Program-made: the position numbers and the translations under genes
Part shown: piece after piece, positions 1 through 64,000 of the stretch
How positions within the stretch are numbered: the first letter of the stretch is position 1
Layout: each line of letters starts with the position of its first letter
From: Gammaproteobacteria bacterium
GTDB lineage: Bacteria > Pseudomonadota > Gammaproteobacteria > Steroidobacterales > Foliamicaceae
Direction of reading: 5' to 3'
Assembly: GCA_009845905.1 (NCBI GenBank)
Contig: VXYS01000010.1
Coordinates: 94,321 to 158,320, forward strand
Length of the DNA: 64,000 nt
Notes under the pieces: model-generated
The model's input: the letters and a program-made list of their open reading frames with translations, nothing else
The model's database searches: none
What the model was told of the DNA's origin: nothing

Positions 1-24
1 CCTCGGCCAAACCTGACGGGAGGG

Positions 25-1029
25 TTATTTCTGGGCGAAGCGGGCGCGGCCGGCGGTGATGCCGGCGCTGGCCTCGAATTCCTCGAAGAACCGCTTTGCG
101 TCTGAATCGTTGTTCAGCCACGCGTCCAGGAAGGCCGTGGTGACGCCGGCCAGGATCTCCATGCCCCCCGTGTCGTGGGCGCCGCCGCGATTGTCCGGCC
201 CGCCGCGGTCGTCCCTGCAGATCAGACCGCCGAGGTAGTGATCGCCTGCCTCCAGCACCACGGAATACTTGTCGCCCGGCGGAGTCAGGCCGAACGCCGA
301 CATCCGCCACTCCCAAGGATAGATCGTCGGTCCGCCGATATTTCCTAAGTCCAGCGTGCCGCCCGTTACGAGCACCGGACCCGGCACCCGGTCAAAGGAG
401 CCGTCGGCCATCTGCGGCATCTCGCCGACGCCGCTCATGACGATGGCGGCATCGAAACCGAGGGAGTAACTGACGCTCTCCGTACTGTGCAGGTCCTTTA
501 GCGGCTGTCCCCAGATGACCTGGGCGATCATTCCGCCGAAGGAGTGGCCGGCAATCGCCTTGCGGCCATAGTCGATCCGGCCTGTCAGCCCGGGAATGTC
601 CTGGCCGGGCGCAAAAAGCGCATCCAATACACGCCCCACGTCGGATATACGGATATACAGGAGGTTGCGGGCATCTTCGGGGCTCAGCCGGCCTTCCGAG
701 GTCGGGCAGTCGGGATGCTCCGGCAACACCACCGCGTAGCCGTGCGAGGCCCAGTGATCGGTCAACCCCGCATAACTCTCGCGATAGCAACCGAAACCGT
801 GCGAATACACCACCAGCGGAAACGGGCCCTCTGCGTCGGGGTAGGCGATTCGCGCGCGCAGGCTGCGCTGTCCGGGCTCGGCAGGCAGCACGTGGTTCTC
901 GATGACGTGCACGCCGTGCGGCCCCCACGCCGTCTTGTAGGCTGCGGGCGCCTCGTCGGCCGTCGCCGCTGCAGACAAACAGATCAGACCCAGGGTCAGC
1001 GCCAAACGCTTCGTGGTGAATGCTTGCAT
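25..1029 (-). CDS. secreted alpha/beta hydrolase (PAF-acetylhydrolase/lipase-like esterase)
   Basis: 334-aa ORF with RBS GGAGAA upstream. N-terminal signal peptide (LGLICLSAAATA). Alpha/beta-hydrolase motifs VVYSHGFG and nucleophile elbow GHSFGG. Subfamily call is from memory of PAF-AH-type sequences. Confidence 0.8.
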   Translation of the reverse strand: MQAFTTKRLALTLGLICLSAAATADEAPAAYKTAWGPHGVHVIENHVLPAEPGQRSLRARIAYPDAEGPFPLVVYSHGFGCYRESYAGLTDHWASHGYAVVLPEHPDCPTSEGRLSPEDARNLLYIRISDVGRVLDALFAPGQDIPGLTGRIDYGRKAIAGHSFGGMIAQVIWGQPLKDLHSTESVSYSLGFDAAIVMSGVGEMPQMADGSFDRVPGPVLVTGGTLDLGNIGGPTIYPWEWRMSAFGLTPPGDKYSVVLEAGDHYLGGLICRDDRGGPDNRGGAHDTGGMEILAGVTTAFLDAWLNNDSDAKRFFEEFEASAGITAGRARFAQK

Positions 1030-1149
1030 GACAAATATTTCTCCTTTTTCCTGCCGCGCGGTCGACAGCCGGCGGTTATGGTCTGATTGCTATACTGGGA
1101 AACGGAATGATAAGCCGGGGTGATTGGGGTAGTTCAACGGATGTAGAAG

Positions 1150-3519
1150 ATGACAAATACATATAGAGCAGCCCTCCTCGTGCTTTCAACGCTTCTGGTT
1201 TCCGCCTGCGGCAGCAGCGGCGGAAACCAGACTCCCCCGCCTCCCCCGGCCGCTCCCCAGCAACCCGATCGTCCCGACCCCACCAGCTTTCCCGACGACC
1301 CGGGGCTGACCGCAGCGCAGGAGTCGGAGCGCATGGCGATCTCGGGCTCACCGGAGTTTGCCAGCCAGTGGAGTCTTTCAGCAATCGGGGCCGACTACGC
1401 CTATGCCCGTGGCTATACCGGCGCCGGCGTAACCGTCGGAATCATCGACTCGGGTGTCGATCCCAACCACAGCGCAATCGCCGGAAAGCTCCACCCCAGT
1501 TCCGGGGTAGCTTCTCGGACCTGCAACGGCGGAATCTGCTCCTTCAGCCCGATTCGCGATACCGGCACGCACGGGACCGCCGTGGGCGGCATCATCGTCG
1601 CAGCCAGTACCGGCGGTCGCATGCATGGTGTCGCTTACGACGCGGAACTGCTGGCGCTCGGAATCCAGTTGGGCACTGCGCCGCCCGCATACCGTCCCGT
1701 GGATCTGAGCAACCCGGATTCGTTCCGCAGCATTGACGAGCAAGGTCAGGGCCTGTACCGGAGAATCGGCAGCGCTACGCGAATCGTCAATCACAGTTTC
1801 GGCTACGAGGGCGTCGTTACCGACTACACGGCCGCTCAGTACCGGGCCGCCTTCGGCCGTACCGTGGACAGCCTGATACAAGCCGGCACGCCGAACTCGG
1901 AAAAGATCATTCTGGTATGGGCGGCGGGCAACTCCAACGGCAGGCGCGATGCCCAAGGGAACCTGGCCGACGCTTCCTCGCCGGGTCTGACCGCCGCTAC
2001 GCCCCACTACTTCGCGGAGTTGAGAGGACATTTCATTTCAGTCGTAGCCACCGGCCGGGACGGCGAGATTGCGGGTTACTCCAACCGCTGCGGAGTCGCG
2101 GCGGATTACTGCATCGCCGCGCCGGGTTCGGGGATATACGTGCCGGCTGCCGGCAGTGCCGACAACTATGGGAACGGATCGGGAACATCGTTCGCCGCGC
2201 CCCAGGTAGCGGGTGCGCTGGCGCTGATGGAGCAGGCCTTCCGCGGGCAACTGGGTTCCACCGAGATGGTGAGCCGGCTGTTCGCGGCGGCGAACAAGTC
2301 CGAGATTTACGCGGACCGCAATACCTACGGCCAGGGGCTGCTGGACGTCGAGAAGGCCACGCGGCCCCTTGGAATGACGAGCGCTTCGCTTGGCCACAGC
2401 CTGGACGGACCGGTGGTCGCCGTACAACGCACGGCGATCGCGGCTGGCCCGGCCTGGGGCGACGCTTTGCAAAACGCGTTCGCCGGACGCGAACTGGCGG
2501 TGTTCGACAGCATGAATGCCCCGTTCTTCATTCCGATGGAGAGCTTCAATGCGCATTGGCCGCTGGATGACGCCTACAGGGCCGATCGGCGGTTCGCCCG
2601 TTTCGTCGATAGGGCCTCGAAAAACGGCCCGGTAGCGGCCGCGCTGTCGGGCGACTGGACGGTTTCGTCGGCCCGGGGGCTAGCCCGCGCGCTCTACAAC
2701 CGGGAGAACGCACGGCAGGCCTGGAACCCGCCCGCGCAATTGCGGAACGCCTGGGTGGCGCTGGGAACACCGGGGGTCGGCGTGGCGCGCGATCTGCTCA
2801 GGCTGGGCGATCGGGGAACGCTTCGCAGCGGATTCTTCCTTCAGAATCCGGGGGTTGCGCGCGGCGAGCGGCTGGCGGCGCCCGGACGGGCGCAGGGCGC
2901 TTTCCTGAACCTGGACCTCGGTGGAGGCGCCCAAAGACTCTTCGCGGAATTCGGTCTGCTAAGTGAGTCGGAGCGGCTGCTGGGAGCGGGCGCGGAAGGA
3001 GCCTACGGGCGTTTCGCGGGCCGCACCTGGTTTTCGCGATTCCTGGTGGAGCGGGACATCGCGATGGGGTTCAGGCTTGTCGCCGTGGCGCAGGCGGGCC
3101 ATACATCGGGCGAGGCCGGCCGGGGGCTGTTTCGGGAAACGCGGGGCGTGTTGAGCAGCGCGTTCAGCACGGGAGTTCACTGGGACCGCAAAGGCCCCGG
3201 CAAACGCGAGCGGGTCTGGCTCATGGCGTCGCAACCGCTGAGGAACGAGTCGGGGGGCCTTGAACTGGATTATCCGACCGGCAGGACGCGCGCGGGTGAC
3301 GTGCTGCGGGAAACGGCATGGATCGGCGCGGCGCCGAGCGGCCGGCAGATCGACCTGACGCTGGGCTACGAAACGATGCTGCCTTCGAACGTCGCCGGGG
3401 AAACGGACTGGCGGGTCCGGATTGAAGCCTGGCGCTCCTTCAGCCCCGGGCATCGCGCCGGGGCGCGGCCCGAGAACGCACTTTACCTGGCGGTTTCCCG
3501 CGGCTTCAGCGGTCGCTAG
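1150..3519 (+). CDS. S8 subtilisin-like serine protease, lipoprotein, with a large C-terminal extension
   Basis: 789-aa ORF. Lipobox LLVSAC. S8 triad motifs GIIDSGVD (Asp), THGTAVGGII (His), GSGTSFAAPQVAG (Ser). The C-terminal extension of about 380 aa has unknown fold. Confidence 0.85.
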   Translation: MTNTYRAALLVLSTLLVSACGSSGGNQTPPPPPAAPQQPDRPDPTSFPDDPGLTAAQESERMAISGSPEFASQWSLSAIGADYAYARGYTGAGVTVGIIDSGVDPNHSAIAGKLHPSSGVASRTCNGGICSFSPIRDTGTHGTAVGGIIVAASTGGRMHGVAYDAELLALGIQLGTAPPAYRPVDLSNPDSFRSIDEQGQGLYRRIGSATRIVNHSFGYEGVVTDYTAAQYRAAFGRTVDSLIQAGTPNSEKIILVWAAGNSNGRRDAQGNLADASSPGLTAATPHYFAELRGHFISVVATGRDGEIAGYSNRCGVAADYCIAAPGSGIYVPAAGSADNYGNGSGTSFAAPQVAGALALMEQAFRGQLGSTEMVSRLFAAANKSEIYADRNTYGQGLLDVEKATRPLGMTSASLGHSLDGPVVAVQRTAIAAGPAWGDALQNAFAGRELAVFDSMNAPFFIPMESFNAHWPLDDAYRADRRFARFVDRASKNGPVAAALSGDWTVSSARGLARALYNRENARQAWNPPAQLRNAWVALGTPGVGVARDLLRLGDRGTLRSGFFLQNPGVARGERLAAPGRAQGAFLNLDLGGGAQRLFAEFGLLSESERLLGAGAEGAYGRFAGRTWFSRFLVERDIAMGFRLVAVAQAGHTSGEAGRGLFRETRGVLSSAFSTGVHWDRKGPGKRERVWLMASQPLRNESGGLELDYPTGRTRAGDVLRETAWIGAAPSGRQIDLTLGYETMLPSNVAGETDWRVRIEAWRSFSPGHRAGARPENALYLAVSRGFSGR

Positions 3520-3525
3520 AGGGCA

Positions 3526-3561
3526 CCTTGGGAGCGAGGGCCTCTCGCCCTCTTTCCCAGG
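3526..3561. repeat. family-2 intergenic hairpin repeat (short copy)
   Basis: CCTTGGGAGCGAGGGC-CTC-TCGCCCTCTTTCCCAGG lies between convergent gene ends. It shares the GGGAGCGAGGGC...CCC(A/G)GG frame with five other loci. Confidence 0.6.
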
Positions 3562-3564
3562 CGG

Positions 3565-4206
3565 TTACTGGCCGGCGGCGCCCGCGTCGCGCTCGACGGC
3601 GCGCACCCAGACGCGGCCGTCGTCACCGAGCTCGGATACTTCAAGGCCCACTCCGATCACGTTGGCATAGGCCTGCAGGCGTTGCCGCACCCAGATGTCG
3701 TGGACTTCCGCTTCGGTCATGTCGTGCTGGCCAAGCCGCCGGGTCTGCGTGAGCACGCGCGACCAGGGCGACTGCCAGGCACGATAACCGGGCTTGCTCT
3801 CGGTCTCGAAGATCAACTGGTAATGGCAGGAAGTGCGATCGACCATTCCGACCATCACCATCTCGAGGTCGCCGGTGCGCTCGTAGTGCGAGCGGATGCG
3901 CTTCAACAGCGGCTGCAGCGTTTTGACCTCGTGCGCGATCAGGTCGTCGATCATGCCGCGGTCCTTGGCGAACTGCATTTGCGACAGCAGCGCCTTGACC
4001 AGCGCGTCGTTGAGTTCATGCACATAGGACTCGTCCTCGTGCATGGTCTTCAGCACAACGCCGATCGCCAGGCCCAGTTCATGCTCGCGGCCTTCCAGCC
4101 CGCTGCTGGCGCCGGCGAACTGCGCATCGCCGCTCGGTTCGGCCACCGCCAGCGACGACGCCGTAAGGGCTGCGCAGGCAAACAGGGTAATTGTGGTCTT
4201 GTTCAT
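3565..4206 (-). CDS. hypothetical secreted protein
   Basis: I chose the internal ATG at 4206 because it has a strong RBS (GGAGAG) and is followed by a signal peptide (MNKTTITLFACAALTASSLAVA). No domain recognised. Confidence 0.55.
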   Translation of the reverse strand: MNKTTITLFACAALTASSLAVAEPSGDAQFAGASSGLEGREHELGLAIGVVLKTMHEDESYVHELNDALVKALLSQMQFAKDRGMIDDLIAHEVKTLQPLLKRIRSHYERTGDLEMVMVGMVDRTSCHYQLIFETESKPGYRAWQSPWSRVLTQTRRLGQHDMTEAEVHDIWVRQRLQAYANVIGVGLEVSELGDDGRVWVRAVERDAGAAGQ

Positions 4207-4216
4207 TGGTTCTCTC

Positions 4217-5056
4217 CTACCAGGGTAGAACCCGACCGTCGACATTGATCGGCAGTCCGGGATCTTCAAGTGTAGCGTCGGCGATGATTTCCGCCATCCC
4301 GGCCGCGCTTTCTTCCGTCGTGAGCGCCTCTCCGGTGTAGCCGGATTCCCTCAGCAGCCGGGTATCGACCATGCCGGGCGAAATCAGCAGCACGGCAACG
4401 CCACGCGGCTGCAGGTCGGTGCGCAAGGCCCGCCAGCCCATGTTCAGCGCCGACTTGCTCATGCGATAAAAATACAAGCCCCGCATACGGCCCATCAGCG
4501 TCAGCGAAGCGACGCCGCTGGTAATCGCGACGATTTTCCCTCCGGCGGCGGCGACATTGTCCGCGAGCGCCTCCGACAGGCGTAGCGGAGCGTAGACGTT
4601 CACGGCCATGGTCTGCTCGAACCGGTCGTAGTCCAGTCCGCCCAGGCTTTGTTCGGGCAGGGGACCAAGAACTGCCGCATTGTTGATCAGCAGGTCGATG
4701 GGCTGGCCCGCATGGCGATCGGCGAGGGCGCTTATATGGTCCTCCCGGGTCACATCCAGCTGCTCGACGCTCAGGTTGGCGTATTCGGCGGCCAGGGCGT
4801 TCAGGTCGTCGGCCCGGTCCGGACTCCGGCAGGTGGCGACAACGTTCCAGCCCTGCTCCGCATACCATTCCGCGAACGCCAGTCCGATTCCGCGATTCGA
4901 GCCGGTAATAACGACGGTCGGCGGAACGCCGTCCGCGGCCTGCGCCTCCTGTTCGGCGGCGGCAGCGGCAGGCAGGCTGAACAGCAGCCCCAGAACCATG
5001 ACCGGCAACGGCGCGGCGGATCCTGCCCGCACCGTCATTCTGCGAAGTCGTTTCAT
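4217..5056 (-). CDS. short-chain dehydrogenase/reductase (SDR) with N-terminal signal/anchor segment
   Basis: ATG at 5056 has RBS GGGAGGA. Hydrophobic N-terminus (PLPVMVLGLLFSLPAAAAA), then Rossmann motif VVITGSNRGIGLA, NNAA and YRMSK (YxxxK). Paralog of 27476-28270. Confidence 0.8.
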   Translation of the reverse strand: MKRLRRMTVRAGSAAPLPVMVLGLLFSLPAAAAAEQEAQAADGVPPTVVITGSNRGIGLAFAEWYAEQGWNVVATCRSPDRADDLNALAAEYANLSVEQLDVTREDHISALADRHAGQPIDLLINNAAVLGPLPEQSLGGLDYDRFEQTMAVNVYAPLRLSEALADNVAAAGGKIVAITSGVASLTLMGRMRGLYFYRMSKSALNMGWRALRTDLQPRGVAVLLISPGMVDTRLLRESGYTGEALTTEESAAGMAEIIADATLEDPGLPINVDGRVLPW

Positions 5057-5196
5057 GCGCAATCCTCCCTGAGCGCATTGTAAGCCAAGCCAGCGTAGGG
5101 TCATCCCGGCAGTTTGAGGCTAAACTTGCCCATTCCGCCGGGCCGGGAGCATACGGCCGGCGGCATTTGACGGGAGTTTCCAAGGGAGTCTTCACA

Positions 5197-6444
5197 GTGG
5201 CGCAAACCAAGAGCACGAGCGCGACCGCGGCGCAACCCAGCTACATTCCGACACGCGAGGAACTGGTACTTGAGGCACGCAAGCTGGTGCCGGTACTCCG
5301 CGAGCGCGCCCAGGCTACCGACGAGCTTCGTACGCTGCCCGACGAAACCGTGGCCGATCTGAAGGCGGCCGGAATCCACAAGATTTTCACGCCCCGGCGC
5401 TACGGCGGATTCGAGATGGACTGGGGCGCGCACGTGGACGTGTCCCGCGAACTCGGTCGCGGCTGCGGTTCCACGTCATGGGTGTCGTCCGTGGTGATGT
5501 CCCACACCTGGATACTCGGGCGCTTTCCGGTGCGTGCGCAGGAGGAATTCTGGCCGGACAGGCCCGATGCGATCATCGCGACCGCCTTTGCCGGCGGCGG
5601 AACGATGGAGCCGGTGGACGGCGGCTTCGTGCTGAACGGCCAGTGGCGTTTCGCCAGCGGCGTGGACCACGCGAACTGCGCCGTCGTGGGGGGGCGCTAC
5701 AACATCAAGAATCGCACTTCCGAGGGCAGGTTGAGATACCGCATGGCGCACCTGTTGCCGGAAGATTATGAGATCGTCGACACCTGGCATGCGGAGGGGC
5801 TGAAGGGCACCGGAAGCAAGGACATACTGGTCAAGGACCGTTTCGTGCCGGAGTACCGGACCGTGCGATCGGAGGAGCTGGCCGGCAAGGAACCCCCGGG
5901 AGCGAAGCTGCACGAGAGCTATATCTATCGCACCGAACTCGGACAGCTTTTCTATACGCTGCTGTGCGGGCCGATGCTGGGGGCTACCCGCGGCGGCCTG
6001 GAACACTACCTGGAACAGACCCGGGAACGCACGGGACAGATGTTCGGCGAGAGCATCGTCGAGCAGGTCCCCGTGCAGATCCGGGTCGCGGAATCCTTCG
6101 AGGAACTGCGGGTAGCCGACCTGATCACCGACAACCTGATGCAGTTCCTGCACGAGGCCGGCAGTTCGGGCAAGCGGATTCGCGGTATCGATCGCCTGCG
6201 CATCCGCCGGGAACCGGCCATGGCGGCCAAGCTCTGCCTGAGCGCCATCACCCGGGTGGCCAACATGATGGGCGTGACCGGGCAGACCGGCAACAACGCC
6301 GTCCAGCGCCATTACCGCGACATGCGCACGATCTCGACCCATGGCGGCCTCAACTGGGACACCGGAATGATGCCCACGGGCAAGCTGCTGCTGGGCGTGC
6401 CCACCGGCGACCCGCTCACCGACGTGGATATCGAAAAGCCCTGA
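5197..6444 (+). CDS. acyl-CoA-dehydrogenase-fold flavin-dependent monooxygenase, oxygenase component (HsaA/HpaB-C2-like, group D)
   Basis: By-eye similarity to M. tuberculosis HsaA: RAQATDELRTLPDETV, CGSTSWVSS, AQEEFWPD, GLKGTGSKDILVKDRFVP. The GTG at 5197 (RBS AAGGGA) is preferred over the TTG at 5167. Confidence 0.8.
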   Translation: MAQTKSTSATAAQPSYIPTREELVLEARKLVPVLRERAQATDELRTLPDETVADLKAAGIHKIFTPRRYGGFEMDWGAHVDVSRELGRGCGSTSWVSSVVMSHTWILGRFPVRAQEEFWPDRPDAIIATAFAGGGTMEPVDGGFVLNGQWRFASGVDHANCAVVGGRYNIKNRTSEGRLRYRMAHLLPEDYEIVDTWHAEGLKGTGSKDILVKDRFVPEYRTVRSEELAGKEPPGAKLHESYIYRTELGQLFYTLLCGPMLGATRGGLEHYLEQTRERTGQMFGESIVEQVPVQIRVAESFEELRVADLITDNLMQFLHEAGSSGKRIRGIDRLRIRREPAMAAKLCLSAITRVANMMGVTGQTGNNAVQRHYRDMRTISTHGGLNWDTGMMPTGKLLLGVPTGDPLTDVDIEKP

Positions 6445-6451
6445 TATCCGT

Positions 6452-7777
6452 ATGAACAACGCGCCGCAAAGGCCGAGCCCGCTGGTGGCCTGGTACGCCG
6501 TCGGCGTGCTGATGATCGCCTTCATCTTTTCGTTCCTGGACCGGCTGATCCTCTCGCTTCTGGTTCCGCCCATCATGCGGGACCTGCAAATCGACAACTT
6601 CGCCATCGGCCTGCTGGGAGGACTTTATTTCGCGGTCTTTTACGCGCTGATGGGCCTGCCGATCGGGCGGCTGGCGGACCGCAGCAGCCGGCGGCTGATC
6701 GTGGCCGCGGGAATATTCCTCTGGAGCCTGATGACGGCCGCCTGCGGACTGGCGCGCAACTTCTGGCACCTGGCGCTGGCGCGGGTTGGCGTGGGCGTCG
6801 GAGAAGCCACGCTGTCGCCCTGCGCCTACTCGCTCATCAGCGACTTCTTTCCGAAGGACCGGATCGGCACGGCGCTGGGCGTGTTCCAGTGCGCCGCCTT
6901 CATCGGTGCGGGCGTCGCGTTCCTGGTGGGCGCACAGGTCATCGAGCTGGTCGCGGCGATCCCTTTCGAGCGCCTCCCCGCGGGGCTCGCCGACCTGTTG
7001 GCGCAGTTCAAGCCCTGGCAGCTTGCGTTCATCATCGTGGGCCTGCCCGGCGTGCTGGTGGCGCTGCTCGCGCTCACGATGCGCGAGCCCCCGCGCCAGG
7101 GCCTGATGGAGGGCGTGGAACAGAAAATCCCCTGGCCGGTCGTGATCGAGTTCTTCTCGAAGCGGTGGCGTATGTTCCTGGCGCACTTTTTCGGCTTCGC
7201 CATCCTGTCCGCGCCGATCGCCAACCTGCTGCTGTGGGGACCGACGCACCTGATCCGCAACCTCGGGTACACCGCATCCGAGGCCGGCCAGTACCTGGGA
7301 TGGATTCTCCTGCTCTGCTCGCCGGCGGCGGTGTTTGCCGGCGGCTGGTTCACCGATTTCCTGAGAAGGCGCGGGCGCGTCGACGCCCCGCTGTGGGTGG
7401 GCATCATCGCGGCGGCGGCGCTGACTCCGCTGTGCCTTGTCACGACGCAGCTCGACAGCCCGTTCTGGACGATGGTGCTGTTCTGTCCCTACGCGTTCTT
7501 CGGATGCTTCGCGGTGGCCAGCGGACCGGCGGCGCTGCAACTGGTGACGCCCAACCAGCTGCGCGCCACGGTCTCGGCGGTCTGGATGCTGGCGCTGAAT
7601 ATCCTGTCGGCAATCGCCGGTCCCACTCTGGTGGGCCTCGTTATCGACAGCGTATTCGGCTACAACGAGGCCGTGGGCAGCTCGATCGCGCTGGTCGGCG
7701 CAATCGCTTCGCCCTTAGCCGGCCTCTTCCTGTTTTTCGGCCTCAAGCACTTCCGCGCCGCCGCCCGCGCCGCATAA
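6452..7777 (+). CDS. MFS transporter
   Basis: 441-aa polytopic ORF. MFS signature GLPIGRLADRSSRR between TM2 and TM3. About 12 hydrophobic segments. Confidence 0.85.
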   Translation: MNNAPQRPSPLVAWYAVGVLMIAFIFSFLDRLILSLLVPPIMRDLQIDNFAIGLLGGLYFAVFYALMGLPIGRLADRSSRRLIVAAGIFLWSLMTAACGLARNFWHLALARVGVGVGEATLSPCAYSLISDFFPKDRIGTALGVFQCAAFIGAGVAFLVGAQVIELVAAIPFERLPAGLADLLAQFKPWQLAFIIVGLPGVLVALLALTMREPPRQGLMEGVEQKIPWPVVIEFFSKRWRMFLAHFFGFAILSAPIANLLLWGPTHLIRNLGYTASEAGQYLGWILLLCSPAAVFAGGWFTDFLRRRGRVDAPLWVGIIAAAALTPLCLVTTQLDSPFWTMVLFCPYAFFGCFAVASGPAALQLVTPNQLRATVSAVWMLALNILSAIAGPTLVGLVIDSVFGYNEAVGSSIALVGAIASPLAGLFLFFGLKHFRAAARAA

Positions 7778-7798
7778 CACCACACTTCGATCCCGCCT

Positions 7799-7891
7799 CT
7801 TTGTGTGCCTCCCTCTTTCGGGAGGCGCCATCCCTGGCTTGGTTTCGCCATCCCTGGCTTCAACACTCCCGCAAGAGGGAGGCACACAAAG
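7799..7891. repeat. family-1 structured intergenic repeat, copy A
   Basis: Perfect 19-nt terminal inverted repeat CTTTGTGTGCCTCCCTCTT / AAGAGGGAGGCACACAAAG. Inner clamp CGGGAG...CTCCCG. The core carries CGCCATCCCTGGCTT twice (7826-7840, 7846-7860). Lies between convergent genes. Confidence 0.85.
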
Positions 7892-7915
7892 GGGCTATCG
7901 TGGCAGCATCCTGCG

Positions 7916-9130
7916 TTAGAGGGAGTAGCTGTCGACCAGCGCGCCTGCGACCGAACGGCCGCCGTCGAGGCGGAGCCAGCAATCGGCGGCCGCGAGAGCG
8001 CCGGCCTGGCCGGGGCGTTGGGGGTGCACCAGCTTCAGCGCTCCCGTTTCGCTTTCGCGGCGGGCCAGCAGGAAGTGTGTGTGGCCTTCGCGCAGGTCGC
8101 AGGGATGCGCGAGCGGCATGCGCAGGGGTTGTTCGGCATCCATCGCCAGGATTGCGCGAATGCCGGGCCAGACCAGGAAACGCATGCCCGCGGCGGTGGC
8201 CAGCGGATTGCCGGGAAGACCGAATACCGGGGTCCCGTCGTCCAGCAGCGCCAACAGGGCCGGCTTGCCGGGCCGCATGGCGACGCCGTGAAAAACGATC
8301 CGGGCTCCCAGTTCCCGCAGCGCTCCCCGCAGGACATCGTGCCTCCCCGCCGAAGCGGACCCACTCGAGACCAGGACCCGGGCGCCGGACTCCCGCGCCT
8401 GTTGAAATTCCCGCGCCAGTTTTTCGGGATCATCCGCAACATGACGCGCTGTCGTCACGGATATTCCCCGTTCCGCGCACCAGGCGGCAAGCCACGACGC
8501 ATTGACGTTGGCTATCTCGCCGGGAGCAAGCGCGGCGCCGGGAGGGCGCACTTCGTCGCCCGTCGTCAGCAGGCCCAGCGGAGGCGGCCTGCGCACGTGC
8601 AATTCGCCGATTCCGGCGGCGGACAAGAGCGCGACATGCCCGGCGTGAAGGCGCTCGCCGGTGAAATCGAAAGCGGCGCCGGCCGGATACTCCTCGCCTT
8701 CAATGCGCAGGTTGCGTCCCTTCTCGACAGGCCCGGAAAAACGCAAAACAGTCGCGCCGCGCCGCTCGACCACCATCGCCTGCTCCAATGGCACGACCGT
8801 GTCCAGCGGGGGCGGCGTCAGAGCGCCCGTGGCGACCCGAAAGGCGCACCCGGAGCCGGGTTTACCGGCCTGTGCGTACGCACCGACCTTCAGCTCGCCG
8901 GCAACGGGAAGCTCCACCGGGGAATCCCCCGCGGCGCCAACCGTGTCGTCGGCGCATATGGCGAAGCCGTCCATGGCGGCGTTGCTGAACGCCGGCGAGG
9001 CGATAGCGCCGATGGCGGGCCGGGACGCCACCGCGCCAAGGGCCTGGCGGGCGGGAACCGGTTCGTCCCGCCACGGCGTACAGGCCGCGGCCACGGCGGC
9101 GGATGCCTCGCGATAGGGAATCAATTTCAT
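7916..9130 (-). CDS. moeA: molybdopterin molybdenumtransferase MoeA
   Basis: 404-aa ORF. The N-terminal pattern (ASPAFSNAAMDGFAI) and the length are typical of MoeA. Confidence 0.8.
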   Translation of the reverse strand: MKLIPYREASAAVAAACTPWRDEPVPARQALGAVASRPAIGAIASPAFSNAAMDGFAICADDTVGAAGDSPVELPVAGELKVGAYAQAGKPGSGCAFRVATGALTPPPLDTVVPLEQAMVVERRGATVLRFSGPVEKGRNLRIEGEEYPAGAAFDFTGERLHAGHVALLSAAGIGELHVRRPPPLGLLTTGDEVRPPGAALAPGEIANVNASWLAAWCAERGISVTTARHVADDPEKLAREFQQARESGARVLVSSGSASAGRHDVLRGALRELGARIVFHGVAMRPGKPALLALLDDGTPVFGLPGNPLATAAGMRFLVWPGIRAILAMDAEQPLRMPLAHPCDLREGHTHFLLARRESETGALKLVHPQRPGQAGALAAADCWLRLDGGRSVAGALVDSYSL

Positions 9131-9215
9131 TCAACAGCCGGAGCAATGGATTTGAGCCTTTTCGTTATACTCCAACTCAAACGCGAAGTCAGCGGGGGTG
9201 GCGGCGCCATTTCGC

Positions 9216-12200
9216 ATGAAAGACCGGATCATCGATTTATCGCTTGAACGTCGGCGGTCCACGCTGCTGGCGATGATCGGCATCGTGATTTTCGGGATCG
9301 TCGCGCGCGTTTCGATCCCGGTGGAGAGCGAACCCCGCATCGAAATCCCGTTCTACGTGATCACGGTCGTTCACGAGGGCATCTCTCCGGAAGATGCCAG
9401 GCGGCTGCTGATCCTGCCGCTGGAAATCGAACTCAAGGCCGTGGAAGGCGTCCGGGAAATCACCGGCACGGGCGCCGAGAACATGGCCATGGTGGGGGTG
9501 GAGTTCCAGACGGGAATCGACCTCGACGTAGCGCTGAGCGACGTGCGCGAGGCCGTGAACCGGGCCAAGCCCGAGTTCCCGTCCACGACGGAGGAGCCGA
9601 TTGTCGAGGAAACCGCGACCACCGACTACCCCGTGCTGCAGATCAACCTGGTAGGCCGGAACACCCCGGAGGAAACGCTCTACGCCGCAGCGCGCCGCCT
9701 TCGCGACCGGATCGAAATGGTAGGCCAGGTGCAGCTGGCGGCACTGCAGGGACACCGCGAGGAGTTCATGGAAATCCTCATCCGGCCGGAGCAGCTCGCG
9801 ACGTACCAGATGTCCGTGGAGGAGCTGTACGGGGCGCTCACGCGCAACAACCGGCTGATTGCGGCGGGCGCGATGGATTCCGCCCAGGGGAGCGTCTCGG
9901 TAAAGGTGCCCAGCGTCATCGAATCCACCGACGACCTGCTCGACATTCCGGTGCGCATCGAAGGCGACACGGTCGTGACCCTGAGTGACGTGGCTTCGGT
10001 GAGGCGCACGTTCAAGGACCGGGCCAGCTACTCCCATGCCAACGGCGAGCGTTCCATATCTGTGTTCGTCTACCGGCGCTCCGGCGCAAACAGCATCGAA
10101 ACGGCCACCGCGGTCCGTGAAGTGGCGGACGGTTTCCGCGATCGACTGCCCGTGGGCGTCAACATGTTCTATTCCCAGGACACGTCGCAGTTCGCCGCCA
10201 AGCAGATCGTCGAGCTGCAGGGGAACATCGTGACCGCGCTGGTGCTGGTCATGCTCGTGATATTCCCGGCCATGGGCCTGAGGAGCAGCCTGCTGGTGGC
10301 CGGCGCCATCCCGGTCTCCTTCCTTTTCGCGCTGATCTTCCTGTGGCTGTTCGGCCACTCGTTCAACTTCATGGTCATGTTCGGCATGCTGCTGGGGCTG
10401 GGCATGCTGATCGACGGCGCCATCGTGGTCACCGAGGATGCCGAACGGCGAATCACGGAAGGCGAAACCGAACTCGAGGCATACGGGGCGGCCGCCAAGC
10501 GAATGTTCCTGCCCGTGCTGGCCTCCACCGCGACCACTCTGGCGGCCTTCGTGCCGCTGATGTTCTGGCCCGGCGTGGCCGGCGCCTTCATGGGGTACCT
10601 TCCCATTACCCTGCTCTGGGTGCTGATCGGAGCGCTGCTCTATGCGTTGATATTCGCTCCGGTCCTAGGCACGACGTTCCGGCGCCGCAGCCGCGGGATT
10701 GCCGCGCCGCAGGCGGGCGCGGACAGCATGTGGGAACTGGACTGGGCGCGGCTGGGGCGTTTCGCGAGCGGTTACGGCCGCCTGCTGTCGCTGGCCGTGC
10801 GCCGTCCCCTGGCCACCGTCACCATCGTGATCGCGCTGGTCCTGGGCATATTCACGGTGCATGGCTCGCGCGATCTGGGCGTGCTTTTCTTCAACGAGAA
10901 CGACCCCACCTACGCCCAGGTGTTCGTGCGCGCACGGGGCAACCTGGACGTGGAGGAAGCCTACCGGCTGGTTGCCGAGGTGGAGGCAGCGGTCCTGGAG
11001 GTCCCGGGCATCAAGAACCTGAACATGTTCACCACGACCGGCGCGGGCCAGGCCCAGGGGCAGCGGATGCAGTACCAGGGCGGTTCGAGCGCAGACCGCA
11101 TCGGCGCCATGTTCGTCGAGATGGTCGAGAGCAGCCAGCGCGACACGACCGGCATGGAAGTCCTGGAGGAAGTCCGCCGGCGCACGCAGAGGTTCGGCGG
11201 CGTGATCATCGAGGTGCGGCCGTTCGAGAGCCAGATCACCGCCGGCAAACCGATCGCGCTGCAGTTCTCTTCCAACGAGCGTGAGCGTCTTGTTCCCGTG
11301 GTCGAAAGGGTGCGCGAGTACATCGTCAACGAGGTCGAGGGACTGAGGGACATCGAGGACACGCTTCCCGTGCCCGGCATCGAATGGCAGCTGGAAGTGG
11401 ACAGGGCCGTGGCGGGCCTCTACGGCGCCGATGTCTCGACCGTGGGGCTGGCCACGCAACTGGTGACGAACGGCGCCAAGCTGGGCGAGTACCGTCCCGA
11501 CGACGCGGACGACGCGCTGGACATCAGGATCCGCTACCCGACCGAAGACCGCGGCGTCAACGAACTCGACGACCTGAGGATCGTCACCCGCAACGGGCCG
11601 GTCCCATTGTCGAATTTCGTCACGCGGCGCGCGACGCCCCGGCTGGACACTATCCAGCGGGCCGACCAGGAAGACATCCACATGATCCGGGCCGGCGTGG
11701 CGCCCGGCGTGCTGCCCGACGCCAAGATCCGCGAGATTCAATCCTGGCTGGACAGCCAGACCTTCGATTCGGAGGTGGACGTCCGCTTCCGCGGCACGAC
11801 CGAGGAGCAGGAGGAGTCGATCGACTTTCTTTCCAAGGCCTTTTCCTTTGCATTGCTGCTCATGTTCGCGTTGCTGGTCACGCAGTTCAACAACATTTAC
11901 CAGAGCTTCCTGATCATGCTGGCGATCGTGCTGTCCACGGCCGGGGTGTTTCTGGGGCTTGTCATCACCAACCAGCCGTTCAGCGCGATATTGAGCGGGG
12001 TGGGCGTGGTGTCGCTGGCGGGCATTGTCGTGAACAACAACATTGTGCTGATCGACACCTACAACGTGGGGCGCAGGGAATTCCCCGACCGGGACATCGC
12101 CGAACTCATCGTGCTGACCGGATTGCAGCGGTTGCGGCCGGTGCTGCTGACCACCGTCACCACCGTGATCGGACTGCTGCCCCTGGCCAGCCACCAATCG

Positions 12201-12455
12201 GTGGATTTCATCAACCGCAAGTGGGTATCGGGAGGCGAGCTTTCGGGTTACTGGGTGCCTCTAGCCCAGGCCGTGGTGTCCGGACTGACCTTCGCCACGA
12301 TCCTGACGCTGATCCTGACGCCGGCGCTGCTGGTGCTGCCGAGCCGGCTCAAGGGGATGTTCTCGGGTGTTCTGACCGGACTGCGCAACAGGGCGCCGAA
12401 GCCGGTGCGGCTTCGCGGCGGGGACAGTTACGCGAACCGCTCTCCCGGCGTATGA
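9216..12455 (+). CDS. RND efflux transporter permease (AcrB/ACR_tran family)
   Basis: About 1080 aa with two 6-TM bundles and large periplasmic loops. AcrB-like N-terminus (IDLSLERRRSTLLAMIGIVIFGI). ATG at 9216; an alternative GTG lies at 9198. Confidence 0.9.
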   Translation: MKDRIIDLSLERRRSTLLAMIGIVIFGIVARVSIPVESEPRIEIPFYVITVVHEGISPEDARRLLILPLEIELKAVEGVREITGTGAENMAMVGVEFQTGIDLDVALSDVREAVNRAKPEFPSTTEEPIVEETATTDYPVLQINLVGRNTPEETLYAAARRLRDRIEMVGQVQLAALQGHREEFMEILIRPEQLATYQMSVEELYGALTRNNRLIAAGAMDSAQGSVSVKVPSVIESTDDLLDIPVRIEGDTVVTLSDVASVRRTFKDRASYSHANGERSISVFVYRRSGANSIETATAVREVADGFRDRLPVGVNMFYSQDTSQFAAKQIVELQGNIVTALVLVMLVIFPAMGLRSSLLVAGAIPVSFLFALIFLWLFGHSFNFMVMFGMLLGLGMLIDGAIVVTEDAERRITEGETELEAYGAAAKRMFLPVLASTATTLAAFVPLMFWPGVAGAFMGYLPITLLWVLIGALLYALIFAPVLGTTFRRRSRGIAAPQAGADSMWELDWARLGRFASGYGRLLSLAVRRPLATVTIVIALVLGIFTVHGSRDLGVLFFNENDPTYAQVFVRARGNLDVEEAYRLVAEVEAAVLEVPGIKNLNMFTTTGAGQAQGQRMQYQGGSSADRIGAMFVEMVESSQRDTTGMEVLEEVRRRTQRFGGVIIEVRPFESQITAGKPIALQFSSNERERLVPVVERVREYIVNEVEGLRDIEDTLPVPGIEWQLEVDRAVAGLYGADVSTVGLATQLVTNGAKLGEYRPDDADDALDIRIRYPTEDRGVNELDDLRIVTRNGPVPLSNFVTRRATPRLDTIQRADQEDIHMIRAGVAPGVLPDAKIREIQSWLDSQTFDSEVDVRFRGTTEEQEESIDFLSKAFSFALLLMFALLVTQFNNIYQSFLIMLAIVLSTAGVFLGLVITNQPFSAILSGVGVVSLAGIVVNNNIVLIDTYNVGRREFPDRDIAELIVLTGLQRLRPVLLTTVTTVIGLLPLASHQSVDFINRKWVSGGELSGYWVPLAQAVVSGLTFATILTLILTPALLVLPSRLKGMFSGVLTGLRNRAPKPVRLRGGDSYANRSPGV

Positions 12456-12500
12456 TTGACCCGTGTCTTATGGGCAACTGATTCGACTGCGGGGGTAGTT

Positions 12501-14498
12501 GTGAGATTAGCCGAAGAGTTGGCGCTGGTTCTTCTGAACGAAGACAGCGGCTATTTTGAACCCGTCGGCGCCTGGAACCTGTCCTGCGTGATCGCGGGCT
12601 CGGTGCTCGCGGACCTGTCGCTCGAATTCCGTATCGACACCGATACGGAGACGCTGACGCTTCTGGATGCGAAGGAAACAGGCGACCCCTTGCTGGATCC
12701 GGTGCTGGAAGAAATCGCCTCGGCGCCCCCTCCGGTGCACAACGCCCAGTACTGGATCGAGAAGACCGCGCAACGATCGGACGACGCGATGGACATCATT
12801 CTCGACCGGCTGGTCGAGAAGAACATTCTGGATCACGACTCGGGCGGGTTCTGGTCGCTCAGCCGCCAGGTATCGCGCACCGGAACGTACTCCGCGGACG
12901 ACGGATCGACGAAGCTGCAGGTCAAGACGCGAGTTCTTCGCGCAATCCTGGACGAAGAGATTCCCGATCCCCGGGATGTGATCCTCATCAGCCTGATTGC
13001 CGCATGCGACGCCCTGCCGCTGCTGCTCACCGAAGAAGAGTACGAGGAATCCCGCGAGCGCATCGATCTGCTCTGCAGGATGGACCTGGTGGGACGCGCC
13101 ATCGGCGCGGCTGTCAGGGAGAGTCAGGGACGCCCGGTACAGCAGCCCGTAGGGCGCACACGGCCGATTCCGGTCGCCAACCTGCTGAAGCTGATTCCGA
13201 ATCGAAACCTGAGGCGGGGCAATCTTTCAAGGATCCTGACGGATCTGTACAGGGAATACGGTCCGGTCTTCAGGATCAAGAAGCCCTTCTCGGAAAAGGG
13301 CGTTGTCGTGCTTGCCGGACCGGACACCAACGCATGGATCAACCGCAACGGCCGGACCTATTTCCGCACGCGAGACCACATGGCCGACTTCGAGCAACTG
13401 TACGGTGCGTCGCGGACCTTGCCCGGCATGGACGGCACAGAGCATTACCGCATGAGGAAGTCCCTGCGAGCCGGTTATTCCCGCGCGACGCTGGAGGCCA
13501 GGCTGGACGAAGTATATAAATTCTGCCGTGCGTCACTGGAGAAATGGGTCCCGGGCAAACCGATGCCAGGCGCCGCCGCATGCCAGGAGTTGATGAGCGT
13601 TCAGGTGTCGCAGCTCATGGTGGGCGTGGACGCGTCGGACCATATCGACGATCTCCTCAGCTACGAACACCGCTCGCTGGTCACGCATGTGCAGAAAGCC
13701 TTGCCGAAATTCATGATGCAGACGCCAGGCATGGCCAGGAAGAGGAAGCGCATTTTCGAGATGCTCAACCGGGTATTGAATGCGCACACGCCGGCGCAGC
13801 GCAAAGGCAAACCCAAGGACCTGGTCGATCATATTCTGAGCCTGCACGCCAGCGATCCGCAGTATTTCCCGGAGACCGATCTGAGCTTCATGCTGGTCGC
13901 GGGTTTCATCGCCAGCATTTACCTCGGCAGCGGGCTGAGCTTTGCCGTGTACGGCATGGCCAGCCATCCCGAAATCTACCGCCGGGTTCAGAAGGAAGCC
14001 GAGGCGCTGTTCGCCAACGGCGACCCGGGCAAGGACGATTTCACGAGATCCACAATCGACGTCGCCCACCGGGTGTTCCTGGAGTCCCAGCGACTGTACC
14101 CGGTCATTCCGATGCAGCTTCGCACCACGATGAATCACTGCGTGGTGCAGGGCTACAACATACCGAAGGACACGCGCGTGGTGTTCGCGCACACCGCCGC
14201 GCACCACCTGGAAGAGACTTTTCCCGATCCCACCAGATTCGATATCGACCGGTACGCGCCGCCCCGGGATGAGCACAAGCGCGCGGGAGCCTACGTGCCG
14301 TTCGGGCTGGGGACGCATCATTGCCTGGGGTCGAAATGGGTGGAACTGCAAATGACGATCAACCTGCTCCTCATCGCCTACTATTTCGACATCAGCGTCG
14401 TTCCGTCGGACTACGAGATGAGATTCAATCCGTTTCCCACCAGCGCCCCGAACAGCAAGTTTCGATTTACCATTGACAAGAGGCGTCACGACTTCTGA
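12501..14498 (+). CDS. GOLPH3/GPP34-like domain fused to cytochrome P450
   Basis: The N-terminal 225 aa or so match the bacterial GPP34 pattern (LAEELALVLLNEDSG, GDPLLDPVLEEIA, LVEKNILD, PDPRDVILISLIAACDAL). The C-terminal part is a P450 with ExxR (ESQRLYP), PDPTRFDIDRY and heme loop FGLGTHHCLGSKW. GTG at 12501 is preferred; the ORF is open from 12456. Confidence 0.85.
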   Translation: MRLAEELALVLLNEDSGYFEPVGAWNLSCVIAGSVLADLSLEFRIDTDTETLTLLDAKETGDPLLDPVLEEIASAPPPVHNAQYWIEKTAQRSDDAMDIILDRLVEKNILDHDSGGFWSLSRQVSRTGTYSADDGSTKLQVKTRVLRAILDEEIPDPRDVILISLIAACDALPLLLTEEEYEESRERIDLLCRMDLVGRAIGAAVRESQGRPVQQPVGRTRPIPVANLLKLIPNRNLRRGNLSRILTDLYREYGPVFRIKKPFSEKGVVVLAGPDTNAWINRNGRTYFRTRDHMADFEQLYGASRTLPGMDGTEHYRMRKSLRAGYSRATLEARLDEVYKFCRASLEKWVPGKPMPGAAACQELMSVQVSQLMVGVDASDHIDDLLSYEHRSLVTHVQKALPKFMMQTPGMARKRKRIFEMLNRVLNAHTPAQRKGKPKDLVDHILSLHASDPQYFPETDLSFMLVAGFIASIYLGSGLSFAVYGMASHPEIYRRVQKEAEALFANGDPGKDDFTRSTIDVAHRVFLESQRLYPVIPMQLRTTMNHCVVQGYNIPKDTRVVFAHTAAHHLEETFPDPTRFDIDRYAPPRDEHKRAGAYVPFGLGTHHCLGSKWVELQMTINLLLIAYYFDISVVPSDYEMRFNPFPTSAPNSKFRFTIDKRRHDF

Positions 14499-14532
14499 CC
14501 CGCGGGCCACGGTTTACACGGAATCTGCATAA

Positions 14533-15618
14533 ATGAAAATCAGGGAATCCCTGCGCAAACCATTGTGGGCCGGGCTGGTCCTTGCAGTTTGCGCCGTATG
14601 GCTGCTGTCCGGAATCCTGGGAGGCGACGACGACGATGGGCAGGCGTCGGTCGCTTCGCGCGCGGAAGCGCGGGACGAAATCGTCGTGCGGGTACGAACC
14701 AGCCGTGCGTCGGAGCAATCCAGGACGCTCACGTTGCGCGGCCGCACGCGAACCCGGCACGCGGTGACGGTGCGCGCCGAAACGTCCGGCCGCGTGGACG
14801 ACCGGCCGATCGATATCGGCGCGCAGGTGTCGGCAGGCGATGTGCTTTGCCAGGTGGAGGTCAATGATCGCGAACTGCGCGTTCGCGAGGCCGGCGACGC
14901 GGTCGAGCTGGCGACGCTGGAGTACGAAGGCATGAAGACCCTGCGCGAACGGGGCCTTCAGCAGGAGATCGCGGTGGCCCGTGCCAAGGCCCAGTTGAGT
15001 TCCGCGCGCCGCCAGCTCCTGGCCAGCGAACTGGAACTTGACAATACCGCCGTGGTTGCTCCGTTCGCCGGGTTCGTGGAAGAAACTCATGCGGAGGTGG
15101 GCGACTACCTGCAGATGGGCAGCCCCTGCGCCACCATTCTCGATCTCGATCCGATCTACGTGGAGGCCGCCGTCACGGAACAGCAGTATCCGCAACTGGA
15201 CCTGGGCGCCGAGGTGCGGATCACGATGGCCACCGGCAATACGGCCCGCGGATCGCTTACCTTTATCGGCAAGCAGTCGGCGGACCAGTCACGCACCTAT
15301 CCCATCGAAGTGACGGTCCCAAACCCGGACTTTTCGATTTCCTCGGGGTTGAGCGCGGAGGTCGAAGTCTCGCTGCATGCCCAGCCGGCGCACAAGGTGG
15401 GAATGTCCTACGTGGTTCTGGACGCCAACGGAGAAATGGGCGTGCGGGCGGTTGACGACGATCAGCGGGTTCTCTTCTACCCGATCGACGTGGTCCGGGA
15501 AGACCCGGACGGGCTGTGGGTCTCCGGATTGCCGGCCGAAGTCACGTTGATCACGGTGGGCCAGGAATTCGTCAGTCCCGGCCAGCAGGTCAGAGTCCAG
15601 CGCGACACCGCAACATAG
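14533..15618 (+). CDS. RND efflux periplasmic adaptor (membrane fusion protein, HlyD family)
   Basis: 361 aa. N-terminal TM anchor, lipoyl/coiled-coil pattern (AETSGRV, QVSAGDVLCQVE, NTAVVAPFAGFV). Confidence 0.85.
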   Translation: MKIRESLRKPLWAGLVLAVCAVWLLSGILGGDDDDGQASVASRAEARDEIVVRVRTSRASEQSRTLTLRGRTRTRHAVTVRAETSGRVDDRPIDIGAQVSAGDVLCQVEVNDRELRVREAGDAVELATLEYEGMKTLRERGLQQEIAVARAKAQLSSARRQLLASELELDNTAVVAPFAGFVEETHAEVGDYLQMGSPCATILDLDPIYVEAAVTEQQYPQLDLGAEVRITMATGNTARGSLTFIGKQSADQSRTYPIEVTVPNPDFSISSGLSAEVEVSLHAQPAHKVGMSYVVLDANGEMGVRAVDDDQRVLFYPIDVVREDPDGLWVSGLPAEVTLITVGQEFVSPGQQVRVQRDTAT

Positions 15619-15639
15619 CCCTCCCGCCGCCGCGCGGCT

Positions 15640-16671
15640 TCACGCCGGTTTGCGCGCCAGAAAACAGTAAAGCGGCGTGAATATCCCGGTCTTGCCGCCT
15701 GCAACATAAGCGTCCGCGGTCCGGTCCATGAGCCGGATCACGGTGTTGGAACCCTTCGGGAAGAGTCCGAAACCCTCCGTGAGCTTCACCATGCCGATCA
15801 TTGCCTTTCGACCCGCAGGCGTCCTGCGCAGGAGATTCCGGAATGTGCCGGTGTTTCCCTCCATCGGCTGATACCAGGGGGTGTATGGATCTTCCTGCAT
15901 CGCCCTGTCCATCCCCTCGATCACTTCGAACCCGACCGCCTCCAGTGCCTGATCGACCTCCGCGAAGGTTGCGATCTCATTCAATGCGATCCCGTGCATC
16001 AGTTCGCGCCTGATGGCCCGGTGGCGGGAGCTGTTCGAGTCGAACTCTTTCGTCATGCACATTTCCTGCCCCCAGAAAAACGCCCCGGGCTTCAACACGC
16101 GGAAGATCTCGGCAAAAGCGCCCTTCTTGTCCGGCGCGTGGCAGGTGGACTCGATCGCGTAGCCCGCGTCGAATGAGTCGGGCTCGAACCTGCTCATGTC
16201 CATGAAGCTGCAGTGGGCGTAGTCGGCCATGTGATCAAGACCTGCCTCAACGTTCCTTCGCTTCGCCTTTTCCAGTTGCTGCTCGTTGTTGTTGAGGCAG
16301 ACCACGCGGGCGCCGGACTCGCGCGCGACCCGGCGCATTGGCCCCCCGACCCCGCAGCCCACGTCGATGACCGTCATTCCCTCCGTCAGCCGGAGCTTGC
16401 CGATCATCAGCCGCTGATGCCGAAGGATCGAGTCGTCAAGGCTTTCGCCCGGCCTCAAGGGGGCGAAGTGCAGCGATTCGTTCCACCCGAACTGCATGAA
16501 CTCGCTGCACAGCGAGTAGTAGTCGTTGACCGTCTCGGCGTGGTCATATTTGCGGTCGTTGGAGCCCCCTTCTTCCCGCCGGTCGAGCCAGCCTTCAAAC
16601 GATTCGACGCGATTGGCAACGGACCAGCCGCGGTAGGCGCTCTTCAGCGACGTGGACAATTTCGCCAGCAT
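15640..16671 (-). CDS. sterol C-24 methyltransferase-like SAM-dependent methyltransferase (Erg6/SMT family)
   Basis: 343 aa, alignable by eye to yeast Erg6 over the full length: YYSLCSEFMQFGWNESLHFAP, VIDVGCGVGGP, LNNNEQQLEKAK, YAIESTCHAP, VLKPGAFF, PWYQP, and the C-terminal GGKTGIFTPLYCFLARKP (sterol-MT C-terminal domain). Confidence 0.85.
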   Translation of the reverse strand: MLAKLSTSLKSAYRGWSVANRVESFEGWLDRREEGGSNDRKYDHAETVNDYYSLCSEFMQFGWNESLHFAPLRPGESLDDSILRHQRLMIGKLRLTEGMTVIDVGCGVGGPMRRVARESGARVVCLNNNEQQLEKAKRRNVEAGLDHMADYAHCSFMDMSRFEPDSFDAGYAIESTCHAPDKKGAFAEIFRVLKPGAFFWGQEMCMTKEFDSNSSRHRAIRRELMHGIALNEIATFAEVDQALEAVGFEVIEGMDRAMQEDPYTPWYQPMEGNTGTFRNLLRRTPAGRKAMIGMVKLTEGFGLFPKGSNTVIRLMDRTADAYVAGGKTGIFTPLYCFLARKPA

Positions 16672-16716
16672 GGCGTGCGGGATTCCCTGGGGGTGGTGTT
16701 ATGCCGCCGAGAGGGA

Positions 16717-17796
16717 TCAGGCGCCGAACTTGGCGCCGCGCGCGGCATGAATCGGGGCAGGCTTGAGGCTGCGCACACGCGCGCGGCTCTCTTCGGCATC
16801 CGGATAGAACTGCTCGCAGTATTTCCGGTAGGTCATGATCTCGCCGTCCGAGCGGCTCAGGATCGGCAGCGGCTGGTAGCGCTTGTTTTCCCAGATGGCG
16901 ACGTCCTGGCGCACATCGTGCTTGACCCGAGATACGAAGAACCGGGTCAGCCAGTTCGCGGGAAGACAGCGAAGCAGTAATGTCGCCAGCCATTTCTGCC
17001 CGGATTCCCAGCGCCGGATCTGCAGGGCGACCACGAGCTTGATGTAGGTGTCGTCAATGGGCGTGGACAGGATCCACTGGCGCAGTTTCAATCCGCTGAC
17101 GCGCTCATGAAACTCGACGAACGAATAGCCGAAACCCCAGACGTGAGTCGTTGCAACAACGTCGGTCAGAACCGGCACGCCAAGCAGCTTCACGTTGCGC
17201 CGGAAAACGAAGCTGTTGCGCAGGCAGGCGCCGTCCACCTGCACGTCTCCGACCTGCTTGACCGCCGCGTAGCCATGCACGTAGCGGAAATGGGCGATGT
17301 CCACGGAGTTCTCCGAGGTTTCCTGCGGGTGGCCGCGCAACTGCACGCTTCCGTAATGGAGGCGGTGCCATTCCCTGTCCGGCCACTCGGGGAGCTCCCA
17401 CTGCGGACCGCGCCCCACCGGGCTCCACCAGGCGAGAATGAGGCCGTTGAGCTCGCGTGTCTCGTAAACATTGAGCCGCGCGGTTCTGGGCGGCGGGGCA
17501 TCCGGCGTGGCCACGCACCTGCCGGTGGCATCATATTCGAAGCCGTGGAAGGGGCAGACCAGCCGCCCGTTTCTGACGCAGCCGCCGCCGTCCGGCCCCA
17601 GGTGCCCGCCCAGATGCGGGCAGTAGGCCTCGGACACGCAAATCTCTCCGTCGTTGTCGCGCCAGGTCACGATCTGCCGGCCCATCCATTCTTTCTGGAG
17701 AAGACCGCCTTTGGGCAGGTTCCTGGCGATCTCCACGAGATACCAGCCTTCCGGGTACCTGCCCGGCGGGTAATACCGCTTGTTCGCCAGTTTCAT
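16717..17796 (-). CDS. Rieske [2Fe-2S] non-heme iron oxygenase, KshA/Neverland-like
   Basis: 359 aa. Rieske motif CPHLGGH...CPFHGF. Mononuclear iron motif ENSVDIAHFRYVH. C-terminal DVAIWENKRY...DGEIMTYRKYCEQFY resembles the KshA/Neverland tail. Confidence 0.85.
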   Translation of the reverse strand: MKLANKRYYPPGRYPEGWYLVEIARNLPKGGLLQKEWMGRQIVTWRDNDGEICVSEAYCPHLGGHLGPDGGGCVRNGRLVCPFHGFEYDATGRCVATPDAPPPRTARLNVYETRELNGLILAWWSPVGRGPQWELPEWPDREWHRLHYGSVQLRGHPQETSENSVDIAHFRYVHGYAAVKQVGDVQVDGACLRNSFVFRRNVKLLGVPVLTDVVATTHVWGFGYSFVEFHERVSGLKLRQWILSTPIDDTYIKLVVALQIRRWESGQKWLATLLLRCLPANWLTRFFVSRVKHDVRQDVAIWENKRYQPLPILSRSDGEIMTYRKYCEQFYPDAEESRARVRSLKPAPIHAARGAKFGA

Positions 17797-17934
17797 TCAA
17801 AGCCCCCGCTTGTTGACCAGCTCACCGTATATTTCAGCTTGTTTGGCCAAGCATACAGGAACATGAGCGGGAAGGAGGGCAAGACGCCTTAACTGCATGC
17901 CGTTGGCGGACATGCCGCGCAGGACATGCGCCCG

Positions 17935-17995
17935 CTTCCCGGTACTGCGAGGGAGGGCGGCGGGACGCCGCGAGGGACACGCCCTCCCTCGGGAG
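17935..17995. repeat. family-2 intergenic hairpin repeat
   Basis: Perfect 12-nt inverted repeat CGAGGGAGGGCG (17948-17959) / CGCCCTCCCTCG (17980-17991), enclosing the nested hairpin GCGGCG-GGA-CGCCGC. Located 3' of the TonB-dependent receptor gene. Confidence 0.75.
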
Positions 17996-18000
17996 CAGGA

Positions 18001-20472
18001 TCAGAAGCCGTAGGTAAGCGTTACGCCGACCTGGCGACCGCGGGGCAGCGTGATGGCGAAGCCGCGCGGTGTGCTGGACGGATTGCCCAGTTCGCCGGGG
18101 ACATAGCCGGGGATGCTGGCGTGGGGGCGCAAACCGCCGGAGCGCCGGTCGATGTAGCGCAGGATGTCGAGCGGAGTGTCGTCATCGAACAGGTTCTTGC
18201 CCCACAGGGCGATTTCCAGGTTGTCGCGGCGAACACCCAATCGCAAGCCAACCCGGGTGAGCGCACCGGTTTCGATCAGATTGTGGATTTGCGAAAAGCG
18301 CGAGCCTTCGTAAACAACGTCACCGGTGAAAAACCAGGCAAAGCCACTCGCCATGACGTCGCCGCTGTAGCGCGCCACCAGGGAGGCCATGTGCTCGGGT
18401 ATCCGCGGCACTCTCTTGCCGGCCACCGAGCCAAGGCGGTTCAGGTCGCTGCGCGAGCCGTTGGCGCCGTTAAGGTCCGCCTGATCGATATTGACGTATT
18501 CCTGAATCTCCGCGTTGGTCCAGGCATAGCCGACATTCACGACCAGTTTGTCGGTCAGCGCCGTCTGAAGATCGACCTCCAGGCCGGCAACGCGGGTCTC
18601 GCCCACATTGTCGAGCAGCGACGCGCTGCCCCCGGTGGGCGTCTCGATCACGGTCGTGAACTGCTGGTCGGTCACTTCAGTCAGATAGGCGGCCACATTG
18701 AGCGCCGTCCTGCCGTCCATCAGCACCGTCTTGTAGCCCGCTTCGTAGTTCCAGGCCACTTCTTCCTCCACCGCGCGGAAGGATTCATCGGGGTTGCCGT
18801 CCACGCCGATCGGTACCTGGGTGTTGAAGTCGCCGGGCTTGGAACCCTTGGCGATATTCAGATACAGATTCGCGTTCTCGTTCGCCTTGTAGCTCAGCGT
18901 GAATCTTGGATTGACGGAATCGAACTCGGATTCGAACCGGCCGCGAAGCGGCGTCCCGCCGGGTTCATAAACGGAAAGCGTTATTTCATCGGTGGCGGCG
19001 CGCGCCTCCGCCGTGGCGGTCCACTTGTCGCTCAGATCCCATTCGAGGGCAGCGAAAACGGCCGTGTTGGTGACGTCGTCATAGTCGATGGTGGAGTTGG
19101 GCGACACTGCCCTGGCCACCAGGCCCCAGCCGTACCGGTCGCTCAGCGCCGCGGCCACGTCGGTCATCACCTTGTCGTCGCGGCTTTCGTGTTGCTCGCC
19201 ACGATAGTAGTACAGGCCGATGGTGGCCCGGAATTCGCGGTCCGACGGAGACGAAAGCCGGAGCTCCTGGGAGAAGTCGGACTGGTCGTTGCCAAGTATG
19301 CGATTGAACTGGCCGCAGAACCCCGCGGCGCAAGCGAACCCTCTGCCCAGGATAGGACGCAGGAAAGGCGGCAGGCCGTTCACGAAGGCAACTCCGAAAT
19401 CGTAGCCGCCGTAGGTTCCGTCAAGGCCCGTTTCGGACTCGTCGTCGATCAGGCCGGTGAGGCTGGACACTCGCCAATCGTTGGCCAGGTCGTAGTGCAT
19501 GGTCAGCGAAGCGGTAATCCGATCCATGCGGTTGCCCGCGCCGCTGTCGGAATCAAGCTCCGCGGTATTCAGGGCCACCGGCAGATTGCGCAGGGCTTCG
19601 CCAATGTAGTACTCGCGCGCCCTCGGGCCGGTCACGCCGGTAATGTTCGCGCTTCCGGAAGACTCGCCGCGAAAGCAGCAGTTATTGTGCTCGCGGGCTT
19701 GCAGGGCAAGGGCCGGGTGGCTGTCGTCCACCTTCTGGTAGGACAGCGCCAACGTGGCCTCGAACCGCTCGTTGGGCGTGAAGTACAGCTTGCCGGATAT
19801 GTTGGTGGTCTTTTGCTCGTTGACTTCATCCCCGGTGAGCGTGTTGACGTGCTCGCCGCCGTACTGGTCGTAGCCCGCCCCAATCCGGAACCAGGCGGTA
19901 TCCTCAACCAGAGGGCCGCTGATCCAGCCCTGCACCTCATAGGACTCGTGTTCGCCGCCGCCCACCGTGATTTCGCCTTCCAGCTCTTCCGAAGGCCGCC
20001 GGGTGACGTAGTTGATGGCGCCGGCGTAGGTGCCCCGCCCGTATTGCGCGGATTGCGGGCCCTTGATGATTTCGACGCGCTCGATGTTGGCGAAATCGAC
20101 GGACGAAACCTTGCCGCCCACATAGATGCCGTCCACAAAGGTGGACACCGCCTTCACGTTGGCAATGCCATTGATGATCGTGGTTTGTCCGCGCATGGCC
20201 GGCCGGTCCTGGTTGGAGCTGCGCCCGAAACCGGACTGGAACGAGAAGCCCGGGGTGTAGAGCGCGATTTCGTTAACGGATCTGATGCCCAGTTCGCGGA
20301 TGTCGTTTGCGGTGAAGGCGCTGACCGCGATCGGGATGTCCTGCACGGACTCCTCGCGCTTGCGGGCGGTCACGATGATTTCCTCGAGCATGGCTTCCTG
20401 CGTAACCGCAGGACGCGGGGCGACGATCACGCCCGCAGCCAGGACGCAAATTACGGCAAGTCTGAATCTCAT
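18001..20472 (-). CDS. TonB-dependent receptor
   Basis: 823 aa. Signal peptide, plug motif EEIIVTARKREESVQDIPIAVSA, C-terminal beta-barrel ending TLTYGF. RBS GGGAGGA. Confidence 0.9.
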   Translation of the reverse strand: MRFRLAVICVLAAGVIVAPRPAVTQEAMLEEIIVTARKREESVQDIPIAVSAFTANDIRELGIRSVNEIALYTPGFSFQSGFGRSSNQDRPAMRGQTTIINGIANVKAVSTFVDGIYVGGKVSSVDFANIERVEIIKGPQSAQYGRGTYAGAINYVTRRPSEELEGEITVGGGEHESYEVQGWISGPLVEDTAWFRIGAGYDQYGGEHVNTLTGDEVNEQKTTNISGKLYFTPNERFEATLALSYQKVDDSHPALALQAREHNNCCFRGESSGSANITGVTGPRAREYYIGEALRNLPVALNTAELDSDSGAGNRMDRITASLTMHYDLANDWRVSSLTGLIDDESETGLDGTYGGYDFGVAFVNGLPPFLRPILGRGFACAAGFCGQFNRILGNDQSDFSQELRLSSPSDREFRATIGLYYYRGEQHESRDDKVMTDVAAALSDRYGWGLVARAVSPNSTIDYDDVTNTAVFAALEWDLSDKWTATAEARAATDEITLSVYEPGGTPLRGRFESEFDSVNPRFTLSYKANENANLYLNIAKGSKPGDFNTQVPIGVDGNPDESFRAVEEEVAWNYEAGYKTVLMDGRTALNVAAYLTEVTDQQFTTVIETPTGGSASLLDNVGETRVAGLEVDLQTALTDKLVVNVGYAWTNAEIQEYVNIDQADLNGANGSRSDLNRLGSVAGKRVPRIPEHMASLVARYSGDVMASGFAWFFTGDVVYEGSRFSQIHNLIETGALTRVGLRLGVRRDNLEIALWGKNLFDDDTPLDILRYIDRRSGGLRPHASIPGYVPGELGNPSSTPRGFAITLPRGRQVGVTLTYGF

Positions 20473-20531
20473 TGGATGTCCTCCCTGTCGGTCAACCCGG
20501 CCGACAGCTGGTCAATTATGCACAAGTGGGC

Positions 20532-20573
20532 GGCGATGCAAAACCGGCATTCGGCAATGCAAAATCGGTATTC
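20532..20573. promoter_or_regulatory. tandem 21-bp direct repeat upstream of the TonB-dependent receptor gene (candidate operator/activator site)
   Basis: GGCGATGCAAAACCGGCATTC followed directly by GGCAATGCAAAATCGGTATTC (18/21 identical). Located 60-100 bp upstream of the receptor start codon. Confidence 0.4.
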
Positions 20574-20577
20574 CCTT

Positions 20578-20677
20578 CCTGGAGGCGAAGGCGTCTCGCC
20601 TTCGCGGAGGACGGGCGCCATTGCCGGGAGGGAAGACGTCCCGTCTTCCCGGAGGGCGGGACGCCCTCTCTCCCAGG
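20578..20677. repeat. family-2 intergenic hairpin repeat (three consecutive hairpins)
   Basis: Three consecutive hairpins: GCGAAGGCG-TCT-CGCCTTCGC, GGGAAGACG-TCC-CGTCTTCCC and GAGGGCG-GGA-CGCCCTC, framed by CCTGGAGG...CTCCCAGG. Located 3' of the histidine kinase gene. Confidence 0.8.
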
Positions 20678-20678
20678 G

Positions 20679-21731
20679 TCAGTCCGGGGGTTCGCCGGGA
20701 ATGCGGGCGGTGATGCAGGCGCCGCTTCCGGGAGGGCTGGCCACTTCCACCTCGCCGCCGTGCGCCTCGGCGATCAGGCGGCACAGGTAGAGGCCAAGGC
20801 CATGGCGCCCGGTTCCCGCGCCGCGGGACGGGTCCGCCCTGTAGAAGGCGCCGGTAACCCGCTCCAGGTGCTCGGGTTCGATTCCGGGACCGTGGTCCTG
20901 CACGCGAATGACTGCCGCGCCGTCCTCCATGCGCAGGCTGAGCTCAACCGGCATCCCGTCCCGGGGGTTGTAGCGCAAGGCATTCTCCACCAGGTTGCGG
21001 ACCAGCATTCTCAGGCGGGCGGCGTTCACGCTCAGGTGTGCCGGAGACGGCGGCACGCTCAGCGACACGCGGTGGCGGTCGTTGGGGAAATCGCCGCGCA
21101 GGACTTCGGCCATCAACTTGTTCAGATTGACCCGCGAGCGTGACATCCGCCCGCCCTGCGTGTTCAGGCGTTCGCCCTCCAGCAATTCCGTGATCATGCG
21201 TTCCATGCTGGACAGGTCGTACTCCAGGTGCGAGCGCACGTCCTTGTCGTGGATGAACTCCAGCGCCAGCCGGGCGCGGGTCAGCGGCGTGCGCAACTCG
21301 TGGCTCATGGCCAGCAGCAACTCGCGCTGGCCGTCGAGCATCCCCTTCACCTGGTCCGCCATGCGGTTGATGCGTTGCGTCAGCCTGCCGAGCTCGTCCT
21401 GACGGCGGATCGGGATCCGGTATTCGAGTTGCCCTTCTCCGATCCGGCGCGTGCCCTGCCGGATGTCTTCCAATGGATAGAAAAGCCGCCGCACAGCCAG
21501 GTAGCAGCCGACGAAAACCACCGCTATCGTGGGGTAACCAAGGACACGCACGACGGTCATATTCTCCGGATTCCCCTGGGGCGGGAAAATCGAGAAGAGG
21601 GCCGCCGTGGCCGCCGTAATGACGAAAAAACTTGCGAAGAAGATCAGGACCAGGCGAACGGGAAGTGAGCGCCAGGCGTTCACCGGCTTGCGCGCCAGCC
21701 ATTTCAGGGCGCGGAGGAATCGGTTATTCAT
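20679..21731 (-). CDS. sensor histidine kinase (HAMP-HisKA-HATPase)
   Basis: 350 aa. Two N-terminal TM segments, a HAMP-like linker, H-box MSHELRTPLT, G-boxes DHGPGI and GLGLYLCRLIAEAHGG. Overlaps the response-regulator gene by 4 nt. Confidence 0.9.
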   Translation of the reverse strand: MNNRFLRALKWLARKPVNAWRSLPVRLVLIFFASFFVITAATAALFSIFPPQGNPENMTVVRVLGYPTIAVVFVGCYLAVRRLFYPLEDIRQGTRRIGEGQLEYRIPIRRQDELGRLTQRINRMADQVKGMLDGQRELLLAMSHELRTPLTRARLALEFIHDKDVRSHLEYDLSSMERMITELLEGERLNTQGGRMSRSRVNLNKLMAEVLRGDFPNDRHRVSLSVPPSPAHLSVNAARLRMLVRNLVENALRYNPRDGMPVELSLRMEDGAAVIRVQDHGPGIEPEHLERVTGAFYRADPSRGAGTGRHGLGLYLCRLIAEAHGGEVEVASPPGSGACITARIPGEPPD

Positions 21732-22477
21732 AGAACGATCGTGGTGTTTGAGGGCGGGACGTCATCGCTCCCGGGATCGCGACTGCTTTCGCCCTGTCCT
21801 TTCAGGAAGACGTAGCCCGCGCCGCGTATCGTGCGGATGAAGCGGGGATTGGATGGATCATCGTCCAGTTTCTGGCGCAGCCGGCTGATATTGATGTCCA
21901 CCGAGCGCGAAAATATGTTCGGTTCGATGCCGCGCAGTTCCGAGAGTATTTCGTCGCGGGTGTAGACGCGTCCGGGCTCGCCGGCAAGCAGTTGCAGCAG
22001 GTTGAACTCCATCGCCGTGAGATCGAGCAGGTCGTCGTTCAGGTGCGCCTCGCGGCGATCGAAGTCAAGCCGCAGGGGACCGTGTTCCACCACCCCCGAA
22101 ATGGTGGACGAACGCTGGACGCGCCGCAGGATGGTCTGGATCCGGGCGACCAGTTCGCGCGGCTCGAACGGCTTGGGCACGTAATCGTCGGCCCCGACCT
22201 CCAGACCCACCACACGGTCGGTCACGTCGCCGCGCGCGGTGAGCATGATGATCGGCACGCTGCTGGTCTTGCGGATCTCGCGGCACAACTCGAAGCCGTC
22301 GCGCCCCGGCAGCATGACGTCGAGAATCACCAGGTCCGGTTCGAAGGCAGCCATCTTCCTGAGCCCGGTATCGCCTTCCAGCGCGGACTCGAGCTCGAGA
22401 TCGAAACGACTGAAATAGGCCCGCAGAAGCATGGCGAGCTTTGCGTCGTCGTCGATCAGGAAGATGCGGGATGGCAT
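21728..22477 (-). CDS. OmpR/PhoB-family response regulator
   Basis: 249 aa. Receiver domain (IFLIDDD, DLVILDVMLPG, KPF) plus winged-helix output domain (FNLLQLLAGEPGRVYTRDEIL, RFIRTIRGAGYVF). Confidence 0.9.
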   Translation of the reverse strand: MPSRIFLIDDDAKLAMLLRAYFSRFDLELESALEGDTGLRKMAAFEPDLVILDVMLPGRDGFELCREIRKTSSVPIIMLTARGDVTDRVVGLEVGADDYVPKPFEPRELVARIQTILRRVQRSSTISGVVEHGPLRLDFDRREAHLNDDLLDLTAMEFNLLQLLAGEPGRVYTRDEILSELRGIEPNIFSRSVDINISRLRQKLDDDPSNPRFIRTIRGAGYVFLKGQGESSRDPGSDDVPPSNTTIVL

Positions 22478-22530
22478 TGCGTGCAGATTTTATGGGCGGA
22501 TTCGGCGATTTCGGGGGAAATTCAATCCGC

Positions 22531-22555
22531 GTTACAAAATGTTACGAATCGTTAC
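22531..22555. promoter_or_regulatory. three GTTAC direct repeats in 10-bp phase (candidate OmpR-family binding site)
   Basis: GTTACaaaatGTTACgaatcGTTAC starts exactly at 22531, 22541 and 22551, in the AT-richer divergent region between the response-regulator gene and a small ORF. A possible -10 TATCTT lies at 22587-22592. Confidence 0.45.
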
Positions 22556-22631
22556 CGTGGCGAGAAGAAAAAAGCTCCCTGACCCTTATCTTGTGCAGTG
22601 CATCAAGAAGAGATGCAAAGGAGCAAGAGAT

Positions 22632-22748
22632 ATGACACTGATTTCAAGAAATGGCGTCGGCAGTCTTGGCGTCATCGGTGAGGCCGTATTGTTTGCGGTC
22701 GCGTTCGTAGCCCCCTTGGCCGCTTTCTCGTCCATCCTGGGCAGCTAG
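22632..22748 (+). CDS. small hydrophobic peptide (38 aa), hypothetical
   Basis: ATG preceded by a strong RBS (AAAGGAG, 8-nt spacer). MTLISRNGVGSLGVIGEAVLFAVAFVAPLAAFSSILGS has one predicted TM helix. Followed by a hairpin. No homolog known to me. Confidence 0.35.
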   Translation: MTLISRNGVGSLGVIGEAVLFAVAFVAPLAAFSSILGS

Positions 22749-22771
22749 ACCACCTTTCACAAACAGCGGCG

Positions 22772-22826
22772 CCCTGTTCCTGGTTCTCCCCTCCCAAGAG
22801 ACCTCCCCCCAATCCCAGGAACAGGG
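22772..22826. other. 12-bp perfect stem with a 31-nt C-rich loop
   Basis: CCCTGTTCCTGG ... CCAGGAACAGGG enclosing TTCTCCCCTCCCAAGAGACCTCCCCCCAATC. Lies between the small ORF and the converging membrane-protein gene. No U-tract. Confidence 0.4.
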
Positions 22827-23405
22827 TCAGGTCGCCCCCGGAATCTTCCTCCCCCCGGGGGCGGCCCCGCCGCCCTCCAGAACACCTCCCAATTCCACCA
22901 GCAGCGGCGTGGCCGCCGCATAGAACAAACCCACGGTCAGATAGAAGGCCACCCCGGCTGCCGATCCGGCGCCGAGGACGATTCCCGAGAAATACGCAAA
23001 TGGCGCCCCGGTGGCGCCCAGGACGGCAGCCAGCACGCGTCTGCCGCGCAGCCACGCCAGGCCGTCGATACTCATCAGCGAAAACGCGCCCCACAAGGCC
23101 AGTATCCAGGCCGGCGCAAGGACCGAATCAGGCCAGCCGGGCGCATAGCTGACCCAGCCCGCCCGCACGACGACGGTCTCCATGACCAGGCCCATTGCGA
23201 GTCCGCTTGCCAGCACCAGCAGCTCCCTTCGCCGGTTCCGCGAAAAAAGCACCTGCATTCCGGCAAAGGCCAGCAGCGCCAGCGGCCCGAGCCAGACGTT
23301 GCCGGCCGCGGCGCCCAGCACGGTGCACAGCCAAACGGCCTTGAACCCGGCCACGCCTCTGACCACGGTCACGAGGCGGCGCCATTCGGGAAGGCGCAGC
23401 GTCAT
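22827..23405 (-). CDS. polytopic membrane protein, function unknown
   Basis: 192 aa starting MTLRLPEW. The ATG overlaps the GNAT stop (ATGA). About five hydrophobic helices. May be DUF2878-like, but I am not certain. Confidence 0.6.
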   Translation of the reverse strand: MTLRLPEWRRLVTVVRGVAGFKAVWLCTVLGAAAGNVWLGPLALLAFAGMQVLFSRNRRRELLVLASGLAMGLVMETVVVRAGWVSYAPGWPDSVLAPAWILALWGAFSLMSIDGLAWLRGRRVLAAVLGATGAPFAYFSGIVLGAGSAAGVAFYLTVGLFYAAATPLLVELGGVLEGGGAAPGGRKIPGAT

Positions 23406-23854
23406 GCGCCGTGTTCCATGACGTCGTACCCGCAGTGGTCGAACCCCAGGGCCCGGTAGGCCGCGATCGCGCGGCTGTTGTCGCGCTCCACGTACAGGCG
23501 CACCCGGCACTCCGCCTCGCCGGCTTCTCCGAGGACGTGTTCGCAGAGCGCTCGGAACACGCCGCTGCCCCGGTGTTCCGGCGCCGTATACACGCTTTGC
23601 AGCCACCAGATCATGCAGTTCCGCCAATCGCTCCATTCGGTCGTGAGCATCAGCTGTCCCAGCCGTTCCCCGGTGGAGGAAACGGCCATGAAGTAGCGCC
23701 CCAGCGCAGGGTCGGAGAACATCCGGCGCACGCCGGCCTCGACCGTCTGCGGATCGAGGCGCAAGCCCTCGGATTCCTCGGCCAGCGCGATGTTGAACCG
23801 GACGATCGTCGGAGTGTCCGCGGGGTGGGCCGGCCGGATGATGGTCCCGCTCAT
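23402..23854 (-). CDS. GNAT family N-acetyltransferase
   Basis: 150 aa. Acetyl-CoA binding motif LQSVYTAPEHRGSGVFRAL. C-terminal NSRAIAAYRALGF. Confidence 0.85.
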   Translation of the reverse strand: MSGTIIRPAHPADTPTIVRFNIALAEESEGLRLDPQTVEAGVRRMFSDPALGRYFMAVSSTGERLGQLMLTTEWSDWRNCMIWWLQSVYTAPEHRGSGVFRALCEHVLGEAGEAECRVRLYVERDNSRAIAAYRALGFDHCGYDVMEHGA

Positions 23855-24702
23855 CGCGCCGCGCCGTCCGCAAGCCGCCAGGAGTTTCCGTCGCGCATGG
23901 CACGGTCTTCCCGTTCAAGCTTCAGAAGGTGGGCCTCGAGAGACAAGGCCGCCACCGGATGCAGGCGGTCGGGCACGTCGTCGTACACCCGGGGAAGGAT
24001 AGCCTCAAGCGCAGCGGGACCCAACGCAGCCATTGCCGAGACCACCTTTTCCTCGCGCCTTTCGCGATGCGCCATCAGGCCCCTGATTTCCCGACCGGGA
24101 CGATCGATCCAGTGGCCATGGCCGGGTGCAATGGCGCGGATGGGCAGGTCGAGCAGACGGCCGAGCGAGGCCATGTAGGCGCTCATGTCGCCGTCGGGAG
24201 GCGCAATGACCACGGTCGAGCCCTGCATGATGTGATCACCGGTGAACAATACGCCCAGCGGCGCGTGCCACCAGCAGAAGTGGTTGGATGCATGGCCGGG
24301 CGTGTGTACGGCCCGAAGAACAAATCCGGCGAAATCGAATTCCTGACCGTCTTTCGGCTCCGCTTCGGGACGAAAGCTCGAATCCTGACGGTCGCCCGGC
24401 GGCGGCGGCGGACCAATCAGCGACGCGCCGGTGAGCTTGGCCAGGAGCGTGGCGCCCGGCGAATGGTCAGGGTGGGTATGCGTGACCAGAATCCAGCGCA
24501 CCGCTCCCGGGGCCTGGTCCACGATGTTCTCGACGTGCCGGGGTGAGGCGGGTCCCGGATCCAGCACCGCAATCTCTTTTTCCCCGAGTACCCAGGTGTT
24601 GGTGCCGGGTCCGGTCATGGTTCCGGCATTGAACGCGGTCAGGCGGCGGATCGAGGGCGCAAGGTCCACCAGTTCCCCGGGCTTGATGGCATCGGCCGGC
24701 AT
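23851..24702 (-). CDS. MBL-fold metallo-hydrolase
   Basis: 283 aa. HxHxDH motif THTHPDHSPG, with downstream HTPGH and GDH ligands. 4-nt overlap with the GNAT gene. Confidence 0.85.
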   Translation of the reverse strand: MPADAIKPGELVDLAPSIRRLTAFNAGTMTGPGTNTWVLGEKEIAVLDPGPASPRHVENIVDQAPGAVRWILVTHTHPDHSPGATLLAKLTGASLIGPPPPPGDRQDSSFRPEAEPKDGQEFDFAGFVLRAVHTPGHASNHFCWWHAPLGVLFTGDHIMQGSTVVIAPPDGDMSAYMASLGRLLDLPIRAIAPGHGHWIDRPGREIRGLMAHRERREEKVVSAMAALGPAALEAILPRVYDDVPDRLHPVAALSLEAHLLKLEREDRAMRDGNSWRLADGAAR

Positions 24703-25514
24703 CAGGGCGCCGGGTAATCCTTCATCCTGAACGGCCCCAGCACTTCGCCGGTCGGCAGACAGGACATCAGTTCTCCATCAATTCGCCGCACCTCGGGCCG
24801 GGTGACGGGCACCGGCTTGCGAGCCATCGAGGCAGCCCATTTCTTCGCCCTGGACACGCTTCCCATCTCGCTCAGGATTCGCAGGCAATGCCGGGTCGGA
24901 TGAGCCAATGGAATTTTCCGCTCCAGCGCCTGACCCGGCTCAAACCAGCGAGCTTGCAGTATCTCCCTGCCGTCCGCGTGCACTCGAATACCGGGCGATG
25001 ATTCCGCCAGGAAAAACCGCGTCGAGAAGCGCCTCGGCGCGGCGCTTGGGGTTATCCAATGCGACACGTAGTGCAAGCGCCTGACCGGGAGTCTCCAGTT
25101 CCGGCGGCGGCAGAGTTCCGCAAACCTGATCCTGCCCTCCAGAAGCGCTCGACGGTCCGCAAGCGTGCCGCGAGGACCTTGCCCGCAGCCGTTCACCGCG
25201 GCAAGCACGCCCGTCTCCTCAAAAGTTTCGCGAATGGCCGCCACCCAGTAGTCCAGACCATTTCGGGGAAGGCCAAGCATACGACTGGCACGACTGTCGT
25301 CGAGGCCCAGGCAGCGGCGGTGCAGTTGCACATCCCCGTCCTGCTCGTCGAGCACGCCGCCGGGGAACACCCACGCCCCGCCGAAAGCAGCGCGAGTGAT
25401 TCGGCGGAGCAGCAGAACCTCCAGGCCGGCGCGAGACTGCCGAAGCAGCATCAGCGTGGCGGAAGGCAAGGCCCGGGGAAAATGCCAGGGCATTCCCCGG
25501 GTCGGCCCGGACAT
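24702..25514 (-). CDS. NUDIX hydrolase
   Basis: 270 aa. Nudix box elements GGVLD...AAIRETFEETGVL. Confidence 0.8.
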   Translation of the reverse strand: MSGPTRGMPWHFPRALPSATLMLLRQSRAGLEVLLLRRITRAAFGGAWVFPGGVLDEQDGDVQLHRRCLGLDDSRASRMLGLPRNGLDYWVAAIRETFEETGVLAAVNGCGQGPRGTLADRRALLEGRIRFAELCRRRNWRLPVRRLHYVSHWITPSAAPRRFSTRFFLAESSPGIRVHADGREILQARWFEPGQALERKIPLAHPTRHCLRILSEMGSVSRAKKWAASMARKPVPVTRPEVRRIDGELMSCLPTGEVLGPFRMKDYPAP

Positions 25515-25517
25515 GGC

Positions 25518-26651
25518 TTAGCCCCTCAAGCCCGATTCGTTCACGGACGCACCATCGGAAGAGGCCGCGGGCGCATCCAGCAAGCCCAGGGCATTCGCGC
25601 GCCGGACCCGGTGACGCCGCGCCAGTTCGCGCATATCCACCGCCGAGTCGGTCTCATCGACGATTTCCAGACCGAGCAGCGTTTCAATAACGTCTTCCAT
25701 GGTCACGATTCCCGCCATGCCTCCGAATTCGTCCAGCACCACGGCCAGGTGCTCCTGGCGCTTTCGCAGTTCTTCGAACAGGTCGGTAATGGCGAACGAC
25801 TCGTCCACCGCGACAATTTCGCGACGCAAGGCGGCCATGGGCTGGTGTCCTCGCCCCTCCACCATTGCGGCGAACAGGTCGTCTTTCATCACGTAGCCGG
25901 TGATGTGGTCCTTGGATTCGTCGTGCACGGGAATCCGGGAAAAGGAATGGCTTCTGGCCTTCGTGTAGTAGTCGGCGATGGGCTCGTTTTGCGATGCCAC
26001 GGTAACGACCGTGCGCGGAGTCATCACGTCCCGCGACTGAATCGCCTGAAAGCGGATCAGGTGGCCGATCATTTCGCTTTCCCCGGCTTCGAGCACGCCC
26101 TCCTGCGTGCCCAGTTCCGCCATCGCGAGAAAGTCGGTCCGCGTCAGTATCGGCTGGGTCGTGTCGCGCCTCAAACCCCGGGTGATGTACTGGCTCAACC
26201 ACACGAACGGAGCCAGCACCGTCGTCAACAGGCGCAGCGAGTGCACGGTGAAAGCCACGAGCCGCTGCCAGTACAGCGCGCCGATCGTCTTGGGCACGAT
26301 CTCCGAGAGGATCAGTATCGCGATCGTCATGATCGCAGGCACCGCAACCCTCGTTATCCACGGATTCGCCTGCTCCCAGATTACCGCTGCCTGTGCGCCC
26401 ACACCGATGGCGCCGACCGTGTGGGCAATGGTGTTCAGCGTCAGTATCGCCGCCAGGGGACGGTCGATATTGGCCTTGAAATCTTCAAGATACCGCCCGA
26501 CGCGCGTACCCTGCTGAGACTGCAGGCGCGCATGACTCGGCGTAACGCTGAGCAGCACCGCCTCCCACAACGAGCAGAAGAAGGAAAAAGTCAGCGCCAG
26601 CAGAAAAAACGCAATGATCAGGGAATACATGAGCGGATATTGTGACACCAA
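25518..26651 (-). CDS. CNNM/DUF21 transmembrane domain plus CBS-pair protein (hemolysin-family / Mg-Co transporter-like)
   Basis: 377 aa. N-terminal 4-TM DUF21 pattern (FFCSLWEAVLLS, LNTIAHTVGA) followed by a CBS pair. An alternative ATG start lies at 26630. Confidence 0.85.
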   Translation of the reverse strand: MVSQYPLMYSLIIAFFLLALTFSFFCSLWEAVLLSVTPSHARLQSQQGTRVGRYLEDFKANIDRPLAAILTLNTIAHTVGAIGVGAQAAVIWEQANPWITRVAVPAIMTIAILILSEIVPKTIGALYWQRLVAFTVHSLRLLTTVLAPFVWLSQYITRGLRRDTTQPILTRTDFLAMAELGTQEGVLEAGESEMIGHLIRFQAIQSRDVMTPRTVVTVASQNEPIADYYTKARSHSFSRIPVHDESKDHITGYVMKDDLFAAMVEGRGHQPMAALRREIVAVDESFAITDLFEELRKRQEHLAVVLDEFGGMAGIVTMEDVIETLLGLEIVDETDSAVDMRELARRHRVRRANALGLLDAPAASSDGASVNESGLRG

Positions 26652-26702
26652 TGCCTGGTTACGGTAGCATCACGCCTCCTTGCGCAAATTGAGGGTAACC
26701 GG

Positions 26703-27461
26703 ATGCGATTTGACGATCGGTCGGTAGTCATTACGGGCGCGGCCGGCGGGCTGGGACAGGCCTACGCGGTGGAGTTCGCCCGCCTGGGCGCACGCCTGAT
26801 GCTGTGCGATCTGAAGGACTGCGACGAAAGCGAGGCGCTGGCGCGCGAACAGGGCGCGGAGGTCCTGACCGCGAAAGTGGACGTGACCTCGCTTTCCGAT
26901 CTGGAGGCCATGGCCGCCCGCACCGCCGAGGCCTACGGCCGGATCGACGTGCTGGTGAACAACGCCGGCTGGTGGGGCAACCTGGAACTCACGCGATTCG
27001 ACGAAGTGGAGGAAGAGCTGTGGGACGCGACGATGGCGGTGAACGTGAAGGGCGTGTGGCTGGCCAGTCGGGCGGCGGCCCAACACATGAGATCCGGGGA
27101 TGGTGGATCCATCATCAACATCGCCTCGCTGGCCGCGACCTACGGAATGGCCAACGTCATTCACTACACCACTTCGAAGGCCGCGGTGATTGGCCTGACG
27201 CGCGGCCTGGCGCGGGAAATGGGACGCTACAACGTGCGCGTCAATGCAGTCGCGCCCAATATCGTTTCAACCCAGGCGTCCGCGGAATTCTTCGGCGACA
27301 AGTATGACAAGGCCATCGGCGCAACGACCTCGCAGCAGGCGATCCGACGGCCGCTGGACAGTTCGGACGTGGTCGGCGCCGTTTTGTGGCTGGCCAGCGA
27401 CTTAAGCCGCATGACAACCGGCCAGACCCTGATGGTGGACGGCGGCGTAACCTTCCTCTAG
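26703..27461 (+). CDS. SDR family oxidoreductase (classical, FabG-like)
   Basis: 252 aa. VVITGAAGGLGQA (TGxxxGxG), NNAG, YTTSKAAV (YxxxK). Confidence 0.9.
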   Translation: MRFDDRSVVITGAAGGLGQAYAVEFARLGARLMLCDLKDCDESEALAREQGAEVLTAKVDVTSLSDLEAMAARTAEAYGRIDVLVNNAGWWGNLELTRFDEVEEELWDATMAVNVKGVWLASRAAAQHMRSGDGGSIINIASLAATYGMANVIHYTTSKAAVIGLTRGLAREMGRYNVRVNAVAPNIVSTQASAEFFGDKYDKAIGATTSQQAIRRPLDSSDVVGAVLWLASDLSRMTTGQTLMVDGGVTFL

Positions 27462-27475
27462 CCGCCGACAGAAAA

Positions 27476-28270
27476 TCAGAAGGGCTGCGGTTCGCCGTTG
27501 TAGCGGATGAACGTGCCGGAATCCTCCGGCGTCAGGTTCTCGATCACGTCGATCATGCCGGCAATGCTCTCGGGCGGCTCGAGAAAACCCTTGAGTCCCA
27601 TCCGATCGACCATCTCGGCCACTTTTTCCACCTTGACGGTGCCGGGCGACAGCAACGCGACGGTTACGCCCTTGCGTTTCGAGTCGGCGGCGACCCCCAC
27701 CATCATCATGTTCAGCGCGGCCTTGCTCGAGCGATACCAGTAGATTCCGCCTTTTCCGCCGGAATCGCCCTCAAAGGAACCGGCCAGCGAACTGACGGCA
27801 ACGATCTTCTTCTGGTCGCTGGCCTCCACGTTGTCCATGAAAGCCTCGCTGACCTTGAGCGCGCCCAGCGCATTGGTGCGGAAGAAGTGGACCGCCATGT
27901 CATAGTCCAGCGTCCCCAGCGTCTGGGGCCGCGGCTTGGTGAAATCGCCCGTTATGCCGGCGTTATTGATGAGCACGTCGATCGGCATGCCGGCCAGCTT
28001 CTCCGCCAGCGCGTCGATGCTGGAGTGGTCGGTCACGTCCAGCTTTTCCGCGCGAACGGCGGGGTACTGCTCCTCGAGCGCCGCCAGGGTATCGGGGGTC
28101 GTGTCGCGGCGGTGGGTGGCGATGACGGTCCATCCCCGATCCGCGTACTGCTTGGCGAATTCCAGTCCAATACCGCGGTTGGAACCGGTAACGAGCACTG
28201 TCTGCGCCTGTACGGCGGACATCAGTACAAAAGAGGCCAGCAGGCCCGCGGCGATTGTGGCGTTGCGCAT
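27476..28270 (-). CDS. SDR with N-terminal signal/anchor segment (paralog of 4217-5056)
   Basis: 264 aa. MRNATIAAGLLASFVLMSAVQA is followed directly by QTVLVTGSNRGIGLEF. Also NNAGI and YRSSKAAL. Confidence 0.85.
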   Translation of the reverse strand: MRNATIAAGLLASFVLMSAVQAQTVLVTGSNRGIGLEFAKQYADRGWTVIATHRRDTTPDTLAALEEQYPAVRAEKLDVTDHSSIDALAEKLAGMPIDVLINNAGITGDFTKPRPQTLGTLDYDMAVHFFRTNALGALKVSEAFMDNVEASDQKKIVAVSSLAGSFEGDSGGKGGIYWYRSSKAALNMMMVGVAADSKRKGVTVALLSPGTVKVEKVAEMVDRMGLKGFLEPPESIAGMIDVIENLTPEDSGTFIRYNGEPQPF

Positions 28271-28368
28271 GGATAGTTCCCGCAGTACATCAGAGCGCGC
28301 ATTGTATCCCTCGGGAAAGCGACCGATGCGCTCCGAAACGCATCGGCGCGCGCATACAATTCCGGCGG

Positions 28369-29538
28369 ATGAGCAATCAGCCCGTCATGTTGATCGGGGC
28401 CGGCATCGGCGGCCTTACCTGCGCGCTCGCCCTGCAGCGCGCCGGCATTGCCGTGAGGGTGTACGAGCAGGCGCCGGAACTGGGCGAGGTGGGGGCCGGA
28501 CTTACGCTCAGCCCGAACGGTTCGAAAGCGCTGATGGGCCTGGGTCTGGAGAGCGAGCTGGCGGAGCTGGCCGACCCGCCCTCATACCAGGCCGTGCATC
28601 ACTATCAGACGGGTCAGGTGCTGGTTCGCCGCGAACGCGGTGACCTGACGACCCGGCAGTACGGCGCACCCTATTACCAGATCCACAGGGCCGACCTGCA
28701 CGACATGCTGGGTGACGCCGTGCGGGCGAACGATCCCGAGTGCATTGTCCTCGGCCACGAATTCCAGCGCTATACCCAGGACGAGAACGGGGTCACCGCC
28801 TGGTTCGCCAACGGCAACAGCGCCTCCGGACGGGTCCTGGTGGGCTGCGACGGCGTGAAGTCGCCGGTGCGTTCGCAGATGCGCGGGCAGGAATCGCCGA
28901 ATTTCACCGGTTACGTCGCCTGGCGCGGCCTGGCCCCCGCCGCCAAGGTGCCGGCCGATGCGGTGGATCCACCCTCCGGCACATACATCGGACCGGGCCA
29001 CCTCTTCGTGCGCTACCTGATCCGCGGAGGCGAGACGGTCAACTACGTCGCATTCGTGGAAAGGGACGACTGGCAGGTGGAGAGCTGGTCGCAACGATCG
29101 ACCGTGAAGGAAGTGCTGGAGGAGTTTTCGGAATTTCACGGCCTGGTGCAGTCGATCATCGGAGCCACACCGCCGGAACTCTGCTACAAGTGGGGCCTGT
29201 TTTCGCGGCGTCCCCTGAAGTCCTGGAGCTCAGGGCGTGTTTCACTGCTTGGAGACGCCGCCCATCCCACCCTGCCCTTCATGGGGATGGGCGCAGTCAT
29301 GGCGATCGAGGACGGGGTCGTGCTGGCGCGGTGCATGGCGGATTCCGGCAGTGTTTCCGAAGCGTTCCGACGCTACGAGGCCGCCCGCGTGGAGCGCACC
29401 ACGCTGGTGATGCTGGAGTCCGGGGAAATCATTCACCGGTTCTTTGCCCCGGACACGGAACGCTTCGCCGAACGCAATAACCGGAACGAGGAATCGCTGG
29501 GCCTTTTCCGCTACGACGCGTGGCAGGTTCCGGTATAA
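28369..29538 (+). CDS. FAD-dependent monooxygenase (salicylate-hydroxylase/UbiH-like, group A)
   Basis: Start at MSNQPVMLIGAGIGGLTCALAL (GxGxxG). Also DGVKSPVR and GDAAHPTLPFMGMGAVMAIED. The longer ORF from 28255 is rejected. Confidence 0.85.
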   Translation: MSNQPVMLIGAGIGGLTCALALQRAGIAVRVYEQAPELGEVGAGLTLSPNGSKALMGLGLESELAELADPPSYQAVHHYQTGQVLVRRERGDLTTRQYGAPYYQIHRADLHDMLGDAVRANDPECIVLGHEFQRYTQDENGVTAWFANGNSASGRVLVGCDGVKSPVRSQMRGQESPNFTGYVAWRGLAPAAKVPADAVDPPSGTYIGPGHLFVRYLIRGGETVNYVAFVERDDWQVESWSQRSTVKEVLEEFSEFHGLVQSIIGATPPELCYKWGLFSRRPLKSWSSGRVSLLGDAAHPTLPFMGMGAVMAIEDGVVLARCMADSGSVSEAFRRYEAARVERTTLVMLESGEIIHRFFAPDTERFAERNNRNEESLGLFRYDAWQVPV

Positions 29539-29569
29539 ACTAATTGCTCTGTAATCCAGGAGCACAATC

Positions 29570-30715
29570 ATGTTCATCAACTTCTGGTATCCGGCGGTCG
29601 AGTCGGAGAAACTCAAGGACAAGCCGCTCAAGCAACGCATGCTGGGTCAGGACTTCGTGCTGTGGCGCGACGAGGAAGGTCAGGCCCATTGCCTCAGCAA
29701 CACCTGCTGCCACCGCGGCGGTTCGCTTGGCGACGGCGTGGTGGAAGACAGTTGCGTGCAATGTCCGTACCACGGCTGGCGATTCAACGGGGACGGGCAG
29801 TGCGTGCGCGTGCCGTCCATCGGCATGAAGGCCAAGCCGCCCGGGCGGGCGCGGGTGGACTCCTACCCGGTCATGGAACGCTACGGCCTGGTTTTCTGTT
29901 TCCTCGGCGACCTCGACGAATCGGAACGGCCGCCGCTGCTCGAGATCAAGGAGTGGGGCCAGGAAGGCTGGTCGTCCACCATCCAGTCATTCGAATGGAA
30001 CTTCAACTACAAGCGATCAATCGAAAACGGCATCGACCCGGCCCACAACGAGTTCGTGCACCCCACCCATGGCATGAAGGGCATGGACGAGAACTACAAG
30101 GTCCACGAGCTGGACATGCGCGAAACCGACTGGGGCACGGGGTTCTTCAACGAGGTCTTCGCGCCGCCCCTGGCCGAAAAGAAAATGCGCGAGGCTTCCG
30201 GGGAGACCAAGAACCGCATCATAAGAGCGGGCACCGGCCACCACGGACCGGCCTCCGTGTGGACCTTCATCAATCCCACTCCGGTCATGCACATTTACCA
30301 GTACCTGTACGAAGCGCCGGTCGACGAGGACAACACGCGGCTGTTCCTGATCAACATGCGCAACTTCATGCTGGAAGACATCTACGACGAAACCATGATG
30401 GAGCGGAACCAGTACGTGGCAACACAGGACCGGGACGTGCTGTATGAACTCCACCCGAAGATCACGCCGCGGGTGAATACCAAGGAACTTTTCACTCCCT
30501 CGGACTACCCCATCGGGCGCTACCGGGAATGGCTGAAGGAATGGGAAGCCCGCGGCTGGCGCATCGATCTGGACAAGGTTCGCGAGCAGGAACGCCATAC
30601 GGCGTTCGCAATACCAAGCCCGGAACGGCGCAGGAAGAAAGGCTGGGTGATCGATCCCATCCCGCTGATGCCGGCCACGCCGGCGCGGGCCGTGGAGACC
30701 GACCAGGCCGCCTGA
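29570..30715 (+). CDS. Rieske non-heme iron oxygenase alpha subunit (class IA-like), paralog 1
   Basis: 381 aa. CCHRGGSL...CPYHGWRF Rieske motif. Iron motif ENGIDPAHNEFVH. Confidence 0.9.
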   Translation: MFINFWYPAVESEKLKDKPLKQRMLGQDFVLWRDEEGQAHCLSNTCCHRGGSLGDGVVEDSCVQCPYHGWRFNGDGQCVRVPSIGMKAKPPGRARVDSYPVMERYGLVFCFLGDLDESERPPLLEIKEWGQEGWSSTIQSFEWNFNYKRSIENGIDPAHNEFVHPTHGMKGMDENYKVHELDMRETDWGTGFFNEVFAPPLAEKKMREASGETKNRIIRAGTGHHGPASVWTFINPTPVMHIYQYLYEAPVDEDNTRLFLINMRNFMLEDIYDETMMERNQYVATQDRDVLYELHPKITPRVNTKELFTPSDYPIGRYREWLKEWEARGWRIDLDKVREQERHTAFAIPSPERRRKKGWVIDPIPLMPATPARAVETDQAA

Positions 30716-30718
30716 CCC

Positions 30719-31864
30719 ATGTTCATCAACTTCTGGTATCCCGCGGTCGAGTCCGGGAAGCTGGAAGGAGCGCCGCTGAAGAGGCGGATGCTCGGCCAGG
30801 ACTTCGTGCTGTGGCGCGACGACGACGGACAGGCCCACTGCCTCAGCAATACCTGCTGCCACCGGGGCGGCTCGCTCGCCGAAGGCCTGGTGGCCGACAG
30901 TTGCGTGCAATGTCCGTACCACGGCTGGCGCTTCAATGGCGAGGGGCAATGCGTGCGCGTGCCGTCCATCGGCATGAAGGCCAAGCCGCCCGGACGTGCG
31001 CGGGTGGACTCGTATCCGGTCATGGAACGCTACGGCCTGGTCTTCTGTTTCCTGGGGGACCTCGACGAATCCGAACGGCCGCCGCTCCTTGAAATCCCCG
31101 AGTGGGGCCAGGAAGGCTGGCAGCCCACGCTTCAGTACTTCGAATGGGAAGTCGAATACAGGCGCGCCGTGGAAAACGGCATCGACCCGGCGCACAACGA
31201 ATTCGTCCACGACACCCACGGCATGAAGGGAGAGGACGAGAACTACAAGGTCAGCGATCTGGACATTCGGGAAACGGACTGGGGCACGGGTTTCTACAAC
31301 GAGGTGTACGCGCCGCCGCTGCCGGAGAAGCGGATGCGCGAATCCTCAAGAGTGACCGGGAACAGCACCATCACCGTAGGCACGGGCCATCACGGGCCCG
31401 CTTCCGTGTGGACGCATATCAATCCCTCGCCGGTCATGAAGATCTATCAGTACCTGTACCGCGTGCCCATCGACGAGGTTCTTACGGGCTTGTACATGGT
31501 CACGATGCGCAACTTCATGCAGGACGAAGCGCACGACGAAACCATCATGAAGCGCAATGAGTACGTCGCGTTCCAGGATCGGGACATCCTTCTTCTCCTG
31601 CATCCGAAGTTGGCGCCGCGAACCAGCGCCAAAGACATGCTCATGCCGTCGGACTACGCGGTAGGCCGCTACCGCCAATGGCTCGCGGAATGGGAAGCGC
31701 GCGGCTGGCTCATCGACACGGAAAAGGTCCGCAAGGCCGACCGGCATACCGCTTTCGCCATCCCCAGCCCCGGCCGCCGCGTGAAAAAGGGCTGGGTGGT
31801 CGACCCCATCCCGCTGGTGCCCGCGACATCCGCGGACGCAGCAAAGAGCGACCAGGCCGCGTAG
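30719..31864 (+). CDS. Rieske non-heme iron oxygenase alpha subunit, paralog 2
   Basis: 381 aa, starting 3 nt after the stop of paralog 1. Same motifs. The N-terminal 130 aa or so are nearly identical to paralog 1; the catalytic domain has diverged. Confidence 0.9.
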   Translation: MFINFWYPAVESGKLEGAPLKRRMLGQDFVLWRDDDGQAHCLSNTCCHRGGSLAEGLVADSCVQCPYHGWRFNGEGQCVRVPSIGMKAKPPGRARVDSYPVMERYGLVFCFLGDLDESERPPLLEIPEWGQEGWQPTLQYFEWEVEYRRAVENGIDPAHNEFVHDTHGMKGEDENYKVSDLDIRETDWGTGFYNEVYAPPLPEKRMRESSRVTGNSTITVGTGHHGPASVWTHINPSPVMKIYQYLYRVPIDEVLTGLYMVTMRNFMQDEAHDETIMKRNEYVAFQDRDILLLLHPKLAPRTSAKDMLMPSDYAVGRYRQWLAEWEARGWLIDTEKVRKADRHTAFAIPSPGRRVKKGWVVDPIPLVPATSADAAKSDQAA

Positions 31865-31933
31865 CCTGGGGGCGAGGGCGTCTCGCCCTCGTTCGTGACA
31901 GCTATTTCGAGGGCGGGACGCCCTCGCTCCCGG
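31865..31933. repeat. family-2 intergenic hairpin repeat
   Basis: CCTGGGGGCGAGGGCG-TCT-CGCCCTCG ... CGAGGGCG-GGA-CGCCCTCGCTCCCGGG fills the gap between convergent stop codons. Confidence 0.85.
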
Positions 31934-31934
31934 G

Positions 31935-33323
31935 CTACGCGGATTCGTGCCCGGCGCGCAGTTCGTCCAGGTATTCCCGGGTCAGGGTCCAGCGCAACAG
32001 GATGATGCCGGCAATCAGGTTGCAGACCGACGGAACCAGGGCAATGGAGATACGGATTCCGGTGAGCGCACCCGGATCCTGCTGAATCGCTTCGGCGTCA
32101 ACGGTGGACTGGTAACCCAGCATCCCGAGAATTACGCCGATGACCACGGGGGCCCCCATGAACGCGAACTTCTCCACCATGTTGTATGCGCCGGCGAACA
32201 CGCCCTCGCGCCGCAGGCCGGTCTTCAGGTAATCGTATTCCTGCACGTCGGGCAGCAGCGACATGCCCAGCAGCAACTTGCCCATACCGAAGAACGAAAG
32301 AATCAGGGCCCTCACGAACAGCAGCCATACGGGTTCGTCCGTGGGGACGAACCACCACCAGAGCGCTCCCACCATGAAGCCGAACGTAGCAAGCATCAGG
32401 GCGCGGTGTTTGCCCACCTTGCGCGAGAACGGCACCCAGAACAGCGGAGCCGCCAATAGCGGCATGATCAGGTTGCCGCCGAGCGCGTACCAGAGCATGA
32501 CGTCCTGGGAATGCCCCAGGATGTCCACGATAAAGAACAGGACGCTCCCCGCCGCCACGCCGGTGGCCAGCAGGGTCAGCAGCTTGAAGGCCGCCAGTTT
32601 CAGGAAGTGCACGTTGGACGCGGCCGTGCGGATCTGCCCCCATGGGCTCTCCCGGGGCTGTACGTGCTCGGTTGCGCGCGCACCGGCCGTTCCGAAGAAA
32701 CAGGCAATCATCGCCACCAGCGCCAGGACGCCGAACAGCCAGCCCACCAGTTCGTAGCCTTCGTTGCCGCCTCCGAACTGCGCAGCCAGCGCAGGCCCGA
32801 CTCCGATCACGGTGAAGGTTCCTATCATGATGGCCACGGCGCGAAATGACATGATGGCCGTACGTTCATCGTAGTTGGTGGACATTTCCGCCGGCATCGC
32901 GATATGCGGAACGTTGAACAGCGTATAGCCGGTGTTGAACACGATCAGTCCCGCCAGCACATAAGCCGCCTTCTCGAAATCCGCCCACTCGGCGGGGGTG
33001 CTGAACAGCATCACGAATGCCCCGCCGCACACGAAGGCGCCCACCAGCAGCCAGGGCCGGCGGCGACCGAAGCGGCTCCTGGTCCGGTCGCTGATGATGC
33101 CCATCGGCAGGTCGGTCACGAAATCGTACGCCTTGGCGATCATCAGGAGCGTCCCGGCCGTAAGGACCGCGACCCCGGCAACCCGCGTCAGGTAAAAGAG
33201 GAGGATCGTGGCGTAGGTATTGAAGAGCAGCGCCACGCCCAGGGCGCCGATGCCCCAGCCCGCGCGCAGCGAAAGCGGAACGGTGCCCTCGACCCGGGTC
33301 AATCGGCCAAGCCTGGTTTGCAT
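31935..33323 (-). CDS. GPH-family (MFS superfamily) cation symporter
   Basis: Polytopic. GPH signature DLPMGIISDRTRSRFGRRRPWLL. ATG at 33323 (MQTRLGRL) is preferred; the ORF is open to 33389. Confidence 0.8.
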   Translation of the reverse strand: MQTRLGRLTRVEGTVPLSLRAGWGIGALGVALLFNTYATILLFYLTRVAGVAVLTAGTLLMIAKAYDFVTDLPMGIISDRTRSRFGRRRPWLLVGAFVCGGAFVMLFSTPAEWADFEKAAYVLAGLIVFNTGYTLFNVPHIAMPAEMSTNYDERTAIMSFRAVAIMIGTFTVIGVGPALAAQFGGGNEGYELVGWLFGVLALVAMIACFFGTAGARATEHVQPRESPWGQIRTAASNVHFLKLAAFKLLTLLATGVAAGSVLFFIVDILGHSQDVMLWYALGGNLIMPLLAAPLFWVPFSRKVGKHRALMLATFGFMVGALWWWFVPTDEPVWLLFVRALILSFFGMGKLLLGMSLLPDVQEYDYLKTGLRREGVFAGAYNMVEKFAFMGAPVVIGVILGMLGYQSTVDAEAIQQDPGALTGIRISIALVPSVCNLIAGIILLRWTLTREYLDELRAGHESA

Positions 33324-33450
33324 TATTTGGGCGCCTCGAGTCAGAGCGTAGCGCGGCAGGATAGCACGGGGCGCCGATTGTCGTGTCACGCGACGCCGGG
33401 AGGGTGTATCCTCGCCAACCTGTTCCCATCAACGAAGGAGAGCGGCAGCA

Positions 33451-34890
33451 ATGGCCGAATACGAGTACCGCAAGTTTTTCATCGGCGGCGAGTGGGTCGA
33501 TCCGGCCGAGCCGCGGGAACTGGACGTGATCAATCCGGCCACCGAGAAACCCGCCGGGATTATTTCGCTGGGCGGCGCCGCGGACGTCGACCGGGCCGTG
33601 GCGGCGGCGCGCGAGGCTTTCGGCGGCTACTCGCGCACCGGCAGGCAGGAACGCCTTGACCTGATCGACGCGTTCATCGCCGCCTACAAGGCCCGCTACA
33701 ACGACATGGCGGACGCGATCACGGCTGAGATGGGCGCGCCGAAACGCCTGTCCACCCGGGCGCAGGCCGCCATGGGTGTGGTCATCGCCAAGACCGTGCG
33801 GCGGTTGCTGGAGAACTTCGAGTTCGAGGAACAGCGCGGCGGCACCCTGATCCGGCGCGAGCCGATCGGCGTGTGCGGATTCATTACGCCCTGGAACTGG
33901 CCGATCAACCAGATCGGACTGAAGGTCCTGCCGGCGCTGGCGGCCGGCTGCACGATGGTGCTGAAGCCCAGCGAAATCGCACCGTTCAGCGGCATGGTAT
34001 TCGCCGAAGTCATCGAAGCCGCGGGCGTGCCCGCCGGCGTCTTCAACCTGGTCAACGGCGACGGCCCCGGTGTCGGTCAGGCCATCGCCGGGCATCCCGG
34101 TATCGACATGGTCTCGTTCACCGGTTCCACCCGGGGAGGGATCGCGGTGGCCGCCACCGCCGCCGGAACGGTCAAGCGGGTCAGCCAGGAACTGGGCGGC
34201 AAGTCGCCCAACCTCATCCTGGACGAGGCCTCGCTGGAACAGGGCGTGATCAACGGCATGCGCAACGTCTGCATGAACACCGGACAGTCGTGCAATGCGC
34301 CGACGCGTTTACTGGTCCCGGCCGAGCTGCACGACAAGGCCGTGGAAATCTCGGTGGCCTCCGCCGCCCGGGCGCGAATCGGCGACCCCGGGTCGGAGAA
34401 CACGACGATGGGGCCCCTGGTCAGCGAGGCGCAGTTCGAAAAGGTGCAGGGACTCATCCGCAGGGGCATCGAGGAAGGCGCCACGCTGGCGACCGGCGGT
34501 CCGGGCAGGCCCGATGGCCTCGAAAAGGGCTATTTCGTCAAGCCGACGGTGTTCGGCAACGTGAGCAACGACATGACGATCGCGCGCAAGGAGATTTTCG
34601 GGCCGGTTTTGTGCGTTATTCCCTACGACAACCTGGACGAGGCGATTGCGATCGCCAACGACACTGAATACGGGCTGGCCGCTTACGTGTGGGGGGACGA
34701 CCTCGAACAGGCCAGGGGCGTCGCCGCGCAACTGCGCGCCGGCCAGGTCTGTCTCAACGGCCAGTCGGGCGACGCCAGCGCGCCGTTCGGAGGCTACAAG
34801 CAGTCCGGCAACGGCCGCGAGTCCGGCCCCGAAGGCCTGGAGGAATTCCTCGAAACCAAAGCCGTCCTCGGCTACTCCGAAGCCGCCTGA
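33451..34890 (+). CDS. NAD(P)-dependent aldehyde dehydrogenase
   Basis: 479 aa. FTGSTRGG, catalytic Glu in ELGGKSP, catalytic Cys in GQSCNAPTR. Confidence 0.9.
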   Translation: MAEYEYRKFFIGGEWVDPAEPRELDVINPATEKPAGIISLGGAADVDRAVAAAREAFGGYSRTGRQERLDLIDAFIAAYKARYNDMADAITAEMGAPKRLSTRAQAAMGVVIAKTVRRLLENFEFEEQRGGTLIRREPIGVCGFITPWNWPINQIGLKVLPALAAGCTMVLKPSEIAPFSGMVFAEVIEAAGVPAGVFNLVNGDGPGVGQAIAGHPGIDMVSFTGSTRGGIAVAATAAGTVKRVSQELGGKSPNLILDEASLEQGVINGMRNVCMNTGQSCNAPTRLLVPAELHDKAVEISVASAARARIGDPGSENTTMGPLVSEAQFEKVQGLIRRGIEEGATLATGGPGRPDGLEKGYFVKPTVFGNVSNDMTIARKEIFGPVLCVIPYDNLDEAIAIANDTEYGLAAYVWGDDLEQARGVAAQLRAGQVCLNGQSGDASAPFGGYKQSGNGRESGPEGLEEFLETKAVLGYSEAA

Positions 34891-34902
34891 ATTCGTCCAG
34901 AC

Positions 34903-35048
34903 GATTTCCTTTACCGTCCCTTGCCCTTCCGGGAGTGTGTGAGCCAGGGATGGCGGAACCAAGCTCCATGGATGGATGCTTGCACTGACGGGTCAAGCTG
35001 CAAGCAGTCATGCGTCTCCAGGAAGGGCAAGGGACGGTAAAGGAAATC
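34903..35048. repeat. family-1 structured intergenic repeat, copy D
   Basis: 33-nt terminal inverted repeat (one mismatch): GATTTCCTTTACCGTCCCTTGCCCTTCCGGGAG / CTCCAGGAAGGGCAAGGGACGGTAAAGGAAATC. Core contains GAGCCAGGGATGGCGGAACCAAGCTCCATGGATGG plus a nested hairpin, GCTTGCA (34978-34984) / TGCAAGC (34999-35005). Confidence 0.85.
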
Positions 35049-35054
35049 TCGCCA

Positions 35055-35963
35055 CTAATCGGGCAGGGAGCGGGCGACGCGCAGGCCGAAGAAGGTGTAG
35101 TGGATGTCCTCCGGGTCGCGGCCCCGGAAGGTGAGGCGCTGGCGGTCCGGGCGCGTAATCCAGCTGCCGCCGCGCACGCTTCGCCGTTCGCACTGACCCG
35201 GCGGAACTTCAAGGGCCGAGCCGTCGGTCGGCAACTCCGCCGTATAGGGCTCGACGTAGCAGTCCTCCACCCACTCCCAGACGTTGCCGGCGACGTCGTA
35301 CAGGCCAAAAGCGTTCGGCTTGAACATGCCGACTGGAGCAAGCGTTGGGAATCCGTCGTCGCATTCGGCCGCCCGCCAGCCGAAATCGTGTACGGGATCC
35401 GCGCTTGAGTCATACACATTGGCATAAGCGCAGGCCGCTTCGGTGTCCTCGCCCCATGTGAAGTCGCCCACGGCGCCCGCCCTTGCCGCGTATTCCCACT
35501 CCGCTTCGGTGGGCAGGCGGTACGGCTGGCCGCTCTTCTCCGCAAGCCAATCCACGTAGGCGCGCGCATCCAGCCAACTGACGCAGGTCACGGGATGATC
35601 CGGCCGGGATTCCTGTCCCAGCATCAGGTCGGTCCAGTTCGACTCCGGATGGTTCTCCCACTCGCCGTCGAATTTGCCGCGACAGCCTTTCTCGACCTGG
35701 TATCCGGTCGCGGAGACGAAGGCTTCGAACTGGGCATTCGTTACTTCGTACCTGCCCAGCGCAAAATCGCGTTCCACGCGCACCTCGCGCGGCGGTCCCT
35801 CCGGACGGCCCTCCTCGCCGCCGGGCGCTCCCATCACGAAACCGCCGCCCGGCACCACGATCATCTCCGGACATCCGTCGCAATCGCGAAAAGGCGCCTC
35901 CGGAACGCCGTCCGCAGCAATCGCCCCGGCCGCCAGGCCGAACACAGCGAACAAAAGGCGCAA
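35055..35963 (-). CDS. periplasmic FGE/SUMF1-fold (DUF323) protein lacking the catalytic Cys pair, paralog 1
   Basis: 302 aa. Signal peptide. FRDCDGCPEMIVVPGGGFVMG, YEVTNAQFEAFV, VSWLDARAY, RLPTEAEWEYAAR, RGGSWITRPD (no CxxxxC after RGGSW). Confidence 0.85.
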   Translation of the reverse strand: MRLLFAVFGLAAGAIAADGVPEAPFRDCDGCPEMIVVPGGGFVMGAPGGEEGRPEGPPREVRVERDFALGRYEVTNAQFEAFVSATGYQVEKGCRGKFDGEWENHPESNWTDLMLGQESRPDHPVTCVSWLDARAYVDWLAEKSGQPYRLPTEAEWEYAARAGAVGDFTWGEDTEAACAYANVYDSSADPVHDFGWRAAECDDGFPTLAPVGMFKPNAFGLYDVAGNVWEWVEDCYVEPYTAELPTDGSALEVPPGQCERRSVRGGSWITRPDRQRLTFRGRDPEDIHYTFFGLRVARSLPD

Positions 35964-35967
35964 AGCG

Positions 35968-36903
35968 CTATTCCGTCAGGGAGCGGGCGACGCGGAAGCC
36001 GAAGAAACTGTAGCGCACCTCTTCGGGATCGCGACCGCGAAACGTGGTGCGCTGCCAGTCGGGGTTGGTGAGCCAGCTGCCGCCGCGAACGCTGCGGTTG
36101 TCGCACTGGCCCGGCGGGAGTGTATAGGCCGAGCCGTCCGTGGGCGTGTCCTCCGGATACAGCACTTCATAACAGTCCTCTACCCATTCCCAGAGATTGC
36201 CGACCATGTCATGCAGACCGAATGGGTTCGGCTGGAAGCTGCCGACCGGCGCCAGGGTCGTATGGCCGTCGTCGCAGTCGATCCAGGGCCAGATGAAGCT
36301 ATGAACGGCGTGCGCGCTCGTGTCATACATGTTGGCGTGATTGCAGCCCTGGTCGGGATCTTCGCCCCAGTAGTACCAGTCACCGGCGCCGGCGCGCGCC
36401 GCGTACTCCCACTCCGCTTCGCTGGGCAACCGATAGTCCTGCCCGCTGATTTCCGACAACCATTCGAGATAGGCGCGGGCATCCAGCCAGCTCACGCAGG
36501 CCACCGGATGCTCGGGGTCGGACTCCTGCCCCAGCCGCAAATTGGTCCAATGCGCTTCGGGGTCGTCCTTCCACTCGTTGTCGATGTTGCCGCGGCAACC
36601 TATCGACATCTCGTAGCCGGTCGCCTCCACGAACTCGCGGTATTGCCGGTTGGTGATTTCGAACTTGCCCAGTGCGAACGGCCGGGGAATGGTCACTTCG
36701 TGCGGCGGGCCCATCGGGCGCTCGCTCACGGCTTCCTCGCTTCCCATGACAAAGCTGCCGCCCGGGACCACGACCATGTCCGGACATTGCTCGCAATCGC
36801 GGAATGATTCGGGTTGCGCATCCTGGGCGGCCGCGGGCGACGCTGCGAACGTGAGGCCGATCAGCACGGCCATTGCTGTCGTATATCGATTCATGCCGCG
36901 CAT
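35968..36903 (-). CDS. periplasmic FGE/SUMF1-fold protein, paralog 2
   Basis: 311 aa, 4 nt upstream of paralog 1. Same motif set: FRDCEQCPDMVVVPGGSFVMG, RLPSEAEWEYAAR, RGGSWLTNPD. Confidence 0.85.
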   Translation of the reverse strand: MRGMNRYTTAMAVLIGLTFAASPAAAQDAQPESFRDCEQCPDMVVVPGGSFVMGSEEAVSERPMGPPHEVTIPRPFALGKFEITNRQYREFVEATGYEMSIGCRGNIDNEWKDDPEAHWTNLRLGQESDPEHPVACVSWLDARAYLEWLSEISGQDYRLPSEAEWEYAARAGAGDWYYWGEDPDQGCNHANMYDTSAHAVHSFIWPWIDCDDGHTTLAPVGSFQPNPFGLHDMVGNLWEWVEDCYEVLYPEDTPTDGSAYTLPPGQCDNRSVRGGSWLTNPDWQRTTFRGRDPEEVRYSFFGFRVARSLTE

Positions 36904-36931
36904 TCTAGCGCGCCCGCCTCACTACTCGATC

Positions 36932-37039
36932 CGCCTTTCCGCTACCCCTTCGTGCCGGGAGTGTCGGCGACAGGAGTCGCCGCCAAGCTCCATGGATGGA
37001 TTTATGCGTCTCCCGGCACGAAGGGGTAGCGGAAAGGCG
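36932..37039. repeat. family-1 structured intergenic repeat, copy E
   Basis: Perfect 30-nt terminal inverted repeat CGCCTTTCCGCTACCCCTTCGTGCCGGGAG / CTCCCGGCACGAAGGGGTAGCGGAAAGGCG. Core contains AAGCTCCATGGATGGATTTATGCGT. Confidence 0.85.
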
Positions 37040-37049
37040 CCCCCAAGGG

Positions 37050-37970
37050 TCAGTCGAGGGAGCGAGCGACGCGGAAGCCGAAGATCGAGTAGCGCAGGTC
37101 CTCGGGATCGCGGCCGCGGAACGCAAGCCGCTGGCGGCTGATCCGCGAAGTCCAGCTGCCGCCGCGAACGCTGCGCCGATCGCACTGGCCGGGCGGCGGG
37201 CCGTATGCGCTTCCGTCCGTGGGAATGTCGGCCGGATACGGCGCCACGTAGCAGTCCTCCACCCATTCCCAGAGATTGCCGGCCACGTCGTGCAGGCCGA
37301 ACCCGTTCGGTTGCAGGCGTCCGACTGGAGCCAGCATCGGAAAACCGTCATCGCAAAGCGCGGGCTGCCAACTGTAGCCGTGCATGGCTTGCGCGCTCGA
37401 GTCGTACACATTGGCCTGGCCGCAGGCCTCGTCCGGCTCCGACCCCCAGGGAAAATCGCCGCTCGCGCCGCCGCGCGCGGCATATTCCCACTCCGCCTCG
37501 CTGGGCAGCCGGTACGACTGGCCGCTCGTCTCCGCCAGCCACGCGACATAGGCGCGTGCGTCCAGCCAGTTGACGCAGGCCACCGGGTGATCCGGTTCCC
37601 ATGCCTGGCCGGTCTTGAGATCGGTCCAGACGGCTTCTTGATGCAGCAGCCACTCGTCGCCGACCCGCACCGCGCAGGGCGGTTCGGTTTCGTAGCCGGT
37701 GTCGGCCACGAACGCGGCGAATTCCCGGTTGGTGACTTCAAACCGTCCGATCGCGAAGGCTCTTGGGATGCTGACCTGGTGAGGCGGACCGTCCGGGCGT
37801 CCTTCCTCGCCGCCCTCCGCACCCATGACGAAGTCCCCCGGCGGCACTTCGACCATCACGGGACAGACGTCGCATTCCTGAAAAATCCTCGGCGCTTCGG
37901 ACTCCGCGGCCTGCGCCGAAAGACCGGCCAGCGCCGCCAGCAGGACCGGCGCCGCGGCTAAAACTGCCAT
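37050..37970 (-). CDS. periplasmic FGE/SUMF1-fold protein, paralog 3
   Basis: Start at MAVLAAAPVLLAALAGLSAQA (ATG at 37970, 13 nt inside the 3' end of the upstream porin gene). FQECDVCPVMVEVPPGDFVMG, RLPSEAEWEYAARGG, RGGSWTSRIS. Confidence 0.8.
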   Translation of the reverse strand: MAVLAAAPVLLAALAGLSAQAAESEAPRIFQECDVCPVMVEVPPGDFVMGAEGGEEGRPDGPPHQVSIPRAFAIGRFEVTNREFAAFVADTGYETEPPCAVRVGDEWLLHQEAVWTDLKTGQAWEPDHPVACVNWLDARAYVAWLAETSGQSYRLPSEAEWEYAARGGASGDFPWGSEPDEACGQANVYDSSAQAMHGYSWQPALCDDGFPMLAPVGRLQPNGFGLHDVAGNLWEWVEDCYVAPYPADIPTDGSAYGPPPGQCDRRSVRGGSWTSRISRQRLAFRGRDPEDLRYSIFGFRVARSLD

Positions 37971-38728
37971 ACCAGCAAGGCCAGGACCGTGTTCTCGTCG
38001 GTCTCCCCGTCGCCGAGCTTGTTCATCCAGTATTGATATTCGATTCCCATCCATAATCGTTCAGTCACCCTCCAGCGTAGTTGAGGCTGCGCAAGCAGCC
38101 AGCCGTCGACATTGTCGCCGAACCGGTTCCTGCGGCCGCCAATGTATTCGATATGGCCTTCCAGACTGAAATTCTGCCCGCCCAGAGTGAAAGGACGCGC
38201 GAAACTCAGGTCCACCATGAACGAATCGCTTTCCTTCGGCGCTCCGCCCGATGCGACGCCCCTGCTGTCGTCTATGTACCCGGTGATATCCAGGTTGGCG
38301 AAAGCGAATCCGTGCAGGTCCAGCGACAAACGGATTCCCGGAAGGTACTTGACGACGTTGGCGTCATCGGCCCAGTTGATTCCGAGGACCAGCCCGATGT
38401 CCGCGACCGGCCCTGCGCCGATTTTCCTGCCGGCAATCTTCGACAGGCTGAAATTGGAGTACCACTCGCCGTACAAGTCGAAATCCTGGAAGCCGGACTC
38501 CCGCGAATCCAGCATGTCCATGAAGACGAAGTTGTCGCCGTATTTCCAGCCGTGCGCGTGCTGGCCGGTGGTGATCAGGTGTTTCGCCCTGCCGCCGCCG
38601 GCGAACGAGGGAACGTCGAGCTGCCCGTACTGCAGGTGCAGTTCGGTATCGCTCCATTCGAACCCCTGACTTGAAGGAGCGCATGCAACCAGCAGCGCAA
38701 TTGCCGTTGCGCTCGCAGGCGCCCGCAT
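37958..38728 (-). CDS. Tsx/OmpK-like outer-membrane channel
   Basis: Start at MRAPASATAIALLVACA. Alternating beta-strand pattern with DLYGEWYSNFSLSKI and a C-terminal aromatic end, LLVWQF. Family call is by resemblance to Tsx/OmpK. Confidence 0.7.
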   Translation of the reverse strand: MRAPASATAIALLVACAPSSQGFEWSDTELHLQYGQLDVPSFAGGGRAKHLITTGQHAHGWKYGDNFVFMDMLDSRESGFQDFDLYGEWYSNFSLSKIAGRKIGAGPVADIGLVLGINWADDANVVKYLPGIRLSLDLHGFAFANLDITGYIDDSRGVASGGAPKESDSFMVDLSFARPFTLGGQNFSLEGHIEYIGGRRNRFGDNVDGWLLAQPQLRWRVTERLWMGIEYQYWMNKLGDGETDENTVLALLVWQF

Positions 38729-38730
38729 GG

Positions 38731-39156
38731 CTATCCGCCCTGGGAGCCGCTCCGCAGCAAGTGAATCCCGGTGGCGCCCGCCAGCAACGGCACGCCGGCG
38801 TCGACGACGATCCATACCAGCGAAACCGTGTCGTCTCCTATGGCAGTGAAGGCGGGGTTCATCAGATTGAACCAGTTCCAGAAGAACATGATTCCCACGA
38901 ACAGGAATCCGTAGAACAGCGTGTTGGCCACCAGGAACTCACGAGTGACCGAATCGCCCCCCACGCCCGTCTTGCGCAGGTAGCTGAACACCGCGCCCAA
39001 TACAATGGCCAGCGCGGTCAACGGGTTCACTATGGTCCAGAATGGGCTGTAGGGCTGGCCGGGTCCCGATGCGTGGTACAAGGGCTCGACGACCGTATGG
39101 ACGGCCACCAGCACGGCAACCGCAAAGAGATACAAGCCGCAGATTTTCTTCAACAT
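38731..39156 (-). CDS. small integral membrane protein (4 TM), function unknown
   Basis: 141 aa with four hydrophobic helices. Its stop lies 2 nt before the porin start, which suggests one operon. Confidence 0.6.
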   Translation of the reverse strand: MLKKICGLYLFAVAVLVAVHTVVEPLYHASGPGQPYSPFWTIVNPLTALAIVLGAVFSYLRKTGVGGDSVTREFLVANTLFYGFLFVGIMFFWNWFNLMNPAFTAIGDDTVSLVWIVVDAGVPLLAGATGIHLLRSGSQGG

Positions 39157-39224
39157 GTGCGAAAGCCCCCTTATTCCCGGGAAGAAATCCCGCTCCGCGC
39201 TTCGAGCATAGCACGCGGCCGGCC

Positions 39225-40769
39225 ATGAACAGGACGATCCCCACGGGCGCGCTGGCCGGACTGTTGTGGGCCGCGGCGTTCTGTTTCTACCCGGAGTGGA
39301 CGCTGGTCCGCTGGTTCATCGGCATGGCGGGACTGACCCTGCTCCTTTCGCTGTGGTCGGGCGAGCGGGCCGCCGGCAGTCCGAGGGCGGCCGCGGCCGG
39401 AAGCTTTGCCTTCGGCCTGTGCGCCTTCTCGGCCGCCTGCTACTGGATCTATCACAGCGTGCGCATCGTCAGCGGGGGGCCGGTGGCGCTGGCCGTCGCG
39501 CTGGTCGTCCTGCTGGCGGCCGTGATGGGCTGCTGGTACGCGCTGGGCGGCTACTGGGCGGCGCGCATGCAACCGAAAAAGTCCTGGGTGGCGCTGCTTG
39601 TCGTGCTGCCCTGCGTCCTGGTACTGACCGAATGGCTCAGGGGCTGGGTTTTTACCGGATTCCCCTGGCTGAGCGCCGGATACCTCACCGCCCCCGTGTT
39701 TGCCGGCCGGATTCCGTCAATGCCGGCGTCCCTGGGCGGCATGTACCTGGTGGGACTGACGACGGCGTTGCTGGCCGGCGCATGCCTGCTTGTCTGGCGC
39801 AGCGCTCCCGGCCTCATGCTCCGGGGATTGGGCCTGGTCCTGCTGCTTGGCGGCGCCGCGGGGCTGGGGCAGATTTCGCTTCCGGAAAGCGATGGCCCGT
39901 CGCGCGGCCAACTGCACGCAAGGCTCGTGCAGGGCGGCATTCCCCAGGAGCGGAAGTGGCTGGAAGAGGAGTTCCTGCCGACGCTTACCCGCTACGAACT
40001 GCTGAGCTTCGGGCAGCCGATGCCGAGCGCCACTCCGGAGCCCGCGCTGATCGTCTGGCCGGAGGTCGCGGTCCCCCAGACGCAGGATTTCGTCCGCGAT
40101 TATCTCGACGAAATGGACCGCCTGTTGCGCGCCCGACGGATCGCCCTGGCGCTTGGAATTCTCACCGAAACCGACGCCGGCCGATTCAATTCGCTGATCG
40201 TGCTGGGCAACGGCCAGGGGACCTATCACAAGCACCACCTGGTGCCCTTCGGGGAGTTCTTCCCCGTGCCCGATGCGATAAGGGACTGGCTGCTGAGCAT
40301 GAACCTTCCCGCCAGCGACCTCGTTCCCGGGCCGGCCGGACAGGCGCCGCTCACGGCCGGTGAGGCAGTCTGCGGCGTGAGCATCTGCTACGAGGCGGCG
40401 TTCGGTTCGGAGCAGCGAAGATGGACGCCGGCGGCGGAAGTTCTCATCAACGTCAGCAATGACGGCTGGTTCGGCGACACCGTAGCGCTGGAGCAGCATC
40501 TGGACATGGCGCGCGTGCGCGCGATGGAAACCGGCCGCTACCTGCTGCGCGTGACCGGCACCGGCATTACCGCGGCGGTGGACCCCCGCGGCCGAATCAT
40601 CGACCGGCTGCCCAAGTACGAACCCGGTTTCCTGGACGTGAAGGTGGCGCGGCTGGAGGGCGCTACGCCCTACGTGCGTTACGGAGAATGGCCCGTGGTC
40701 GTCCTGTGCATCTTGCTCGGAATCGCGCTTCCGGCAGCAGTTAGAATCCGCAGGGCCGGCCGGGCTTGA
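39225..40769 (+). CDS. lnt: apolipoprotein N-acyltransferase
   Basis: Start at MNRTIPTGALAGLLWAAAF. N-terminal polytopic domain plus a CN-hydrolase domain (VWPEVAVP, catalytic Cys in SICYEAAF). Confidence 0.85.
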   Translation: MNRTIPTGALAGLLWAAAFCFYPEWTLVRWFIGMAGLTLLLSLWSGERAAGSPRAAAAGSFAFGLCAFSAACYWIYHSVRIVSGGPVALAVALVVLLAAVMGCWYALGGYWAARMQPKKSWVALLVVLPCVLVLTEWLRGWVFTGFPWLSAGYLTAPVFAGRIPSMPASLGGMYLVGLTTALLAGACLLVWRSAPGLMLRGLGLVLLLGGAAGLGQISLPESDGPSRGQLHARLVQGGIPQERKWLEEEFLPTLTRYELLSFGQPMPSATPEPALIVWPEVAVPQTQDFVRDYLDEMDRLLRARRIALALGILTETDAGRFNSLIVLGNGQGTYHKHHLVPFGEFFPVPDAIRDWLLSMNLPASDLVPGPAGQAPLTAGEAVCGVSICYEAAFGSEQRRWTPAAEVLINVSNDGWFGDTVALEQHLDMARVRAMETGRYLLRVTGTGITAAVDPRGRIIDRLPKYEPGFLDVKVARLEGATPYVRYGEWPVVVLCILLGIALPAAVRIRRAGRA

Positions 40770-40788
40770 CACCTCTGGAGGAGCGGAA

Positions 40789-42276
40789 ATGAGTGTGAGA
40801 AGAAGACAGGTCCTCAAGGGAGCGCTCTCTCTGTCGGCCCTTTCTCTTTCCTACCCGTTCCTGAAGCCCGCGGCAGGATTCGCCGCCGAAAAGACCACGG
40901 CCGTCGTGATCGGAGGCGGCCTGTCGGGACTCAACTGCGCGCTGCTGCTTTCGGATTTCGGCATCGACGTGATCCTGCTGGAAGGGTCGGACCGCATCGG
41001 CGGACGGGCCCATACGGCCGACGGCGTGGAGACGCGCCCGGAATACGGGGCCAGCGAGGTGGGCCGTTCGTATGCGCGGGCCATCGACCTGTGCTCCCGG
41101 CTGGACGTCGAGCTTCTCCCGGACATCCGCAGCCTGCTGCCCATGTCCAATTACGTGGAGGGAACCTGGGTGAAGTCCGGGGAGTGGGCCGATTCGCCGG
41201 TCAACAGAATGGCCGACTACGAGCGCGAACTGCCGCCGCTCATGGTGGGCATGGGCCTGTTGTCGAGGTTGAATCCACTGCAAAACCTCGACGACTGGCT
41301 ATCTCCGGAATTCGCCGCCTACGACATCTCGATGCGCGAACTGTTCCTGAACAACGGCGTCTCGGAGGCGGCCCTGCGGCTGGCGGCAGTCCCCATGGAC
41401 CTGCGCATGACCTCCAGCCTCGGCATGATGCAGGAGCGAACGCGGACCCTGTTCGACGCGAATTTCGGCAGGACGCAGACCCAGGCCGCGGACACGCCGT
41501 TCGGGCTGGCGGCCACGCGCGAGGAAGGAGAGGAAACCTTCCCGGTGCGGACGATCGCGGGCGGCACGTCGAGACTGCCGGAAGCGATGGCCGCCGCGCT
41601 GGGCGACCGGGTCCGGCTGGGCAAGGTGGTCGCGGGAATCGACATGTCCGGGTCGGACGCTGAAATCCGCTGCCTGGACGGCAGCCGCTACCGGGCCGAT
41701 TTCGTGGTTTCCGCCATGCCGTTCACGACCTTGCGCAATATTTCGATTTCGCCGGGATTTTCGGGTCGCCAGGCCGAGGCGGTGCTGACGCTGGGCTACC
41801 GCGGCACAACGCGCGCCTGGGGGGTCATAGAGGAACCGTACTGGGAAGACGACGGGCTGGAACCGTCGTTCTTCACCGACGAAACCATTCAGACGGTGGT
41901 GGTGCTGGACAAGCTGCCCGGAGAGGACACGCACCGGTGTTCGGTGATTTTCACCGGCCCGTCCGCGGCGCGGATCGACCAGATGCCCGACGACCAGGCC
42001 CTCGCCCTGATCGAATCGGAAATCGCCCGGATCCGTCCTTCGACGAAGGGCAAGATGCGCTTCGTGGACCTGTACGGCTGGCGCAAGAACCCCCTGATTC
42101 AGGGGTGCCGCCACCTGTTCGGTCCGGGCCAGATTTCCAGGTTCGCCATAGAAATGATCGTGCCGCACCACCGCCTGCACTTCGCGGGAGAACACACCCG
42201 GCGAATGGACTTCGGGATGGAGGCGGCGCTGGAAAGCGGCGAGCGGGCCGCATTCGAAATCCTTCAGCGCGCATGA
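40789..42276 (+). CDS. TAT-exported flavin-containing amine oxidase family protein
   Basis: 495 aa. Twin-arginine motif VRRRQVLKGA. FAD dinucleotide fold AVVIGGGLSGLNCALLL and EGSDRIGGRAHT. C-terminal FAGEHT. Confidence 0.85.
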   Translation: MSVRRRQVLKGALSLSALSLSYPFLKPAAGFAAEKTTAVVIGGGLSGLNCALLLSDFGIDVILLEGSDRIGGRAHTADGVETRPEYGASEVGRSYARAIDLCSRLDVELLPDIRSLLPMSNYVEGTWVKSGEWADSPVNRMADYERELPPLMVGMGLLSRLNPLQNLDDWLSPEFAAYDISMRELFLNNGVSEAALRLAAVPMDLRMTSSLGMMQERTRTLFDANFGRTQTQAADTPFGLAATREEGEETFPVRTIAGGTSRLPEAMAAALGDRVRLGKVVAGIDMSGSDAEIRCLDGSRYRADFVVSAMPFTTLRNISISPGFSGRQAEAVLTLGYRGTTRAWGVIEEPYWEDDGLEPSFFTDETIQTVVVLDKLPGEDTHRCSVIFTGPSAARIDQMPDDQALALIESEIARIRPSTKGKMRFVDLYGWRKNPLIQGCRHLFGPGQISRFAIEMIVPHHRLHFAGEHTRRMDFGMEAALESGERAAFEILQRA

Positions 42277-42716
42277 AGATTCCGGGAAATACGAGGCTTA
42301 TCGCGGCAGGCGCGCTGTGCGCGGTCCTGCTCAGCGGAACCGCCACCCTGTCGCTTGCCGACCAGGATGCCCCGCCGGGACAGGACGCCGCGGCCGACGC
42401 AACTCCCGACCCCCGAATGCTGGCGCAGGGGAAACGGCTTTACATTCTCTGCCAGGCCTGCCACGCGACGGAGGCCGATCCGGGCGACAAGATCGGGCCG
42501 CACCTTGCCGGCATCGTCAATCGGCCGGTGGCAAGCGCGGAGGGTACCGTCTATTCCGACGCATTGCGGTCTCAGGATTTTGTCTGGAGCGAGGAAAACC
42601 TGGACCTGTGGCTGCAGCGGCCGGCGGAAATGGTTCCCGGCACGAGCATGAGCTTTGTGGGTCTTCCCGGAGAAGAACTCCGCCGGGCCCTGATCGCCTA
42701 CCTGAACACGCTCTAG
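42273..42716 (+). CDS. periplasmic class I c-type cytochrome
   Basis: 147 aa. The ATG overlaps the amine-oxidase stop (ATGA). Signal peptide. Heme motif CQACH. Distal Met region MVPGTSMSF. Confidence 0.85.
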   Translation: MKIPGNTRLIAAGALCAVLLSGTATLSLADQDAPPGQDAAADATPDPRMLAQGKRLYILCQACHATEADPGDKIGPHLAGIVNRPVASAEGTVYSDALRSQDFVWSEENLDLWLQRPAEMVPGTSMSFVGLPGEELRRALIAYLNTL

Positions 42717-42723
42717 AAAGAGA

Positions 42724-42791
42724 ATCCGGGAAGGAGGCCGTCCCCGCCTCCCGAGGGCGGGACGGCGCGAGGGACATGCTCTCGCTCCCAG
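42724..42791. repeat. family-2 intergenic hairpin repeat (degenerate)
   Basis: TCCGGGAAGGAGGC...GCCTCCCGAGGGCGGGAC...CGAGGGAC...CTCGCTCCCAGG lies between convergent stops. Confidence 0.6.
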
Positions 42792-42792
42792 G

Positions 42793-43629
42793 CTAGGTGC
42801 TGCTGACGCGGAGCCGTTTTACTCGCCGCCGGTCGGCCGAAACGACCTCGAACCGCCATCCTCCGGCTTCCACGGAGTCGCCACGCCTGGGCAATCGGCC
42901 CAGGCGATGAATGACCAGCCCGCCCACCGTGTCGAATTCGCCGGTATCCAGCTCTGAACCAATTTCCTCGTCGAAGTCCTCGATGCGCATCTTGGCGCTG
43001 ACCAGGATCCTGCCGTCGTCCTGCCGCACCAGTTCCGGCGCCTGCTCGGGATCATGCTCGTCGCCGATTTCGCCCACGATCTGCTCCAGGACGTCTTCAA
43101 TCGTCAACAGCCCGGCGGTGCCACCGTACTCGTCCACGACCACGGCGAGATGATTGCGGCCGCGGAGAAATTCGTCGAGCAGGGCGTCGAGACGCTTGGT
43201 TTCGGGAATCAGCGTGACGGGCCTTAGCAATGGCCTGATCTCCAGCTTGTCGTCCGGCGAATCCGTGAGGGCCCGCAGCACGTCCTTGGCCAGCAGACTT
43301 CCGACGACCTCGTCGCGGTTCTCACCGATGACCGGGAAACGCGAGTGGCCGGAACTGATGATCGTGGACAGGAGCTTCTCGCGGCTGTCGTCCAGGCGCA
43401 GGACCACCATACTGGAGCGCTGCACCATCACTTCGTGGACTTCGCGCCGGGAGACCTCCAGCACGCCTTCAATCATCGCCTTCTCGCCCGGCGTGATCTC
43501 TTTCACGCCTGCCAGATCGGCCAGCAGTTCCAGCAAGCCGTCGCGGGTGAGCCGCCCGCGTCCCGCAAGCCGCCCCAGGAATTCCCGGGCGCCGCTCACT
43601 CGCGCTCCTCCGCCCACGGATCCGGCCAT
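42793..43629 (-). CDS. corC: CBS-pair / CorC_HlyC domain magnesium-cobalt efflux protein
   Basis: 278 aa. CBS pair followed by a CorC-type C-terminal domain. Conserved position after ybeY. An alternative GTG at 43599 would give a GTGA overlap with the ybeY stop. Confidence 0.85.
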   Translation of the reverse strand: MAGSVGGGARVSGAREFLGRLAGRGRLTRDGLLELLADLAGVKEITPGEKAMIEGVLEVSRREVHEVMVQRSSMVVLRLDDSREKLLSTIISSGHSRFPVIGENRDEVVGSLLAKDVLRALTDSPDDKLEIRPLLRPVTLIPETKRLDALLDEFLRGRNHLAVVVDEYGGTAGLLTIEDVLEQIVGEIGDEHDPEQAPELVRQDDGRILVSAKMRIEDFDEEIGSELDTGEFDTVGGLVIHRLGRLPRRGDSVEAGGWRFEVVSADRRRVKRLRVSST

Positions 43630-44048
43630 CCGGCCTGCGTCAGCAGTTCCGATTCGAGCGACTCCATCGCACGGGCCTGCTTCGGATCGTGGTGGTCAAG
43701 CCCCGCCAGGTGCAGCGATCCGTGCACAACGAGGTGGGCCAGGTGCGCGGCCGGCGTGGAGCCGCGACCGCCGGATTCCGAGCGCACAAGCGGCATGCAG
43801 ATCACGATGTCGCCGATTTCTCCCAGTTCGCGGTCCGACGGAAAGGCCAGCACGTTGGTGGGCCGGTCGACGCCGCGCCACCTCCGGTTCAGTTCGCGGC
43901 TCTCGGCTTCCTCGACCAGCCGAACGGTCACCGCGCCCTCGCGCGTGAAGCGCGTCAGGCTGCTCCGCACCAGCTCCCGTATCCCCGCGCCGGACAACTC
44001 CGCTTCCGGAACAAGGTCCGAGGCGTCCTGGATCGCAACCTGAATCAC
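43596..44048 (-). CDS. ybeY: rRNA maturation endoribonuclease YbeY
   Basis: 150 aa. Zinc motif HLVVHGSLHLAGLDH. 4-nt overlap with phoH/ybeZ. Confidence 0.9.
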   Translation of the reverse strand: MIQVAIQDASDLVPEAELSGAGIRELVRSSLTRFTREGAVTVRLVEEAESRELNRRWRGVDRPTNVLAFPSDRELGEIGDIVICMPLVRSESGGRGSTPAAHLAHLVVHGSLHLAGLDHHDPKQARAMESLESELLTQAGWPDPWAEERE

Positions 44049-45058
44049 GACTTTTCCGTGGCGCCGTAGGCCTCGAGTATCTTCTTCACCAGGGCGTGAC
44101 GGACCACGTCGCGCGACGTGAAATAGACGGTCGCGATACCGGGGACGGACTTGAGTATCCTGAGCGCGTGGCGCATGCCGCTCTCGCGATCGGAGGGAAG
44201 ATCCACCTGCGTGATGTCTCCGGTGACAACCGCGCGCGAGTCGGCGCCGAACCGGGTCAGGAACATCTTCATTTGCTCGGGCGTGGTGTTCTGGCCTTCA
44301 TCCAGTATGACGAAGCTGCTGTTGAGCGATCGGCCGCGCATATAGGCCAGCGGCGCCACTTCGATCACGCCGCGTTCCAGCCAGCGGGCCACCCGTTCCG
44401 GCCCCAGCATCGCGTAGAGCGCGTCGTAAACCGGCCGCAGGTAGGGATCGACCTTGCTGGCCAGGTCGCCGGGCAGGAAGCCCAGCCGCTCGCCGGCCTC
44501 CACGGCCGGTCGCACCAGAACGATGCGCTGCACGTGTCCGGCGCTATGCGCTTCGAGTGCGCAAGCCACCGCCAGCCAGGTCTTGCCGGTCCCGGCGGGC
44601 CCGATACCGAAAGTCAGATCGCGCGAACGAATCTCCTTCACGTAGCGGCGCTGATTGGCGCCGCGGGGACGCACGCGGATCCGGGGCGTGACCACCACCG
44701 GCTGCGCGTCTTCGCCGCCGTCCCGGCCGCCGGACGAATCTCCTTCCGCGCCGCTGCCGTTGGCCGCCGGATCGCGGCCGGCGCCTTCGGCGCATTCCGC
44801 CAGGCAAGCCTGGATGCGGGCCGCGTCCAGCGATTCCTCCGCGGCCATGCGATACAGCTCGGTCAGCGCCAGGGCGCCGGCGCTGATGGCTTCCTTCGAG
44901 CCGCGCACGCGGAACCGGTTGCCCCGGCTTGATATCCGCACGTCCAGGCCCTGTTCGATCTGGCGCAGGTGCCTGTCGAATTCCCCGCACAGGTTCGCCA
45001 GCGCGCCATTGTCCGCGGGTCGGAGGACGACCTCCCTGGTGTGGGCCTGGCTATTCAG
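44045..45058 (-). CDS. ybeZ: PhoH-like ATPase (YbeZ)
   Basis: Walker A GPAGTGKTWLAVA. The first canonical start is the GTG at 44941, but YbeZ-like sequence (REVVLRPADNGALANLCGEFDRHLRQIEQGL) continues upstream in frame with no ATG/GTG/TTG. I infer a CTG start at 45058. Confidence 0.75.
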   Translation of the reverse strand: MNSQAHTREVVLRPADNGALANLCGEFDRHLRQIEQGLDVRISSRGNRFRVRGSKEAISAGALALTELYRMAAEESLDAARIQACLAECAEGAGRDPAANGSGAEGDSSGGRDGGEDAQPVVVTPRIRVRPRGANQRRYVKEIRSRDLTFGIGPAGTGKTWLAVACALEAHSAGHVQRIVLVRPAVEAGERLGFLPGDLASKVDPYLRPVYDALYAMLGPERVARWLERGVIEVAPLAYMRGRSLNSSFVILDEGQNTTPEQMKMFLTRFGADSRAVVTGDITQVDLPSDRESGMRHALRILKSVPGIATVYFTSRDVVRHALVKKILEAYGATEKS

Positions 45059-45072
45059 GGCGCGTGTAAGCC

Positions 45073-46413
45073 TCAGGCCGCAAGGGATTCCGGCAGCAGC
45101 CGGCCGCGCAGTGAATTCGGCAATGCTTCGGTAATCGCAACGTCAACAAATCGCCCGATCAGCGAGGGCGGTCCGTCAAAGTTTACCCAGCGATTGTTGC
45201 CTGTGCGACCCGCCAGCAGTCCTTCGCCGCGGCGGGCCGGACGCTCGACGAGAATCCGCTGTGAAGTGTTGACCATTTGCGCGGAAATCCGGCGCGCCCG
45301 GCCGGTGATCAATGCCTGCAGCCGCTGAAGCCGCCCGAGCTTGACGTCGTGCGGCACCTGTTCTTCCATGCGTTCGGCGGGCGTGCCCGGGCGTGGGCTG
45401 TACATGAAGCTGAAGGACTGGTCGAACCCGACGTCCTCGACCAGCGCCAGCGTTTCCGCGAATTCCGCATCGGTCTCGCCGGGGAAGCCCACGATGAAAT
45501 CGGAAGCCACGCTGATGCCGGGCCGGGCGCGCCGCAGGCGGGCGATCTTGTTCCGATACTCGTCCGCCGTATAGCCGCGCTTCATGCGGGCCAGCACGCT
45601 GTCCGAGCCGCTCTGCACCGGCAGGTGCAGGTAGGAAGGCAGCTTGTCGAAGCGGGCGTAGGCGTCGATCAGCCTGCCGTCGAATTCCATGGGGTGGGAG
45701 GTCGTGAAGCGGATCCTGCCGATGCCCTTCAGTTTCGACACGTAACGGATCAGCCCGGCGAGGTCCTCGAGTCCGCCCGACGGCGCGACTCCGCGATAGC
45801 CGTTGACGTTCTGGCCCAGCAGGTTGATTTCGCGCACGCCCTGGCGCTCCAGCTGGATCGCCTCGGCCAGTACGTCGGCCACCGGCCTGGAGATCTCCTC
45901 GCCGCGCGTGTACGGCACCACGCAAAACGAGCAGTACTTGCTGCAGCCCTCCATGATCGACAAATGGGCCACGGGCGACGCGGTCTTCGGCGCCGGCAAC
46001 TCTTCGAATTTTTCCTCGGCAGGGAAAGCGATATCCACGACCGGCCCGGAAGCGGCGGCCGACTGCCGAAGCAGGCCGGGAAGCCGGTGCAGCGTTTGCG
46101 GGCCGAAGATGATGTCCACGTAGGGCGCGCGCTTGCCTATGGCCTCGCCTTCCTGGCTTGCGACGCAGCCGCCCACGCCGATCTTCATTTCGGGCCGCTT
46201 GCGTTTGAGGGCCTTGTAGCGGCCAAGCTCGGAGAACAGTTTTTCCTGGGGCTTCTCGCGGACCGAGCAGGTGTTGATCAGCACGAGGTCGGCTTCCTCG
46301 GGTTTATCCGTGAGCGTGTAGCCGCGGCTCTCGCGCAGCACGTCCGCCATCCGCGCGGAGTCGTACTCGTTCATCTGGCACCCGAAGGTGCGTATGAAGA
46401 GTTTGCCGCTCAT
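45073..46413 (-). CDS. miaB: tRNA-2-methylthio-N6-dimethylallyladenosine synthase
   Basis: 446 aa. [15 protein letters not shown]. Radical-SAM motif [12 protein letters not shown]-terminal TRAM domain. Confidence 0.95.
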
Positions 46414-46420
46414 TGATCAC

Positions 46421-46528
46421 GCCCTTTCATTGCTCCCTTCTTCCGGGAGACGCATGAACCCCTCCATGGGGCTTTGTTCCGCCATCCCTGGCTCACAAAC
46501 TCCCGGAAGAAGGGAGCAATGAAAGGGC
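46421..46528. repeat. family-1 structured intergenic repeat, copy B
   Basis: Perfect 29-nt terminal inverted repeat GCCCTTTCATTGCTCCCTTCTTCCGGGAG / CTCCCGGAAGAAGGGAGCAATGAAAGGGC. The core ACGCATGAACCCCTCCATGGGGCTTTGTTCCGCCATCCCTGGCTCACAAA has the opposite orientation to copies D and E. Confidence 0.85.
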
Positions 46529-46563
46529 TCATGTTGTGCCCAATCCCAAAAGCAGGTGGGCCT

Positions 46564-47010
46564 TCAGAAGGGGACCTCGTCGTCCATCACGCCGGCGTCC
46601 GTGCTTCCCATACTGCTTCGCTGGGCGTTGCCGGACGGCTGCGGGGAGCGCCGCTGGTCGTAGTCGCCGTCGCCGCCGCGCCGGTCGAGGAACTGCATGT
46701 CATCGGCCACCACTTCGGTGCTGCGCCGTTCCTGTCCCTCGCGGTCCTGCCAGGAGCGCGTGCGCAAACGCCCCTCCACGTAGATCCGCGAACCCTTCTG
46801 CAGGTACTGTTGCGCCAGTTCGGCGCGGCGGCCGAAAAGCACCACGTTGTGCCACTCCGTATGCTCCTGGACCTGGCCGGTGTCCCGCCGGGTCCATCGC
46901 TCGTTCGTGGCGATCCGGATGTTCGCCACCGGGTTTCCGTTCGTCATCTGGCGGACTTCCACATCGTGCCCCAGGTTGCCGACCAGTATTACCTTGTTTA
47001 CGCCGCGCAT
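46564..47010 (-). CDS. ssb: single-stranded DNA-binding protein
   Basis: 148 aa. OB-fold N-terminus [17 protein letters not shown]. Gly/Gln-rich linker. Acidic tip DDEVPF. Confidence 0.95.
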
Positions 47011-47236
47011 TTCTCACTCTCCCAAATGGTTCCGCACTTCTCTGCGCGGAATTGAACTATTGTGCCATTACTCGCCGGATACCCAACGGCGAACGCGCCC
47101 GAAATTTACCGCGCATTTGAAGAAAAATGCCGCCGCGGACGCGAATGCGTCAAACGCGTCGCCTTTGCCTCAAGTTTTGCCATTCAACCCGCGGGTTTCG
47201 CCGCGCGGCCGGACAGGGTTATATTGGTGGGCTGCC

Positions 47237-50092
47237 ATGAGTGACATCCGCATCCGTTCGGCGCGCACGCACAACCTCAAGGGGATCGACCTGTCGCTGC
47301 CGCGCGATCGACTGATCGTGATTACCGGGCTGTCCGGATCCGGCAAGTCCTCGCTCGCATTCGACACGATTTACGCCGAGGGCCAGCGGCGCTACGTGGA
47401 ATCCCTGTCGGCCTACGCCCGGCAGTTCCTGAGCGTCATGAGCAAGCCCGACGTGGACCACATCGAGGGACTTTCGCCGGCTATAGCGATCGAACAGCGC
47501 TCGGCCTCCCACAACCCGCGCTCGACCGTGGCGACGGTCACGGAGATCTACGACTACATGCGCCTGTTGTTCGCGCGCGCCGGCGTGCCGCGCTGTCCGG
47601 TGCACAAGCGCGAACTGGCCGCGCAAACCATCAGCGAAATGGTCGATGAAGTGCTGCGGCTCCCGGAGGGCACGGCCATCAACCTGATGGCGCCGGTGGT
47701 GCGCAACCGCAAGGGCGAACACCGCAAGCTGTTTGCCGATCTCGTGGCGCGCGGCTTCGTTCGCGCCCGCGTCGACGGAGCCGTGTGCGAGATGGACGAT
47801 CCGCCGGAGCTCGATCTCAGGCGCAACCACACGATCGAGGTGGTCGTGGACCGGCTGCGGGTGCGCGAGGAATTGCGCCAGCGGCTGGCCGAGTCCTTCG
47901 AGACCGCCCTGACCCTGACCGGCGGGGTCGCCCTGGTCGGCTTCATCGACGATGGCGCGCGGGCGGACGTCCTGTTCTCCAGCCGCTTCGCCTGTCCGAT
48001 GTGCGACTTCGCCATTCCTGAAATGGAGCCCAGGCTCTTTTCGTTCAACAATCCCGCCGGCGCATGCGAGTCCTGCGCCGGCCTGGGCTCCAAGCGGTTC
48101 TTCGATCCGGAAAGGGTCGTCCGTCCCCAACTCAGCCTTGCCGGCGGCGCCGTGCGCAACTGGGACCGTCGCAACTCCTGGTACTACTCCATCCTGGAAA
48201 GCCTGGCGCGGCACTACGGGTTTGACCCGGAGATGCCTTTCGAATCGCTTCCCGCGAAGATCCGCCAGATCGTGCTCTACGGCAGCGGGCGAACGCGCAT
48301 CAAGTTCACCTTCCGCTTCCAGACCGGCCGCCGGTTCACCCGCACGCGGCCGTTCGAGGGCGTCCTTCCCAACATGGAGCGGCGCTACCGCGAAACCGAA
48401 TCGGCGCGGGTGCGCGAGGAACTGTCCCGCTACCTGGGCTCCACGCCCTGCCCGGACTGCGGCGGCGCGCGCTTGAACGAGGCGGCCCGCAACGTGCTCG
48501 TATCCGAGCGCTCGATCGCCGAGGTGAGCGCGATGAGCGTCGAGGCGGCGCTCAAGTTCTTCACCACCCTGCGCCTGAAGGGCTGGCGGCAGGAAATCGC
48601 CGAGCGCATCGTACGGGAACTGTCGGAACGACTGCGGTTCATGGCCGACGTGGGCCTCGGCTACCTGAACCTGGACCGCCGCGCCGAGACCCTTTCCGGA
48701 GGCGAAGCCCAGCGCATACGGCTGGCGAGTCAGATCGGCTCGGGGCTGGTGGGCGTCATGTACGTGCTGGACGAACCCAGCATCGGCCTGCACCAGCGCG
48801 ACAACAAGCGCCTGCTGGCCACGCTGGCGAGGCTGCGCGATCTGGGCAACACGGTCCTGATGGTCGAACACGATGAGGAGGCCATCTGCAGCGCCGATCA
48901 CGTCGTGGACCTGGGGCCGGGGGCCGGCGACCACGGAGGCCAGGTTGTGGCGGAAGGCCCGCCCGAGGCGATCAAGCGGGAAACGGCGTCGCTGACCGGG
49001 CAATATTTGAGCGGCGTACGCAGCATTCCCGTTCCCGCCCTGCGTCAACCGCCCCAGGCGGACCGCGAACTGAGAATCGAGGGCGCCTGCGCGAACAACC
49101 TGAGGGAACTGGACGTGACGCTGCCGCTGGGCCTGATGACATGCGTCACGGGCGTGTCCGGTTCCGGCAAGTCCTCGCTGGTCAACGAAACGCTGCTGCC
49201 CGGCGTCACCGCGGCGATCGAACGCAAACCCTGTCCGGGCGCCAAATTTCGGGCGATGCGAGGGACCGAACGCCTGGACCGTGTCATCGAGATCAGCCAG
49301 GACCCGATCGGGCGCACGCCGCGCTCCAACCCCGCAACCTACACGGGCGTTTTCACGCCGATCCGCGAAATGTTCGCGCTGACGCCCGAGGCGCGGGCGC
49401 GCGGCTACAAGCCCGGCCGTTTCAGCTTCAACGTCAAGGGCGGACGCTGCGAAGCCTGCCAGGGCGGCGGGCTGATCAAGGTCGAAATGCACTTCCTGCC
49501 GGACGTCTATGTGCCTTGCGACGTGTGCGAGGGGCGGCGCTACGGGCGCGAGGCGCTGGAGATCCGCTACCGCGGCCTGAATATCCATGAAGTGCTGGAA
49601 CTCAGTGTGGAACAGGCGGCCGAGGTGTTCGCCAACGTGCCCAAGGTGGCGCAAAAGCTGGCTACGCTGCTGGACGTGGGGCTGGGCTACATCCGGCTGG
49701 GCCAGAGCGCCACGACGCTGTCCGGCGGCGAAGCGCAGCGCGTGAAGCTGTCCCGCGAACTGGCCAAGCGCTCGACCGGGCGCACGCTCTACGTGCTCGA
49801 CGAGCCCACCACCGGACTGCACTTCCACGACGTCTCGCAACTCCTGACCGTGCTGCACAGGCTGCGCGACGGCGGCAATACGGTCGTCGTGATCGAGCAC
49901 AACCTGGACGTCATCAAGACCGCCGACTGGATCATCGACCTGGGGCCGGAAGGCGGAGAAGCGGGCGGCGATTTACTGGCGGCGGGGCCGCCTGAAGACG
50001 TGGCGCGCGTCAAGCGGTCTCACACCGGCCGCTACCTCGCCGGAATGCTCCGCCGCCAGCCAGCCGGGTTGCGTCAGAAGAGCGCCGCCTGA
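47237..50092 (+). CDS. uvrA: excinuclease ABC subunit A
   Basis: Start at [17 protein letters not shown]. Two ABC modules ([33 protein letters not shown]). Zinc-finger cysteines. The longer ORF from 46847 is rejected. Confidence 0.95.
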
Positions 50093-50111
50093 CCGGCTGT
50101 TGCCGGCCCTC

Positions 50112-50209
50112 GCCCGTTATTCACCCACCTCTGTTGAGAGGCGCCATCCCTGGCTCGGTTCCGCCATCCTGGCTCCAACGCTCTCCACAGAGGTGGGTGA
50201 AAAACGGGC
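50112..50209. repeat. family-1 structured intergenic repeat, copy C
   Basis: 23-nt terminal inverted repeat (one mismatch): GCCCGTTATTCACCCACCTCTGT / ACAGAGGTGGGTGAAAAACGGGC. Clamp GAGAG/CTCTC. The core carries CGCCATCCCTGGCT and CGCCATCCTGGCT. Lies between convergent genes. Confidence 0.85.
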
Positions 50210-50229
50210 TTAACGTCTATTCGCTCGGG

Positions 50230-51264
50230 TCAGGTCCACTGCGGGGGGGCGGGGGAATTGCCGCCGCGGACGACGAAGGCTTCCGCGGGGTCGGCGTTCG
50301 GGTTTTCGATCGTGCGTGCGAGGTCGATGGGGATAGTGAGTACGTCGCCCGGGGCGAGGTCCAGGGACTCGCGGCCCCAGGTGATGCGGAGGTGGCCTTC
50401 GTGGACGGTCCACACTTCCTCTTCCGCGCGCGAGTGCGCCGGCAAGCAGGCGCCCGGAGCGAAATTGAGGCGGCGCAGGTGGAAGCCGTGTTCCCAGGCG
50501 AGTGGGGCTTGCGACACGCCCTCTTCCCTATTGTCCTGACCGATGATGGGTTCCTCCGTTACGCGGCCGCGGGACGCGTTTTGGGCCAGGACCGAATCGG
50601 CGGACCCGTTTGTATCGCGATAGCGCGACACGCATGACTCCAGGGCGGCGCTGTCCAGGCGCGTCAGTTCGGCGACCTGCGCTGCGGTTGTCGCCGGCAT
50701 GACCGGTTCGTCGTCGGGGATGGCCTCGCCGGCTTCAGTGTCGATCAATCGTCCGCTTTCCAGCAGAACGAGGCCGTACCTGCGCGCGTCGTCGAAGACG
50801 TACGGGGCCCAGGTCACGCGGCCCGGATCGTCGCCGCCCAGCGCGGCAAACATGAATCCCTCGCCGCTGCCGACGTTCTCGAATCCGCGGAACACGTGAA
50901 TCGGAATGGAGATAGTGTCGCCGCGTTCGAGGACGACCTCACCGTCTTCGCCGTGTTCGCCGGTCATGAAGCGCCAGCGGCCCGAGTGGATCCAGAAGAC
51001 CTCGGCGGTCTCGTGGCTGTGCTGGGAGTTCACGCATCCGGGCGGCTGGCGCGCCGCGCCGATATTGAAGCCGTGCGGCTCGCGTATGTGCACGTGCTGG
51101 TCCGGGTTCTCGGCGACGCCCGGGCCGATGATCGTGAAGTTCTCCTTCGACTCGCTGCCCGGCGTGCGGGTGTCGATAAACGCGGTGCGACAGGGCACCA
51201 GCTCGCCGTAACGGACGAGCCGCGCCCGCATCTGTTTCCGTGTGACCTGACTGGCTTTCGGCAT
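50230..51264 (-). CDS. bicupin protein (possible metal-dependent dioxygenase)
   Basis: 344 aa. The first cupin has a full metal motif (NSQHSHETAEVFWIHSG). The second cupin is partial (PAHSRAEEEVWTVHEG). RBS GGGGAGG. Confidence 0.7.
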   Translation of the reverse strand: MPKASQVTRKQMRARLVRYGELVPCRTAFIDTRTPGSESKENFTIIGPGVAENPDQHVHIREPHGFNIGAARQPPGCVNSQHSHETAEVFWIHSGRWRFMTGEHGEDGEVVLERGDTISIPIHVFRGFENVGSGEGFMFAALGGDDPGRVTWAPYVFDDARRYGLVLLESGRLIDTEAGEAIPDDEPVMPATTAAQVAELTRLDSAALESCVSRYRDTNGSADSVLAQNASRGRVTEEPIIGQDNREEGVSQAPLAWEHGFHLRRLNFAPGACLPAHSRAEEEVWTVHEGHLRITWGRESLDLAPGDVLTIPIDLARTIENPNADPAEAFVVRGGNSPAPPQWT

Positions 51265-51303
51265 TCCGCCTCCCCGAATTGAGCGCGGCTAATATACTAG
51301 CCA

Positions 51304-53028
51304 ATGTCCATCCGGATCGCAGCATCGCTGGTCGTCGCTTGTGCCACCGCGACCCTGCTGGTCTCCTGTGGCGGCGGCGGCGGTTCGGAATCGCCGCAGC
51401 CACCAGCCTTCCAGTCGCCCGCCAGTCCGCCGCCGGGCTCCGGCACGCCGTCTGCACCCGCGGTTTTCGGGTTGCAAGACGCCTCCCGGCTGGCGAGCCG
51501 GGCGACCTTCGGCATGCCCTACGAGGAAATCCTGAGAATCTCGGGGATGGGGGCGGAGTCATGGCTGGACGAACAGTTGACCCTGCCCTATTCCTCGCAT
51601 GAGGAGTTTGCCGACCTGTTGCTGGGGAAACTGCGGCGCGGCGAGATCACCACTGAAGGGCCGAATATCGCGCTGATCATCAGTTTCTGGCGCGGAGCCT
51701 GGTGGAACCGGGCCATGACCGCGCCGGACCAGGTGCAGCAGCGCGTCGCATTCGCACTCAGCGAAATCTTCGTCATCTCCGCACTCGGCACCCTGGCCGC
51801 AAACCCGCCCGCGATCACGGTCTACAACGACCTGTTGCTGAAGGGAACGACCGGCAACTTCCGCGACCTGCTCTACGACATTGCCCTGAGTCCGGCAATG
51901 GGCTTCTATCTGAGCCACGTCAACAATCGCAGAAGCGACCCCGCAAACAACGTGTTTCCGGACCAGAACTTCGCGCGTGAAGTCATGCAGCTCTTCTCGA
52001 TCGGACTCTACGAACTGAACGAGGACGGAAGCGCTCGCCTGGACGGTCGGGGGCAGCTCATGCCGACCTACGGCAACGACGACATACGCGAGTATGCAAA
52101 GGTGTTCACGGGCCTGTCCTACGACGGCCCCAACGCCTATTTCGGCAAGCGCCGGCCGGAATACGGCAACTTCCGCATCCCGATGCGGATGTTCGAATCC
52201 GAGCATGAACCGGGATCCAAGAGGCTGCTGAACGGACGGATGGTTCAGGACGGTGGTTCCGGCCTGGACGAGGTGCGCCAGGCCATCGACAGCCTGTTCG
52301 AGCATCCCAATGTGGGCCCGTTCATCGGGCGGCAACTGATCCAGCGGCTGGTGACGTCCAATCCTTCGCCGGAATACGTCGGGCGGGTCGCGCGGGCCTT
52401 CAACGGCGACACCACCGGCGTTCGCGGCGACATGAAGGCCGTCATCAGGGCGATCCTGCTGGACCACGAAGCCTGGGACCCGCCGAACCCGGAGCACGCC
52501 GGCAAATTGCGCGAGCCGGTGCTAAGAATGACGGCGCTGGCCCGCCAGTTCAATGCGCAGTCCGCCGACGGCCTGTTCTTCAATAACGGCTACCGCCTGT
52601 ATAACTACTCGAATCAGCACCCGTTCAACGCGCCCAGCGTCTTCAATTTCTTCTCGCCCGACCACTCGCCGGCCGGCGAACTTGCCCGCAACGATCTGGT
52701 CGCTCCGGAAATGCAGATCACCACGGCAAACACGATTGTCGGCATGTCCAACATGCTGTTTGTCGGCGCGTTCGTGGACGGCGACCTGTTCTCCCAGGCG
52801 GACACGTACAGTAAGACCTACCTCGACATCTCGGACTACGTGGAGATCGCCGACGACGTGGACGCCCTCATCGACCGGCTGGACCTGGTCATGACCTACG
52901 GCCGCCTGGATGAACCGACGCGGCAGGCGATCAAGCGCAATGTCGAGTTGATAGGCGATCCGGTGCAACGGGTCAGGACTGCGATCCACCTGTTCTCGAT
53001 CTCGCCGGCCTACGCGGTCGAGGACTAG
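51304..53028 (+). CDS. DUF1800-like lipoprotein
   Basis: 574 aa. Lipobox LLVSCGG. Immediately followed by a DUF1501-like gene, which is the usual pairing. Family call is from memory. Confidence 0.7.
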   Translation: MSIRIAASLVVACATATLLVSCGGGGGSESPQPPAFQSPASPPPGSGTPSAPAVFGLQDASRLASRATFGMPYEEILRISGMGAESWLDEQLTLPYSSHEEFADLLLGKLRRGEITTEGPNIALIISFWRGAWWNRAMTAPDQVQQRVAFALSEIFVISALGTLAANPPAITVYNDLLLKGTTGNFRDLLYDIALSPAMGFYLSHVNNRRSDPANNVFPDQNFAREVMQLFSIGLYELNEDGSARLDGRGQLMPTYGNDDIREYAKVFTGLSYDGPNAYFGKRRPEYGNFRIPMRMFESEHEPGSKRLLNGRMVQDGGSGLDEVRQAIDSLFEHPNVGPFIGRQLIQRLVTSNPSPEYVGRVARAFNGDTTGVRGDMKAVIRAILLDHEAWDPPNPEHAGKLREPVLRMTALARQFNAQSADGLFFNNGYRLYNYSNQHPFNAPSVFNFFSPDHSPAGELARNDLVAPEMQITTANTIVGMSNMLFVGAFVDGDLFSQADTYSKTYLDISDYVEIADDVDALIDRLDLVMTYGRLDEPTRQAIKRNVELIGDPVQRVRTAIHLFSISPAYAVED

Positions 53029-53030
53029 CC

Positions 53031-54395
53031 ATGCTCACCCGCCGGAAATTCGTCACCCACAGTTGCGGCCTTGGCGTTGCGGGCGCCACGATCGGAACGA
53101 CCCTGCTCTCGCTGGCGCAGGCGCGTCAGATCGCATCGGCGGATGACGGCGGATACCGGGCGCTGGTCTGCATCATGCTCGGCGGCGGCAACGACAGCTA
53201 CAACATGCTGGTCCCGTACGACTCGGAGCAATACGCCGTCTACCGGAAACTCAGGTCCGATCTGGCGCTCGACCACGGCAGCCTTCTGCCGCTGCCGCCC
53301 GACCCGCTGGGCCGAACCTACGGGCTCCACCCGGGGATGTCCGAGGTCCATGACCTGTACCTGACCGGCGACCTCGCGATCCTCAATAACGTCGGCACGC
53401 TGCTGGAGCCGATCGACCCGGTGGCGCTGGAAAACGGCGTGGCGCGCGTGCCCCTGGGCCTGTATTCGCATTCCGACCAGCAGAGGCAGTGGCAGACCGG
53501 CGTATCGAACAGCCGCAGCACCAGTGACGGGTGGCTCGGGCGCACTGCGGACATTCAGGGGCCGAACCTCGCGAACGGCATCGCCCGGAACATTTCGCTT
53601 GGCGGCACCAACGTCCTGCAGAGCGGATCGGTCGCGGTGCCCTACAGCATCAGCGGCCATGACGACGGAGCACCCGGCGTATTCGGATACGACAACAATC
53701 CGTATATCCGCGACAGGATCGACGACCTGTTCGCGCCGGATCACGACAACCTGATCCGGAGCGAGTACGCCCGCCGAATGCGCCGGGCAATCGAAAACCA
53801 GGGTACGTTCGTCGACGCCATACAGCAGTCGCCTTCAATAGAGACGGAATTCGCGGAGGACTATTTCTCGCAAGCGCTCAGGCAGATCGCCAGGGTGATC
53901 GGGGCGCGCGACGCGTTCGGGGCCAACAGGCAGACTTTCTATGCCGTATTCGGTGGCTGGGACCACCACGACGAGGTCCTGGAAAACCAGGCCGGGATGC
54001 TGCCTGTCGTGAGCAAGGGCCTGAAGTCGTTCCACGATGCGTTGCTCGAACTCGGCGTTCTCGATAACGTGACCACCTTTACGGTTTCCGATTTCGGTCG
54101 CACGCTCACCTCCAACGGCAAGGGTTCCGACCATGGCTGGGGCGGTCATCACCTGATCATGGGCGGAGCCGTCAACGGCGGAAAAATGTATGGTGTTTAC
54201 CCCACTCTGGCGGAGAACAGCCCCATGGATACGGGACGGGGCGTGTATTTCCCGACCACCAGCACCGACGAATATTTCGCGGACCTCGCGCTCTGGTACG
54301 GCGTTTCGCCCGGTGACCTCGACCTGGTTCTCCCTAACATCAGGGAGTTCCATTCGCCCGGGTCCGGCGAGGCTCCGCTGGGTATGATGACGTGA
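53031..54395 (+). CDS. DUF1501-like TAT-exported protein (sulfatase/phosphatase-like fold)
   Basis: 454 aa. Twin-arginine signal LTRRKFVTHSCGLGVAGA. C-terminal GSDHGWGGHHLIMGG pattern. Confidence 0.75.
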   Translation: MLTRRKFVTHSCGLGVAGATIGTTLLSLAQARQIASADDGGYRALVCIMLGGGNDSYNMLVPYDSEQYAVYRKLRSDLALDHGSLLPLPPDPLGRTYGLHPGMSEVHDLYLTGDLAILNNVGTLLEPIDPVALENGVARVPLGLYSHSDQQRQWQTGVSNSRSTSDGWLGRTADIQGPNLANGIARNISLGGTNVLQSGSVAVPYSISGHDDGAPGVFGYDNNPYIRDRIDDLFAPDHDNLIRSEYARRMRRAIENQGTFVDAIQQSPSIETEFAEDYFSQALRQIARVIGARDAFGANRQTFYAVFGGWDHHDEVLENQAGMLPVVSKGLKSFHDALLELGVLDNVTTFTVSDFGRTLTSNGKGSDHGWGGHHLIMGGAVNGGKMYGVYPTLAENSPMDTGRGVYFPTTSTDEYFADLALWYGVSPGDLDLVLPNIREFHSPGSGEAPLGMMT

Positions 54396-54424
54396 CCGCG
54401 CCGGGCCCGGGGAGGGAGCCCGCC

Positions 54425-55396
54425 ATGTCCGAAGAAATTGTCGATTACATCCTGCGCATAACGCGCGAAATCTGGGAAGACCGCAACCCGGACCTGGTGA
54501 TGCGCTACTACGGGCCGGAAGCGCGCATCCACGCCCTCGGCGGGATCATGCAGGGTGCGGCGGCGGTCACCGAGAACACGCGCGCGATGCAGGCCGCCTT
54601 CCCCGACCGGCTGGTGATCGGCGAGGATGTCGTATGCAGCCCGCTGGAAGGCGGCGCGTGGCTATCGTCGCACCGCATCCGCAGCCCGATGACCAGCAGG
54701 GGAGACAACGCCTACGGCCCGGCCACCGGCAAGAAAGTCACGACCCACGTAATTGCCGACTGCGTGGTCAGGAACGGATTGATCGAGAAAGAATGGCTGG
54801 TGCGGGACAACCTGAGCCTGGTACGGCAACTGGGCCTGGATCCGCAGGAGGTCGCGCAACGCGAAACCGCCCGCCGTCATCCGGAAGAACACTCGCGATG
54901 GCTTGCCGACGAACACAGGTGCGTTCTGGACACTCCCCCGCCCCCCTCCGGCGCAGGTTCGCCGCCGGATCCGCGGCAGGATCCGCTCGGCTTCGCCCGC
55001 GAGATTCTGCTCGGCCTCTGGCAGAACCCGTCGGAGTTTTGCGAAGCCGCCTACGCACCCTACGCCGTATTGAGCGATTCCGACCGGGAAGTGGCCGGAG
55101 CGAGCGACATCTTCAGTCACTACGCTGCCTTGCGGGAGAGCCTGAACGTGCTCCGGCTAAGCGTCGATCATGCGGGGCTGCAGGCCCGCGGCGGCGGTTG
55201 GACGCTCGCCGCGCGCTGGACGGCGGCCCTGGAGCACTCGCAGGAGTTCGAGGGACTGCCGGCGACGCGCGCACCGCTGTTCCTCATGGGCATCAGCCAC
55301 TGGTGGCTGACCGGCGGGCGCGTGGCGCGCGAATGGACGGTATTCGACCGCCTGGCGCTGATGGAACAGATCCTGCGTCACGGAAAAACCCCCTAG
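54425..55396 (+). CDS. tandem SnoaL/NTF2-like (ester-cyclase-like) domain protein
   Basis: ATG at 54425 with RBS GGGAGGGAG. Two NTF2-like halves joined by a Pro-rich linker (PPPPSGAGSPPDP). Paralog of the gene at 63240 to beyond 64000. Confidence 0.7.
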   Translation: MSEEIVDYILRITREIWEDRNPDLVMRYYGPEARIHALGGIMQGAAAVTENTRAMQAAFPDRLVIGEDVVCSPLEGGAWLSSHRIRSPMTSRGDNAYGPATGKKVTTHVIADCVVRNGLIEKEWLVRDNLSLVRQLGLDPQEVAQRETARRHPEEHSRWLADEHRCVLDTPPPPSGAGSPPDPRQDPLGFAREILLGLWQNPSEFCEAAYAPYAVLSDSDREVAGASDIFSHYAALRESLNVLRLSVDHAGLQARGGGWTLAARWTAALEHSQEFEGLPATRAPLFLMGISHWWLTGGRVAREWTVFDRLALMEQILRHGKTP

Positions 55397-55576
55397 CGTC
55401 GTATTGCGCCGAGACCACCCTGAGGAGCCAGGGCGTGCGCAAACAAGCGGTTGCACGAGCCTGCATTTGCTACTATTCTCCGTTCTTACGAATCCTGCGA
55501 GTGTTCGGTGGCGGATGCCAAGGGGACGGATAGGCAGGTATTCGGCAGCTGCTAGATCCTGATTGGGAGGAAAAAC

Positions 55577-58144
55577 ATGCACCGACTTCATCGGACATTT
55601 TCGATTGCCTTGGCCGTGGCCGTGGGCGCCGTTGCCTGGGGCACGGCTCCGCAGGCCGGCGCGCAGGAGGCATCCGCACTGGAAGAGATCGTCGTCACGG
55701 CGCGGAAACGCGAAGAGGCGCTGGCGGACATTCCGATAGCGATAACCGCCTTTTCGGCCGAGCAATTGATCCGCGGCGGGTTCACCACCCTGCAGGACCT
55801 TTCGTTCCAGACCGCCGGTCTGCACTTCCATAAGCAGGGCGGCCAGATTCCGGGCCGCTTCAGCAGCAGGGTGCGTTTTCGCGGGATGAACAGCAACGCC
55901 AATCCCCCTTCACAGCAGGTGGGCACGGTGTTCCTGGACGGCGTTTACATTTCCGATGGCGTTACGAGCATCGACTTTTCCAATATCGAGCGCGTCGAAG
56001 TCATCAAGGGGCCCCAGTCGGCCACCTTCGGCCGGTCCACATTCGCCGGGGCGGTCAACTACGTGACCAGGACACCGGGCAATGAATACGCAGGCCGCGT
56101 CATCGCCGACGTTTCGGAGTGGGGCGGGCGCGACGTGACACTTTCGCACGAAGGGCCGCTGATGGAGGACAAACTGACCTACCGCGTTTCGGCGCGACTG
56201 TACGGAACCGACGGTCAGTACAAGTCCAATGCCGATGGCGGCGCCCTGGGCGAGGAGAGCACGCAAACCATACAGGCCGTACTCAACTGGACGCCCACCG
56301 AGAATTTATCGGTCAAGTTCCGCTACCTGTGGTCCCACGACGACGACGGCCCGGCCGCCGGCATGTTGCTGGGAACGGCCTTCTCGGCCCGCTTCGGCGG
56401 GGCCGGCGTCCCGGCCAATGCCGGGCCCAACTGCTACAGCGACGGCATTACTTCAGGGGGCGATGGCTCCGACACGCCGTCCGATTACTTCTGCGGCGCG
56501 CTTCCGAAGGTTGACGTGGATTCCTTCATCGCTCCGAACACGGCGATCAGCGCCGTCGACCAGGCCGCCTTCCGCAGCAACGTGATTTGCGATCCGCGTG
56601 ACGGCATCTGCCGGCCCAAGTTGCCCGGCGCGCCGCTCAGGTCCACGTCCGGTCTGACCCGCTACCAGCAACGCGCTGCGTTGCTGGTCAACTATGACTT
56701 CGACAGCGGCATGCTGGACGGACACAGCCTGGATTCCGTGGTCGGATGGAGCACGATGCGGGCCGGCTGGGTACGTGATTTCGACCTTACGGCCGCACAG
56801 AATTTCCTGTCGCAGGATCCGGTCGTTGCCGATGACCTGACGGTGGAACTGAACCTGAGTTCGCCGCAGGACCGCAGGCTGCGCTATTCGATCGGCGCGA
56901 ATTTCTTCACAGCGGATAACGTCACCGTGGGCAACGGAGGTAACACGATCTGGGGTTCCGACGGCGGCGTGACCCAGCGAGTGGTGGCTGAGCCCGACGG
57001 AACGCCCCTGCCCGAGCCGGCAACGCTCCCGGGTCCGCACTTCTTCATGAACGCCATTCCGCCCACAGAGGGCAACGACACGACCGGAATATTCGGTTCC
57101 TTTGCCTACGACTTCAATGACGACTTGACGCTGGACGTGGAGTGGCGCTACCAATCGGACGACATTTCCCTGTCAAGCCCGAGTAACGCGGGCGTGCCCA
57201 ATCCGGGCGGCGGTGTCGTGAACGCGACCTACAACGAGGAATCATTCAACAGTTTCCTGCCGCGGGTCACGCTTTCCTACGATGTCGGCGACCGGGGAAC
57301 CAGCTGGGTGACGTATTCCGAAGGCACGCTGCCCGGCTTCTTCAACACGGACTTCGGCTCCCTGAGCGAAGCGGACAGGGAGCAGGTCAGGTCGGTCATC
57401 CCGGGGCTTTCGTTGTTCAACGAGGAAGAGGAGCTTGAGAACATGGAAGTCGGCTTCAAGCAGGAGTTCGAGAACTTCTACTTCTCGGCGGTCTTCTACA
57501 TGATCGACTGGACCAACCTCAAGACCCGCCAGGGCGTCACATTGACCAACGAACTGGGCGTCCAGCGCACGCTCAATCTCCAGCTCAACGCCGGTGACGC
57601 GGAACTCGAGGGCCTGGAACTGGAAGGCGGCTTCTCGCTGGGAGAGAACTTCTCCGGCACGTTCATGCTGAACTACGCCGACGGCGAATACGGCACGCTC
57701 ACCTGCGGCTTCTCGCCGTTCAAGCCGCCCATTACACCGGGTAATACTTTCGGCCCCCGCGACTGCTCCGGCAGCCGTCCGGCGCGTTATCCGGAATGGC
57801 AGGGCGCCGTCTCCGGTACCTGGACCGACAGCTTCGCGAGCGGCAACTGGGACTACTACGTGCGCGTGGACGGCGAGTACTTCGGCGAGGCCTACAACGA
57901 GGAAGCCAACTTCTCCACGATGGGCGACTTCTGGCGTTTCAATCTGCGCGGCGGGTTTGAAAGGGACGACCTTCGCATCGAGGGTTACGTCAAGAACCTG
58001 CTCGACGACGACAACTACCTCGCAGGCGCCCGCTGGTCCGATTTCTCCGGCACCTTCCTGTTCGCCTTCCTGTTCAGCCAGGGCGTGGCGGTCACCCCCG
58101 CCGAGAAGCGCACCATCGGCCTGAGGGTCGTTTACGACTTCTAG
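55577..58144 (+). CDS. TonB-dependent receptor
   Basis: 855 aa. Signal peptide, plug EEIVVTARKREEALADIPIAITAF, barrel ending RVVYDF. RBS GGGAGG. Confidence 0.9.
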   Translation: MHRLHRTFSIALAVAVGAVAWGTAPQAGAQEASALEEIVVTARKREEALADIPIAITAFSAEQLIRGGFTTLQDLSFQTAGLHFHKQGGQIPGRFSSRVRFRGMNSNANPPSQQVGTVFLDGVYISDGVTSIDFSNIERVEVIKGPQSATFGRSTFAGAVNYVTRTPGNEYAGRVIADVSEWGGRDVTLSHEGPLMEDKLTYRVSARLYGTDGQYKSNADGGALGEESTQTIQAVLNWTPTENLSVKFRYLWSHDDDGPAAGMLLGTAFSARFGGAGVPANAGPNCYSDGITSGGDGSDTPSDYFCGALPKVDVDSFIAPNTAISAVDQAAFRSNVICDPRDGICRPKLPGAPLRSTSGLTRYQQRAALLVNYDFDSGMLDGHSLDSVVGWSTMRAGWVRDFDLTAAQNFLSQDPVVADDLTVELNLSSPQDRRLRYSIGANFFTADNVTVGNGGNTIWGSDGGVTQRVVAEPDGTPLPEPATLPGPHFFMNAIPPTEGNDTTGIFGSFAYDFNDDLTLDVEWRYQSDDISLSSPSNAGVPNPGGGVVNATYNEESFNSFLPRVTLSYDVGDRGTSWVTYSEGTLPGFFNTDFGSLSEADREQVRSVIPGLSLFNEEEELENMEVGFKQEFENFYFSAVFYMIDWTNLKTRQGVTLTNELGVQRTLNLQLNAGDAELEGLELEGGFSLGENFSGTFMLNYADGEYGTLTCGFSPFKPPITPGNTFGPRDCSGSRPARYPEWQGAVSGTWTDSFASGNWDYYVRVDGEYFGEAYNEEANFSTMGDFWRFNLRGGFERDDLRIEGYVKNLLDDDNYLAGARWSDFSGTFLFAFLFSQGVAVTPAEKRTIGLRVVYDF

Positions 58145-58154
58145 CATCATTCGA

Positions 58155-58193
58155 AAAAGCTCCGGCCGGTCCGCCGGCCGGAGCTTTTCTTTC
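58155..58193 (+). terminator. rho-independent terminator
   Basis: 15-bp stem AAAAGCTCCGGCCGG / CCGGCCGGAGCTTTT, loop TCCG, followed by the T-rich CTTTC. Located 11 nt after the receptor stop. Confidence 0.7.
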
Positions 58194-58259
58194 GTGACCG
58201 GCGGAAAACGCCGACCGGCGCTCGCCGGGCCGGCATTTCCCCGGATGGGATAGTCAGCG

Positions 58260-59087
58260 ATGTCGAACTATCAGCGCGGCTACGTGGACTGCCGTTTCGG
58301 GCAGATTCACTATCACCGGGCCTGGCCGGCTACCGGGAGCGGCAGGACGCCGCTGGCGTTCTTTCACCAGAACCACAAGTCGGCGTTCGAGTACGACATG
58401 CTGCTCAGGGAAATGGGCCGCGACCGGGAGTCGCTGGCCTTCGATACTCCGGGCTATGGCTATTCCGACGGCCCGCCCGACGTGCCCACCATGGCGGACT
58501 TCGCCGGCGCGATGGCCGACGCGCTGGACGGCCTTGGCTTTGGCGCCGGTGGCAAGGGCGCGGTCGACGTGTTCGGCCTGCACACGGGGGTATTGATCGC
58601 CACCGAGCTGGCGCTGACGCGTCCGGACCTGGTGCGCCGCATCGTGATGAGCGGCGTTCCCTACCGGTCGCCGGAAACGCGCAGGGAAATTCTCGAGTCG
58701 CTCCCCCGCGACCAGAAGCTGACCGAGGACGGCGCCTGGATCAAGGACCGCTGGCAGGTACTCGTGGCCGACCGGTCGAAGGACGTGCCGCTGGAACGTG
58801 CGGCGCGGGTCTTCGCGGAGGCAATCCGTCCGCTGGACAAGCATTGGTATGCCTACGACGCCGTCTGGAACTATCCGCTGGCAGAACGTCTGCCGCAGCT
58901 CGTTCACCCGGTCGCGATCCTGCAGACGCATGAACCTCTGCTCGAAGAGACCCGGCGGGCGCATGCCGAGTTGCTGCCGCAGGCACATTTCGTCGAGATT
59001 CCCGAGGTCCAGGTGAACATTCTGGAACTGGCCTGGAAACAGTTCGCGCGCGAAATGCGGCTGTGGCTGGATAAGCCGGCGCCCTGA
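58260..59087 (+). CDS. alpha/beta-fold protein with a non-canonical nucleophile elbow
   Basis: 275 aa. HG-type oxyanion region (AFFHQNH). The elbow reads FGLHTGV instead of GxSxG. Confidence 0.7.
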   Translation: MSNYQRGYVDCRFGQIHYHRAWPATGSGRTPLAFFHQNHKSAFEYDMLLREMGRDRESLAFDTPGYGYSDGPPDVPTMADFAGAMADALDGLGFGAGGKGAVDVFGLHTGVLIATELALTRPDLVRRIVMSGVPYRSPETRREILESLPRDQKLTEDGAWIKDRWQVLVADRSKDVPLERAARVFAEAIRPLDKHWYAYDAVWNYPLAERLPQLVHPVAILQTHEPLLEETRRAHAELLPQAHFVEIPEVQVNILELAWKQFAREMRLWLDKPAP

Positions 59088-59124
59088 TCCCCGTTAACGC
59101 GTCCCGCGTTCCTCGCTAGCTGCC

Positions 59125-60090
59125 ATGCAGGGTTTCCTGGTCGAGCAATTCGGCGGCACGGAGGTCATGCAGTGGCGCGAACTGGGGCCACTGGAGCCTA
59201 GTCCGCGCCAGGTGCTCGTTGAGGTAAGGGCCTCCGGTGTCAACTTCGCCGAAACCCGCATGCGCGCCGGTACGTACTCGGGACAGGAGCTGCCCTTCGT
59301 GATGGGCATGGAATGCGCCGGTGTGGTAGCGGAATGCGGCGATGACGTCGGCGAGTTCAAGCCCGGCGATCGCGTTTTCGGACGGGCCCGCGGCTCGCAT
59401 GCCGAGGCGGTCCTTTTCGACGCCGATCACCTGATGCCGCTTCCCGACGCGGTTTCGTTCATCGAGGGCGCCGCGATCCCGGTGAGCTGGCTGACCGCCT
59501 GGCATGCGCTGGATGCGGTGGCCGGCTTCGGGCAAGGCCAGCGGATCCTGATCGAAGCGGTCGCGTCCGGCGTGGGCAGCGCCGCACTCCAGATCGCGAA
59601 GTGGCGCGATTGCTGGGTGGCCGGAACCGCCAGCCGCGACCCGAAGCTGGAAATCGCCCGCGAGTGGGGCTGCGACGCCACCTACAACTACAAGCGGGAC
59701 GACGTGCCGGCGCTCGTGGAACGCGATACGGATGGGCGCGGAATCGACATTGGACTCATGACCATCGGCGAGGAAACCGCCGAATCGCTGATCGCGTGCA
59801 TGGGAATGGACGGGAAGATCGTGATGTACGGAAGCACCGGGGGACGCCAGGTTTGCTTCAACCTGAACATCGGCGTTCGCAACCTGTCGCTGATGAGCAT
59901 GAGCATTTCGACGAGCGAGCGCTTCATGACCCACACCATGCCCCGCTTCCGCGATGTGGCCCTGCCCCTGTTCGCCGACGGCACCTTCAAGGCGCCCGTC
60001 GGCACCGTCCTTCCGCTATCGGAGGTTGTGAGAGCGCATCAGCTCGTGGACGAGCGCAACCACTTCGGCAAGATCATCCTGACGGTCTAG
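59125..60090 (+). CDS. NADPH:quinone oxidoreductase-like medium-chain dehydrogenase/reductase
   Basis: 321 aa. GVNFAETRMRAGTY. Cofactor loop AVASGVGSAALQIAK. C-terminal HFGKIILTV. Confidence 0.85.
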   Translation: MQGFLVEQFGGTEVMQWRELGPLEPSPRQVLVEVRASGVNFAETRMRAGTYSGQELPFVMGMECAGVVAECGDDVGEFKPGDRVFGRARGSHAEAVLFDADHLMPLPDAVSFIEGAAIPVSWLTAWHALDAVAGFGQGQRILIEAVASGVGSAALQIAKWRDCWVAGTASRDPKLEIAREWGCDATYNYKRDDVPALVERDTDGRGIDIGLMTIGEETAESLIACMGMDGKIVMYGSTGGRQVCFNLNIGVRNLSLMSMSISTSERFMTHTMPRFRDVALPLFADGTFKAPVGTVLPLSEVVRAHQLVDERNHFGKIILTV

Positions 60091-60105
60091 GGGCCGCGAG
60101 TGGTT

Positions 60106-60162
60106 CCCTGGGAGCGAAGGCGTCCCGCCTTCGCCGAGGACGGGACGTCCTCGCTCCCGGGG
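60106..60162. repeat. family-2 intergenic hairpin repeat (canonical copy)
   Basis: CCCTGGGAGCGAAGGCG-TCC-CGCCTTCGC CGAGGACG-GGA-CGTCCTCG CTCCCGGGG fills the gap between convergent stops. Confidence 0.85.
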
Positions 60163-61305
60163 TTACCAGAGGCGCTTGCTGGCGATTGCGGCACCCTCGG
60201 CCATGGCGGCCAGCTTGGCGTAGGTGATGTCCGGATCGACGGCGCCGAAACCGGCGAAGGTCGAGAACCCGCAGTCCGTGCCGGCGACCACCCGCTCGCG
60301 TCCGACGATATCGGCAAAGCGGCAGATGCGTTCGGCCACCAGCCGCGGATGCTCGACGAAGTTGGTGGTGGAGTCGAGGACTCCCGGAACCAGGATCTTG
60401 TCGTCGGGCAGTTGCGCTTCGGCAAAAACGGTCCACTCGTGCGCGTGACGGGGATTGGAGGACTCGAACAGCAACGCCTGGGGCCTGGCCCTCAGCGCGA
60501 TGGGCAGCACCATCTCCATAGGCGCGTCGTGGATATGGGGTCCCTCGTAGTTCCCCCAGCAGACATGCAAACGCACCCGGTCCGCGGGGACGTTTCGCAA
60601 TGCGTGGTTCAGCGCCTCGACGTGCAGTTCCGCCTGACGCCGGTACTCGTCGTCCGGCTGTCCCTTGAACATCATGTGCCTGCCCAGTCCCAGGTCCGGC
60701 GAATCCAGTTGCAGCAGGAATCCGGCCGCGACGATCGCTTCGTACTCCGGGCGCATGGCATCGGCCAGCGCATAGAGATACGACTCGTGATCCGGATAGT
60801 GCTGGTTCGGCTGAAACAGGGCGATCACTCCCGGCGACGCCGAGTTCATGAAGGCTTCCGTGGGCTTGTGCCGATCCACCGCCGCGCGAAAGTTCGCCAG
60901 GTCCTCCTCCAGCGGAGCCGTGTCCTTTACCCGGATTTCGCCGACGCACTGGGGCCTGCGATAGGTGGGCGTGCCGCCGCTGGCGGCCTGGCGCTGCAGG
61001 AAACCCGGATACTCCTCGAGATCGGCCGGCGCCCGCCGCGGGCTGTCGCCTTCGAATCCCGTGATGCGGTCCTTGATGTAGGTGGCGTAGCTGATCTTGC
61101 TCATTTCGCCGTCGCTGACCACGTCCACGCCGGCCTCGCATTGTTTCGCCACGACCGCATCCACAGCGTCGGCCAGCAGCGCATGCCGCGCCTCCGGCTC
61201 CATCCGCTCGCCCTTCTCCTCGGCAAACACCATGTCCGTTACGGCTTCCGAACGGGGAAGGCTGCCGACGTGAGTAGTGAGAATCCGGTCGGTGGAGTGC
61301 AGCAT
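60163..61305 (-). CDS. MetE C-terminal-domain-like (cobalamin-independent methionine synthase II family) Zn-dependent alkyltransferase
   Basis: 380 aa. THVGSLPR. Zinc ligand motifs LHVCWGN (His-x-Cys) and AGTDCGF. Confidence 0.8.
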   Translation of the reverse strand: MLHSTDRILTTHVGSLPRSEAVTDMVFAEEKGERMEPEARHALLADAVDAVVAKQCEAGVDVVSDGEMSKISYATYIKDRITGFEGDSPRRAPADLEEYPGFLQRQAASGGTPTYRRPQCVGEIRVKDTAPLEEDLANFRAAVDRHKPTEAFMNSASPGVIALFQPNQHYPDHESYLYALADAMRPEYEAIVAAGFLLQLDSPDLGLGRHMMFKGQPDDEYRRQAELHVEALNHALRNVPADRVRLHVCWGNYEGPHIHDAPMEMVLPIALRARPQALLFESSNPRHAHEWTVFAEAQLPDDKILVPGVLDSTTNFVEHPRLVAERICRFADIVGRERVVAGTDCGFSTFAGFGAVDPDITYAKLAAMAEGAAIASKRLW

Positions 61306-61327
61306 GATGCGGTCCTGTGTTGGTTAT

Positions 61328-62602
61328 TCAGCCGGCGTAGCGGCGCAGCCGGATGTCGGCCTGTTCCTTGTGTCCGGCAAAGCCCTCCAGCGCGCAGAGC
61401 CGCGAGCAGTATTCGCCGATCTCCACCGACGCTTCTTCGGTGATGCGCTGGTAGGTGCAGGTCTTGATGAACTTGCCCACCCACAGGCCGCCGGTATAGC
61501 GCGATGCCTGACGGGTCGGCAGCGTGTGGTTGGTGCCGATCACCTTGTCGCCGTACGACACATTGGTTTCCGGACCCAGGAACAGCGCCCCGTAGTTGCG
61601 CATGTTGTCGAGGAAATACTGCGGATCGCGGGTCATGACCTGGACGTGTTCGGAGCCGATCTCGTCGGCTTTCTCCAGCATTTCGTCGTAGTCGTCGCAG
61701 ACGATGACCTGGCCATAGTCCCGCCAGGCCTGCCCGGCAATCGCCGCCGTTGGCAGAACGGTAAGCTGCCGCTCCACCTCGGCCATCGTGGCTTGCGCCA
61801 GGTCCTCGGAGTTGGTGAGCAGGATGGCCGGGGAGTCGGGGCCGTGCTCGGCCTGGCCGAGCAGGTCCGCCGCGCACAGTTCGCCGTCCACCGATTCGTC
61901 AGCGATGACCAGCGTTTCGGTGGGACCGGCCAGCAGGTCAATGCCCACCCGTCCGAAAAGCTGCCGCTTGGCCTCGGCTACGAAGGCGTTGCCTGGCCCG
62001 ACGATCATGTCCACGGACGAAATCGTGCCGGTGCCCAGCGCCATCGCGCCGATCGCCTGGACCCCGCCCAGGCAATAGATTTCGTCGGCGCCGGCCAGGT
62101 CCAGCGCCGTCACGACCGCCGGGTTCGGGGCGCCCTCAAACGGCGGGGAGGCGGCGATCACGCGCTCCACTCCGGCCACCCTGGCCGTGACCACGCTCAT
62201 GTGCGCGGAGGCCACCAGCGGATACTTGCCGCCGGGCACATAGCAGCCGACGCTGCTTACAGGGATGTTGCGGTGCCCCAGCACGACGCCGGGGCGCGTT
62301 TCGACTTCCACGTCGTTCAGCGCTTCAAGCTGAAACCGTGCAAAGTTGCGGATCTGATCCTGGGCGAAGCGGATGTCGGCGATGTCCCGCGGGTCCAGTC
62401 GCTTGCGGCAGTCGTCGATCTCTTCGCGGCTAAGGCGGAACGAGTCCGGCGACCAGCCGTCAAACTGCTGCGAATACCGGCGAACGGCCTCGTCGCCGTT
62501 CTCCGTGATGTCGCTCAATATGCGCTCGACCGCCGACTGGATGCGCGCATCGCGCTCATTCTGCTGTCCGGCGGCAATTCCTTTCTTCAAATATCGAATC
62601 AT
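61328..62602 (-). CDS. histidinol-dehydrogenase-family NAD-dependent dehydrogenase
   Basis: 424 aa. HisD-like pattern [39 protein letters not shown]. It sits away from other his genes, so it is probably not the biosynthetic hisD. Confidence 0.8.
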
Positions 62603-62756
62603 CTCATTCCATCCCTCGACGGATTCCAGGCCGAAAAGTATGCTCTCATATAAAGTATGTCATGGGCATAAGACTCAACTGACCTTCAGGTAGAAATTCG
62701 CTATATGGACTTCAGCTCAGTAGTGTTCCGCCAAACCTTTTCTACAGGATAACGCC

Positions 62757-63176
62757 ATGAACCCCTTTGAAACTGCAACAAAATTCTTCCATGCCTGCGA
62801 GAGCCTGGAAGGCTGGGAAGGATGTCGTCAATACGTTGCCGACAATGCGCAATTTGCCGCGCAAAGTGAACCTCTGGTCGATGTCACCACCGTAGAGGAT
62901 TACTGTGAGTGGATGGCAGGGTTGGGACGCGGGCCACTGGAAGGCTGCAGCTACGACCTGAAGGCTTCGTCTTACGATGAGAGCACCCGTACCGCGATGT
63001 TTTTTGCCACCTTTCATGGCACGCATGTTGGCGAGGGCGGGCCGGTACCCGCCACTCGGAAATCAACCCGCTCTCATTACGTTTACGTCATCAGCCTGGA
63101 CGAAACCGGCAAGGTATCCGGGATGACAAAAATATGGAATGCCCCCTGGGCCTTGAAGGAACTCGGCTGGGCTTGA
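62757..63176 (+). CDS. small NTF2/SnoaL-like protein
   Basis: 139 aa. Single NTF2-like domain pattern, with a C-terminal strand (KVSGMTKIWNAPW). Preceded by an AT-richer divergent promoter region. Confidence 0.6.
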   Translation: MNPFETATKFFHACESLEGWEGCRQYVADNAQFAAQSEPLVDVTTVEDYCEWMAGLGRGPLEGCSYDLKASSYDESTRTAMFFATFHGTHVGEGGPVPATRKSTRSHYVYVISLDETGKVSGMTKIWNAPWALKELGWA

Positions 63177-63239
63177 CCTTACTGCAACGCCGGCTTTCGC
63201 GCGATCAACTGCCGGCGATTCAGGACATCCTGTCGTTCT

Positions 63240-64000
63240 CTAGTCAGCGCTTTCGGGAGATTCCTCTGAGCGGGCGCCGAGGAGTTGCATCATGACGTCG
63301 AGCTCGTTGAAGAGCATCCATTCCTCGGTGATGCGCCCTTCCTCGATGCGATGCTGGGTGATGCCGCGTATCCGCGCCTCGCGTCCCGTGGGCGGACCGA
63401 ACACGCCGTTGCCGCGGTGCGCGCCGTACGCGTTCCAGCGGGTGGACACCAGGTAGCCCTCGTCGGGATTGCCCATCCAGTAGACCTCGTCCACGTCCAA
63501 GGCCAGGTCGGGGAACTGCGCGAGCAGTGACAGCACGAAGGCCTGGTACGGCCCGAGGCCGCTGAAGGCGCGATCGGTGGGGCCGTTGAATACCAGGTTG
63601 TCGGCGTAACGGCCCTGCAGCGTGCCGAGCATCCGGCGGTTCCAGACGCACTGGTAGAGGCTCCTGATGAAGTCTTCCACGTCCAGCTCCCCCGAGGATT
63701 CGGGAACCGGGGGCCAGGCGGGCTTGGCCTGGCCTCGCTGGCGGGCCGGCTCGCCCGCGGTGTAGTCGTCGGGCAGCGCGGCACCTCCCGTTTCGGCCAT
63801 CTGCCGCGCCACGTCGGCAAGATCGAGGCCCATCTGGCGCAGCATCGCCGAGGTGTTGTAGAGCACGTGCTCCAGGAAAATCTCGTTCTCGCGCGACACG
63901 CAGTTGGCGATGCACCAGAGCGATACCCGCTTTCCGGTGGGCGGGCCGTAGCGGCTGTAGCCGGTGTTGTCGCCCTGGATGATCGTGCGATGCGAAGTGT
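63240..64000 (-). CDS. tandem SnoaL/NTF2-like domain protein, 5'-truncated by the window edge
   Basis: The listed ORF starts at the GTG at 63899, but the frame stays open to the window edge. The upstream translation (RYGPPTGKRVSLWCIANCVSRENEIFLEHVLYNTSAMLRQMGLD) parallels YGPATGKKVTTHVIADCVVRNGLIEKEWLVRDNLSLVRQLGLD of the 54425-55396 protein. Confidence 0.7.
   Translation of the reverse strand, partial: TSHRTIIQGDNTGYSRYGPPTGKRVSLWCIANCVSRENEIFLEHVLYNTSAMLRQMGLDLADVARQMAETGGAALPDDYTAGEPARQRGQAKPAWPPVPESSGELDVEDFIRSLYQCVWNRRMLGTLQGRYADNLVFNGPTDRAFSGLGPYQAFVLSLLAQFPDLALDVDEVYWMGNPDEGYLVSTRWNAYGAHRGNGVFGPPTGREARIRGITQHRIEEGRITEEWMLFNELDVMMQLLGARSEESPESAD

Follow-up and report, generated by a model that had tools for sequence, protein, structure and literature searches.

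Sterol methyltransferases (SMTs) and sterol gene clusters have been described from sponge symbionts, in which OSC, CYP51 and ERG24 are the neighbours of the SMT gene (Brown et al. 2023, PMC10070321; Kelly et al. 2022, PMC9531527). Fusions of GPP34 and cytochrome P450 (GPP34_L) are reported to be exclusive to sponge symbionts and expressed in situ, and were proposed to be secreted effectors that bind PI4P (Microbiome 2025, PMC11706023). Sterols and methyltransferases are nowhere mentioned in that paper. The sterol transport system BstABC of Methylococcus capsulatus provides an example of an RND-superfamily inner-membrane transporter encoded beside sterol-modifying genes, and HpnN is a related exporter of hopanoids.

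The gammaproteobacterial locus analysed here has a transporter of this superfamily in the same kind of setting, and shares the Erg6/SMT family with its Sterol_MT_C domain, the habitat and the horizontal spread with the published SMTs. Its SMT, in contrast, is accompanied by a GPP34-P450 fusion, a KshA-type Rieske oxygenase and a pump. PMC10070321 and PMC9531527 do not mention Rieske or KshA-type genes, P450 fusions or RND pumps near SMTs, and a literature search found no paper on this gene composition. The initial annotation had called the system undescribed, which holds for the five-gene composition but not for the fusion, already reported in PMC11706023. The module ties together two published findings that have so far been treated apart. 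The reading we favour, with moderate confidence, is that these genes are the gammaproteobacterial form of a module which has spread horizontally, is confined to symbionts of sponges (and of at least one coral) and tailors and traffics a sterol or a sterol-like triterpenoid.

Organization of the five-gene locus

An ORF check of the window (the whole 64-kb stretch of DNA that was analysed) reproduced all five genes with the coordinates and spacing annotated initially, and Pfam and TIGR profile matches to every ORF confirmed the assigned identities. On the plus strand, an AcrB-type (HAE-1-like) RND permease of 1079 aa (9216..12455; ACR_tran 503 bits) and an RND periplasmic adaptor, or membrane-fusion protein, of 361 aa (14533..15618; TIGR01730 RND_mfp 147.7 bits versus a cutoff of 94.9; HlyD_D23 and HlyD_3) enclose the gene of the GPP34-P450 fusion (GPP34_L, 665 aa, 12501..14498), in which GPP34 (116 bits) and p450 (147 bits) domains lie in a single ORF with an alternative TTG start at 12456. 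On the minus strand, the gene of a KshA-type Rieske non-haem iron oxygenase (359 aa, 16717..17796; Rieske 70 bits, KshA_C 90 bits) is located 45 bp upstream of that of the module-type sterol-methyltransferase-like protein (343 aa, 15640..16671; Methyltransf_11 67 bits; Sterol_MT_C 64.7 bits versus a cutoff of 21.7). The latter converges on the adaptor gene across a gap of 21 bp (15619-15639). Independent gene calls in public assemblies covering the same DNA concur on the five ORFs. A contig of a gammaproteobacterial MAG (GCA_009838795.1) also matches the window. Profile searches detected no OSC, SQMO, CYP51, ERG24 or SdmA/B in the whole 64 kb, and neither a ferredoxin or reductase partner nor an outer-membrane factor (OMF) gene was found in the window.

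Conservation of the module across phyla

The neighbourhood of the SMT-like gene was surveyed in 80 species-level genomes from at least 12 phyla, 65 of them with full 10-kb flanks. Within 10 kb of the SMT-like gene, a homolog of the GPP34-P450 fusion was present in 56 of the 65 full loci, a KshA-type Rieske homolog in 43 and an RND-superfamily transporter in 57, and all three surrounded the SMT in 38. The family labels of these neighbours were confirmed with Pfam, and the catalytic motifs of the module enzymes are all intact. The conserved core consists of the SMT, the GPP34-P450 fusion, the KshA-type Rieske protein and any RND-superfamily pump. The initial annotation had considered that the genes might never be co-localised in related genomes; the survey decisively showed the opposite, with enzymes and pump together across phyla and often in one operon. 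Its inclusion of the particular RND/MFP pair in the set did not hold, as this AcrB-type pair recurs only in the window's own lineage (loci L004-L010) and other lineages use other pumps.

The loci are compact, and their gene order and orientation are shuffled between lineages. In 40 of 81 loci, an enzyme gene and a pump gene sit next to each other in an operonic arrangement (RND and SMT in 25), and in L015 and L024 the AcrB stop codon, an SD-like motif and the SMT start follow each other within about 20 nt. Mirror-tree correlations reach r = 0.49-0.61 (Mantel p <= 0.0005). Chance or purely historical adjacency, in which the genes would have no functional coupling, is consistent with the exact five-gene order being confined to close relatives (L004-L008). 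However, these functional classes are found together again in at least 12 phyla, where orders and pump families differ, and they frequently form operons. The linkage was replicated in metagenome contigs and in the reverse direction, where a partner was present at 8 of 8 sampled fusion loci. By our own estimate, a few-copy family would lie within 10 kb of a given gene in about 3% of cases in a genome of about 4 Mb, versus the 86% (56/65) observed. We consider coincidence extremely improbable.

The module has spread horizontally among sponge-dwelling bacteria of many phyla. In a metagenome search of 241 million records, only 118 stretches encoded a relative, and among the matches listed these came from sponge metagenomes wherever the source was attributable. 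Homologs of the fusion form 889 clusters at 51-100% identity to the window protein. An LkcE-like flavoprotein is an occasional extra member of the module, and TetR regulators are found at some loci.

The sterol-methyltransferase-like protein

The window methyltransferase shares 39% identity with yeast Erg6 over 321 residues (E=2e-76; reference sequence NP_013706.1, confirmed by exact look-up), which bears out the whole-length alignment previously made by eye. Of the 25 "functional SMT" residues, 20 are retained, among them the essential H90, D125, G129, P133 and E195. The sterol-binding Region I, which reads F-M-Q-F-G-W-N-E-S-L-H-F, is altered: the window enzyme has M81 and L89 where the cluster-flanking canonical SMT, a paralog with 45% identity, has Y/F81 and F89. 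Both changes (Y81M and F89L) are fixed throughout the module-type SMT clade, and so are changes in Region IV. Judged by its sequence, the window methyltransferase is a member of the Erg6/SMT family but a paralog distinct from the characterised bacterial SMTs.

According to a 2025 preprint, all functional SMTs share F89. IMG 2682229270, which was in the assay set of Brown et al. 2023 (PMC10070321), is the SMT2 of locus L067 and the one member of the module-type clade known to have been assayed; it is 35.63% identical to Erg6 and carries L89. Desmosterol and 24-methylenecholesterol were probably not converted by this protein. Indirectly, this speaks against activity of the module-type SMT on standard substrates. 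The earlier Erg6/SMT assignment stands for the family, with the Sterol_MT_C domain and the Erg6 alignment, but the C-24 methylation attached to it is at most a candidate activity, given the altered Region I and the probably inactive relative.

The GPP34-P450 fusion

The Cys ligand, the ExxR motif and the meander motif show no variation among the 61 fusion proteins. The I-helix reads A-A/G-x-x-A-S, with the Thr replaced by Ala in 60 of 61, which is different from the CYP51 signature. CYP51 enzymes gave the best PDB sequence matches of the P450 domain and are among its best structural neighbours, but this similarity is weak (only 77 bits, in the C-terminal half) and is equalled by that to fatty-acid and retinoid P450s. 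In the AF2 model of the fusion (pLDDT 86.6, pTM 0.79), the structural neighbours are lipid-acting P450s.

Under the published proposal, the fusion would be a eukaryote-like effector, secreted to bind PI4P of the host and to stop phagosomes from maturing, with the SMT, Rieske and pump genes as unrelated passengers. The GPP34 fold is indeed real, with a profile match to GOLPH3 of 40.5 bits besides the Pfam match, and the window fusion has the architecture, the restriction to sponge symbionts and the family expression in situ reported in PMC11706023. However, when the PI4P-pocket residues of GOLPH3 (Wood et al. 2009) were located in the 61 fusion proteins, the R90 position was A/V/I with no basic residue, the R171 position was E/D in 55 of 61 and the R174 position was I/V/L/S, so that the PI4P pocket is not conserved. 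The first conserved helix begins 1-10 residues past the Met, therefore there is no space for a Sec or Tat signal, and the fusion has no TM anchor. A haem enzyme that depends on cytoplasmic redox partners is also improbable as a secreted effector, and the fusion gene, which lies within a module of lipid enzymes and a pump, is strongly linked to these in both search directions. We regard the effector reading as very unlikely.

The KshA-type Rieske oxygenase

The best solved relatives of the Rieske protein are KshA (E=9e-29 to 2e-26), followed by SxtT/SxtDIOX. M. tuberculosis KshA aligns over the entire protein with E=2e-26 versus 1.5e-11 for DdmC; the protein groups with KshA, as assigned initially, and not with the aromatic-acid demethylases. 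With 45 bits, the match to the SdmA model stays far below its cutoff of 600. The protein belongs to the same Rieske and KshA_C fold family as KshA with the same metal-binding motifs (CxH..CxxH and DxxHxxxxH, in 50 of 50 family members), but with E values of about 1e-26 to 1e-29 the two are only distantly related. Among its homologs, one carries a fused SCP-2 sterol-transfer domain and a second a fused membrane domain. Genes for a KshB reductase, KstD or other steps of 9,10-seco degradation are absent from the vicinity. Since the Rieske protein travels with the methyltransferase and the pump, a role in tailoring rather than in ring-opening catabolism is suggested.

The associated pumps

The best solved relatives of the window permease are MdtB, AdeB, MexB and AcrB, and the pump is a generic HAE-1-type RND without a substrate signature. 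Orthologs with 80-98% identity adjoin the module in L004-L010, and the remaining lineages have another AcrB type (24-26% identity) or MMPL/SSD-type pumps. The module pump is of the AcrB+MFP(+OMF) type in Gammaproteobacteria and of the MMPL/sterol-sensing-domain type elsewhere, including Chloroflexota, Alphaproteobacteria and Binatia. OMF genes lie alongside the module in 20 other loci. The nearest relatives of the MMPL partners are Patched, MmpL, HpnN and NPC1. The Methylococcus sterol transporter BstA is likewise of the MMPL/HpnN type (PMC10942540), and BstA and HpnN share their Pfam family with the MMPL/SSD-type pumps of the module. The parallel drawn initially between the window pump and the Methylococcus transporter is not sustained, because the window's AcrB-type permease with its adaptor is a member of another RND family. 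No homolog of BstB or BstC was detected.

The pumps bear on whether the module serves detoxification, by which symbionts in sterol- and terpenoid-rich sponge tissue would oxidise, modify and expel intruding lipids of host or neighbours for protection rather than make a membrane lipid for themselves. The combination of oxidation enzymes with an efflux pump, the multidrug-like AcrB-type pumps and OMFs in Gram-negative hosts, the TetR regulators, and the habitat restriction and horizontal spread of the module all accord with it, and so does the lack of OSC within 10 kb at most module loci. On the other hand, an olefin C-methyltransferase of the SMT family is atypical as a conjugation step, and the MMPL/SSD pumps of many phyla resemble the dedicated lipid exporters HpnN and BstA, not drug pumps. 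A protective function is also at odds with the Nitrospirales loci described below, and we hold it to be unlikely, though with appreciable probability.

Connection to sterol biosynthesis and proposed function

Nitrospirales have the module directly attached to a cluster of the published type: it abuts a complete de novo set, OSC-CYP51-ERG24-SdmA-SdmB-SMT1, which has its own canonical SMT. In L067, L072, L091 and L092 the module adjoins SQMO::OSC, CYP51, ERG24, SdmA, SdmB and a canonical SMT, and in L067 and L072 a genuine CYP51 is present beside the fusion. Because the Nitrospirales module extends a full de novo cluster, the lack of OSC in the window says little for the exogenous substrate previously suggested as possible.

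Botryococcus triterpene methyltransferases are SMT-like enzymes that methylate non-sterol triterpenes. By analogy, the substrate could be a non-sterol isoprenoid (squalene, a hopanoid or another triterpenoid), methylated by the SMT-like enzyme and exported by the HpnN-like MMPL pumps. The fixed changes in Region I and Region IV and the probably inactive clade member agree with this, as does the accessory flavoprotein, which is weakly similar to HpnE at its N-terminus and resembles lipid-chain enzymes. However, where a pathway lies nearby it is OSC, CYP51, ERG24, SdmA/B and canonical SMT rather than hopanoid genes, and the module loci showed no operon for a squalene-hopene cyclase. The module is linked to sterols by the full-length Erg6 homology with its retained essential residues, by the closeness of the Rieske protein to KshA among solved structures, by the SCP-2 fusion and by the MMPL partners with their Pfam family in common with BstA. 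We judge a non-sterol substrate to be quite unlikely.

The pairing of an unusual SMT-like enzyme and two oxygenases with a pump makes it probable that the module remodels and moves sterol-like lipids. The substrate would be a membrane sterol, self-made where the core pathway is present and possibly host-derived where it is absent. The P450 and the Rieske enzyme would oxidise it with redox partners supplied in trans. The GPP34 domain, at the place of the eukaryotic P450 membrane anchor and lacking the PI4P pocket, may keep the P450 at the membrane or present the lipid. The SMT paralog may transfer a methyl group from SAM onto a side-chain double bond of a substrate other than desmosterol or 24-methylenecholesterol, and the pump, often co-transcribed with the enzymes, would take the product from the inner membrane toward the outer membrane or the exterior.

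Genes flanking the module

The "steroid-oriented metabolism" initially proposed for the window is weak, since the "HsaA-like" gene scores 285 bits against an HsaA cutoff of 450 and the Rieske genes elsewhere in the window are of the VanA_C type. A TonB-dependent receptor (18001..20472, minus strand; Plug and TonB_dep_Rec_b-barrel) and a two-component system (20679..22477, minus strand; HAMP, HisKA, HATPase_c, Response_reg and Trans_reg_C), composed of a histidine kinase (20679-21731) and an OmpR-type response regulator (21728-22477), had been suggested as further parts of the module. Their recurrence is limited to the window's lineage: the two-component system lies beside the module only in L004-L010, and the TonB receptor, with homologs adjoining the module only in these loci plus one weak 25% match in L049, is a lineage-specific neighbour outside the conserved module.

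A five-gene locus in two convergent units

The locus consists of five closely spaced genes. On the plus strand, an RND permease (9216-12455; ACR_tran, PF00873, 503 bits) is followed by a GPP34-P450 fusion (12501-14498) and an RND periplasmic adaptor (14533-15618; about 148 bits). On the minus strand lie a methyltransferase of 343 residues (15640-16671) and a Rieske oxygenase (16717-17796). Domains of the window ORFs were assigned by Pfam and NCBIfam scans. The fusion is a single ORF in which GPP34 (116 bits) and p450 (147 bits) both exceed the Pfam cutoffs, the methyltransferase carries Methyltransf_11 and Sterol_MT_C (64.7 bits, cutoff 21.7), and the Rieske oxygenase carries Rieske (70 bits) and KshA_C (90 bits). 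In the ORF table, the convergent gap is 21 bp and the gap from the Rieske gene to the methyltransferase gene is 45 bp. By exact sequence, the window is also present on MAG contig VXQV01000006.1 (GCA_009838795.1) and on 'ENGE20' metagenome scaffolds, a data set from the sponge Ircinia ramosa (Engelberts 2020), and the gene calls there are identical. The genes, coordinates and spacing described in the initial annotation were reproduced by the ORF table and the domain scans, and each of the five proteins matched its expected family.

The window pump is a generic HAE-1-type RND, with permease and adaptor present and no OMF found in the 64 kb. When the window was scanned for promoters and terminators, no signal relevant to operon structure rose above the shuffled background. 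Genes for OSC, SQMO, CYP51, ERG24, SdmA/B, MMPL and ferredoxin were also not found in the 64-kb window, consistent with the earlier observation that it encodes no squalene epoxidase or oxidosqualene cyclase.

The neighbourhood recurs across phyla

When one genome per species was scanned, more than 580 relatives of the methyltransferase were obtained, and the best 80 of them, all from MAGs, were analysed. These 80 belong to Gammaproteobacteria (with Pseudomonadales and Arenicellales), Alphaproteobacteria, Dehalococcoidia/SAR202, Nitrospirales, Binatia, Thermodesulfobacteriota, Gemmatimonadetes, Rhodothermales, Dadabacteria, Nitrospinota and Poriferihabitaceae. All ORFs of the loci were clustered and the family labels were confirmed with Pfam. 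Partners were counted in the loci with complete 10-kb flanks (65 among the best 80). Within 10 kb of the SMT gene, a GPP34-P450 fusion was found in 56 of the 65 loci, a KshA_C Rieske protein in 43 and any RND-superfamily transporter in 57, and all three partner classes occurred together in 38/65. The pump was of the AcrB type, usually with MFP and OMF, in 28/65 loci (Gammaproteobacteria), and of the MMPL/sterol-sensing-domain type in 29/65 (other phyla). OMF genes occur with the module in 20 loci other than the window, and an LkcE-like flavoprotein is encoded in 17 of the 80.

Gene order and orientation vary between phyla, and the module genes stay packed. An enzyme gene lies within 150 bp of a pump gene on the same strand in 40 of 81 loci, an operonic coupling of enzymes and pumps. 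When the three enzymes are compared across loci, their pairwise distances are correlated (r = 0.49-0.61, Mantel p ≤ 0.0005). The RND, MFP, TonB receptor, two-component system, MoeA and MFS neighbours of the window recur only in the loci of its own lineage (L004-L010). What recurs across phyla is the set of SMT, fusion, Rieske and pump classes, not the particular RND/MFP pair, TonB receptor and two-component system.

A metagenome scan of 241 million records gave 118 relatives. Wherever the best 80 of these 118 could be attributed (from Table S4 of Brown et al.), they came from sponge metagenomes: Sarcotragus foetidus (LXNI), Petrosia ficiformis (LXNJ), Aplysina aerophoba (JGIcombinedJ30088, Ga0209021), MKWU and similar sets. 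The A. aerophoba scaffold of Brown et al., JGIcombinedJ30088_10000835, was absent among these 80 best loci. In the 34 metagenome loci of at least 15 kb, many on incomplete contigs, the fusion was found 21 times, the Rieske gene 14 times and a pump 15 times.

The neighbourhood was also approached from the fusion. Eight fusion homologs with 51-70% identity were picked regardless of SMTs, and module partners were found within 10 kb in 8/8 loci: an AcrB-type pump in 6, an SMT in 4, a KshA_C Rieske in 4, an LkcE-like flavoprotein in 2 and a decayed squalene/oxidosqualene-cyclase fragment in 1.

Several loci differ in detail. In a close relative (L009:11117-13110, chromosome OY762933.1), GPP34 and P450 are adjacent separate ORFs of 348 and 321 aa, either a natural split or a frameshift. 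In one fusion locus (L164:7804-11992), two divergent GPP34-P450 paralogs stand back to back beside an AcrB/MFP/OMF operon, and neither an SMT nor a Rieske gene lies within 10 kb. Another (L165:10001-13974) is a module variant without SMT: genes for a DUF1295 protein and a KshA_C Rieske come after the fusion, and PhyH and Epimerase/DUF1731 genes lie upstream; the DUF1295 family is also matched by the ERG24 homolog of L072, a Nitrospirales locus. In a third (L170:12065-13249), fragments of AcrB (213 aa) and of a squalene/oxidosqualene cyclase (163 aa) between fusion and SMT suggest gene decay within a module.

The methyltransferase is a distinct paralog of the SMT family

The by-eye alignment of the methyltransferase to yeast Erg6 was borne out by computation. 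With the reference sequence confirmed as NP_013706.1 by exact look-up, the two proteins align end to end with 39% identity over 321 of the 343 residues (E=2e-76). Twenty-five residues are kept in every functional SMT, including Region I, GWGxxFHF (preprint 10.64898/2025.12.19.695621). Of these 25, the window protein has 20; the differences are T78S, G86N, F89L, G147C and L341M. It retains the SAM-binding Region II (DxGxGxxGP) and the yeast-essential H90, D125, G129, P133 and E195, as do 24-25 of 25 clade members. Y81M and F89L do not vary within the module-type clade (L89 in 25/25), and position 249 is Ile, compared with the Gly needed for propylation.

A canonical SMT is present as a second nearby copy in 6 loci. 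It is 42% identical to Erg6, has the Region I sequence Y-E-F-G-W-G-x-S-F-H-F and shares only about 45% identity with the module-type SMT. Judged from its sequence, the window methyltransferase is an SMT-family protein and a distinct paralog.

The module-type SMT (SMT2) of the Nitrospirales locus L067 is 35.632% identical to Erg6, and the table of Brown et al. (PMC10070321) gives 35.63% for IMG gene 2682229270. L067 SMT2 is this gene, and therefore one member of the module-type clade was in their assay set. The protein was probably inactive on desmosterol and 24-methylenecholesterol, since it carries L89, whereas F89 is said to be kept in all functional SMTs (preprint 10.64898/2025.12.19.695621). 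The module context offers a possible reason for the apparent inactivity of one SMT clade when assayed alone on standard substrates.

The Rieske protein is KshA-like

The Rieske [2Fe-2S] and mononuclear-iron motifs are intact in 50/50 homologs of the Rieske protein. The alignment with M. tuberculosis KshA spans residues 11-338 (E=2e-26). KshA is the nearest solved relative, followed by saxitoxin hydroxylases, and aromatic demethylases are far weaker. Together with the KshA_C domain, this supports the original assignment as KshA-like rather than aromatic-demethylase-like. The likeness to KshA lies in the Rieske and KshA_C domains and the shared metal-binding motifs; none of KshB reductase, KstD or Hsa genes adjoins the Rieske gene, and no ferredoxin or reductase was found in the window. 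The SdmA equivalog model scored 45.5 bits against a cutoff of 600, through the N-terminal Rieske part alone.

An exhaustive homolog search gave 498 representative clusters at E ≤ 1e-30, and the annotated names of the relatives are generic only. One representative (P0403) combines Rieske and KshA_C with a C-terminal SCP-2 sterol-transfer domain. In another (P0299; Acidimicrobiia, 88 contigs), Rieske and KshA_C are preceded at the N-terminus by a multi-pass membrane domain. No GPP34-Rieske fusion was found among the loci analysed or 150 Rieske representatives.

The GPP34-P450 fusion and the published effector model

The fusion homologs form 889 clusters, all with both domains, and by sequence the window fusion is a member of the GPP34_L family. 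This family was published in 2025 as 656 monophyletic proteins, exclusive to sponge symbionts and expressed in situ, and was proposed to be a secreted PI4P-binding effector that blocks phagosome maturation (PMC11706023). That paper nowhere mentions sterols or methyltransferases, and flanking genes were analysed only for the short form in Actinobacteriota. L067 (JAAXIB010000027.1, isolate Plut_88904) is labelled 'coral reef' by Brown et al., so the claim of exclusivity to sponge symbionts may be slightly too narrow.

In GOLPH3, the PI4P pocket is formed by W81, R90, R171 and R174 (Wood et al. 2009, PMC2806290). A profile built from 61 fusion N-termini was aligned to human GOLPH3 with 40.5 bits. 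In the 61 fusions, R90 is replaced by A/V/I (0 basic), R171 by E/D in 55/61, and R174 mostly by I/V/L/S/M with no Arg or Lys; at W81 there is V/I, and a conserved Trp lies 3 columns off. The basic PI4P pocket is, as judged from this alignment, not conserved in the fusions. The conserved first helix starts 1-10 residues past the start codon, which leaves no room for a signal peptide, and no TM anchor was found in the fusion. For this fusion, the effector model is disfavoured by the present data. We infer that the GPP34 domain is a membrane or lipid tether.

The P450 half is catalytically intact, as its Cys ligand, ExxR and meander motifs are invariant. The I-helix Thr is replaced by Ala in 60/61 fusions (A-A/G-x-x-A-S-x-Y, residues ~480-490 of the window protein). 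This 'alcohol' threonine is conserved in P450s, and its loss is a hint that oxygen may be activated in an unusual way or that catalysis is assisted by the substrate. The AlphaFold (AF2) model of the fusion is confident (pLDDT 86.6, pTM 0.79) and contains a single flexible linker (residues 212-217). The structures nearest to it are those of lipid-acting P450s with 15-21% identity: CYP505/102, CYP51, CYP184A1, CYP120A1, CYP97C1 and CYP46A1. Similarity to CYP51 is weak, with best matches of 77 bits over residues 413-642 only, in the C-terminal half. The fusion lacks full-length CYP51 orthology and the I-helix signature, and is 21% identical to the CYP51 of L072.

The pumps are of two RND types

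A parallel to the RND-type sterol transport of Methylococcus had been drawn for the window pump. The RND superfamily is indeed shared, but the Methylococcus sterol transporter BstA is MMPL/HpnN-type (PMC10942540), whereas the window pump is ACR_tran (PF00873). The BstA/HpnN-type architecture (MMPL, PF03176) is found in the pumps of 29/65 loci, and these MMPL-type partners are closest to Patched-1, MmpL3/4/5, HpnN and NPC1. A role in detoxification and efflux is one rival reading of the module. Apparent pump::SMT fusions (a 1,404-aa ORF in L082 and a 635-aa ORF in L055, two of the relatives' loci) were rejected as spurious upstream extensions in high-GC DNA.

The module adjoins a de novo sterol cluster in Nitrospirales

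The Nitrospirales loci carry the module attached to a complete de novo sterol cluster. L072 encodes ERG24, a CYP51-like P450, an SQMO::OSC fusion, the canonical SMT, OMP, a KshA_C Rieske, the module SMT and GPP34-P450. L067 additionally encodes a full-length SdmA-like (415 bits) and an SdmB-like protein (303 bits); its KshA_C Rieske, which coexists with the separate SdmA-like gene, reaches no more than 33 bits with the SdmA model. The arrangement is repeated on two A. aerophoba contigs (L091 and L092). Among the best 120 of 2,156 OSC matches, a small part of the OSC list, no contig had the length of a module-bearing chromosome. In the tables of Kelly et al. (PMC9531527), consulted for the presence of a sterol cluster, the MAG of the window has no entry.

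The fusion of squalene monooxygenase and oxidosqualene cyclase is seen at L072:2967-6572 and in the OSC matches (about 1,130-1,170 aa). In symbionts of different taxa, more than 120 clusters of it are mutually 76-91% identical, a very high conservation for a gene that has spread horizontally.

The best-supported reading of the data is a mobile, symbiont-restricted module by which a sterol or sterol-like triterpenoid, either made by the bacterium or taken from the host, is oxidised, methylated and pumped. We infer this substrate class, the order of the reactions, and the direction and purpose of the transport; a non-sterol isoprenoid is the rival substrate, to be weighed with the residues fixed in the module-type SMT on one side and the adjoining sterol cluster on the other. 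The canonical Nitrospira SMT, for which (epi)codisterol is recorded as product (Brown et al. 2023, PMC10070321), is encoded a few genes from the module-type SMT. It is conceivable, though improbable, that the module-type SMT is not a C-24 methyltransferase but the missing enzyme for an unconventional, sponge-restricted side-chain alkylation (e.g. methylation of a delta-25 sterol such as (epi)codisterol), acting with the Rieske protein and GPP34-P450, with the pump delivering the product to the host. In that case, bacteria would be the source of some 'sponge' sterol biomarkers, and GPP34_L would not be a PI4P effector but a domain that handles sterols.

Relation to known systems

The component families are known, two of them from recent papers. 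A literature search found no report of them as one module, in line with the initial annotation, which knew of no described system of this composition. Two lines of work on sponge symbionts have run apart. Bacterial SMTs make steranes less straightforward as the oldest animal biomarkers, and GPP34-P450 'eukaryote-like' proteins were proposed to help symbionts escape digestion (PMC11706023). In hundreds of species across many phyla, their genes are neighbours, together with those for a steroid-type Rieske protein and a lipid pump, which offers a concrete, testable alternative function for GPP34_L. According to a 2025 PNAS paper (PMC12541326), it 'has yet to be established' whether sponges, their symbionts or both harbour the SMTs for unusual sponge-sterol alkylations, and the module provides a defined set of candidate enzymes for the origin of unconventional sponge sterols. 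Besides Methylococcus BstABC, it is also a second independent example of a genetic link between RND-superfamily transporters and sterol enzymes in bacteria.

Other genes of the window

A steroid-oriented metabolism had been suggested for the rest of the window. This context is weak, because the HsaA-like gene (5167-6444) scores 285 bits against the HsaA cutoff of 450 and also matches HpaB-type hydroxylases, and because the remaining two Rieske genes are of the VanA_C type. These two tandem oxygenases (29570-30715 and 30719-31864) match the SdmA model N-terminally alone, with about 92 bits against the cutoff of 600. They lie in a cluster (28255-34890) with a 3-hydroxybenzoate-6-monooxygenase-like flavoprotein, an MFS_2 transporter and an aldehyde dehydrogenase, which looks like a demethylation or aromatic catabolism unit. 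A tandem pair of FGE-sulfatase (SUMF1-like) genes (221 and 234 bits) is located at 35055-36903. At 51304-58144, genes for a SnoaL-like protein and a second TonB-dependent receptor come after a DUF1800/DUF1501 gene pair.

Follow-up and report, generated by a model that had tools for sequence, protein, structure and literature searches.

GPP34 domains are PI4P effectors in eukaryotes, where the PI4P pocket of GOLPH3 consists of W81, R90, R171, and R174 (PMC2806290). In bacteria, the combination of a GPP34 domain with a cytochrome P450 has been published as "GPP34_L" on the basis of 656 examples found only in sponge symbionts, and these proteins were proposed to be secreted PI4P-binding effectors (Microbiome 2025;13:4, PMC11706023). 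Because rare GPP34+Rieske and GPP34+ABC-transporter fusions were reported as well (PMC11706023), GPP34 is also joined to another class of oxygenase and to a transporter component. Sponge symbionts are further known for de novo sterol clusters that comprise OSC, true CYP51, ERG24, SdmA, and SdmB (Brown et al. 2023, PMC10070321; Kelly et al. 2022, PMC9531527), and the supplement of Brown et al. lists true ERG11 and sdmA, and not the GPP34-P450 fusion (PMC10070321). The gene analyzed here, for the architecture of which a preliminary description was not aware of a precedent, belongs to the published and uncharacterized GPP34_L class; its functional context, a neighborhood of probable sterol tailoring and export genes, appears to be undescribed, and searching the literature for GPP34 in connection with sterols, or for Rieske and P450 in sponge symbionts, returned nothing relevant. 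The oldest claimed animal biomarkers are based on sponge sterols that carry unusual side chains (for instance, 24-isopropylcholesterol), and a bacterial contribution to these sterols is actively debated. RND systems that handle lipids include HpnN (hopanoids), BstA (Methylococcus sterols), and MmpL3, to which the LprG-Rv1410 system can be added, and to our knowledge none of them includes a P450.

The window, by which we mean the whole 64-kb stretch of DNA analyzed, contains the fusion gene among the following features:

9198..12455, + strand: AcrB-type RND permease, directly upstream of the fusion (Pfam ACR_tran, E 2e-150; NCBIfam RND_permease_2)
12501..14498, + strand: GPP34-cytochrome P450 fusion gene, 665 aa, from the start GTG at 12501 to the stop TGA ending at 14498
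12507..13121, + strand: GPP34 (GOLPH3/Vps74-like) domain, aa 3–207 of the fusion (Pfam PF05719, E 3.7e-33)
13200..14429, + strand: cytochrome P450 domain, aa 234–643 (Pfam PF00067, E 9e-43)
13911..13928, + strand: I-helix motif A471-S-I-Y474-L475-G476, which replaces (A/G)Gx(D/E)T(T/S)
14301..14330, + strand: heme-ligand loop FGLGTHHCLG (Cys608), with the FxxGxxxCxG signature
14533..15618, + strand: RND periplasmic adaptor (MFP), directly downstream of the fusion (Pfam HlyD_D23/HlyD_3)
15640..16671, − strand: sterol C-24 methyltransferase homolog (SMT), convergent with the operon (Pfam Methyltransf_11 and Sterol_MT_C)
16717..17796, − strand: KshA-like Rieske nonheme-iron oxygenase (Pfam Rieske and KshA_C)
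18001..20472, − strand: TonB-dependent receptor, preceding the Rieske gene and the SMT gene on this strand (Pfam Plug and TonB_dep_Rec)

Translation of the + strand frame from 12456 to 14498 revealed no internal stops, and this frame carries every motif cited in the preliminary description (LAEELALVLLNEDSG, GDPLLDPVLEEIA, LVEKNILD, EIPDPRDVILISLIAACDALPLLL, ESQR, PDPTRFDIDRY, FGLGTHHCLGSKW, and LVAGFIASIYLG). Because homologs begin at MRLAEE in our alignment, the true start is the GTG at 12501, which gives a protein of 665 aa. An identical 665-aa protein (P0001) is encoded on five independently assembled metagenome contigs, more than 120 clusters (90% identity) share its length and both of its domains, and fusion homologs are uniformly 660–690 aa long. 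The identical copies and the uniform length rule out the frameshift or assembly join that had been raised as a possible origin of the fusion, and the single continuous GPP34 and P450 frame is upheld. Judging by the sample naming, we take the ENGE20-1 scaffolds that encode the identical protein to stem from a study of the sponge Ircinia ramosa. An AlphaFold2 model of the fusion has a pLDDT of 87 and a pTM of 0.81, the latter suggesting that the two domains are held in a defined arrangement. Neither the translation nor the model revealed a signal peptide at the N-terminus, which begins within helix 1 of the GPP34 domain.

The match to the GPP34 model covers nearly the full profile (positions 1–200 of 201) at 115.7 bits, well above the curated cut-off of 29.1, confirming the earlier assignment of the N-terminal region. 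GOLPH3 (PDB 3kn1) matches the fusion with an e value of 0.003 in phmmer and of 6e-16 when the family profile is used. Like eukaryotic GOLPH3 and Vps74 (PDB 3kn1 and 2zih), the fusion thus contains the same Pfam family at full length and retains the pocket Trp, with W81 of GOLPH3 corresponding to Trp25, which is invariant among the fusions. The projecting β3/β4 hairpin of GOLPH3 with its hydrophobic residues is also kept: in the model, strands 110–113 and 117–120 form a β-hairpin (aa 110–120) in which F117 is conserved in at least 90% of sequences and W118 is invariant, and its role would putatively be membrane insertion. In contrast, the basic triad of the PI4P pocket is absent from all 86 aligned fusions, in which R90 is replaced by Ala (A32 in the window protein) or by Ile or Val (in the others), R171 by D/E94, and R174 by M/I97; the fusion also has a 10-residue deletion ahead of the R171 region. 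A PI4P-type pocket is ruled out by this pattern of residue conservation and, because of these replacements, PI4P-type lipid binding by the domain, which had been contemplated in the preliminary description, is unlikely. We note that a conserved arginine, R92, lies near a lost pocket position and could conceivably substitute for a residue of the basic triad.

The region that follows is a complete P450, as had been described. Pfam PF00067 matches it well above the cut-off (147 versus 22.8 bits), Cys608 of the heme-ligand loop is invariant among 72 sequences together with G602, L603, T605, and H606, both residues of the ExxR motif (E528/R531) are invariant, and Foldseek aligns the P450 fold with CYP51, CYP102, CYP120, and CYP184 at TM scores of ~0.8 and identities of 14–21%. 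In a HMMER alignment A471-S472-I473-Y474-L475-G476 aligns with A-G-H-H-T-S of CYP51, and therefore Tyr takes the acid position and Leu that of the conserved Thr. This A-S-x-Y-L-G motif is conserved in the 86 fusions with the Tyr invariant, and at the sequence level the odd I-helix without Thr is a signature of the fusion family. A sister subfamily has A-G-L-T-x-A instead, so that a hydroxyl residue is placed one position ahead of the canonical Thr in both groups (Tyr474 in the fusions and Thr in the sister subfamily). Thus, the canonical acid–alcohol pair is indeed missing as initially proposed, but because of the residue directly preceding it the absence of an alcohol holds solely at the canonical Thr position; the peroxide-shunt or isomerase chemistry suggested alongside it is hypothetical. 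The best P450 matches in NCBIfam, all far below threshold, are secondary-metabolite terpene oxygenases.

The permease, fusion, and adaptor genes lie on the same strand, separated by gaps of 45 nt and 34 nt, and a promoter and terminator scan of positions 8900–18200, which was otherwise uninformative, found no terminators in these gaps. The adaptor matches NCBIfam TIGR01730 RND_mfp at 147.7 bits (cut-off 94.9); gene callers place the start of the permease at ~9216. The order that had been pointed out as unusual, with the permease first and the adaptor last, is present, and the window ORFs that we scanned include no outer-membrane-factor (OEP-family) gene; however, this arrangement is lineage specific, being unchanged in a relative with a 92% identical permease (L081), whereas the order in other loci is OMF>MFP>RND>fusion with another RND. 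The RNDs that usually adjoin the fusion are ~66% identical to one another across phyla, arguing that a dedicated pump travels with it. Because the RND/MFP pair of the window shows only 24–25% identity to that pump and is unrelated to it, the window represents a second, independent association between the fusion and a pump.

The SMT homolog matches both Methyltransf_11 (67 bits) and Sterol_MT_C (64.7 bits; cut-off 21.7), making it a putative sterol methyltransferase with a divergent region I (MQFGWNESLHF). KshA is the best PDB match of the Rieske protein (1e-28), and the alignment with KshA 2zyl spans the full length (2e-26). An identity as SdmA, the sterol C-4 methyl oxidase, was ruled out for this protein, which scores 45.5 bits against the NCBIfam SdmA equivalog cut-off of 600 and does so through the Rieske domain only. 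Given the convergent orientation, the SMT and Rieske genes are not cotranscribed with the fusion in the window. The arrangement with the TonB-dependent receptor recurs in one relative (L082) and is absent from the conserved neighbor clusters, so the receptor is possibly a lineage-specific part. No oxidosqualene cyclase, CYP51, or ERG24, which would mark a de novo sterol cluster, was found among the ORFs scanned in the window, and the FAD oxidase, MMPL, OMF, and LprG genes found in islands elsewhere are likewise absent from it.

We compared the neighborhoods of 80 related loci from more than ten phyla, all of them from MAGs and many with bin names of sponge projects. These loci span Gammaproteobacteria, Acidobacteriota, Rhodothermales, Chloroflexota, Gemmatimonadota, Nitrospirota, Verrucomicrobiota, Latescibacterota, Actinomycetota, Thermodesulfobacteriota, and Alphaproteobacteria. 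A sterol-type enzyme (C-24 methyltransferase, KshA-like Rieske, or ERG4/ERG24 reductase) is encoded within 10 kb of the fusion in 71 of the 80 loci, an RND-superfamily transporter in 65, and both in 61. Among the individual families, Rieske/KshA_C proteins are found in 55 loci, SMT homologs adjoining the fusion and sharing 60–70% identity in 50, MMPL in 43, FAD amine-oxidase-like proteins in 36, AcrB-type RND in 24, MFP in 20, OMF in 15, MFS in 13, LppX_LprAFG lipoproteins in 11, and ERG4/ERG24 reductases in 7. A ferredoxin or reductase partner is not among the conserved neighbors of the fusion. In the Chloroflexota the island combines an MMPL/HAE3 transporter with an LppX_LprAFG lipoprotein and its MFS partner. 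A single locus can encode several fusion paralogs (L014 has three), and more distant GPP34-P450 paralogs (31–38% identity) adjoin sulfotransferase and PAPS genes in L086, L087, and L088 and the island RND in L089; the surroundings of the paralogs are again a lipid-tailoring context.

On balance, and with moderate confidence, we favor the view that the fusion is a cytoplasmic, peripherally membrane-associated P450 of a gammaproteobacterial sponge symbiont and an enzyme of a horizontally spreading island for sterol tailoring and lipid transport. The GPP34 domain would place the heme domain at the inner surface of the cytoplasmic membrane or pass a membrane lipid to it, and docking would involve the conserved Trp pocket and the hydrophobic β-hairpin without recognition of PI4P. 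The P450 would oxidize a sterol or a polycyclic triterpenoid that is closely related to one, the neighboring C-24 methyltransferase and KshA-like Rieske oxygenase would share its substrate, and the adjoining RND pump would carry the product or the substrate across the envelope. This context, namely the SMT and Rieske genes downstream and their recurrence with RND-superfamily transporters in most of the 80 loci, lends strong support to the earlier suggestion of a P450 that is directed to membranes or lipids and cooperates with a pump, probably on sterols; such a neighborhood is an association and not an identification of the substrate. Membrane docking, the sterol substrate, and both the link to the pump and its direction of transport are inferred from these data, which do not extend to regiochemistry.

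The published proposal instead has the protein secreted into the sponge cell, where GPP34 would bind phagosome PI4P and block phagolysosome maturation, the P450 being an unspecified accessory. It can draw on the role of GPP34 as a PI4P effector in eukaryotes (PMC2806290), on a family that is enriched in and reportedly exclusive to sponge symbionts (PMC11706023), which agrees with the MAG origin and sponge-project names of our loci, and on the invariant Trp25. Nevertheless, it fits the present evidence poorly and we consider it improbable, given that the three basic residues that coordinate PI4P are replaced in all 86 fusions, that the fusion has no signal peptide, and that no secretion-system genes are found among the conserved neighbors. 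Moreover, the gene forms an operon-like array with components of an inner-membrane pump, beside cytoplasmic cofactor-dependent enzymes, and a heme-thiolate enzyme dependent on a redox partner is itself unlikely as a secreted effector.

A cytoplasmic P450 could also serve in defense by oxidizing toxic sponge or microbial metabolites that partition into membranes, such as terpenoids, for expulsion by the RND pump, in which case the sterol-type neighbors would be there by coincidence or would have non-sterol terpenoids as substrates. Tight linkage to two unrelated kinds of AcrB-type tripartite efflux pump, the subthreshold NCBIfam matches to terpene oxygenases, and the diversification of the fusion into multiple paralogs per locus all suit such a role. 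It is nonetheless unlikely because the commonest neighbors are sterol-specific families (Sterol_MT_C, KshA_C Rieske, and ERG4/ERG24) and not detoxification genes, and because the partners in the monoderm Chloroflexota are an MMPL/HpnN-like transporter and an LprG-type lipoprotein with an MFS protein, which handle endogenous lipids. Another alternative is sterol catabolism, in which host sterol would be imported and its degradation begun for carbon, the P450 taking the role of CYP125 and the Rieske protein that of KshA; the closest solved relatives of the latter are 3-ketosteroid 9α-hydroxylases, and the window contains the TonB-dependent receptor beside the Rieske gene as well as acyl-CoA dehydrogenase and SDR genes upstream (4217–6444). 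However, conservation across the loci does not extend to these receptor, acyl-CoA dehydrogenase, and SDR genes, and the conserved neighbor clusters include no KstD, Hsa, FadD, FadE, or Mce4-type genes. As a biosynthetic-type C-24 methyltransferase is a frequent neighbor and ERG4/ERG24 reductases are also present in some loci, we think that catabolism has little probability.

Returning to a membrane-docked, sterol-tailoring P450, a bolder version is possible, which we put forward tentatively: the GPP34-P450 fusion, the SMT, the KshA-like Rieske oxygenase, and a dedicated RND/MMPL pump would form a mobile system for sterol remodeling and export that is specific to sponge symbionts and has spread by HGT across more than ten phyla, GPP34 would be a new bacterial membrane-docking or lipid-presenting module for oxygenases, and the I-helix with Tyr for the acid and Leu for Thr would support nonstandard P450 chemistry. 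If so, bacteria would make or retailor host-type sterols, including unconventional alkylated, oxidized, or sulfated ones, and would place the remodeled sterols into their own envelope or supply them to the host. Fusion, bacterial SMT, steroid-type Rieske oxygenase, and lipid pumps together provide a concrete candidate set of enzymes with which bacteria could tailor sterols in sponges. The sterol neighborhood challenges the sole published functional hypothesis for GPP34_L, that of a phagosome effector, and the fusion to GPP34 suggests a route by which a normally soluble bacterial P450 could reach membrane lipids.

With its N-terminal GPP34 domain, C-terminal P450, and sponge association, the window gene is a member of GPP34_L without structural difference, sharing its architecture, its sponge habitat (Ircinia ramosa scaffolds), and its HGT-like distribution over multiple phyla; sterols, the SMT/Rieske/RND neighborhood, the PI4P-pocket residues, and the I-helix are not mentioned in the published account (PMC11706023). 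Relative to GOLPH3 and Vps74, the fusion is without the Golgi or glycosyltransferase-tail context, and its GPP34 domain is joined to an enzyme. Among solved structures, the best sequence match of the P450 is to CYP51, including the Methylococcus CYP51-ferredoxin fusion (6mcw, 7jj1), with which it shares the eukaryote-like P450 fold class, the sterol-related context, and a nonacidic residue (His in CYP51, Tyr in the fusion) where other P450s have the acid. However, this match (E 8e-21) extends over aa 413–642 only at ~20% identity, and the fusion lacks the conserved Thr and has ASIYLG in place of the AGxHTS signature, ruling out that it is a CYP51; genuine CYP51s of sponge symbionts are located in separate OSC-CYP51-ERG24 clusters. 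Whereas the MMPL/HAE3 transporter of the Chloroflexota island has weak similarity to HpnN and BstA, with all scores far below equivalog cut-offs, the window differs from HpnN, BstA, MmpL3, and LprG-Rv1410 in using an AcrB-type permease and an adaptor. Finally, the de novo sterol clusters and the fusion island occur in the same hosts and the same bacterial phyla and both include bacterial SMT homologs, but the island is instead built from the GPP34-P450 fusion, a Rieske protein that resembles KshA and is distinct from SdmA, and transporters.

The GPP34-P450 gene lies in a frame (12456-14498, +) that is uninterrupted from end to end and contains every motif quoted in the preliminary description. 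Alignment with 19 homologues places its start at the GTG codon at 12501 (MRLAEE...), giving a protein of 665 aa in which both Pfam domains are complete. The gene and its immediate neighbors, which encode an RND permease, a periplasmic adaptor (MFP), a sterol C-24 methyltransferase (SMT) homolog, and a Rieske oxygenase, are as follows:

9198-12455, AcrB-type RND permease, flanking the fusion
12501-14498 (+), fusion; GPP34 domain at aa 3-207 (Pfam, E 3.7e-33, full-length, 200 of 201 profile positions) and P450 domain at aa 234-643 (Pfam, E 9e-43, complete)
14533-15618, RND adaptor (MFP), flanking the fusion
15640-16671 (-), SMT homolog (Sterol_MT_C, 64.7 bits), convergent, immediately 3' of the operon
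16717-17796, Rieske/KshA_C oxygenase, convergent with the operon

An identical 665-aa protein is encoded on five independently assembled contigs from a metagenome study of a sponge that, from the sample naming, we take to be Ircinia ramosa, and more than 120 clusters at 90% identity share the two-domain architecture at 660-690 aa, which rules out an artefact such as a frameshift or an assembly join. The AlphaFold2 model of the fusion has a pLDDT of 87 and a pTM of 0.81. A public NCBI copy (P0015; MAG protein F4013_06360), 98% identical and shortened to 507 aa, is labelled only "hypothetical protein," and other family members carry the plain label "cytochrome P450." Two or three GPP34-P450 paralogs lie inside 20 kb at five related loci (L014, with three copies, L004, L012, L060, and L076), which suggests diversified substrate specificity or regiospecificity. 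Stand-alone short GPP34 ORFs near fusion genes (L014:16403-16954, 183 aa; L056:5118-5855, 245 aa) may be fusion remnants or split genes.

The preliminary description regarded the architecture as undescribed; it has in fact been published as GPP34_L, reported from sponge symbionts only but in many phyla, with a P450 in 656 of 663 long forms (PMC11706023, Microbiome 2025). That study makes no mention of sterols and did not consider the PI4P residues or the I-helix. The fusion is therefore a member of a published, biochemically uncharacterised class, and the new element is its functional context.

In the window, the SMT homolog has an intact SAM motif (IDVGCGVGGP) and a divergent region I (FMQFGWNESLHF; YEYGWGSSFHF in yeast ERG6), and the Rieske protein is closest to KshA. 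Beyond these genes lie a TonB-dependent receptor and a two-component system. Further away are an FAD monooxygenase and, after it, two Rieske/VanA_C oxygenase paralogs in tandem, each of 381 aa (28255-31864, +), a tandem pair of FGE-sulfatase (formylglycine-generating enzyme-like) genes (35055-36903, -), and a DUF1800/DUF1501 pair (51304-54395, +), after which come a SnoaL-like protein and another TonB-dependent receptor (55577-58144). A 480-aa ORF at 7805-9247 (+) has no Pfam match and was rejected as a shadow of the real gene, MoeA (7916-9130, -).

Scanning one genome per species yielded more than 480 relatives, and for the best 80 loci, all from MAGs and covering at least 11 phyla or classes, ORFs within ±10 kb were called and clustered and representatives annotated.

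Genes near the fusion at the best 80 loci (number of loci)
KshA-like Rieske oxygenase, 55
SMT, 60-70% identical to that of the window, 50
MMPL/HAE3 transporter with weak sterol-sensing and HpnN/BstA similarity, 43
FAD amine-oxidase-like protein, 36
AcrB-type RND, 24
MFP, 20
Outer-membrane factor (OMF), 15
MFS transporter, 13
LppX_LprAFG lipoprotein, 11
ERG4/ERG24 sterol reductase, 7

At least one sterol-type enzyme is present at 71 loci, an RND-superfamily transporter at 65, and both at 61. The typical diderm layout is OMF>MFP>RND>fusion>SMT with a Rieske gene close by, and that of Chloroflexota is FADox>(Rieske<)fusion>SMT<MMPL<Rieske<MFS<LprG<.

The AcrB-type RNDs adjoining fusions at L001, L002, L079 (6739-9933), L089, and 19 other loci share a median identity of about 66% even between groups as far apart as Gammaproteobacteria, Acidobacteriota, Rhodothermales, and Latescibacterota, so that a dedicated pump travels with the fusion; this conservation indicates that a pump-plus-enzyme island has probably been passed on by horizontal transfer. 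The RNDs of the window and of its 82%-identical relative L081 are only 24-25% identical to these, and the window adaptor is equally unrelated to those of other loci. The order RND>fusion>MFP is therefore lineage-specific and belongs to a different pump operon, and a second pump association, independent of the first, makes the functional link stronger. Among five distant fusions inspected, one lies directly 5' of the island-type RND that accompanies the fusion at other loci, with its OMF and MFP (L089), and another near FMO and fragmented RND genes (L090). The remaining three, which are 31-38% identical paralogs with an A-G-L-T type I-helix, lie directly 5' of one or two sulfotransferases (L086, 8001-12080; L088, 7106-11362) or near the PAPS-synthesis genes for ATP-sulfurylase, APS-kinase, and PAPS-reductase (L087, 1670-12164). 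Their context hints at a lipid that is hydroxylated and then sulfated; sulfated sterols are known from sponges.

Neither the ExxR motif (E528/R531) nor the Cys loop FGLGTHHCLG (Cys608) varies among 72 sequences, and the P450 half of the model superposes on CYP51, CYP102, CYP120, and CYP184 with a TM of about 0.8 at 14-21% identity. No curated family claims this P450 in a comparison with family models, and assignment to CYP51 was rejected (the best match, at E 8e-21, covers just the C-terminal half, and the CYP51 signature is missing). With only the P450 domain as query, a search of 1.8 billion representatives retrieved many further fusions at 27-38% identity as well as stand-alone relatives, for example in Herpetosiphon. 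HMMER aligns A471-S-I-Y474-L475-G476 with A-G-H-H-T-S of Methylococcus CYP51, bearing out the absence of the canonical I-helix acid and Thr, and A-S-x-Y-L-G(S/D) is kept in all 86 close fusions. A sister subfamily, both fused and stand-alone, has A-G-L-T-x-A-x-T. In each subfamily the acid position, which directly precedes that of the canonical Thr, holds a hydroxyl residue (Tyr or Thr), so the alcohol function may have shifted instead of disappearing. Chemistry of a substrate-assisted, peroxide-driven, or isomerase type is possible.

GPP34 proteins have been proposed to act as effectors that are secreted, bind PI4P, and stop phagosomes from maturing (PMC11706023). In a profile alignment of 86 fusions, Trp81 of the GOLPH3 PI4P pocket (W81, R90, R171, R174; PMC2806290) is retained as invariant W25, but the basic triad is missing, since R90 corresponds to A32 (Ile or Val in other members), R171 to D/E94, and R174 to M/I97. 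This loss weakens the analogy with eukaryotic GOLPH3 and, together with the lack of a signal peptide and the operon context, argues against a secreted effector, which we consider improbable for the fusion. The β-hairpin is kept (F117 near-invariant, W118 invariant), and these features agree with a domain that, independently of PI4P, docks on the bacterial membrane or captures lipid from it. The rare proteins reported with GPP34 joined to a Rieske domain or an ABC ATPase (PMC11706023) fit an accessory-module role for lipid oxygenases and transporters.

The SMT, Rieske, and RND neighbors reinforce the membrane, sterol, and pump elements of the preliminary description. On balance we lean toward a sterol-tailoring P450 that would be docked at the membrane, would act alongside the SMT and the KshA-like oxygenase, and would be coupled to RND transport. 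Detoxification of xenobiotics with efflux is an unlikely account of the same genes, and sterol catabolism a slightly less likely one still.

We found no published description of such a tailoring and transport island in a literature search. The sterol clusters known from sponge symbionts have the composition OSC-CYP51-ERG24(-SdmAB) with SMT on the flank, and include genuine CYP51 and SdmA (Kelly et al. 2022, PMC9531527; Brown et al. 2023, PMC10070321). In contrast, OSC, CYP51, and ERG24 genes were not found among the scanned ORFs of the window, and its KshA-closest Rieske protein reaches no more than 45 bits with the SdmA model (cut-off 600) and is not SdmA. The GPP34-P450 island is a tailoring and transport island distinct from the OSC-CYP51-ERG24 clusters.

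Follow-up and report, generated by a model that had tools for sequence, protein, structure and literature searches.

What does a homologue of the eukaryotic sterol C-24 methyltransferases (SMTs) do in a bacterium, and on which substrate does it act? The question is raised by a single gene in a 64,000-nucleotide stretch of gammaproteobacterial DNA (hereafter the window), and it bears on lipid biomarkers. The molecular case for Precambrian sponges rests chiefly on side-chain-alkylated steranes (24-isopropylcholestane and 26-methylstigmastane), and for several of these side-chain alkylations we know of no enzyme. The presence of an SMT in a bacterial sponge symbiont is not in itself new, since such enzymes are already known and have been in print since Brown et al. 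2023. The preliminary description of the locus held that bacterial SMTs complicate the use of C-24 alkylated steranes as biomarkers; this point had already been published in 2023. The locus points to a second, widespread SMT lineage, which is under selection in sponge symbionts and was until now dismissed as presumably inactive, and it identifies the likely partner genes of that lineage.

A bacterial homologue of the eukaryotic sterol methyltransferases

The divergent SMT-family gene (positions 15640..16671, minus strand) is an intact open reading frame with an ATG start that encodes 343 amino acids. Its product contains a Methyltransf_11 domain (Pfam, E 2e-18) and, at the C-terminus, a Sterol_MT_C domain (PF08498; residues 281-342, positions 15646..15831, minus strand) with a score of 64.7 bits (cut-off 21.7; E 8.2e-18). 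The protein is 38.6% identical to Erg6 over 321 aligned amino acids (BLASTP, E 5e-78; overall about 37-39%), for an Erg6 reference sequence that agrees with Brown & Welander 2025 at all 28 positions whose residues that paper gives, and it is about 40% identical to a rice cycloartenol C-24-methyltransferase-like protein. All peptides on which the preliminary description had based its assignment (YYSLCSEFMQFGWNESLHFAP, VIDVGCGVGGP, LNNNEQQLEKAK, YAIESTCHAP, VLKPGAFF, PWYQP and GGKTGIFTPLYCFLARKP) occur in the translation. In line with this, the fold is confirmed by the best PDB matches, which are generic class I C-/O-methyltransferases (TleD, RebM and GPP-MT), the PDB containing no SMT structure, and a neighbour-joining (NJ) tree places the gene within the bacterial SMTs. 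The gene is thus confirmed as a real bacterial homologue of the eukaryotic sterol methyltransferases.

The proteobacterial, non-contaminant setting that the preliminary description had read from composition also holds. Specifically, GC content around the gene is 0.63-0.64, matching its surroundings, and its GC3 is 0.82 compared with 0.72-0.89 in neighbouring genes. Additionally, the window carries bacterial housekeeping genes (uvrA, ssb and miaB-phoH-ybeY-corC-lnt) and is colinear with five independent metagenome-assembled genomes (MAGs) at about 93% nucleotide identity and with a complete 2.83-Mb chromosome at about 89%, which rules out eukaryotic contamination or a chimeric contig. The closest genomes are MAGs of sponge-symbiont Gammaproteobacteria, so that the earlier guess of a host-associated bacterium proved right.

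In the NJ tree, the gene falls in a core clade that is monophyletic with 83% bootstrap support and lies within the bacterial SMTs; the support falls to about 51% when its two most distant representatives are added. Full-length members of the clade are present in more than 100 loci from at least eight phyla of sponge symbionts, and the clade appears confined to sponge-dwelling bacteria. Against nine relatives, the dN/dS of the window gene is 0.06-0.17. The gene is therefore under purifying selection, and the dN/dS together with the conservation pattern rules out a pseudogene.

Conserved catalytic residues and an altered Region I

The residues required for catalysis are retained. Region II, the SAM-binding motif DVGCGVGGP (D103-P111; positions 16339..16365, minus strand), matches the class I SAM-dependent methyltransferase motif DxGxGxxGP at residues 103-111, keeps D125, G127, G129, G132 and P133 (Erg6 numbering) and is invariant in the clade. 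All five residues essential in yeast Erg6 (H90, D125, G129, P133 and E195) are present, as H68, D103, G107, P111 and E174, and the clade shows no variation in the residues for SAM binding and catalysis. Like Erg6, SMT1 and SMT2, to which it is 37-40% identical, the window protein combines the class I SAM methyltransferase and Sterol_MT_C architecture with Region II, Region III E195, Region IV G217, H90 and the C-terminal GGKxxxFTP...ARKP.

In contrast to those enzymes, the window protein has an altered sterol-binding Region I. This region (Y52-F69, YYSLCSEFMQFGWNESLHF; positions 16465..16518, minus strand, by residue mapping onto Erg6) reads CSEFMQFGWNESLHF, in which S56, M59, N64 and L67 replace T78, Y81, G86 and F89 of Erg6, so that it departs from the canonical motif Y81-x-[YFW]-G-W-G-x-x-F89-H-F. 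Among about 100 representatives of the SMT family, the complete TDFYE[YFW]GWGxSFHF motif is present in roughly 85, and at least its Y81/F89 pair in about 95. Conversely, M81 and L89 (Erg6 numbering) occur in all 121 clade members, and 117 of the 121 have isoleucine at position 249, which is Asp in Erg6 (D249) and Ile228 in the window protein. In published models with a docked sterol, both residue 81 and residue 249 are no more than 5 Å away from its side chain. Across the 25 residues conserved in every active SMT, the window protein keeps 20 and deviates at five (T78S, G86N, F89L, G147C and L341M); F89, G86 and T78 are kept by all SMTs proven active, be they methylating, ethylating or propylating and from yeast, plants, sponges or bacteria (Brown & Welander 2025). 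The earlier statement that nearly every diagnostic block is present thus conceals clade-invariant changes in Region I, and the comparison of sterol-binding regions proposed there returns a non-canonical one. Judged by its sequence, the window gene belongs to a distinct, altered SMT subfamily.

Brown & Welander suggest that deviations at the 25 conserved positions mark a non-functional SMT, and by that rule the five deviations would make the window protein a catalytically dead or decaying paralogue, as would the apparent in vitro inactivity of a clade member (see below) and the decay of an adjoining gene in some lineages. We nevertheless hold this explanation to be very improbable. The low dN/dS, the full-length reading frames in more than 100 loci and at least eight phyla, the invariance of the SAM-binding and catalytic residues and the conserved synteny all argue against it. 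Because the substitutions are themselves clade-invariant, with M81 and L89 in 121 of 121 members, they point to selection for a new state rather than to drift.

Comparison with SMTs from the same habitat separates this subfamily from the functional ones. The functional sponge-symbiont SMTs (Brown et al. 2023), such as the propylating "A. aerophoba JGIcombinedJ30088_10000835 1 of 2", belong to the same family and, like the window clade, have spread across phyla by horizontal transfer. However, they are only 42-44% identical to the window protein, combine G249 with a canonical Region I and are encoded in SMO-OSC/CYP51/ERG24/SdmAB clusters, whereas the window gene, with M81, L89 and I249, has no such cluster nearby. 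Gly249 has been stated to be necessary for propylating (24-isopropyl-forming) SMTs, which combine it with Phe at position 81 and/or 83; in the window protein position 83 is Phe and position 249 is Ile228. For use as a query, the propylating SMT was rebuilt from the damaged text of a codon-optimised DNA, and it retrieved the real sterol cluster.

A member of the window clade appears to have been assayed already. The second SMT of a Nitrospira symbiont locus (SMT2 of L114, positions 8109-9143 of that locus) is full length, 67% identical to the window protein, carries the same Region I signature and is 35.159% identical to Erg6, and Brown et al. report 35.16% for the assayed JGIcombinedJ30088_100008359. 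On the strength of this equal identity, we take it to be the assayed "A. aerophoba JGIcombinedJ30088_10000835 2 of 2"; the contigs tested by Brown et al. were not found among our metagenome matches. The substrates used there were desmosterol and 24-methylenecholesterol only. Since this protein carries L89 and F89 is conserved in all functional SMTs, it was presumably inactive on both, a conclusion deduced from the two papers together and stated in neither, and such inactivity could also stem from poor expression in E. coli. Production of 24-alkyl sterols, which the preliminary description had proposed, is therefore not the best-supported function, given that a 67%-identical relative is apparently inactive on the standard Δ24 substrates.

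It is possible, if doubtful, that the window protein is an ordinary sterol C-24 methyltransferase making 24-methyl(ene) sterols and specialised for a nucleus absent from the published assays, for example that of lanosterol, cycloartenol, zymosterol or a 4-methyl intermediate. The complete SMT domain architecture, every essential residue and the similarity to the rice protein are consistent with this explanation, as is the narrow range of the published assays, and the altered residues might simply retune nucleus specificity with C-24 staying the target. Additionally, clade members are paired with a canonical SMT in three genomes (L114, L115 and L118), and such paralogues could split the nucleus or the methylation step between them; plant SMT1 and SMT2 divide labour between paralogues. 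However, the changed positions 81, 89 and 249 line the side-chain end of the pocket, not its nucleus end, in published docking, the residues F89, G86 and T78 that mark all proven enzymes are replaced, and nothing in the genomes with a stand-alone copy points to the synthesis of early sterol intermediates.

Neighbouring genes and their linkage to sterol clusters

The SMT gene is embedded in a transporter, P450 and Rieske context that differs from the ER sterol pathway of its eukaryotic homologues. On the same strand and 45 bp upstream lies a gene (16717..17796, minus strand) for a 359-residue KshA-type Rieske non-haem iron oxygenase, which is likely an operon partner of the SMT. It has Rieske (E 1.6e-19) and KshA_C (E 2.8e-25) Pfam domains, and its top PDB match, the 3-ketosteroid 9α-hydroxylase KshA (E 9e-29), marks it as a steroid-type Rieske oxygenase. 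Among the genes annotated around it, none was recognised as a KshB-like reductase or as a further gene of steroid degradation. The [2Fe-2S] and iron ligands (CPH...CPFH and ENSVDIAHFRYVH; DxxHxxxxH iron motif) are intact and invariant in 41 of 41 Rieske homologues. SdmA, the bacterial sterol C-4 methyl oxidase, is a Rieske oxygenase too, and the identification of the neighbour as SdmA is ruled out by a score of 45.5 bits against a cut-off of 600 (NCBIfam NF052579); an alignment with a genuine SdmA from a sterol cluster covers 87 amino acids, the Rieske domain only. Several close relatives of the window have lost the Rieske gene or retain it in a decayed form, which indicates that the module is loose.

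Convergent with the SMT gene is a gene (12456..14498, plus strand) for a 680-residue fusion of a GPP34 (GOLPH3-like) domain (residues 18-222) with a cytochrome P450 (residues 249-658; both Pfam). This P450 is not CYP51: it shares 21% identity with the CYP51 of the sterol cluster, its PDB matches to CYP51 reach only E ~1e-20, level with those to CYP3A and CYP120, and its I-helix reads AGFIAS instead of GQHTS. Homologues of the fusion have a median length of 674 amino acids; they are full-length and within 10 kb of the SMT in 60 of 80 genome loci, and at most two genes away from it in 58 of 101 loci.

Two further genes flank the fusion gene and encode parts of an efflux system. The stop codon of an AcrB-type RND inner-membrane transporter gene (9198..12455, plus strand; ACR_tran, E 2e-150) abuts the start of the GPP34-P450 gene, and an RND membrane-fusion (periplasmic adaptor) protein with HlyD_D23 and HlyD_3 domains (14533..15618, plus strand) scores 147.7 bits against a cut-off of 94.9 for NCBIfam RND_mfp. 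Upstream of the Rieske and SMT genes and on their strand is a TonB-dependent outer-membrane receptor with Plug and TonB_dep_Rec_b-barrel domains (18001..20472, minus strand), whose synteny is limited to the lineage of the window itself (L001-L008). Further upstream of the receptor, a two-component system (HAMP histidine kinase and OmpR-type response regulator; 20679..22477, minus strand, assigned from domains) is colinear only in close relatives of the window, and whether it is part of the module is uncertain.

The association recurs across phyla. The Rieske oxygenase and RND or MMPL (SSD) transporters are found beside clade SMTs in Gammaproteobacteria, Chloroflexota, Rhodothermales, Thermodesulfobacteriota and Rhodospirillales, and the Chloroflexota partner transporter has a sterol-sensing-domain match. 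The likely partners of the clade SMT are the GPP34-P450 fusion, the KshA-type Rieske oxygenase, RND or MMPL transporters and a flavoprotein that resembles amine oxidases. In L114, L115 and L118, three of the seven genomes looked up, the clade SMT, the GPP34-P450 fusion and the KshA-type Rieske oxygenase lie beside or are interleaved with a canonical sterol cluster (SMT1, SdmB, SdmA, ERG24, CYP51, SMO-OSC and MMPL), and the fusion is within 10 kb of five of the seven canonical sterol clusters looked up. At L114, the clade SMT directly adjoins a complete de novo sterol cluster and has the GPP34-P450 fusion and a remnant of a KshA_C-type Rieske gene as neighbours, whereas the window copy stands alone.

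A Pfam search detects no sterol-synthesis genes (OSC, CYP51 or ERG24) in the 64-kb window, and a motif scan for OSC, SHC, ERG24 and CYP51 finds none in 113 related loci; as a positive control, the canonical cluster is seen in L114-L120. Similarly, in an indirect comparison that matches contigs by length, none of the 50 Mb-scale contigs with a clade SMT is among the best 120 OSC matches, compared with 8 of 22 contigs with a canonical SMT (p = 2.7e-5). However, Kelly et al. report sterol clusters in some sponge Gammaproteobacteria and Dehalococcoidia. Because the window lacks sterol-synthesis genes, the substrate of its SMT may come from outside the cell.

The same surroundings would also fit a non-sterol hydrophobic substrate, namely another triterpenoid, a sponge terpenoid or a xenobiotic, with the P450, the Rieske oxygenase and the RND pump forming a modification-and-efflux detoxification system. 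The AcrB-type pump and adaptor that flank the SMT, the nearby TonB receptor and two-component system, the lack of sterol genes in the window and the apparent inactivity of a clade member on two sterols are compatible with such a system, for which there is also a precedent: Botryococcus has SMT-like enzymes that methylate squalene or botryococcene. We nonetheless consider it unlikely, as three genomes have the SMT, P450 and Rieske genes interspersed with OSC, CYP51, ERG24 and SdmAB, the Chloroflexota transporter matches a sterol-sensing domain, and the window protein keeps both its Sterol_MT_C domain and E195, a sterol-binding residue.

Proposed function of the module

We propose, with middling confidence, that the clade comprises neofunctionalised sterol C-methyltransferases that work within a sterol tailoring and export module, probably on a substrate other than the standard C-24 ones, to judge from the residue changes. 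In this model, the SMT would move a methyl group from SAM onto an isolated sterol double bond via a carbocation, which the conserved His68/Glu174 pair (H90/E195 in Erg6) would resolve. The side-chain pocket appears to have been rebuilt by the exchange of Y81, F89 and D249 of Erg6 for Met59, Leu67 and Ile228, and a rebuilt pocket would most likely mean either a different sterol substrate or a different methylated carbon than in the Δ24 to C-24 reaction. The putative module would have been transferred horizontally. Its other tailoring parts would be the presumably membrane-targeted GPP34-P450 fusion and, in an accessory role, the KshA-type Rieske oxygenase, with a lipid transporter of the RND superfamily to carry the sterol across the envelope.

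In some symbionts, such as the Nitrospira one, the module adjoins a complete de novo sterol cluster, whereas in the window gammaproteobacterium it occurs by itself, with an RND pump and a TonB-dependent receptor next to it. As the module stands alone there, the host or neighbouring symbionts may supply the sterol on which it acts. RND-superfamily lipid transporters are known from triterpenoid pathways, namely HpnN for hopanoids and BstA for the sterols of Methylococcus, and the window resembles these systems in that an RND or MMPL transporter is encoded next to triterpenoid-modifying enzymes. In contrast to HpnN and the MMPL proteins, however, the window encodes an AcrB-type pump that forms a tripartite efflux system with its adaptor, and for this pump lipid transport is a prediction by analogy. 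Since RND tripartite pumps are usually exporters, the pump does not directly support uptake of host sterol. If the stand-alone versions do use host sterols, the symbionts would remodel the host sterol pool, which would in turn affect the membrane biology of the holobiont and the reading of sponge sterol profiles.

A more specific version of this proposal, which we regard as a long shot, is that the M81/L89/I249 clade alkylates sterol side chains away from C-24/C-28, either by C-26 methylation or by forming a cyclopropane on Δ25(27) sterols such as (epi)codisterol. If so, the clade would provide a route to the "sponge" sterols of the aplysterol, petrosterol or 26-methylstigmastane type, bacteria and not the sponge would supply such biomarker precursors, and the GPP34-P450 fusions would be sterol-tailoring enzymes of the same pathway instead of phagosome effectors.

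The GPP34-P450 fusion joins two separate literatures, that on a hallmark of symbiosis and that on sterol enzymes. Under the name GPP34_L, fusions of GPP34 and P450 have been reported as exclusive to sponge symbionts and proposed to be secreted PI4P-binding effectors that block phagosome maturation, in a study that mentions neither sterols nor methyltransferases (Microbiome 2025, PMC11706023). The window neighbour has exactly this architecture, with an N-terminal GPP34 and a C-terminal P450 domain in one polypeptide, and its relatives are sponge symbionts. It differs from the published account in that the window fusion is operon-linked to an SMT and the fusions are linked to sterol clusters. 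Because most loci tie the fusion genomically to sterol enzymes, a role in lipid metabolism is suggested in place of that of a PI4P effector. In a low-identity alignment, three of the four positions of the PI4P-binding arginines of GOLPH3 are non-basic in the GPP34 domain of the window protein.

Residues and phylogeny of the window SMT

The gene at 15640-16671 (minus strand) starts with ATG and encodes an uninterrupted ORF of 343 amino acids, and all peptide blocks quoted in the preliminary description are found in its translation. The window SMT contains a class I methyltransferase domain (Pfam Methyltransf_11, E 2e-18) and the family-specific Sterol_MT_C domain (Pfam, E 8.2e-18; score 64.7 bits, cut-off 21.7), and it shares 38.6% identity with S. 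cerevisiae Erg6 over 321 residues (BLAST, E 5e-78). The Erg6 query agrees with 28 of 28 residue/position pairs in Brown & Welander 2025. No NCBIfam model claims the window SMT and no SMT structure was found in the PDB; its AF2 model has a pLDDT of 82, with low confidence in the Region I loop.

Specifically, 20 of the 25 residues conserved in every active SMT (Brown & Welander 2025 preprint) are kept, the departures being T78S, G86N, F89L, G147C and L341M in Erg6 numbering. Unlike canonical SMTs of the Erg6 type, with which it shares all the yeast-essential residues (H90, D125, G129, P133 and E195), the window SMT departs both in Region I, where position 81 is Met, and at position 249, which is Ile. 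The earlier view that nearly every diagnostic Erg6/SMT block is present thus holds for the quoted motifs but not for Region I, which is altered at positions 78, 81, 86 and 89; likewise, comparison of the sterol-binding regions reveals that the catalytic residues are retained whereas Region I is non-canonical. M81 and L89 occur in 121 of 121 sequences (the window SMT and its 120 closest homologues), and I249 in 117 of them. Published models place residues 81 and 249 no more than 5 Å away from the side chain of the docked sterol, and these two positions govern the number of methyl groups added.

HMMER, run exhaustively against 1.84 billion cluster representatives, yielded no more than 264 at E<=1e-30. 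Among approximately 100 full-length representatives, Region I is nearly always TDFYE[YFW]GWGxSFHF and the M81/L89 pair is confined to the window clade, while a few near relatives, one from Dadabacteria, are separately aberrant in Region I. In neighbour-joining (NJ) trees, the method used throughout, the window clade nests among bacterial sponge-symbiont SMTs; its core is monophyletic in 83% of 300 bootstraps, a support that falls to 51% when the two most distant representatives are included. Additionally, the gene is under purifying selection (dN/dS 0.06-0.17 against nine relatives). Judged by its sequence, the window SMT is a member of a divergent subfamily rather than a canonical SMT.

A member of this clade has been assayed. 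The sequence of a propylating SMT, "A. aerophoba 10000835 1 of 2", was reconstructed from the OCR-damaged DNA in the supplement of the preprint, and its real counterpart is protein P0271 of a Nitrospira MAG. The contig of this protein, L114, carries in order a second SMT, a small gene, the propylating SMT, an SMO-OSC fusion, CYP51, ERG24, SdmA and SdmB, identical to the published cluster. The second SMT shares 67% identity with the window SMT, carries the clade signature YYDLCSEFMVYGWGESLHF and is 35.159% identical to Erg6 (BLAST). The published value for JGIcombinedJ30088_100008359, listed among the assayed enzymes as "2 of 2", is likewise 35.16%. Since F89 is conserved in all functional SMTs (Brown & Welander 2025 preprint), we infer that the assayed clade member was inactive on desmosterol and 24-methylenecholesterol, which is stated in neither paper, and this speaks against the suggestion that the window gene produces 24-alkyl sterols. 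According to Brown & Welander, deviations at conserved positions may mean non-function, and a different substrate is also allowed. The purifying selection, the invariant catalytic residues and the clade-invariant substitutions lead us to favour a different substrate for the window clade.

A gene module around the SMT

Two genes lie upstream of the SMT on the same strand: a KshA-type Rieske oxygenase gene (16717-17796, minus strand), separated from the SMT by 45 bp, and beyond it a TonB-dependent receptor gene. Three plus-strand genes are convergent with the SMT: an AcrB-type RND permease (9198-12455), a GPP34-P450 fusion (12456-14498) that starts at the RND stop codon, and an RND adaptor (14533-15618). 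The order of permease, GPP34-P450 and membrane-fusion adaptor (9198-15618) is unusual, and the 12455/12456 stop-start junction implies translational coupling of the P450 enzyme with the efflux pump. The locus in the window lacks a gene for an outer-membrane factor, which related lineages do have.

Of the related loci, 101 have an SMT that could be called; 67 of these encode a full-length GPP34-P450 no more than 10 kb from the SMT and 58 no more than two genes away, a Rieske orthologue (45-54% identical) occurs in about 40, and an RND-superfamily transporter adjoins the SMT in most; these counts are lower bounds, as contig ends cut many loci. Proteobacteria have a tripartite transporter of the AcrB type, complete with adaptor and outer-membrane factor, and Chloroflexota an MMPL transporter with a sterol-sensing/Patched-SSD match, often beside an LppX/LprG-type lipoprotein and an MFS transporter. 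The Rieske gene is intact in the window and in loci L002-L004 and L008, absent from L001, L006 and L007, and reduced to remnants of 44 amino acids in L005 and 97 amino acids in the Nitrospira cluster L114. Its loss is recurrent, and the gene is therefore accessory. Profile and sequence comparison ruled out SdmA as the identity of the Rieske neighbour, and sequence and structure-database comparison ruled out CYP51 for the P450.

An amine-oxidase-like flavoprotein of about 455 amino acids recurs at L115 8239-9597, L116 19269-20627, L118 6348-7712 and Chloroflexota loci such as L048 (11298-12689), accompanying both the SMT/GPP34-P450 module and canonical sterol clusters. The copies in Chloroflexota loci share 79-81% identity with those of the L115 and L118 genomes. 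None lies beside the window SMT.

In the GPP34-P450 family, the P450 Cys ligand and ExxR motif are invariant. In the I-helix motif A-[AG]-x-[IVL]-A-S, however, Ala replaces Thr in 76 of 76 homologues and the acidic partner residue is missing; lack of this acid-alcohol pair suggests unusual oxygen activation of a substrate-assisted or a peroxide/isomerase-like kind. We aligned the GPP34 domain (12510-13150, plus strand) and 75 homologues to a human GOLPH3 sequence with W81, R90, R171 and R174 at their published positions. W81 is kept in 72 of the 76 domains, while R90 is replaced by A/V/I, R171 by E/D and R174 by I/V/M. The fusions therefore do not seem to conserve the PI4P-binding site proposed in the phagosome-effector model, which is only a lead, as the alignment is at about 20% identity. 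GPP34-P450 fusions have been published in a paper that mentions neither sterols nor methyltransferases (Microbiome 2025, PMC11706023), and our literature search found no paper linking GPP34 with sterols in sponges. The L118 sterol cluster carries two paralogues (4270-6285 and 12370-14379), which share 48% and 32% identity with the window fusion, so the fusion comprises at least two subfamilies.

Sponge symbionts, sterol clusters and a possible sterol route

Housekeeping genes, matching GC and GC3, and colinearity with independent assemblies bear out a proteobacterial, non-chimeric context. GC is flat across the window (0.62-0.67), GC3 of the SMT is 0.82, like that of neighbouring genes, and uvrA, ssb, miaB-phoH-ybeY-corC-lnt and hisD are present. 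Between about 5.6 and 25.5 kb the window is colinear with several independent assemblies: MAG WTGP01000012.1 at about 93% nucleotide identity, four further MAGs at 83-95%, and the complete 2.83-Mb chromosome OZ220729.1 at about 89%. The guess of a host-associated bacterium is likewise supported by relatives among sponge MAGs and sponge metagenome loci. The best 80 genome matches to the SMT are nearly all MAGs whose names mark a sponge origin (for example SB06xx, RHO, COS, IRC, APA, Ca. Poriferihabitaceae, A. aerophoba SAR202 bin90), and a scan of 241 million metagenome records yielded 33 loci with a homologue, every assignable one from sponges: Sarcotragus foetidus (LXNI), Petrosia ficiformis (LXNJ) and Aplysina aerophoba (Ga0209021, Ga0209754, JGIcombinedJ30088 and MKWU). 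The Ga0209543/Ga0209544 and JGI24796J26693 contigs are presumably from A. aerophoba as well. Homologues at 65-73% identity occur in Gammaproteobacteria, Rhodospirillales, Paracoccaceae, Dehalococcoidia/SAR202, Dadabacteria, Rhodothermales and Thermodesulfobacteriota, among others, a spread which indicates that the gene has moved horizontally inside the sponge microbiome.

Seven canonical sterol clusters were examined via their SMT1 proteins. Three of them (L114, L115 and L118) contain a window-clade SMT (67% identical), a GPP34-P450 (46-48%) and a KshA-type Rieske gene (49-52%), the last reduced to a remnant in L114; these genes adjoin or are interspersed with SdmB, SdmA, ERG24, CYP51, SMO-OSC and an MMPL/SSD transporter. 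The flavoprotein also occurs in L115 and L118, GPP34-P450 also in L116 and L117, and the remaining two of the seven have none of these accessory genes. Of all the evidence for sterols as what the module acts on, this physical link is the strongest. SMO-OSC fusions of sponge symbionts (P0391-P0510) are at least 78% identical across matches named Nitrospira, Rhodospirillales, Acidimicrobiia and Alphaproteobacteria, which fits a sterol cluster that has recently spread horizontally as a whole.

No OSC, squalene epoxidase, CYP51, ERG24 or SdmB was found in the 64-kb window, and a motif scan of 113 related loci returned no OSC, SHC, ERG24 or CYP51 motifs. Among Mb-scale contigs in the best 120 matches of each search, paired between searches by their length, 8 of 22 with a canonical SMT were also among the OSC matches listed, against 0 of 50 with a divergent SMT (Fisher p = 2.7e-5); these 50 were equally missing from the canonical-SMT matches listed. 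This suggests, indirectly, that genomes with a stand-alone module, including the window lineage, lack the shared OSC cluster. Sterol clusters have, however, been reported in some sponge Gammaproteobacteria and Dehalococcoidia (Kelly et al.).

We propose that the window gammaproteobacterium probably takes its sterol from outside the cell. The SMT would bind SAM through Region II and methylate a sterol olefin via a carbocation resolved by His68/Glu174, in a side-chain pocket that may be reshaped by Met59, Leu67 and Ile228 (window SMT numbering). The P450 would be soluble by itself, and the GPP34 domain probably recruits it to the membrane or to the lipid substrate. Oxidation of the sterol would fall to the P450, together with the Rieske oxygenase in loci that have one, and the RND or MMPL system would carry the sterol across the envelope.

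The general claim on bacterial SMTs in the preliminary description had been anticipated, as sponge-symbiont SMTs are already published (Brown et al. 2023; Kelly et al. 2022). With GPP34-P450 fusions published too, the window SMT is not a new kind of gene; apparently unreported are the clade as a selected, signature-bearing subfamily, the conserved module, and its attachment to sterol clusters.

Other genes in the window

Two long ORFs overlap on opposite strands at 7805-9247 (plus) and 7916-9130 (minus). Only the minus-strand ORF has domain matches (MoeA_N and MoCF_biosynth), so the 480-amino-acid plus-strand ORF is probably a shadow ORF of high-GC DNA. The DUF2878 protein at 22827-23918 (minus), syntenic in relatives, has an N-terminal extension of about 185 residues without a domain match. 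The region 28255-34890 resembles an aromatic O-demethylation or hydroxylation cluster, with an FAD monooxygenase (3-hydroxybenzoate 6-monooxygenase-like), two tandem Rieske/VanA_C oxygenases, an MFS_2 transporter and an aldehyde dehydrogenase; against the SdmA model its Rieske proteins reach 94 bits, far short of the cut-off of 600. Three tandem FGE-sulfatase (SUMF1-like) paralogues follow at 35055-38054 (minus; E 1e-59 to 4e-69). A DUF1800/DUF1501 pair and then a double SnoaL-like protein occupy 51304-55396 (plus), and another SnoaL-like gene lies at the window end (63240-63899, minus).
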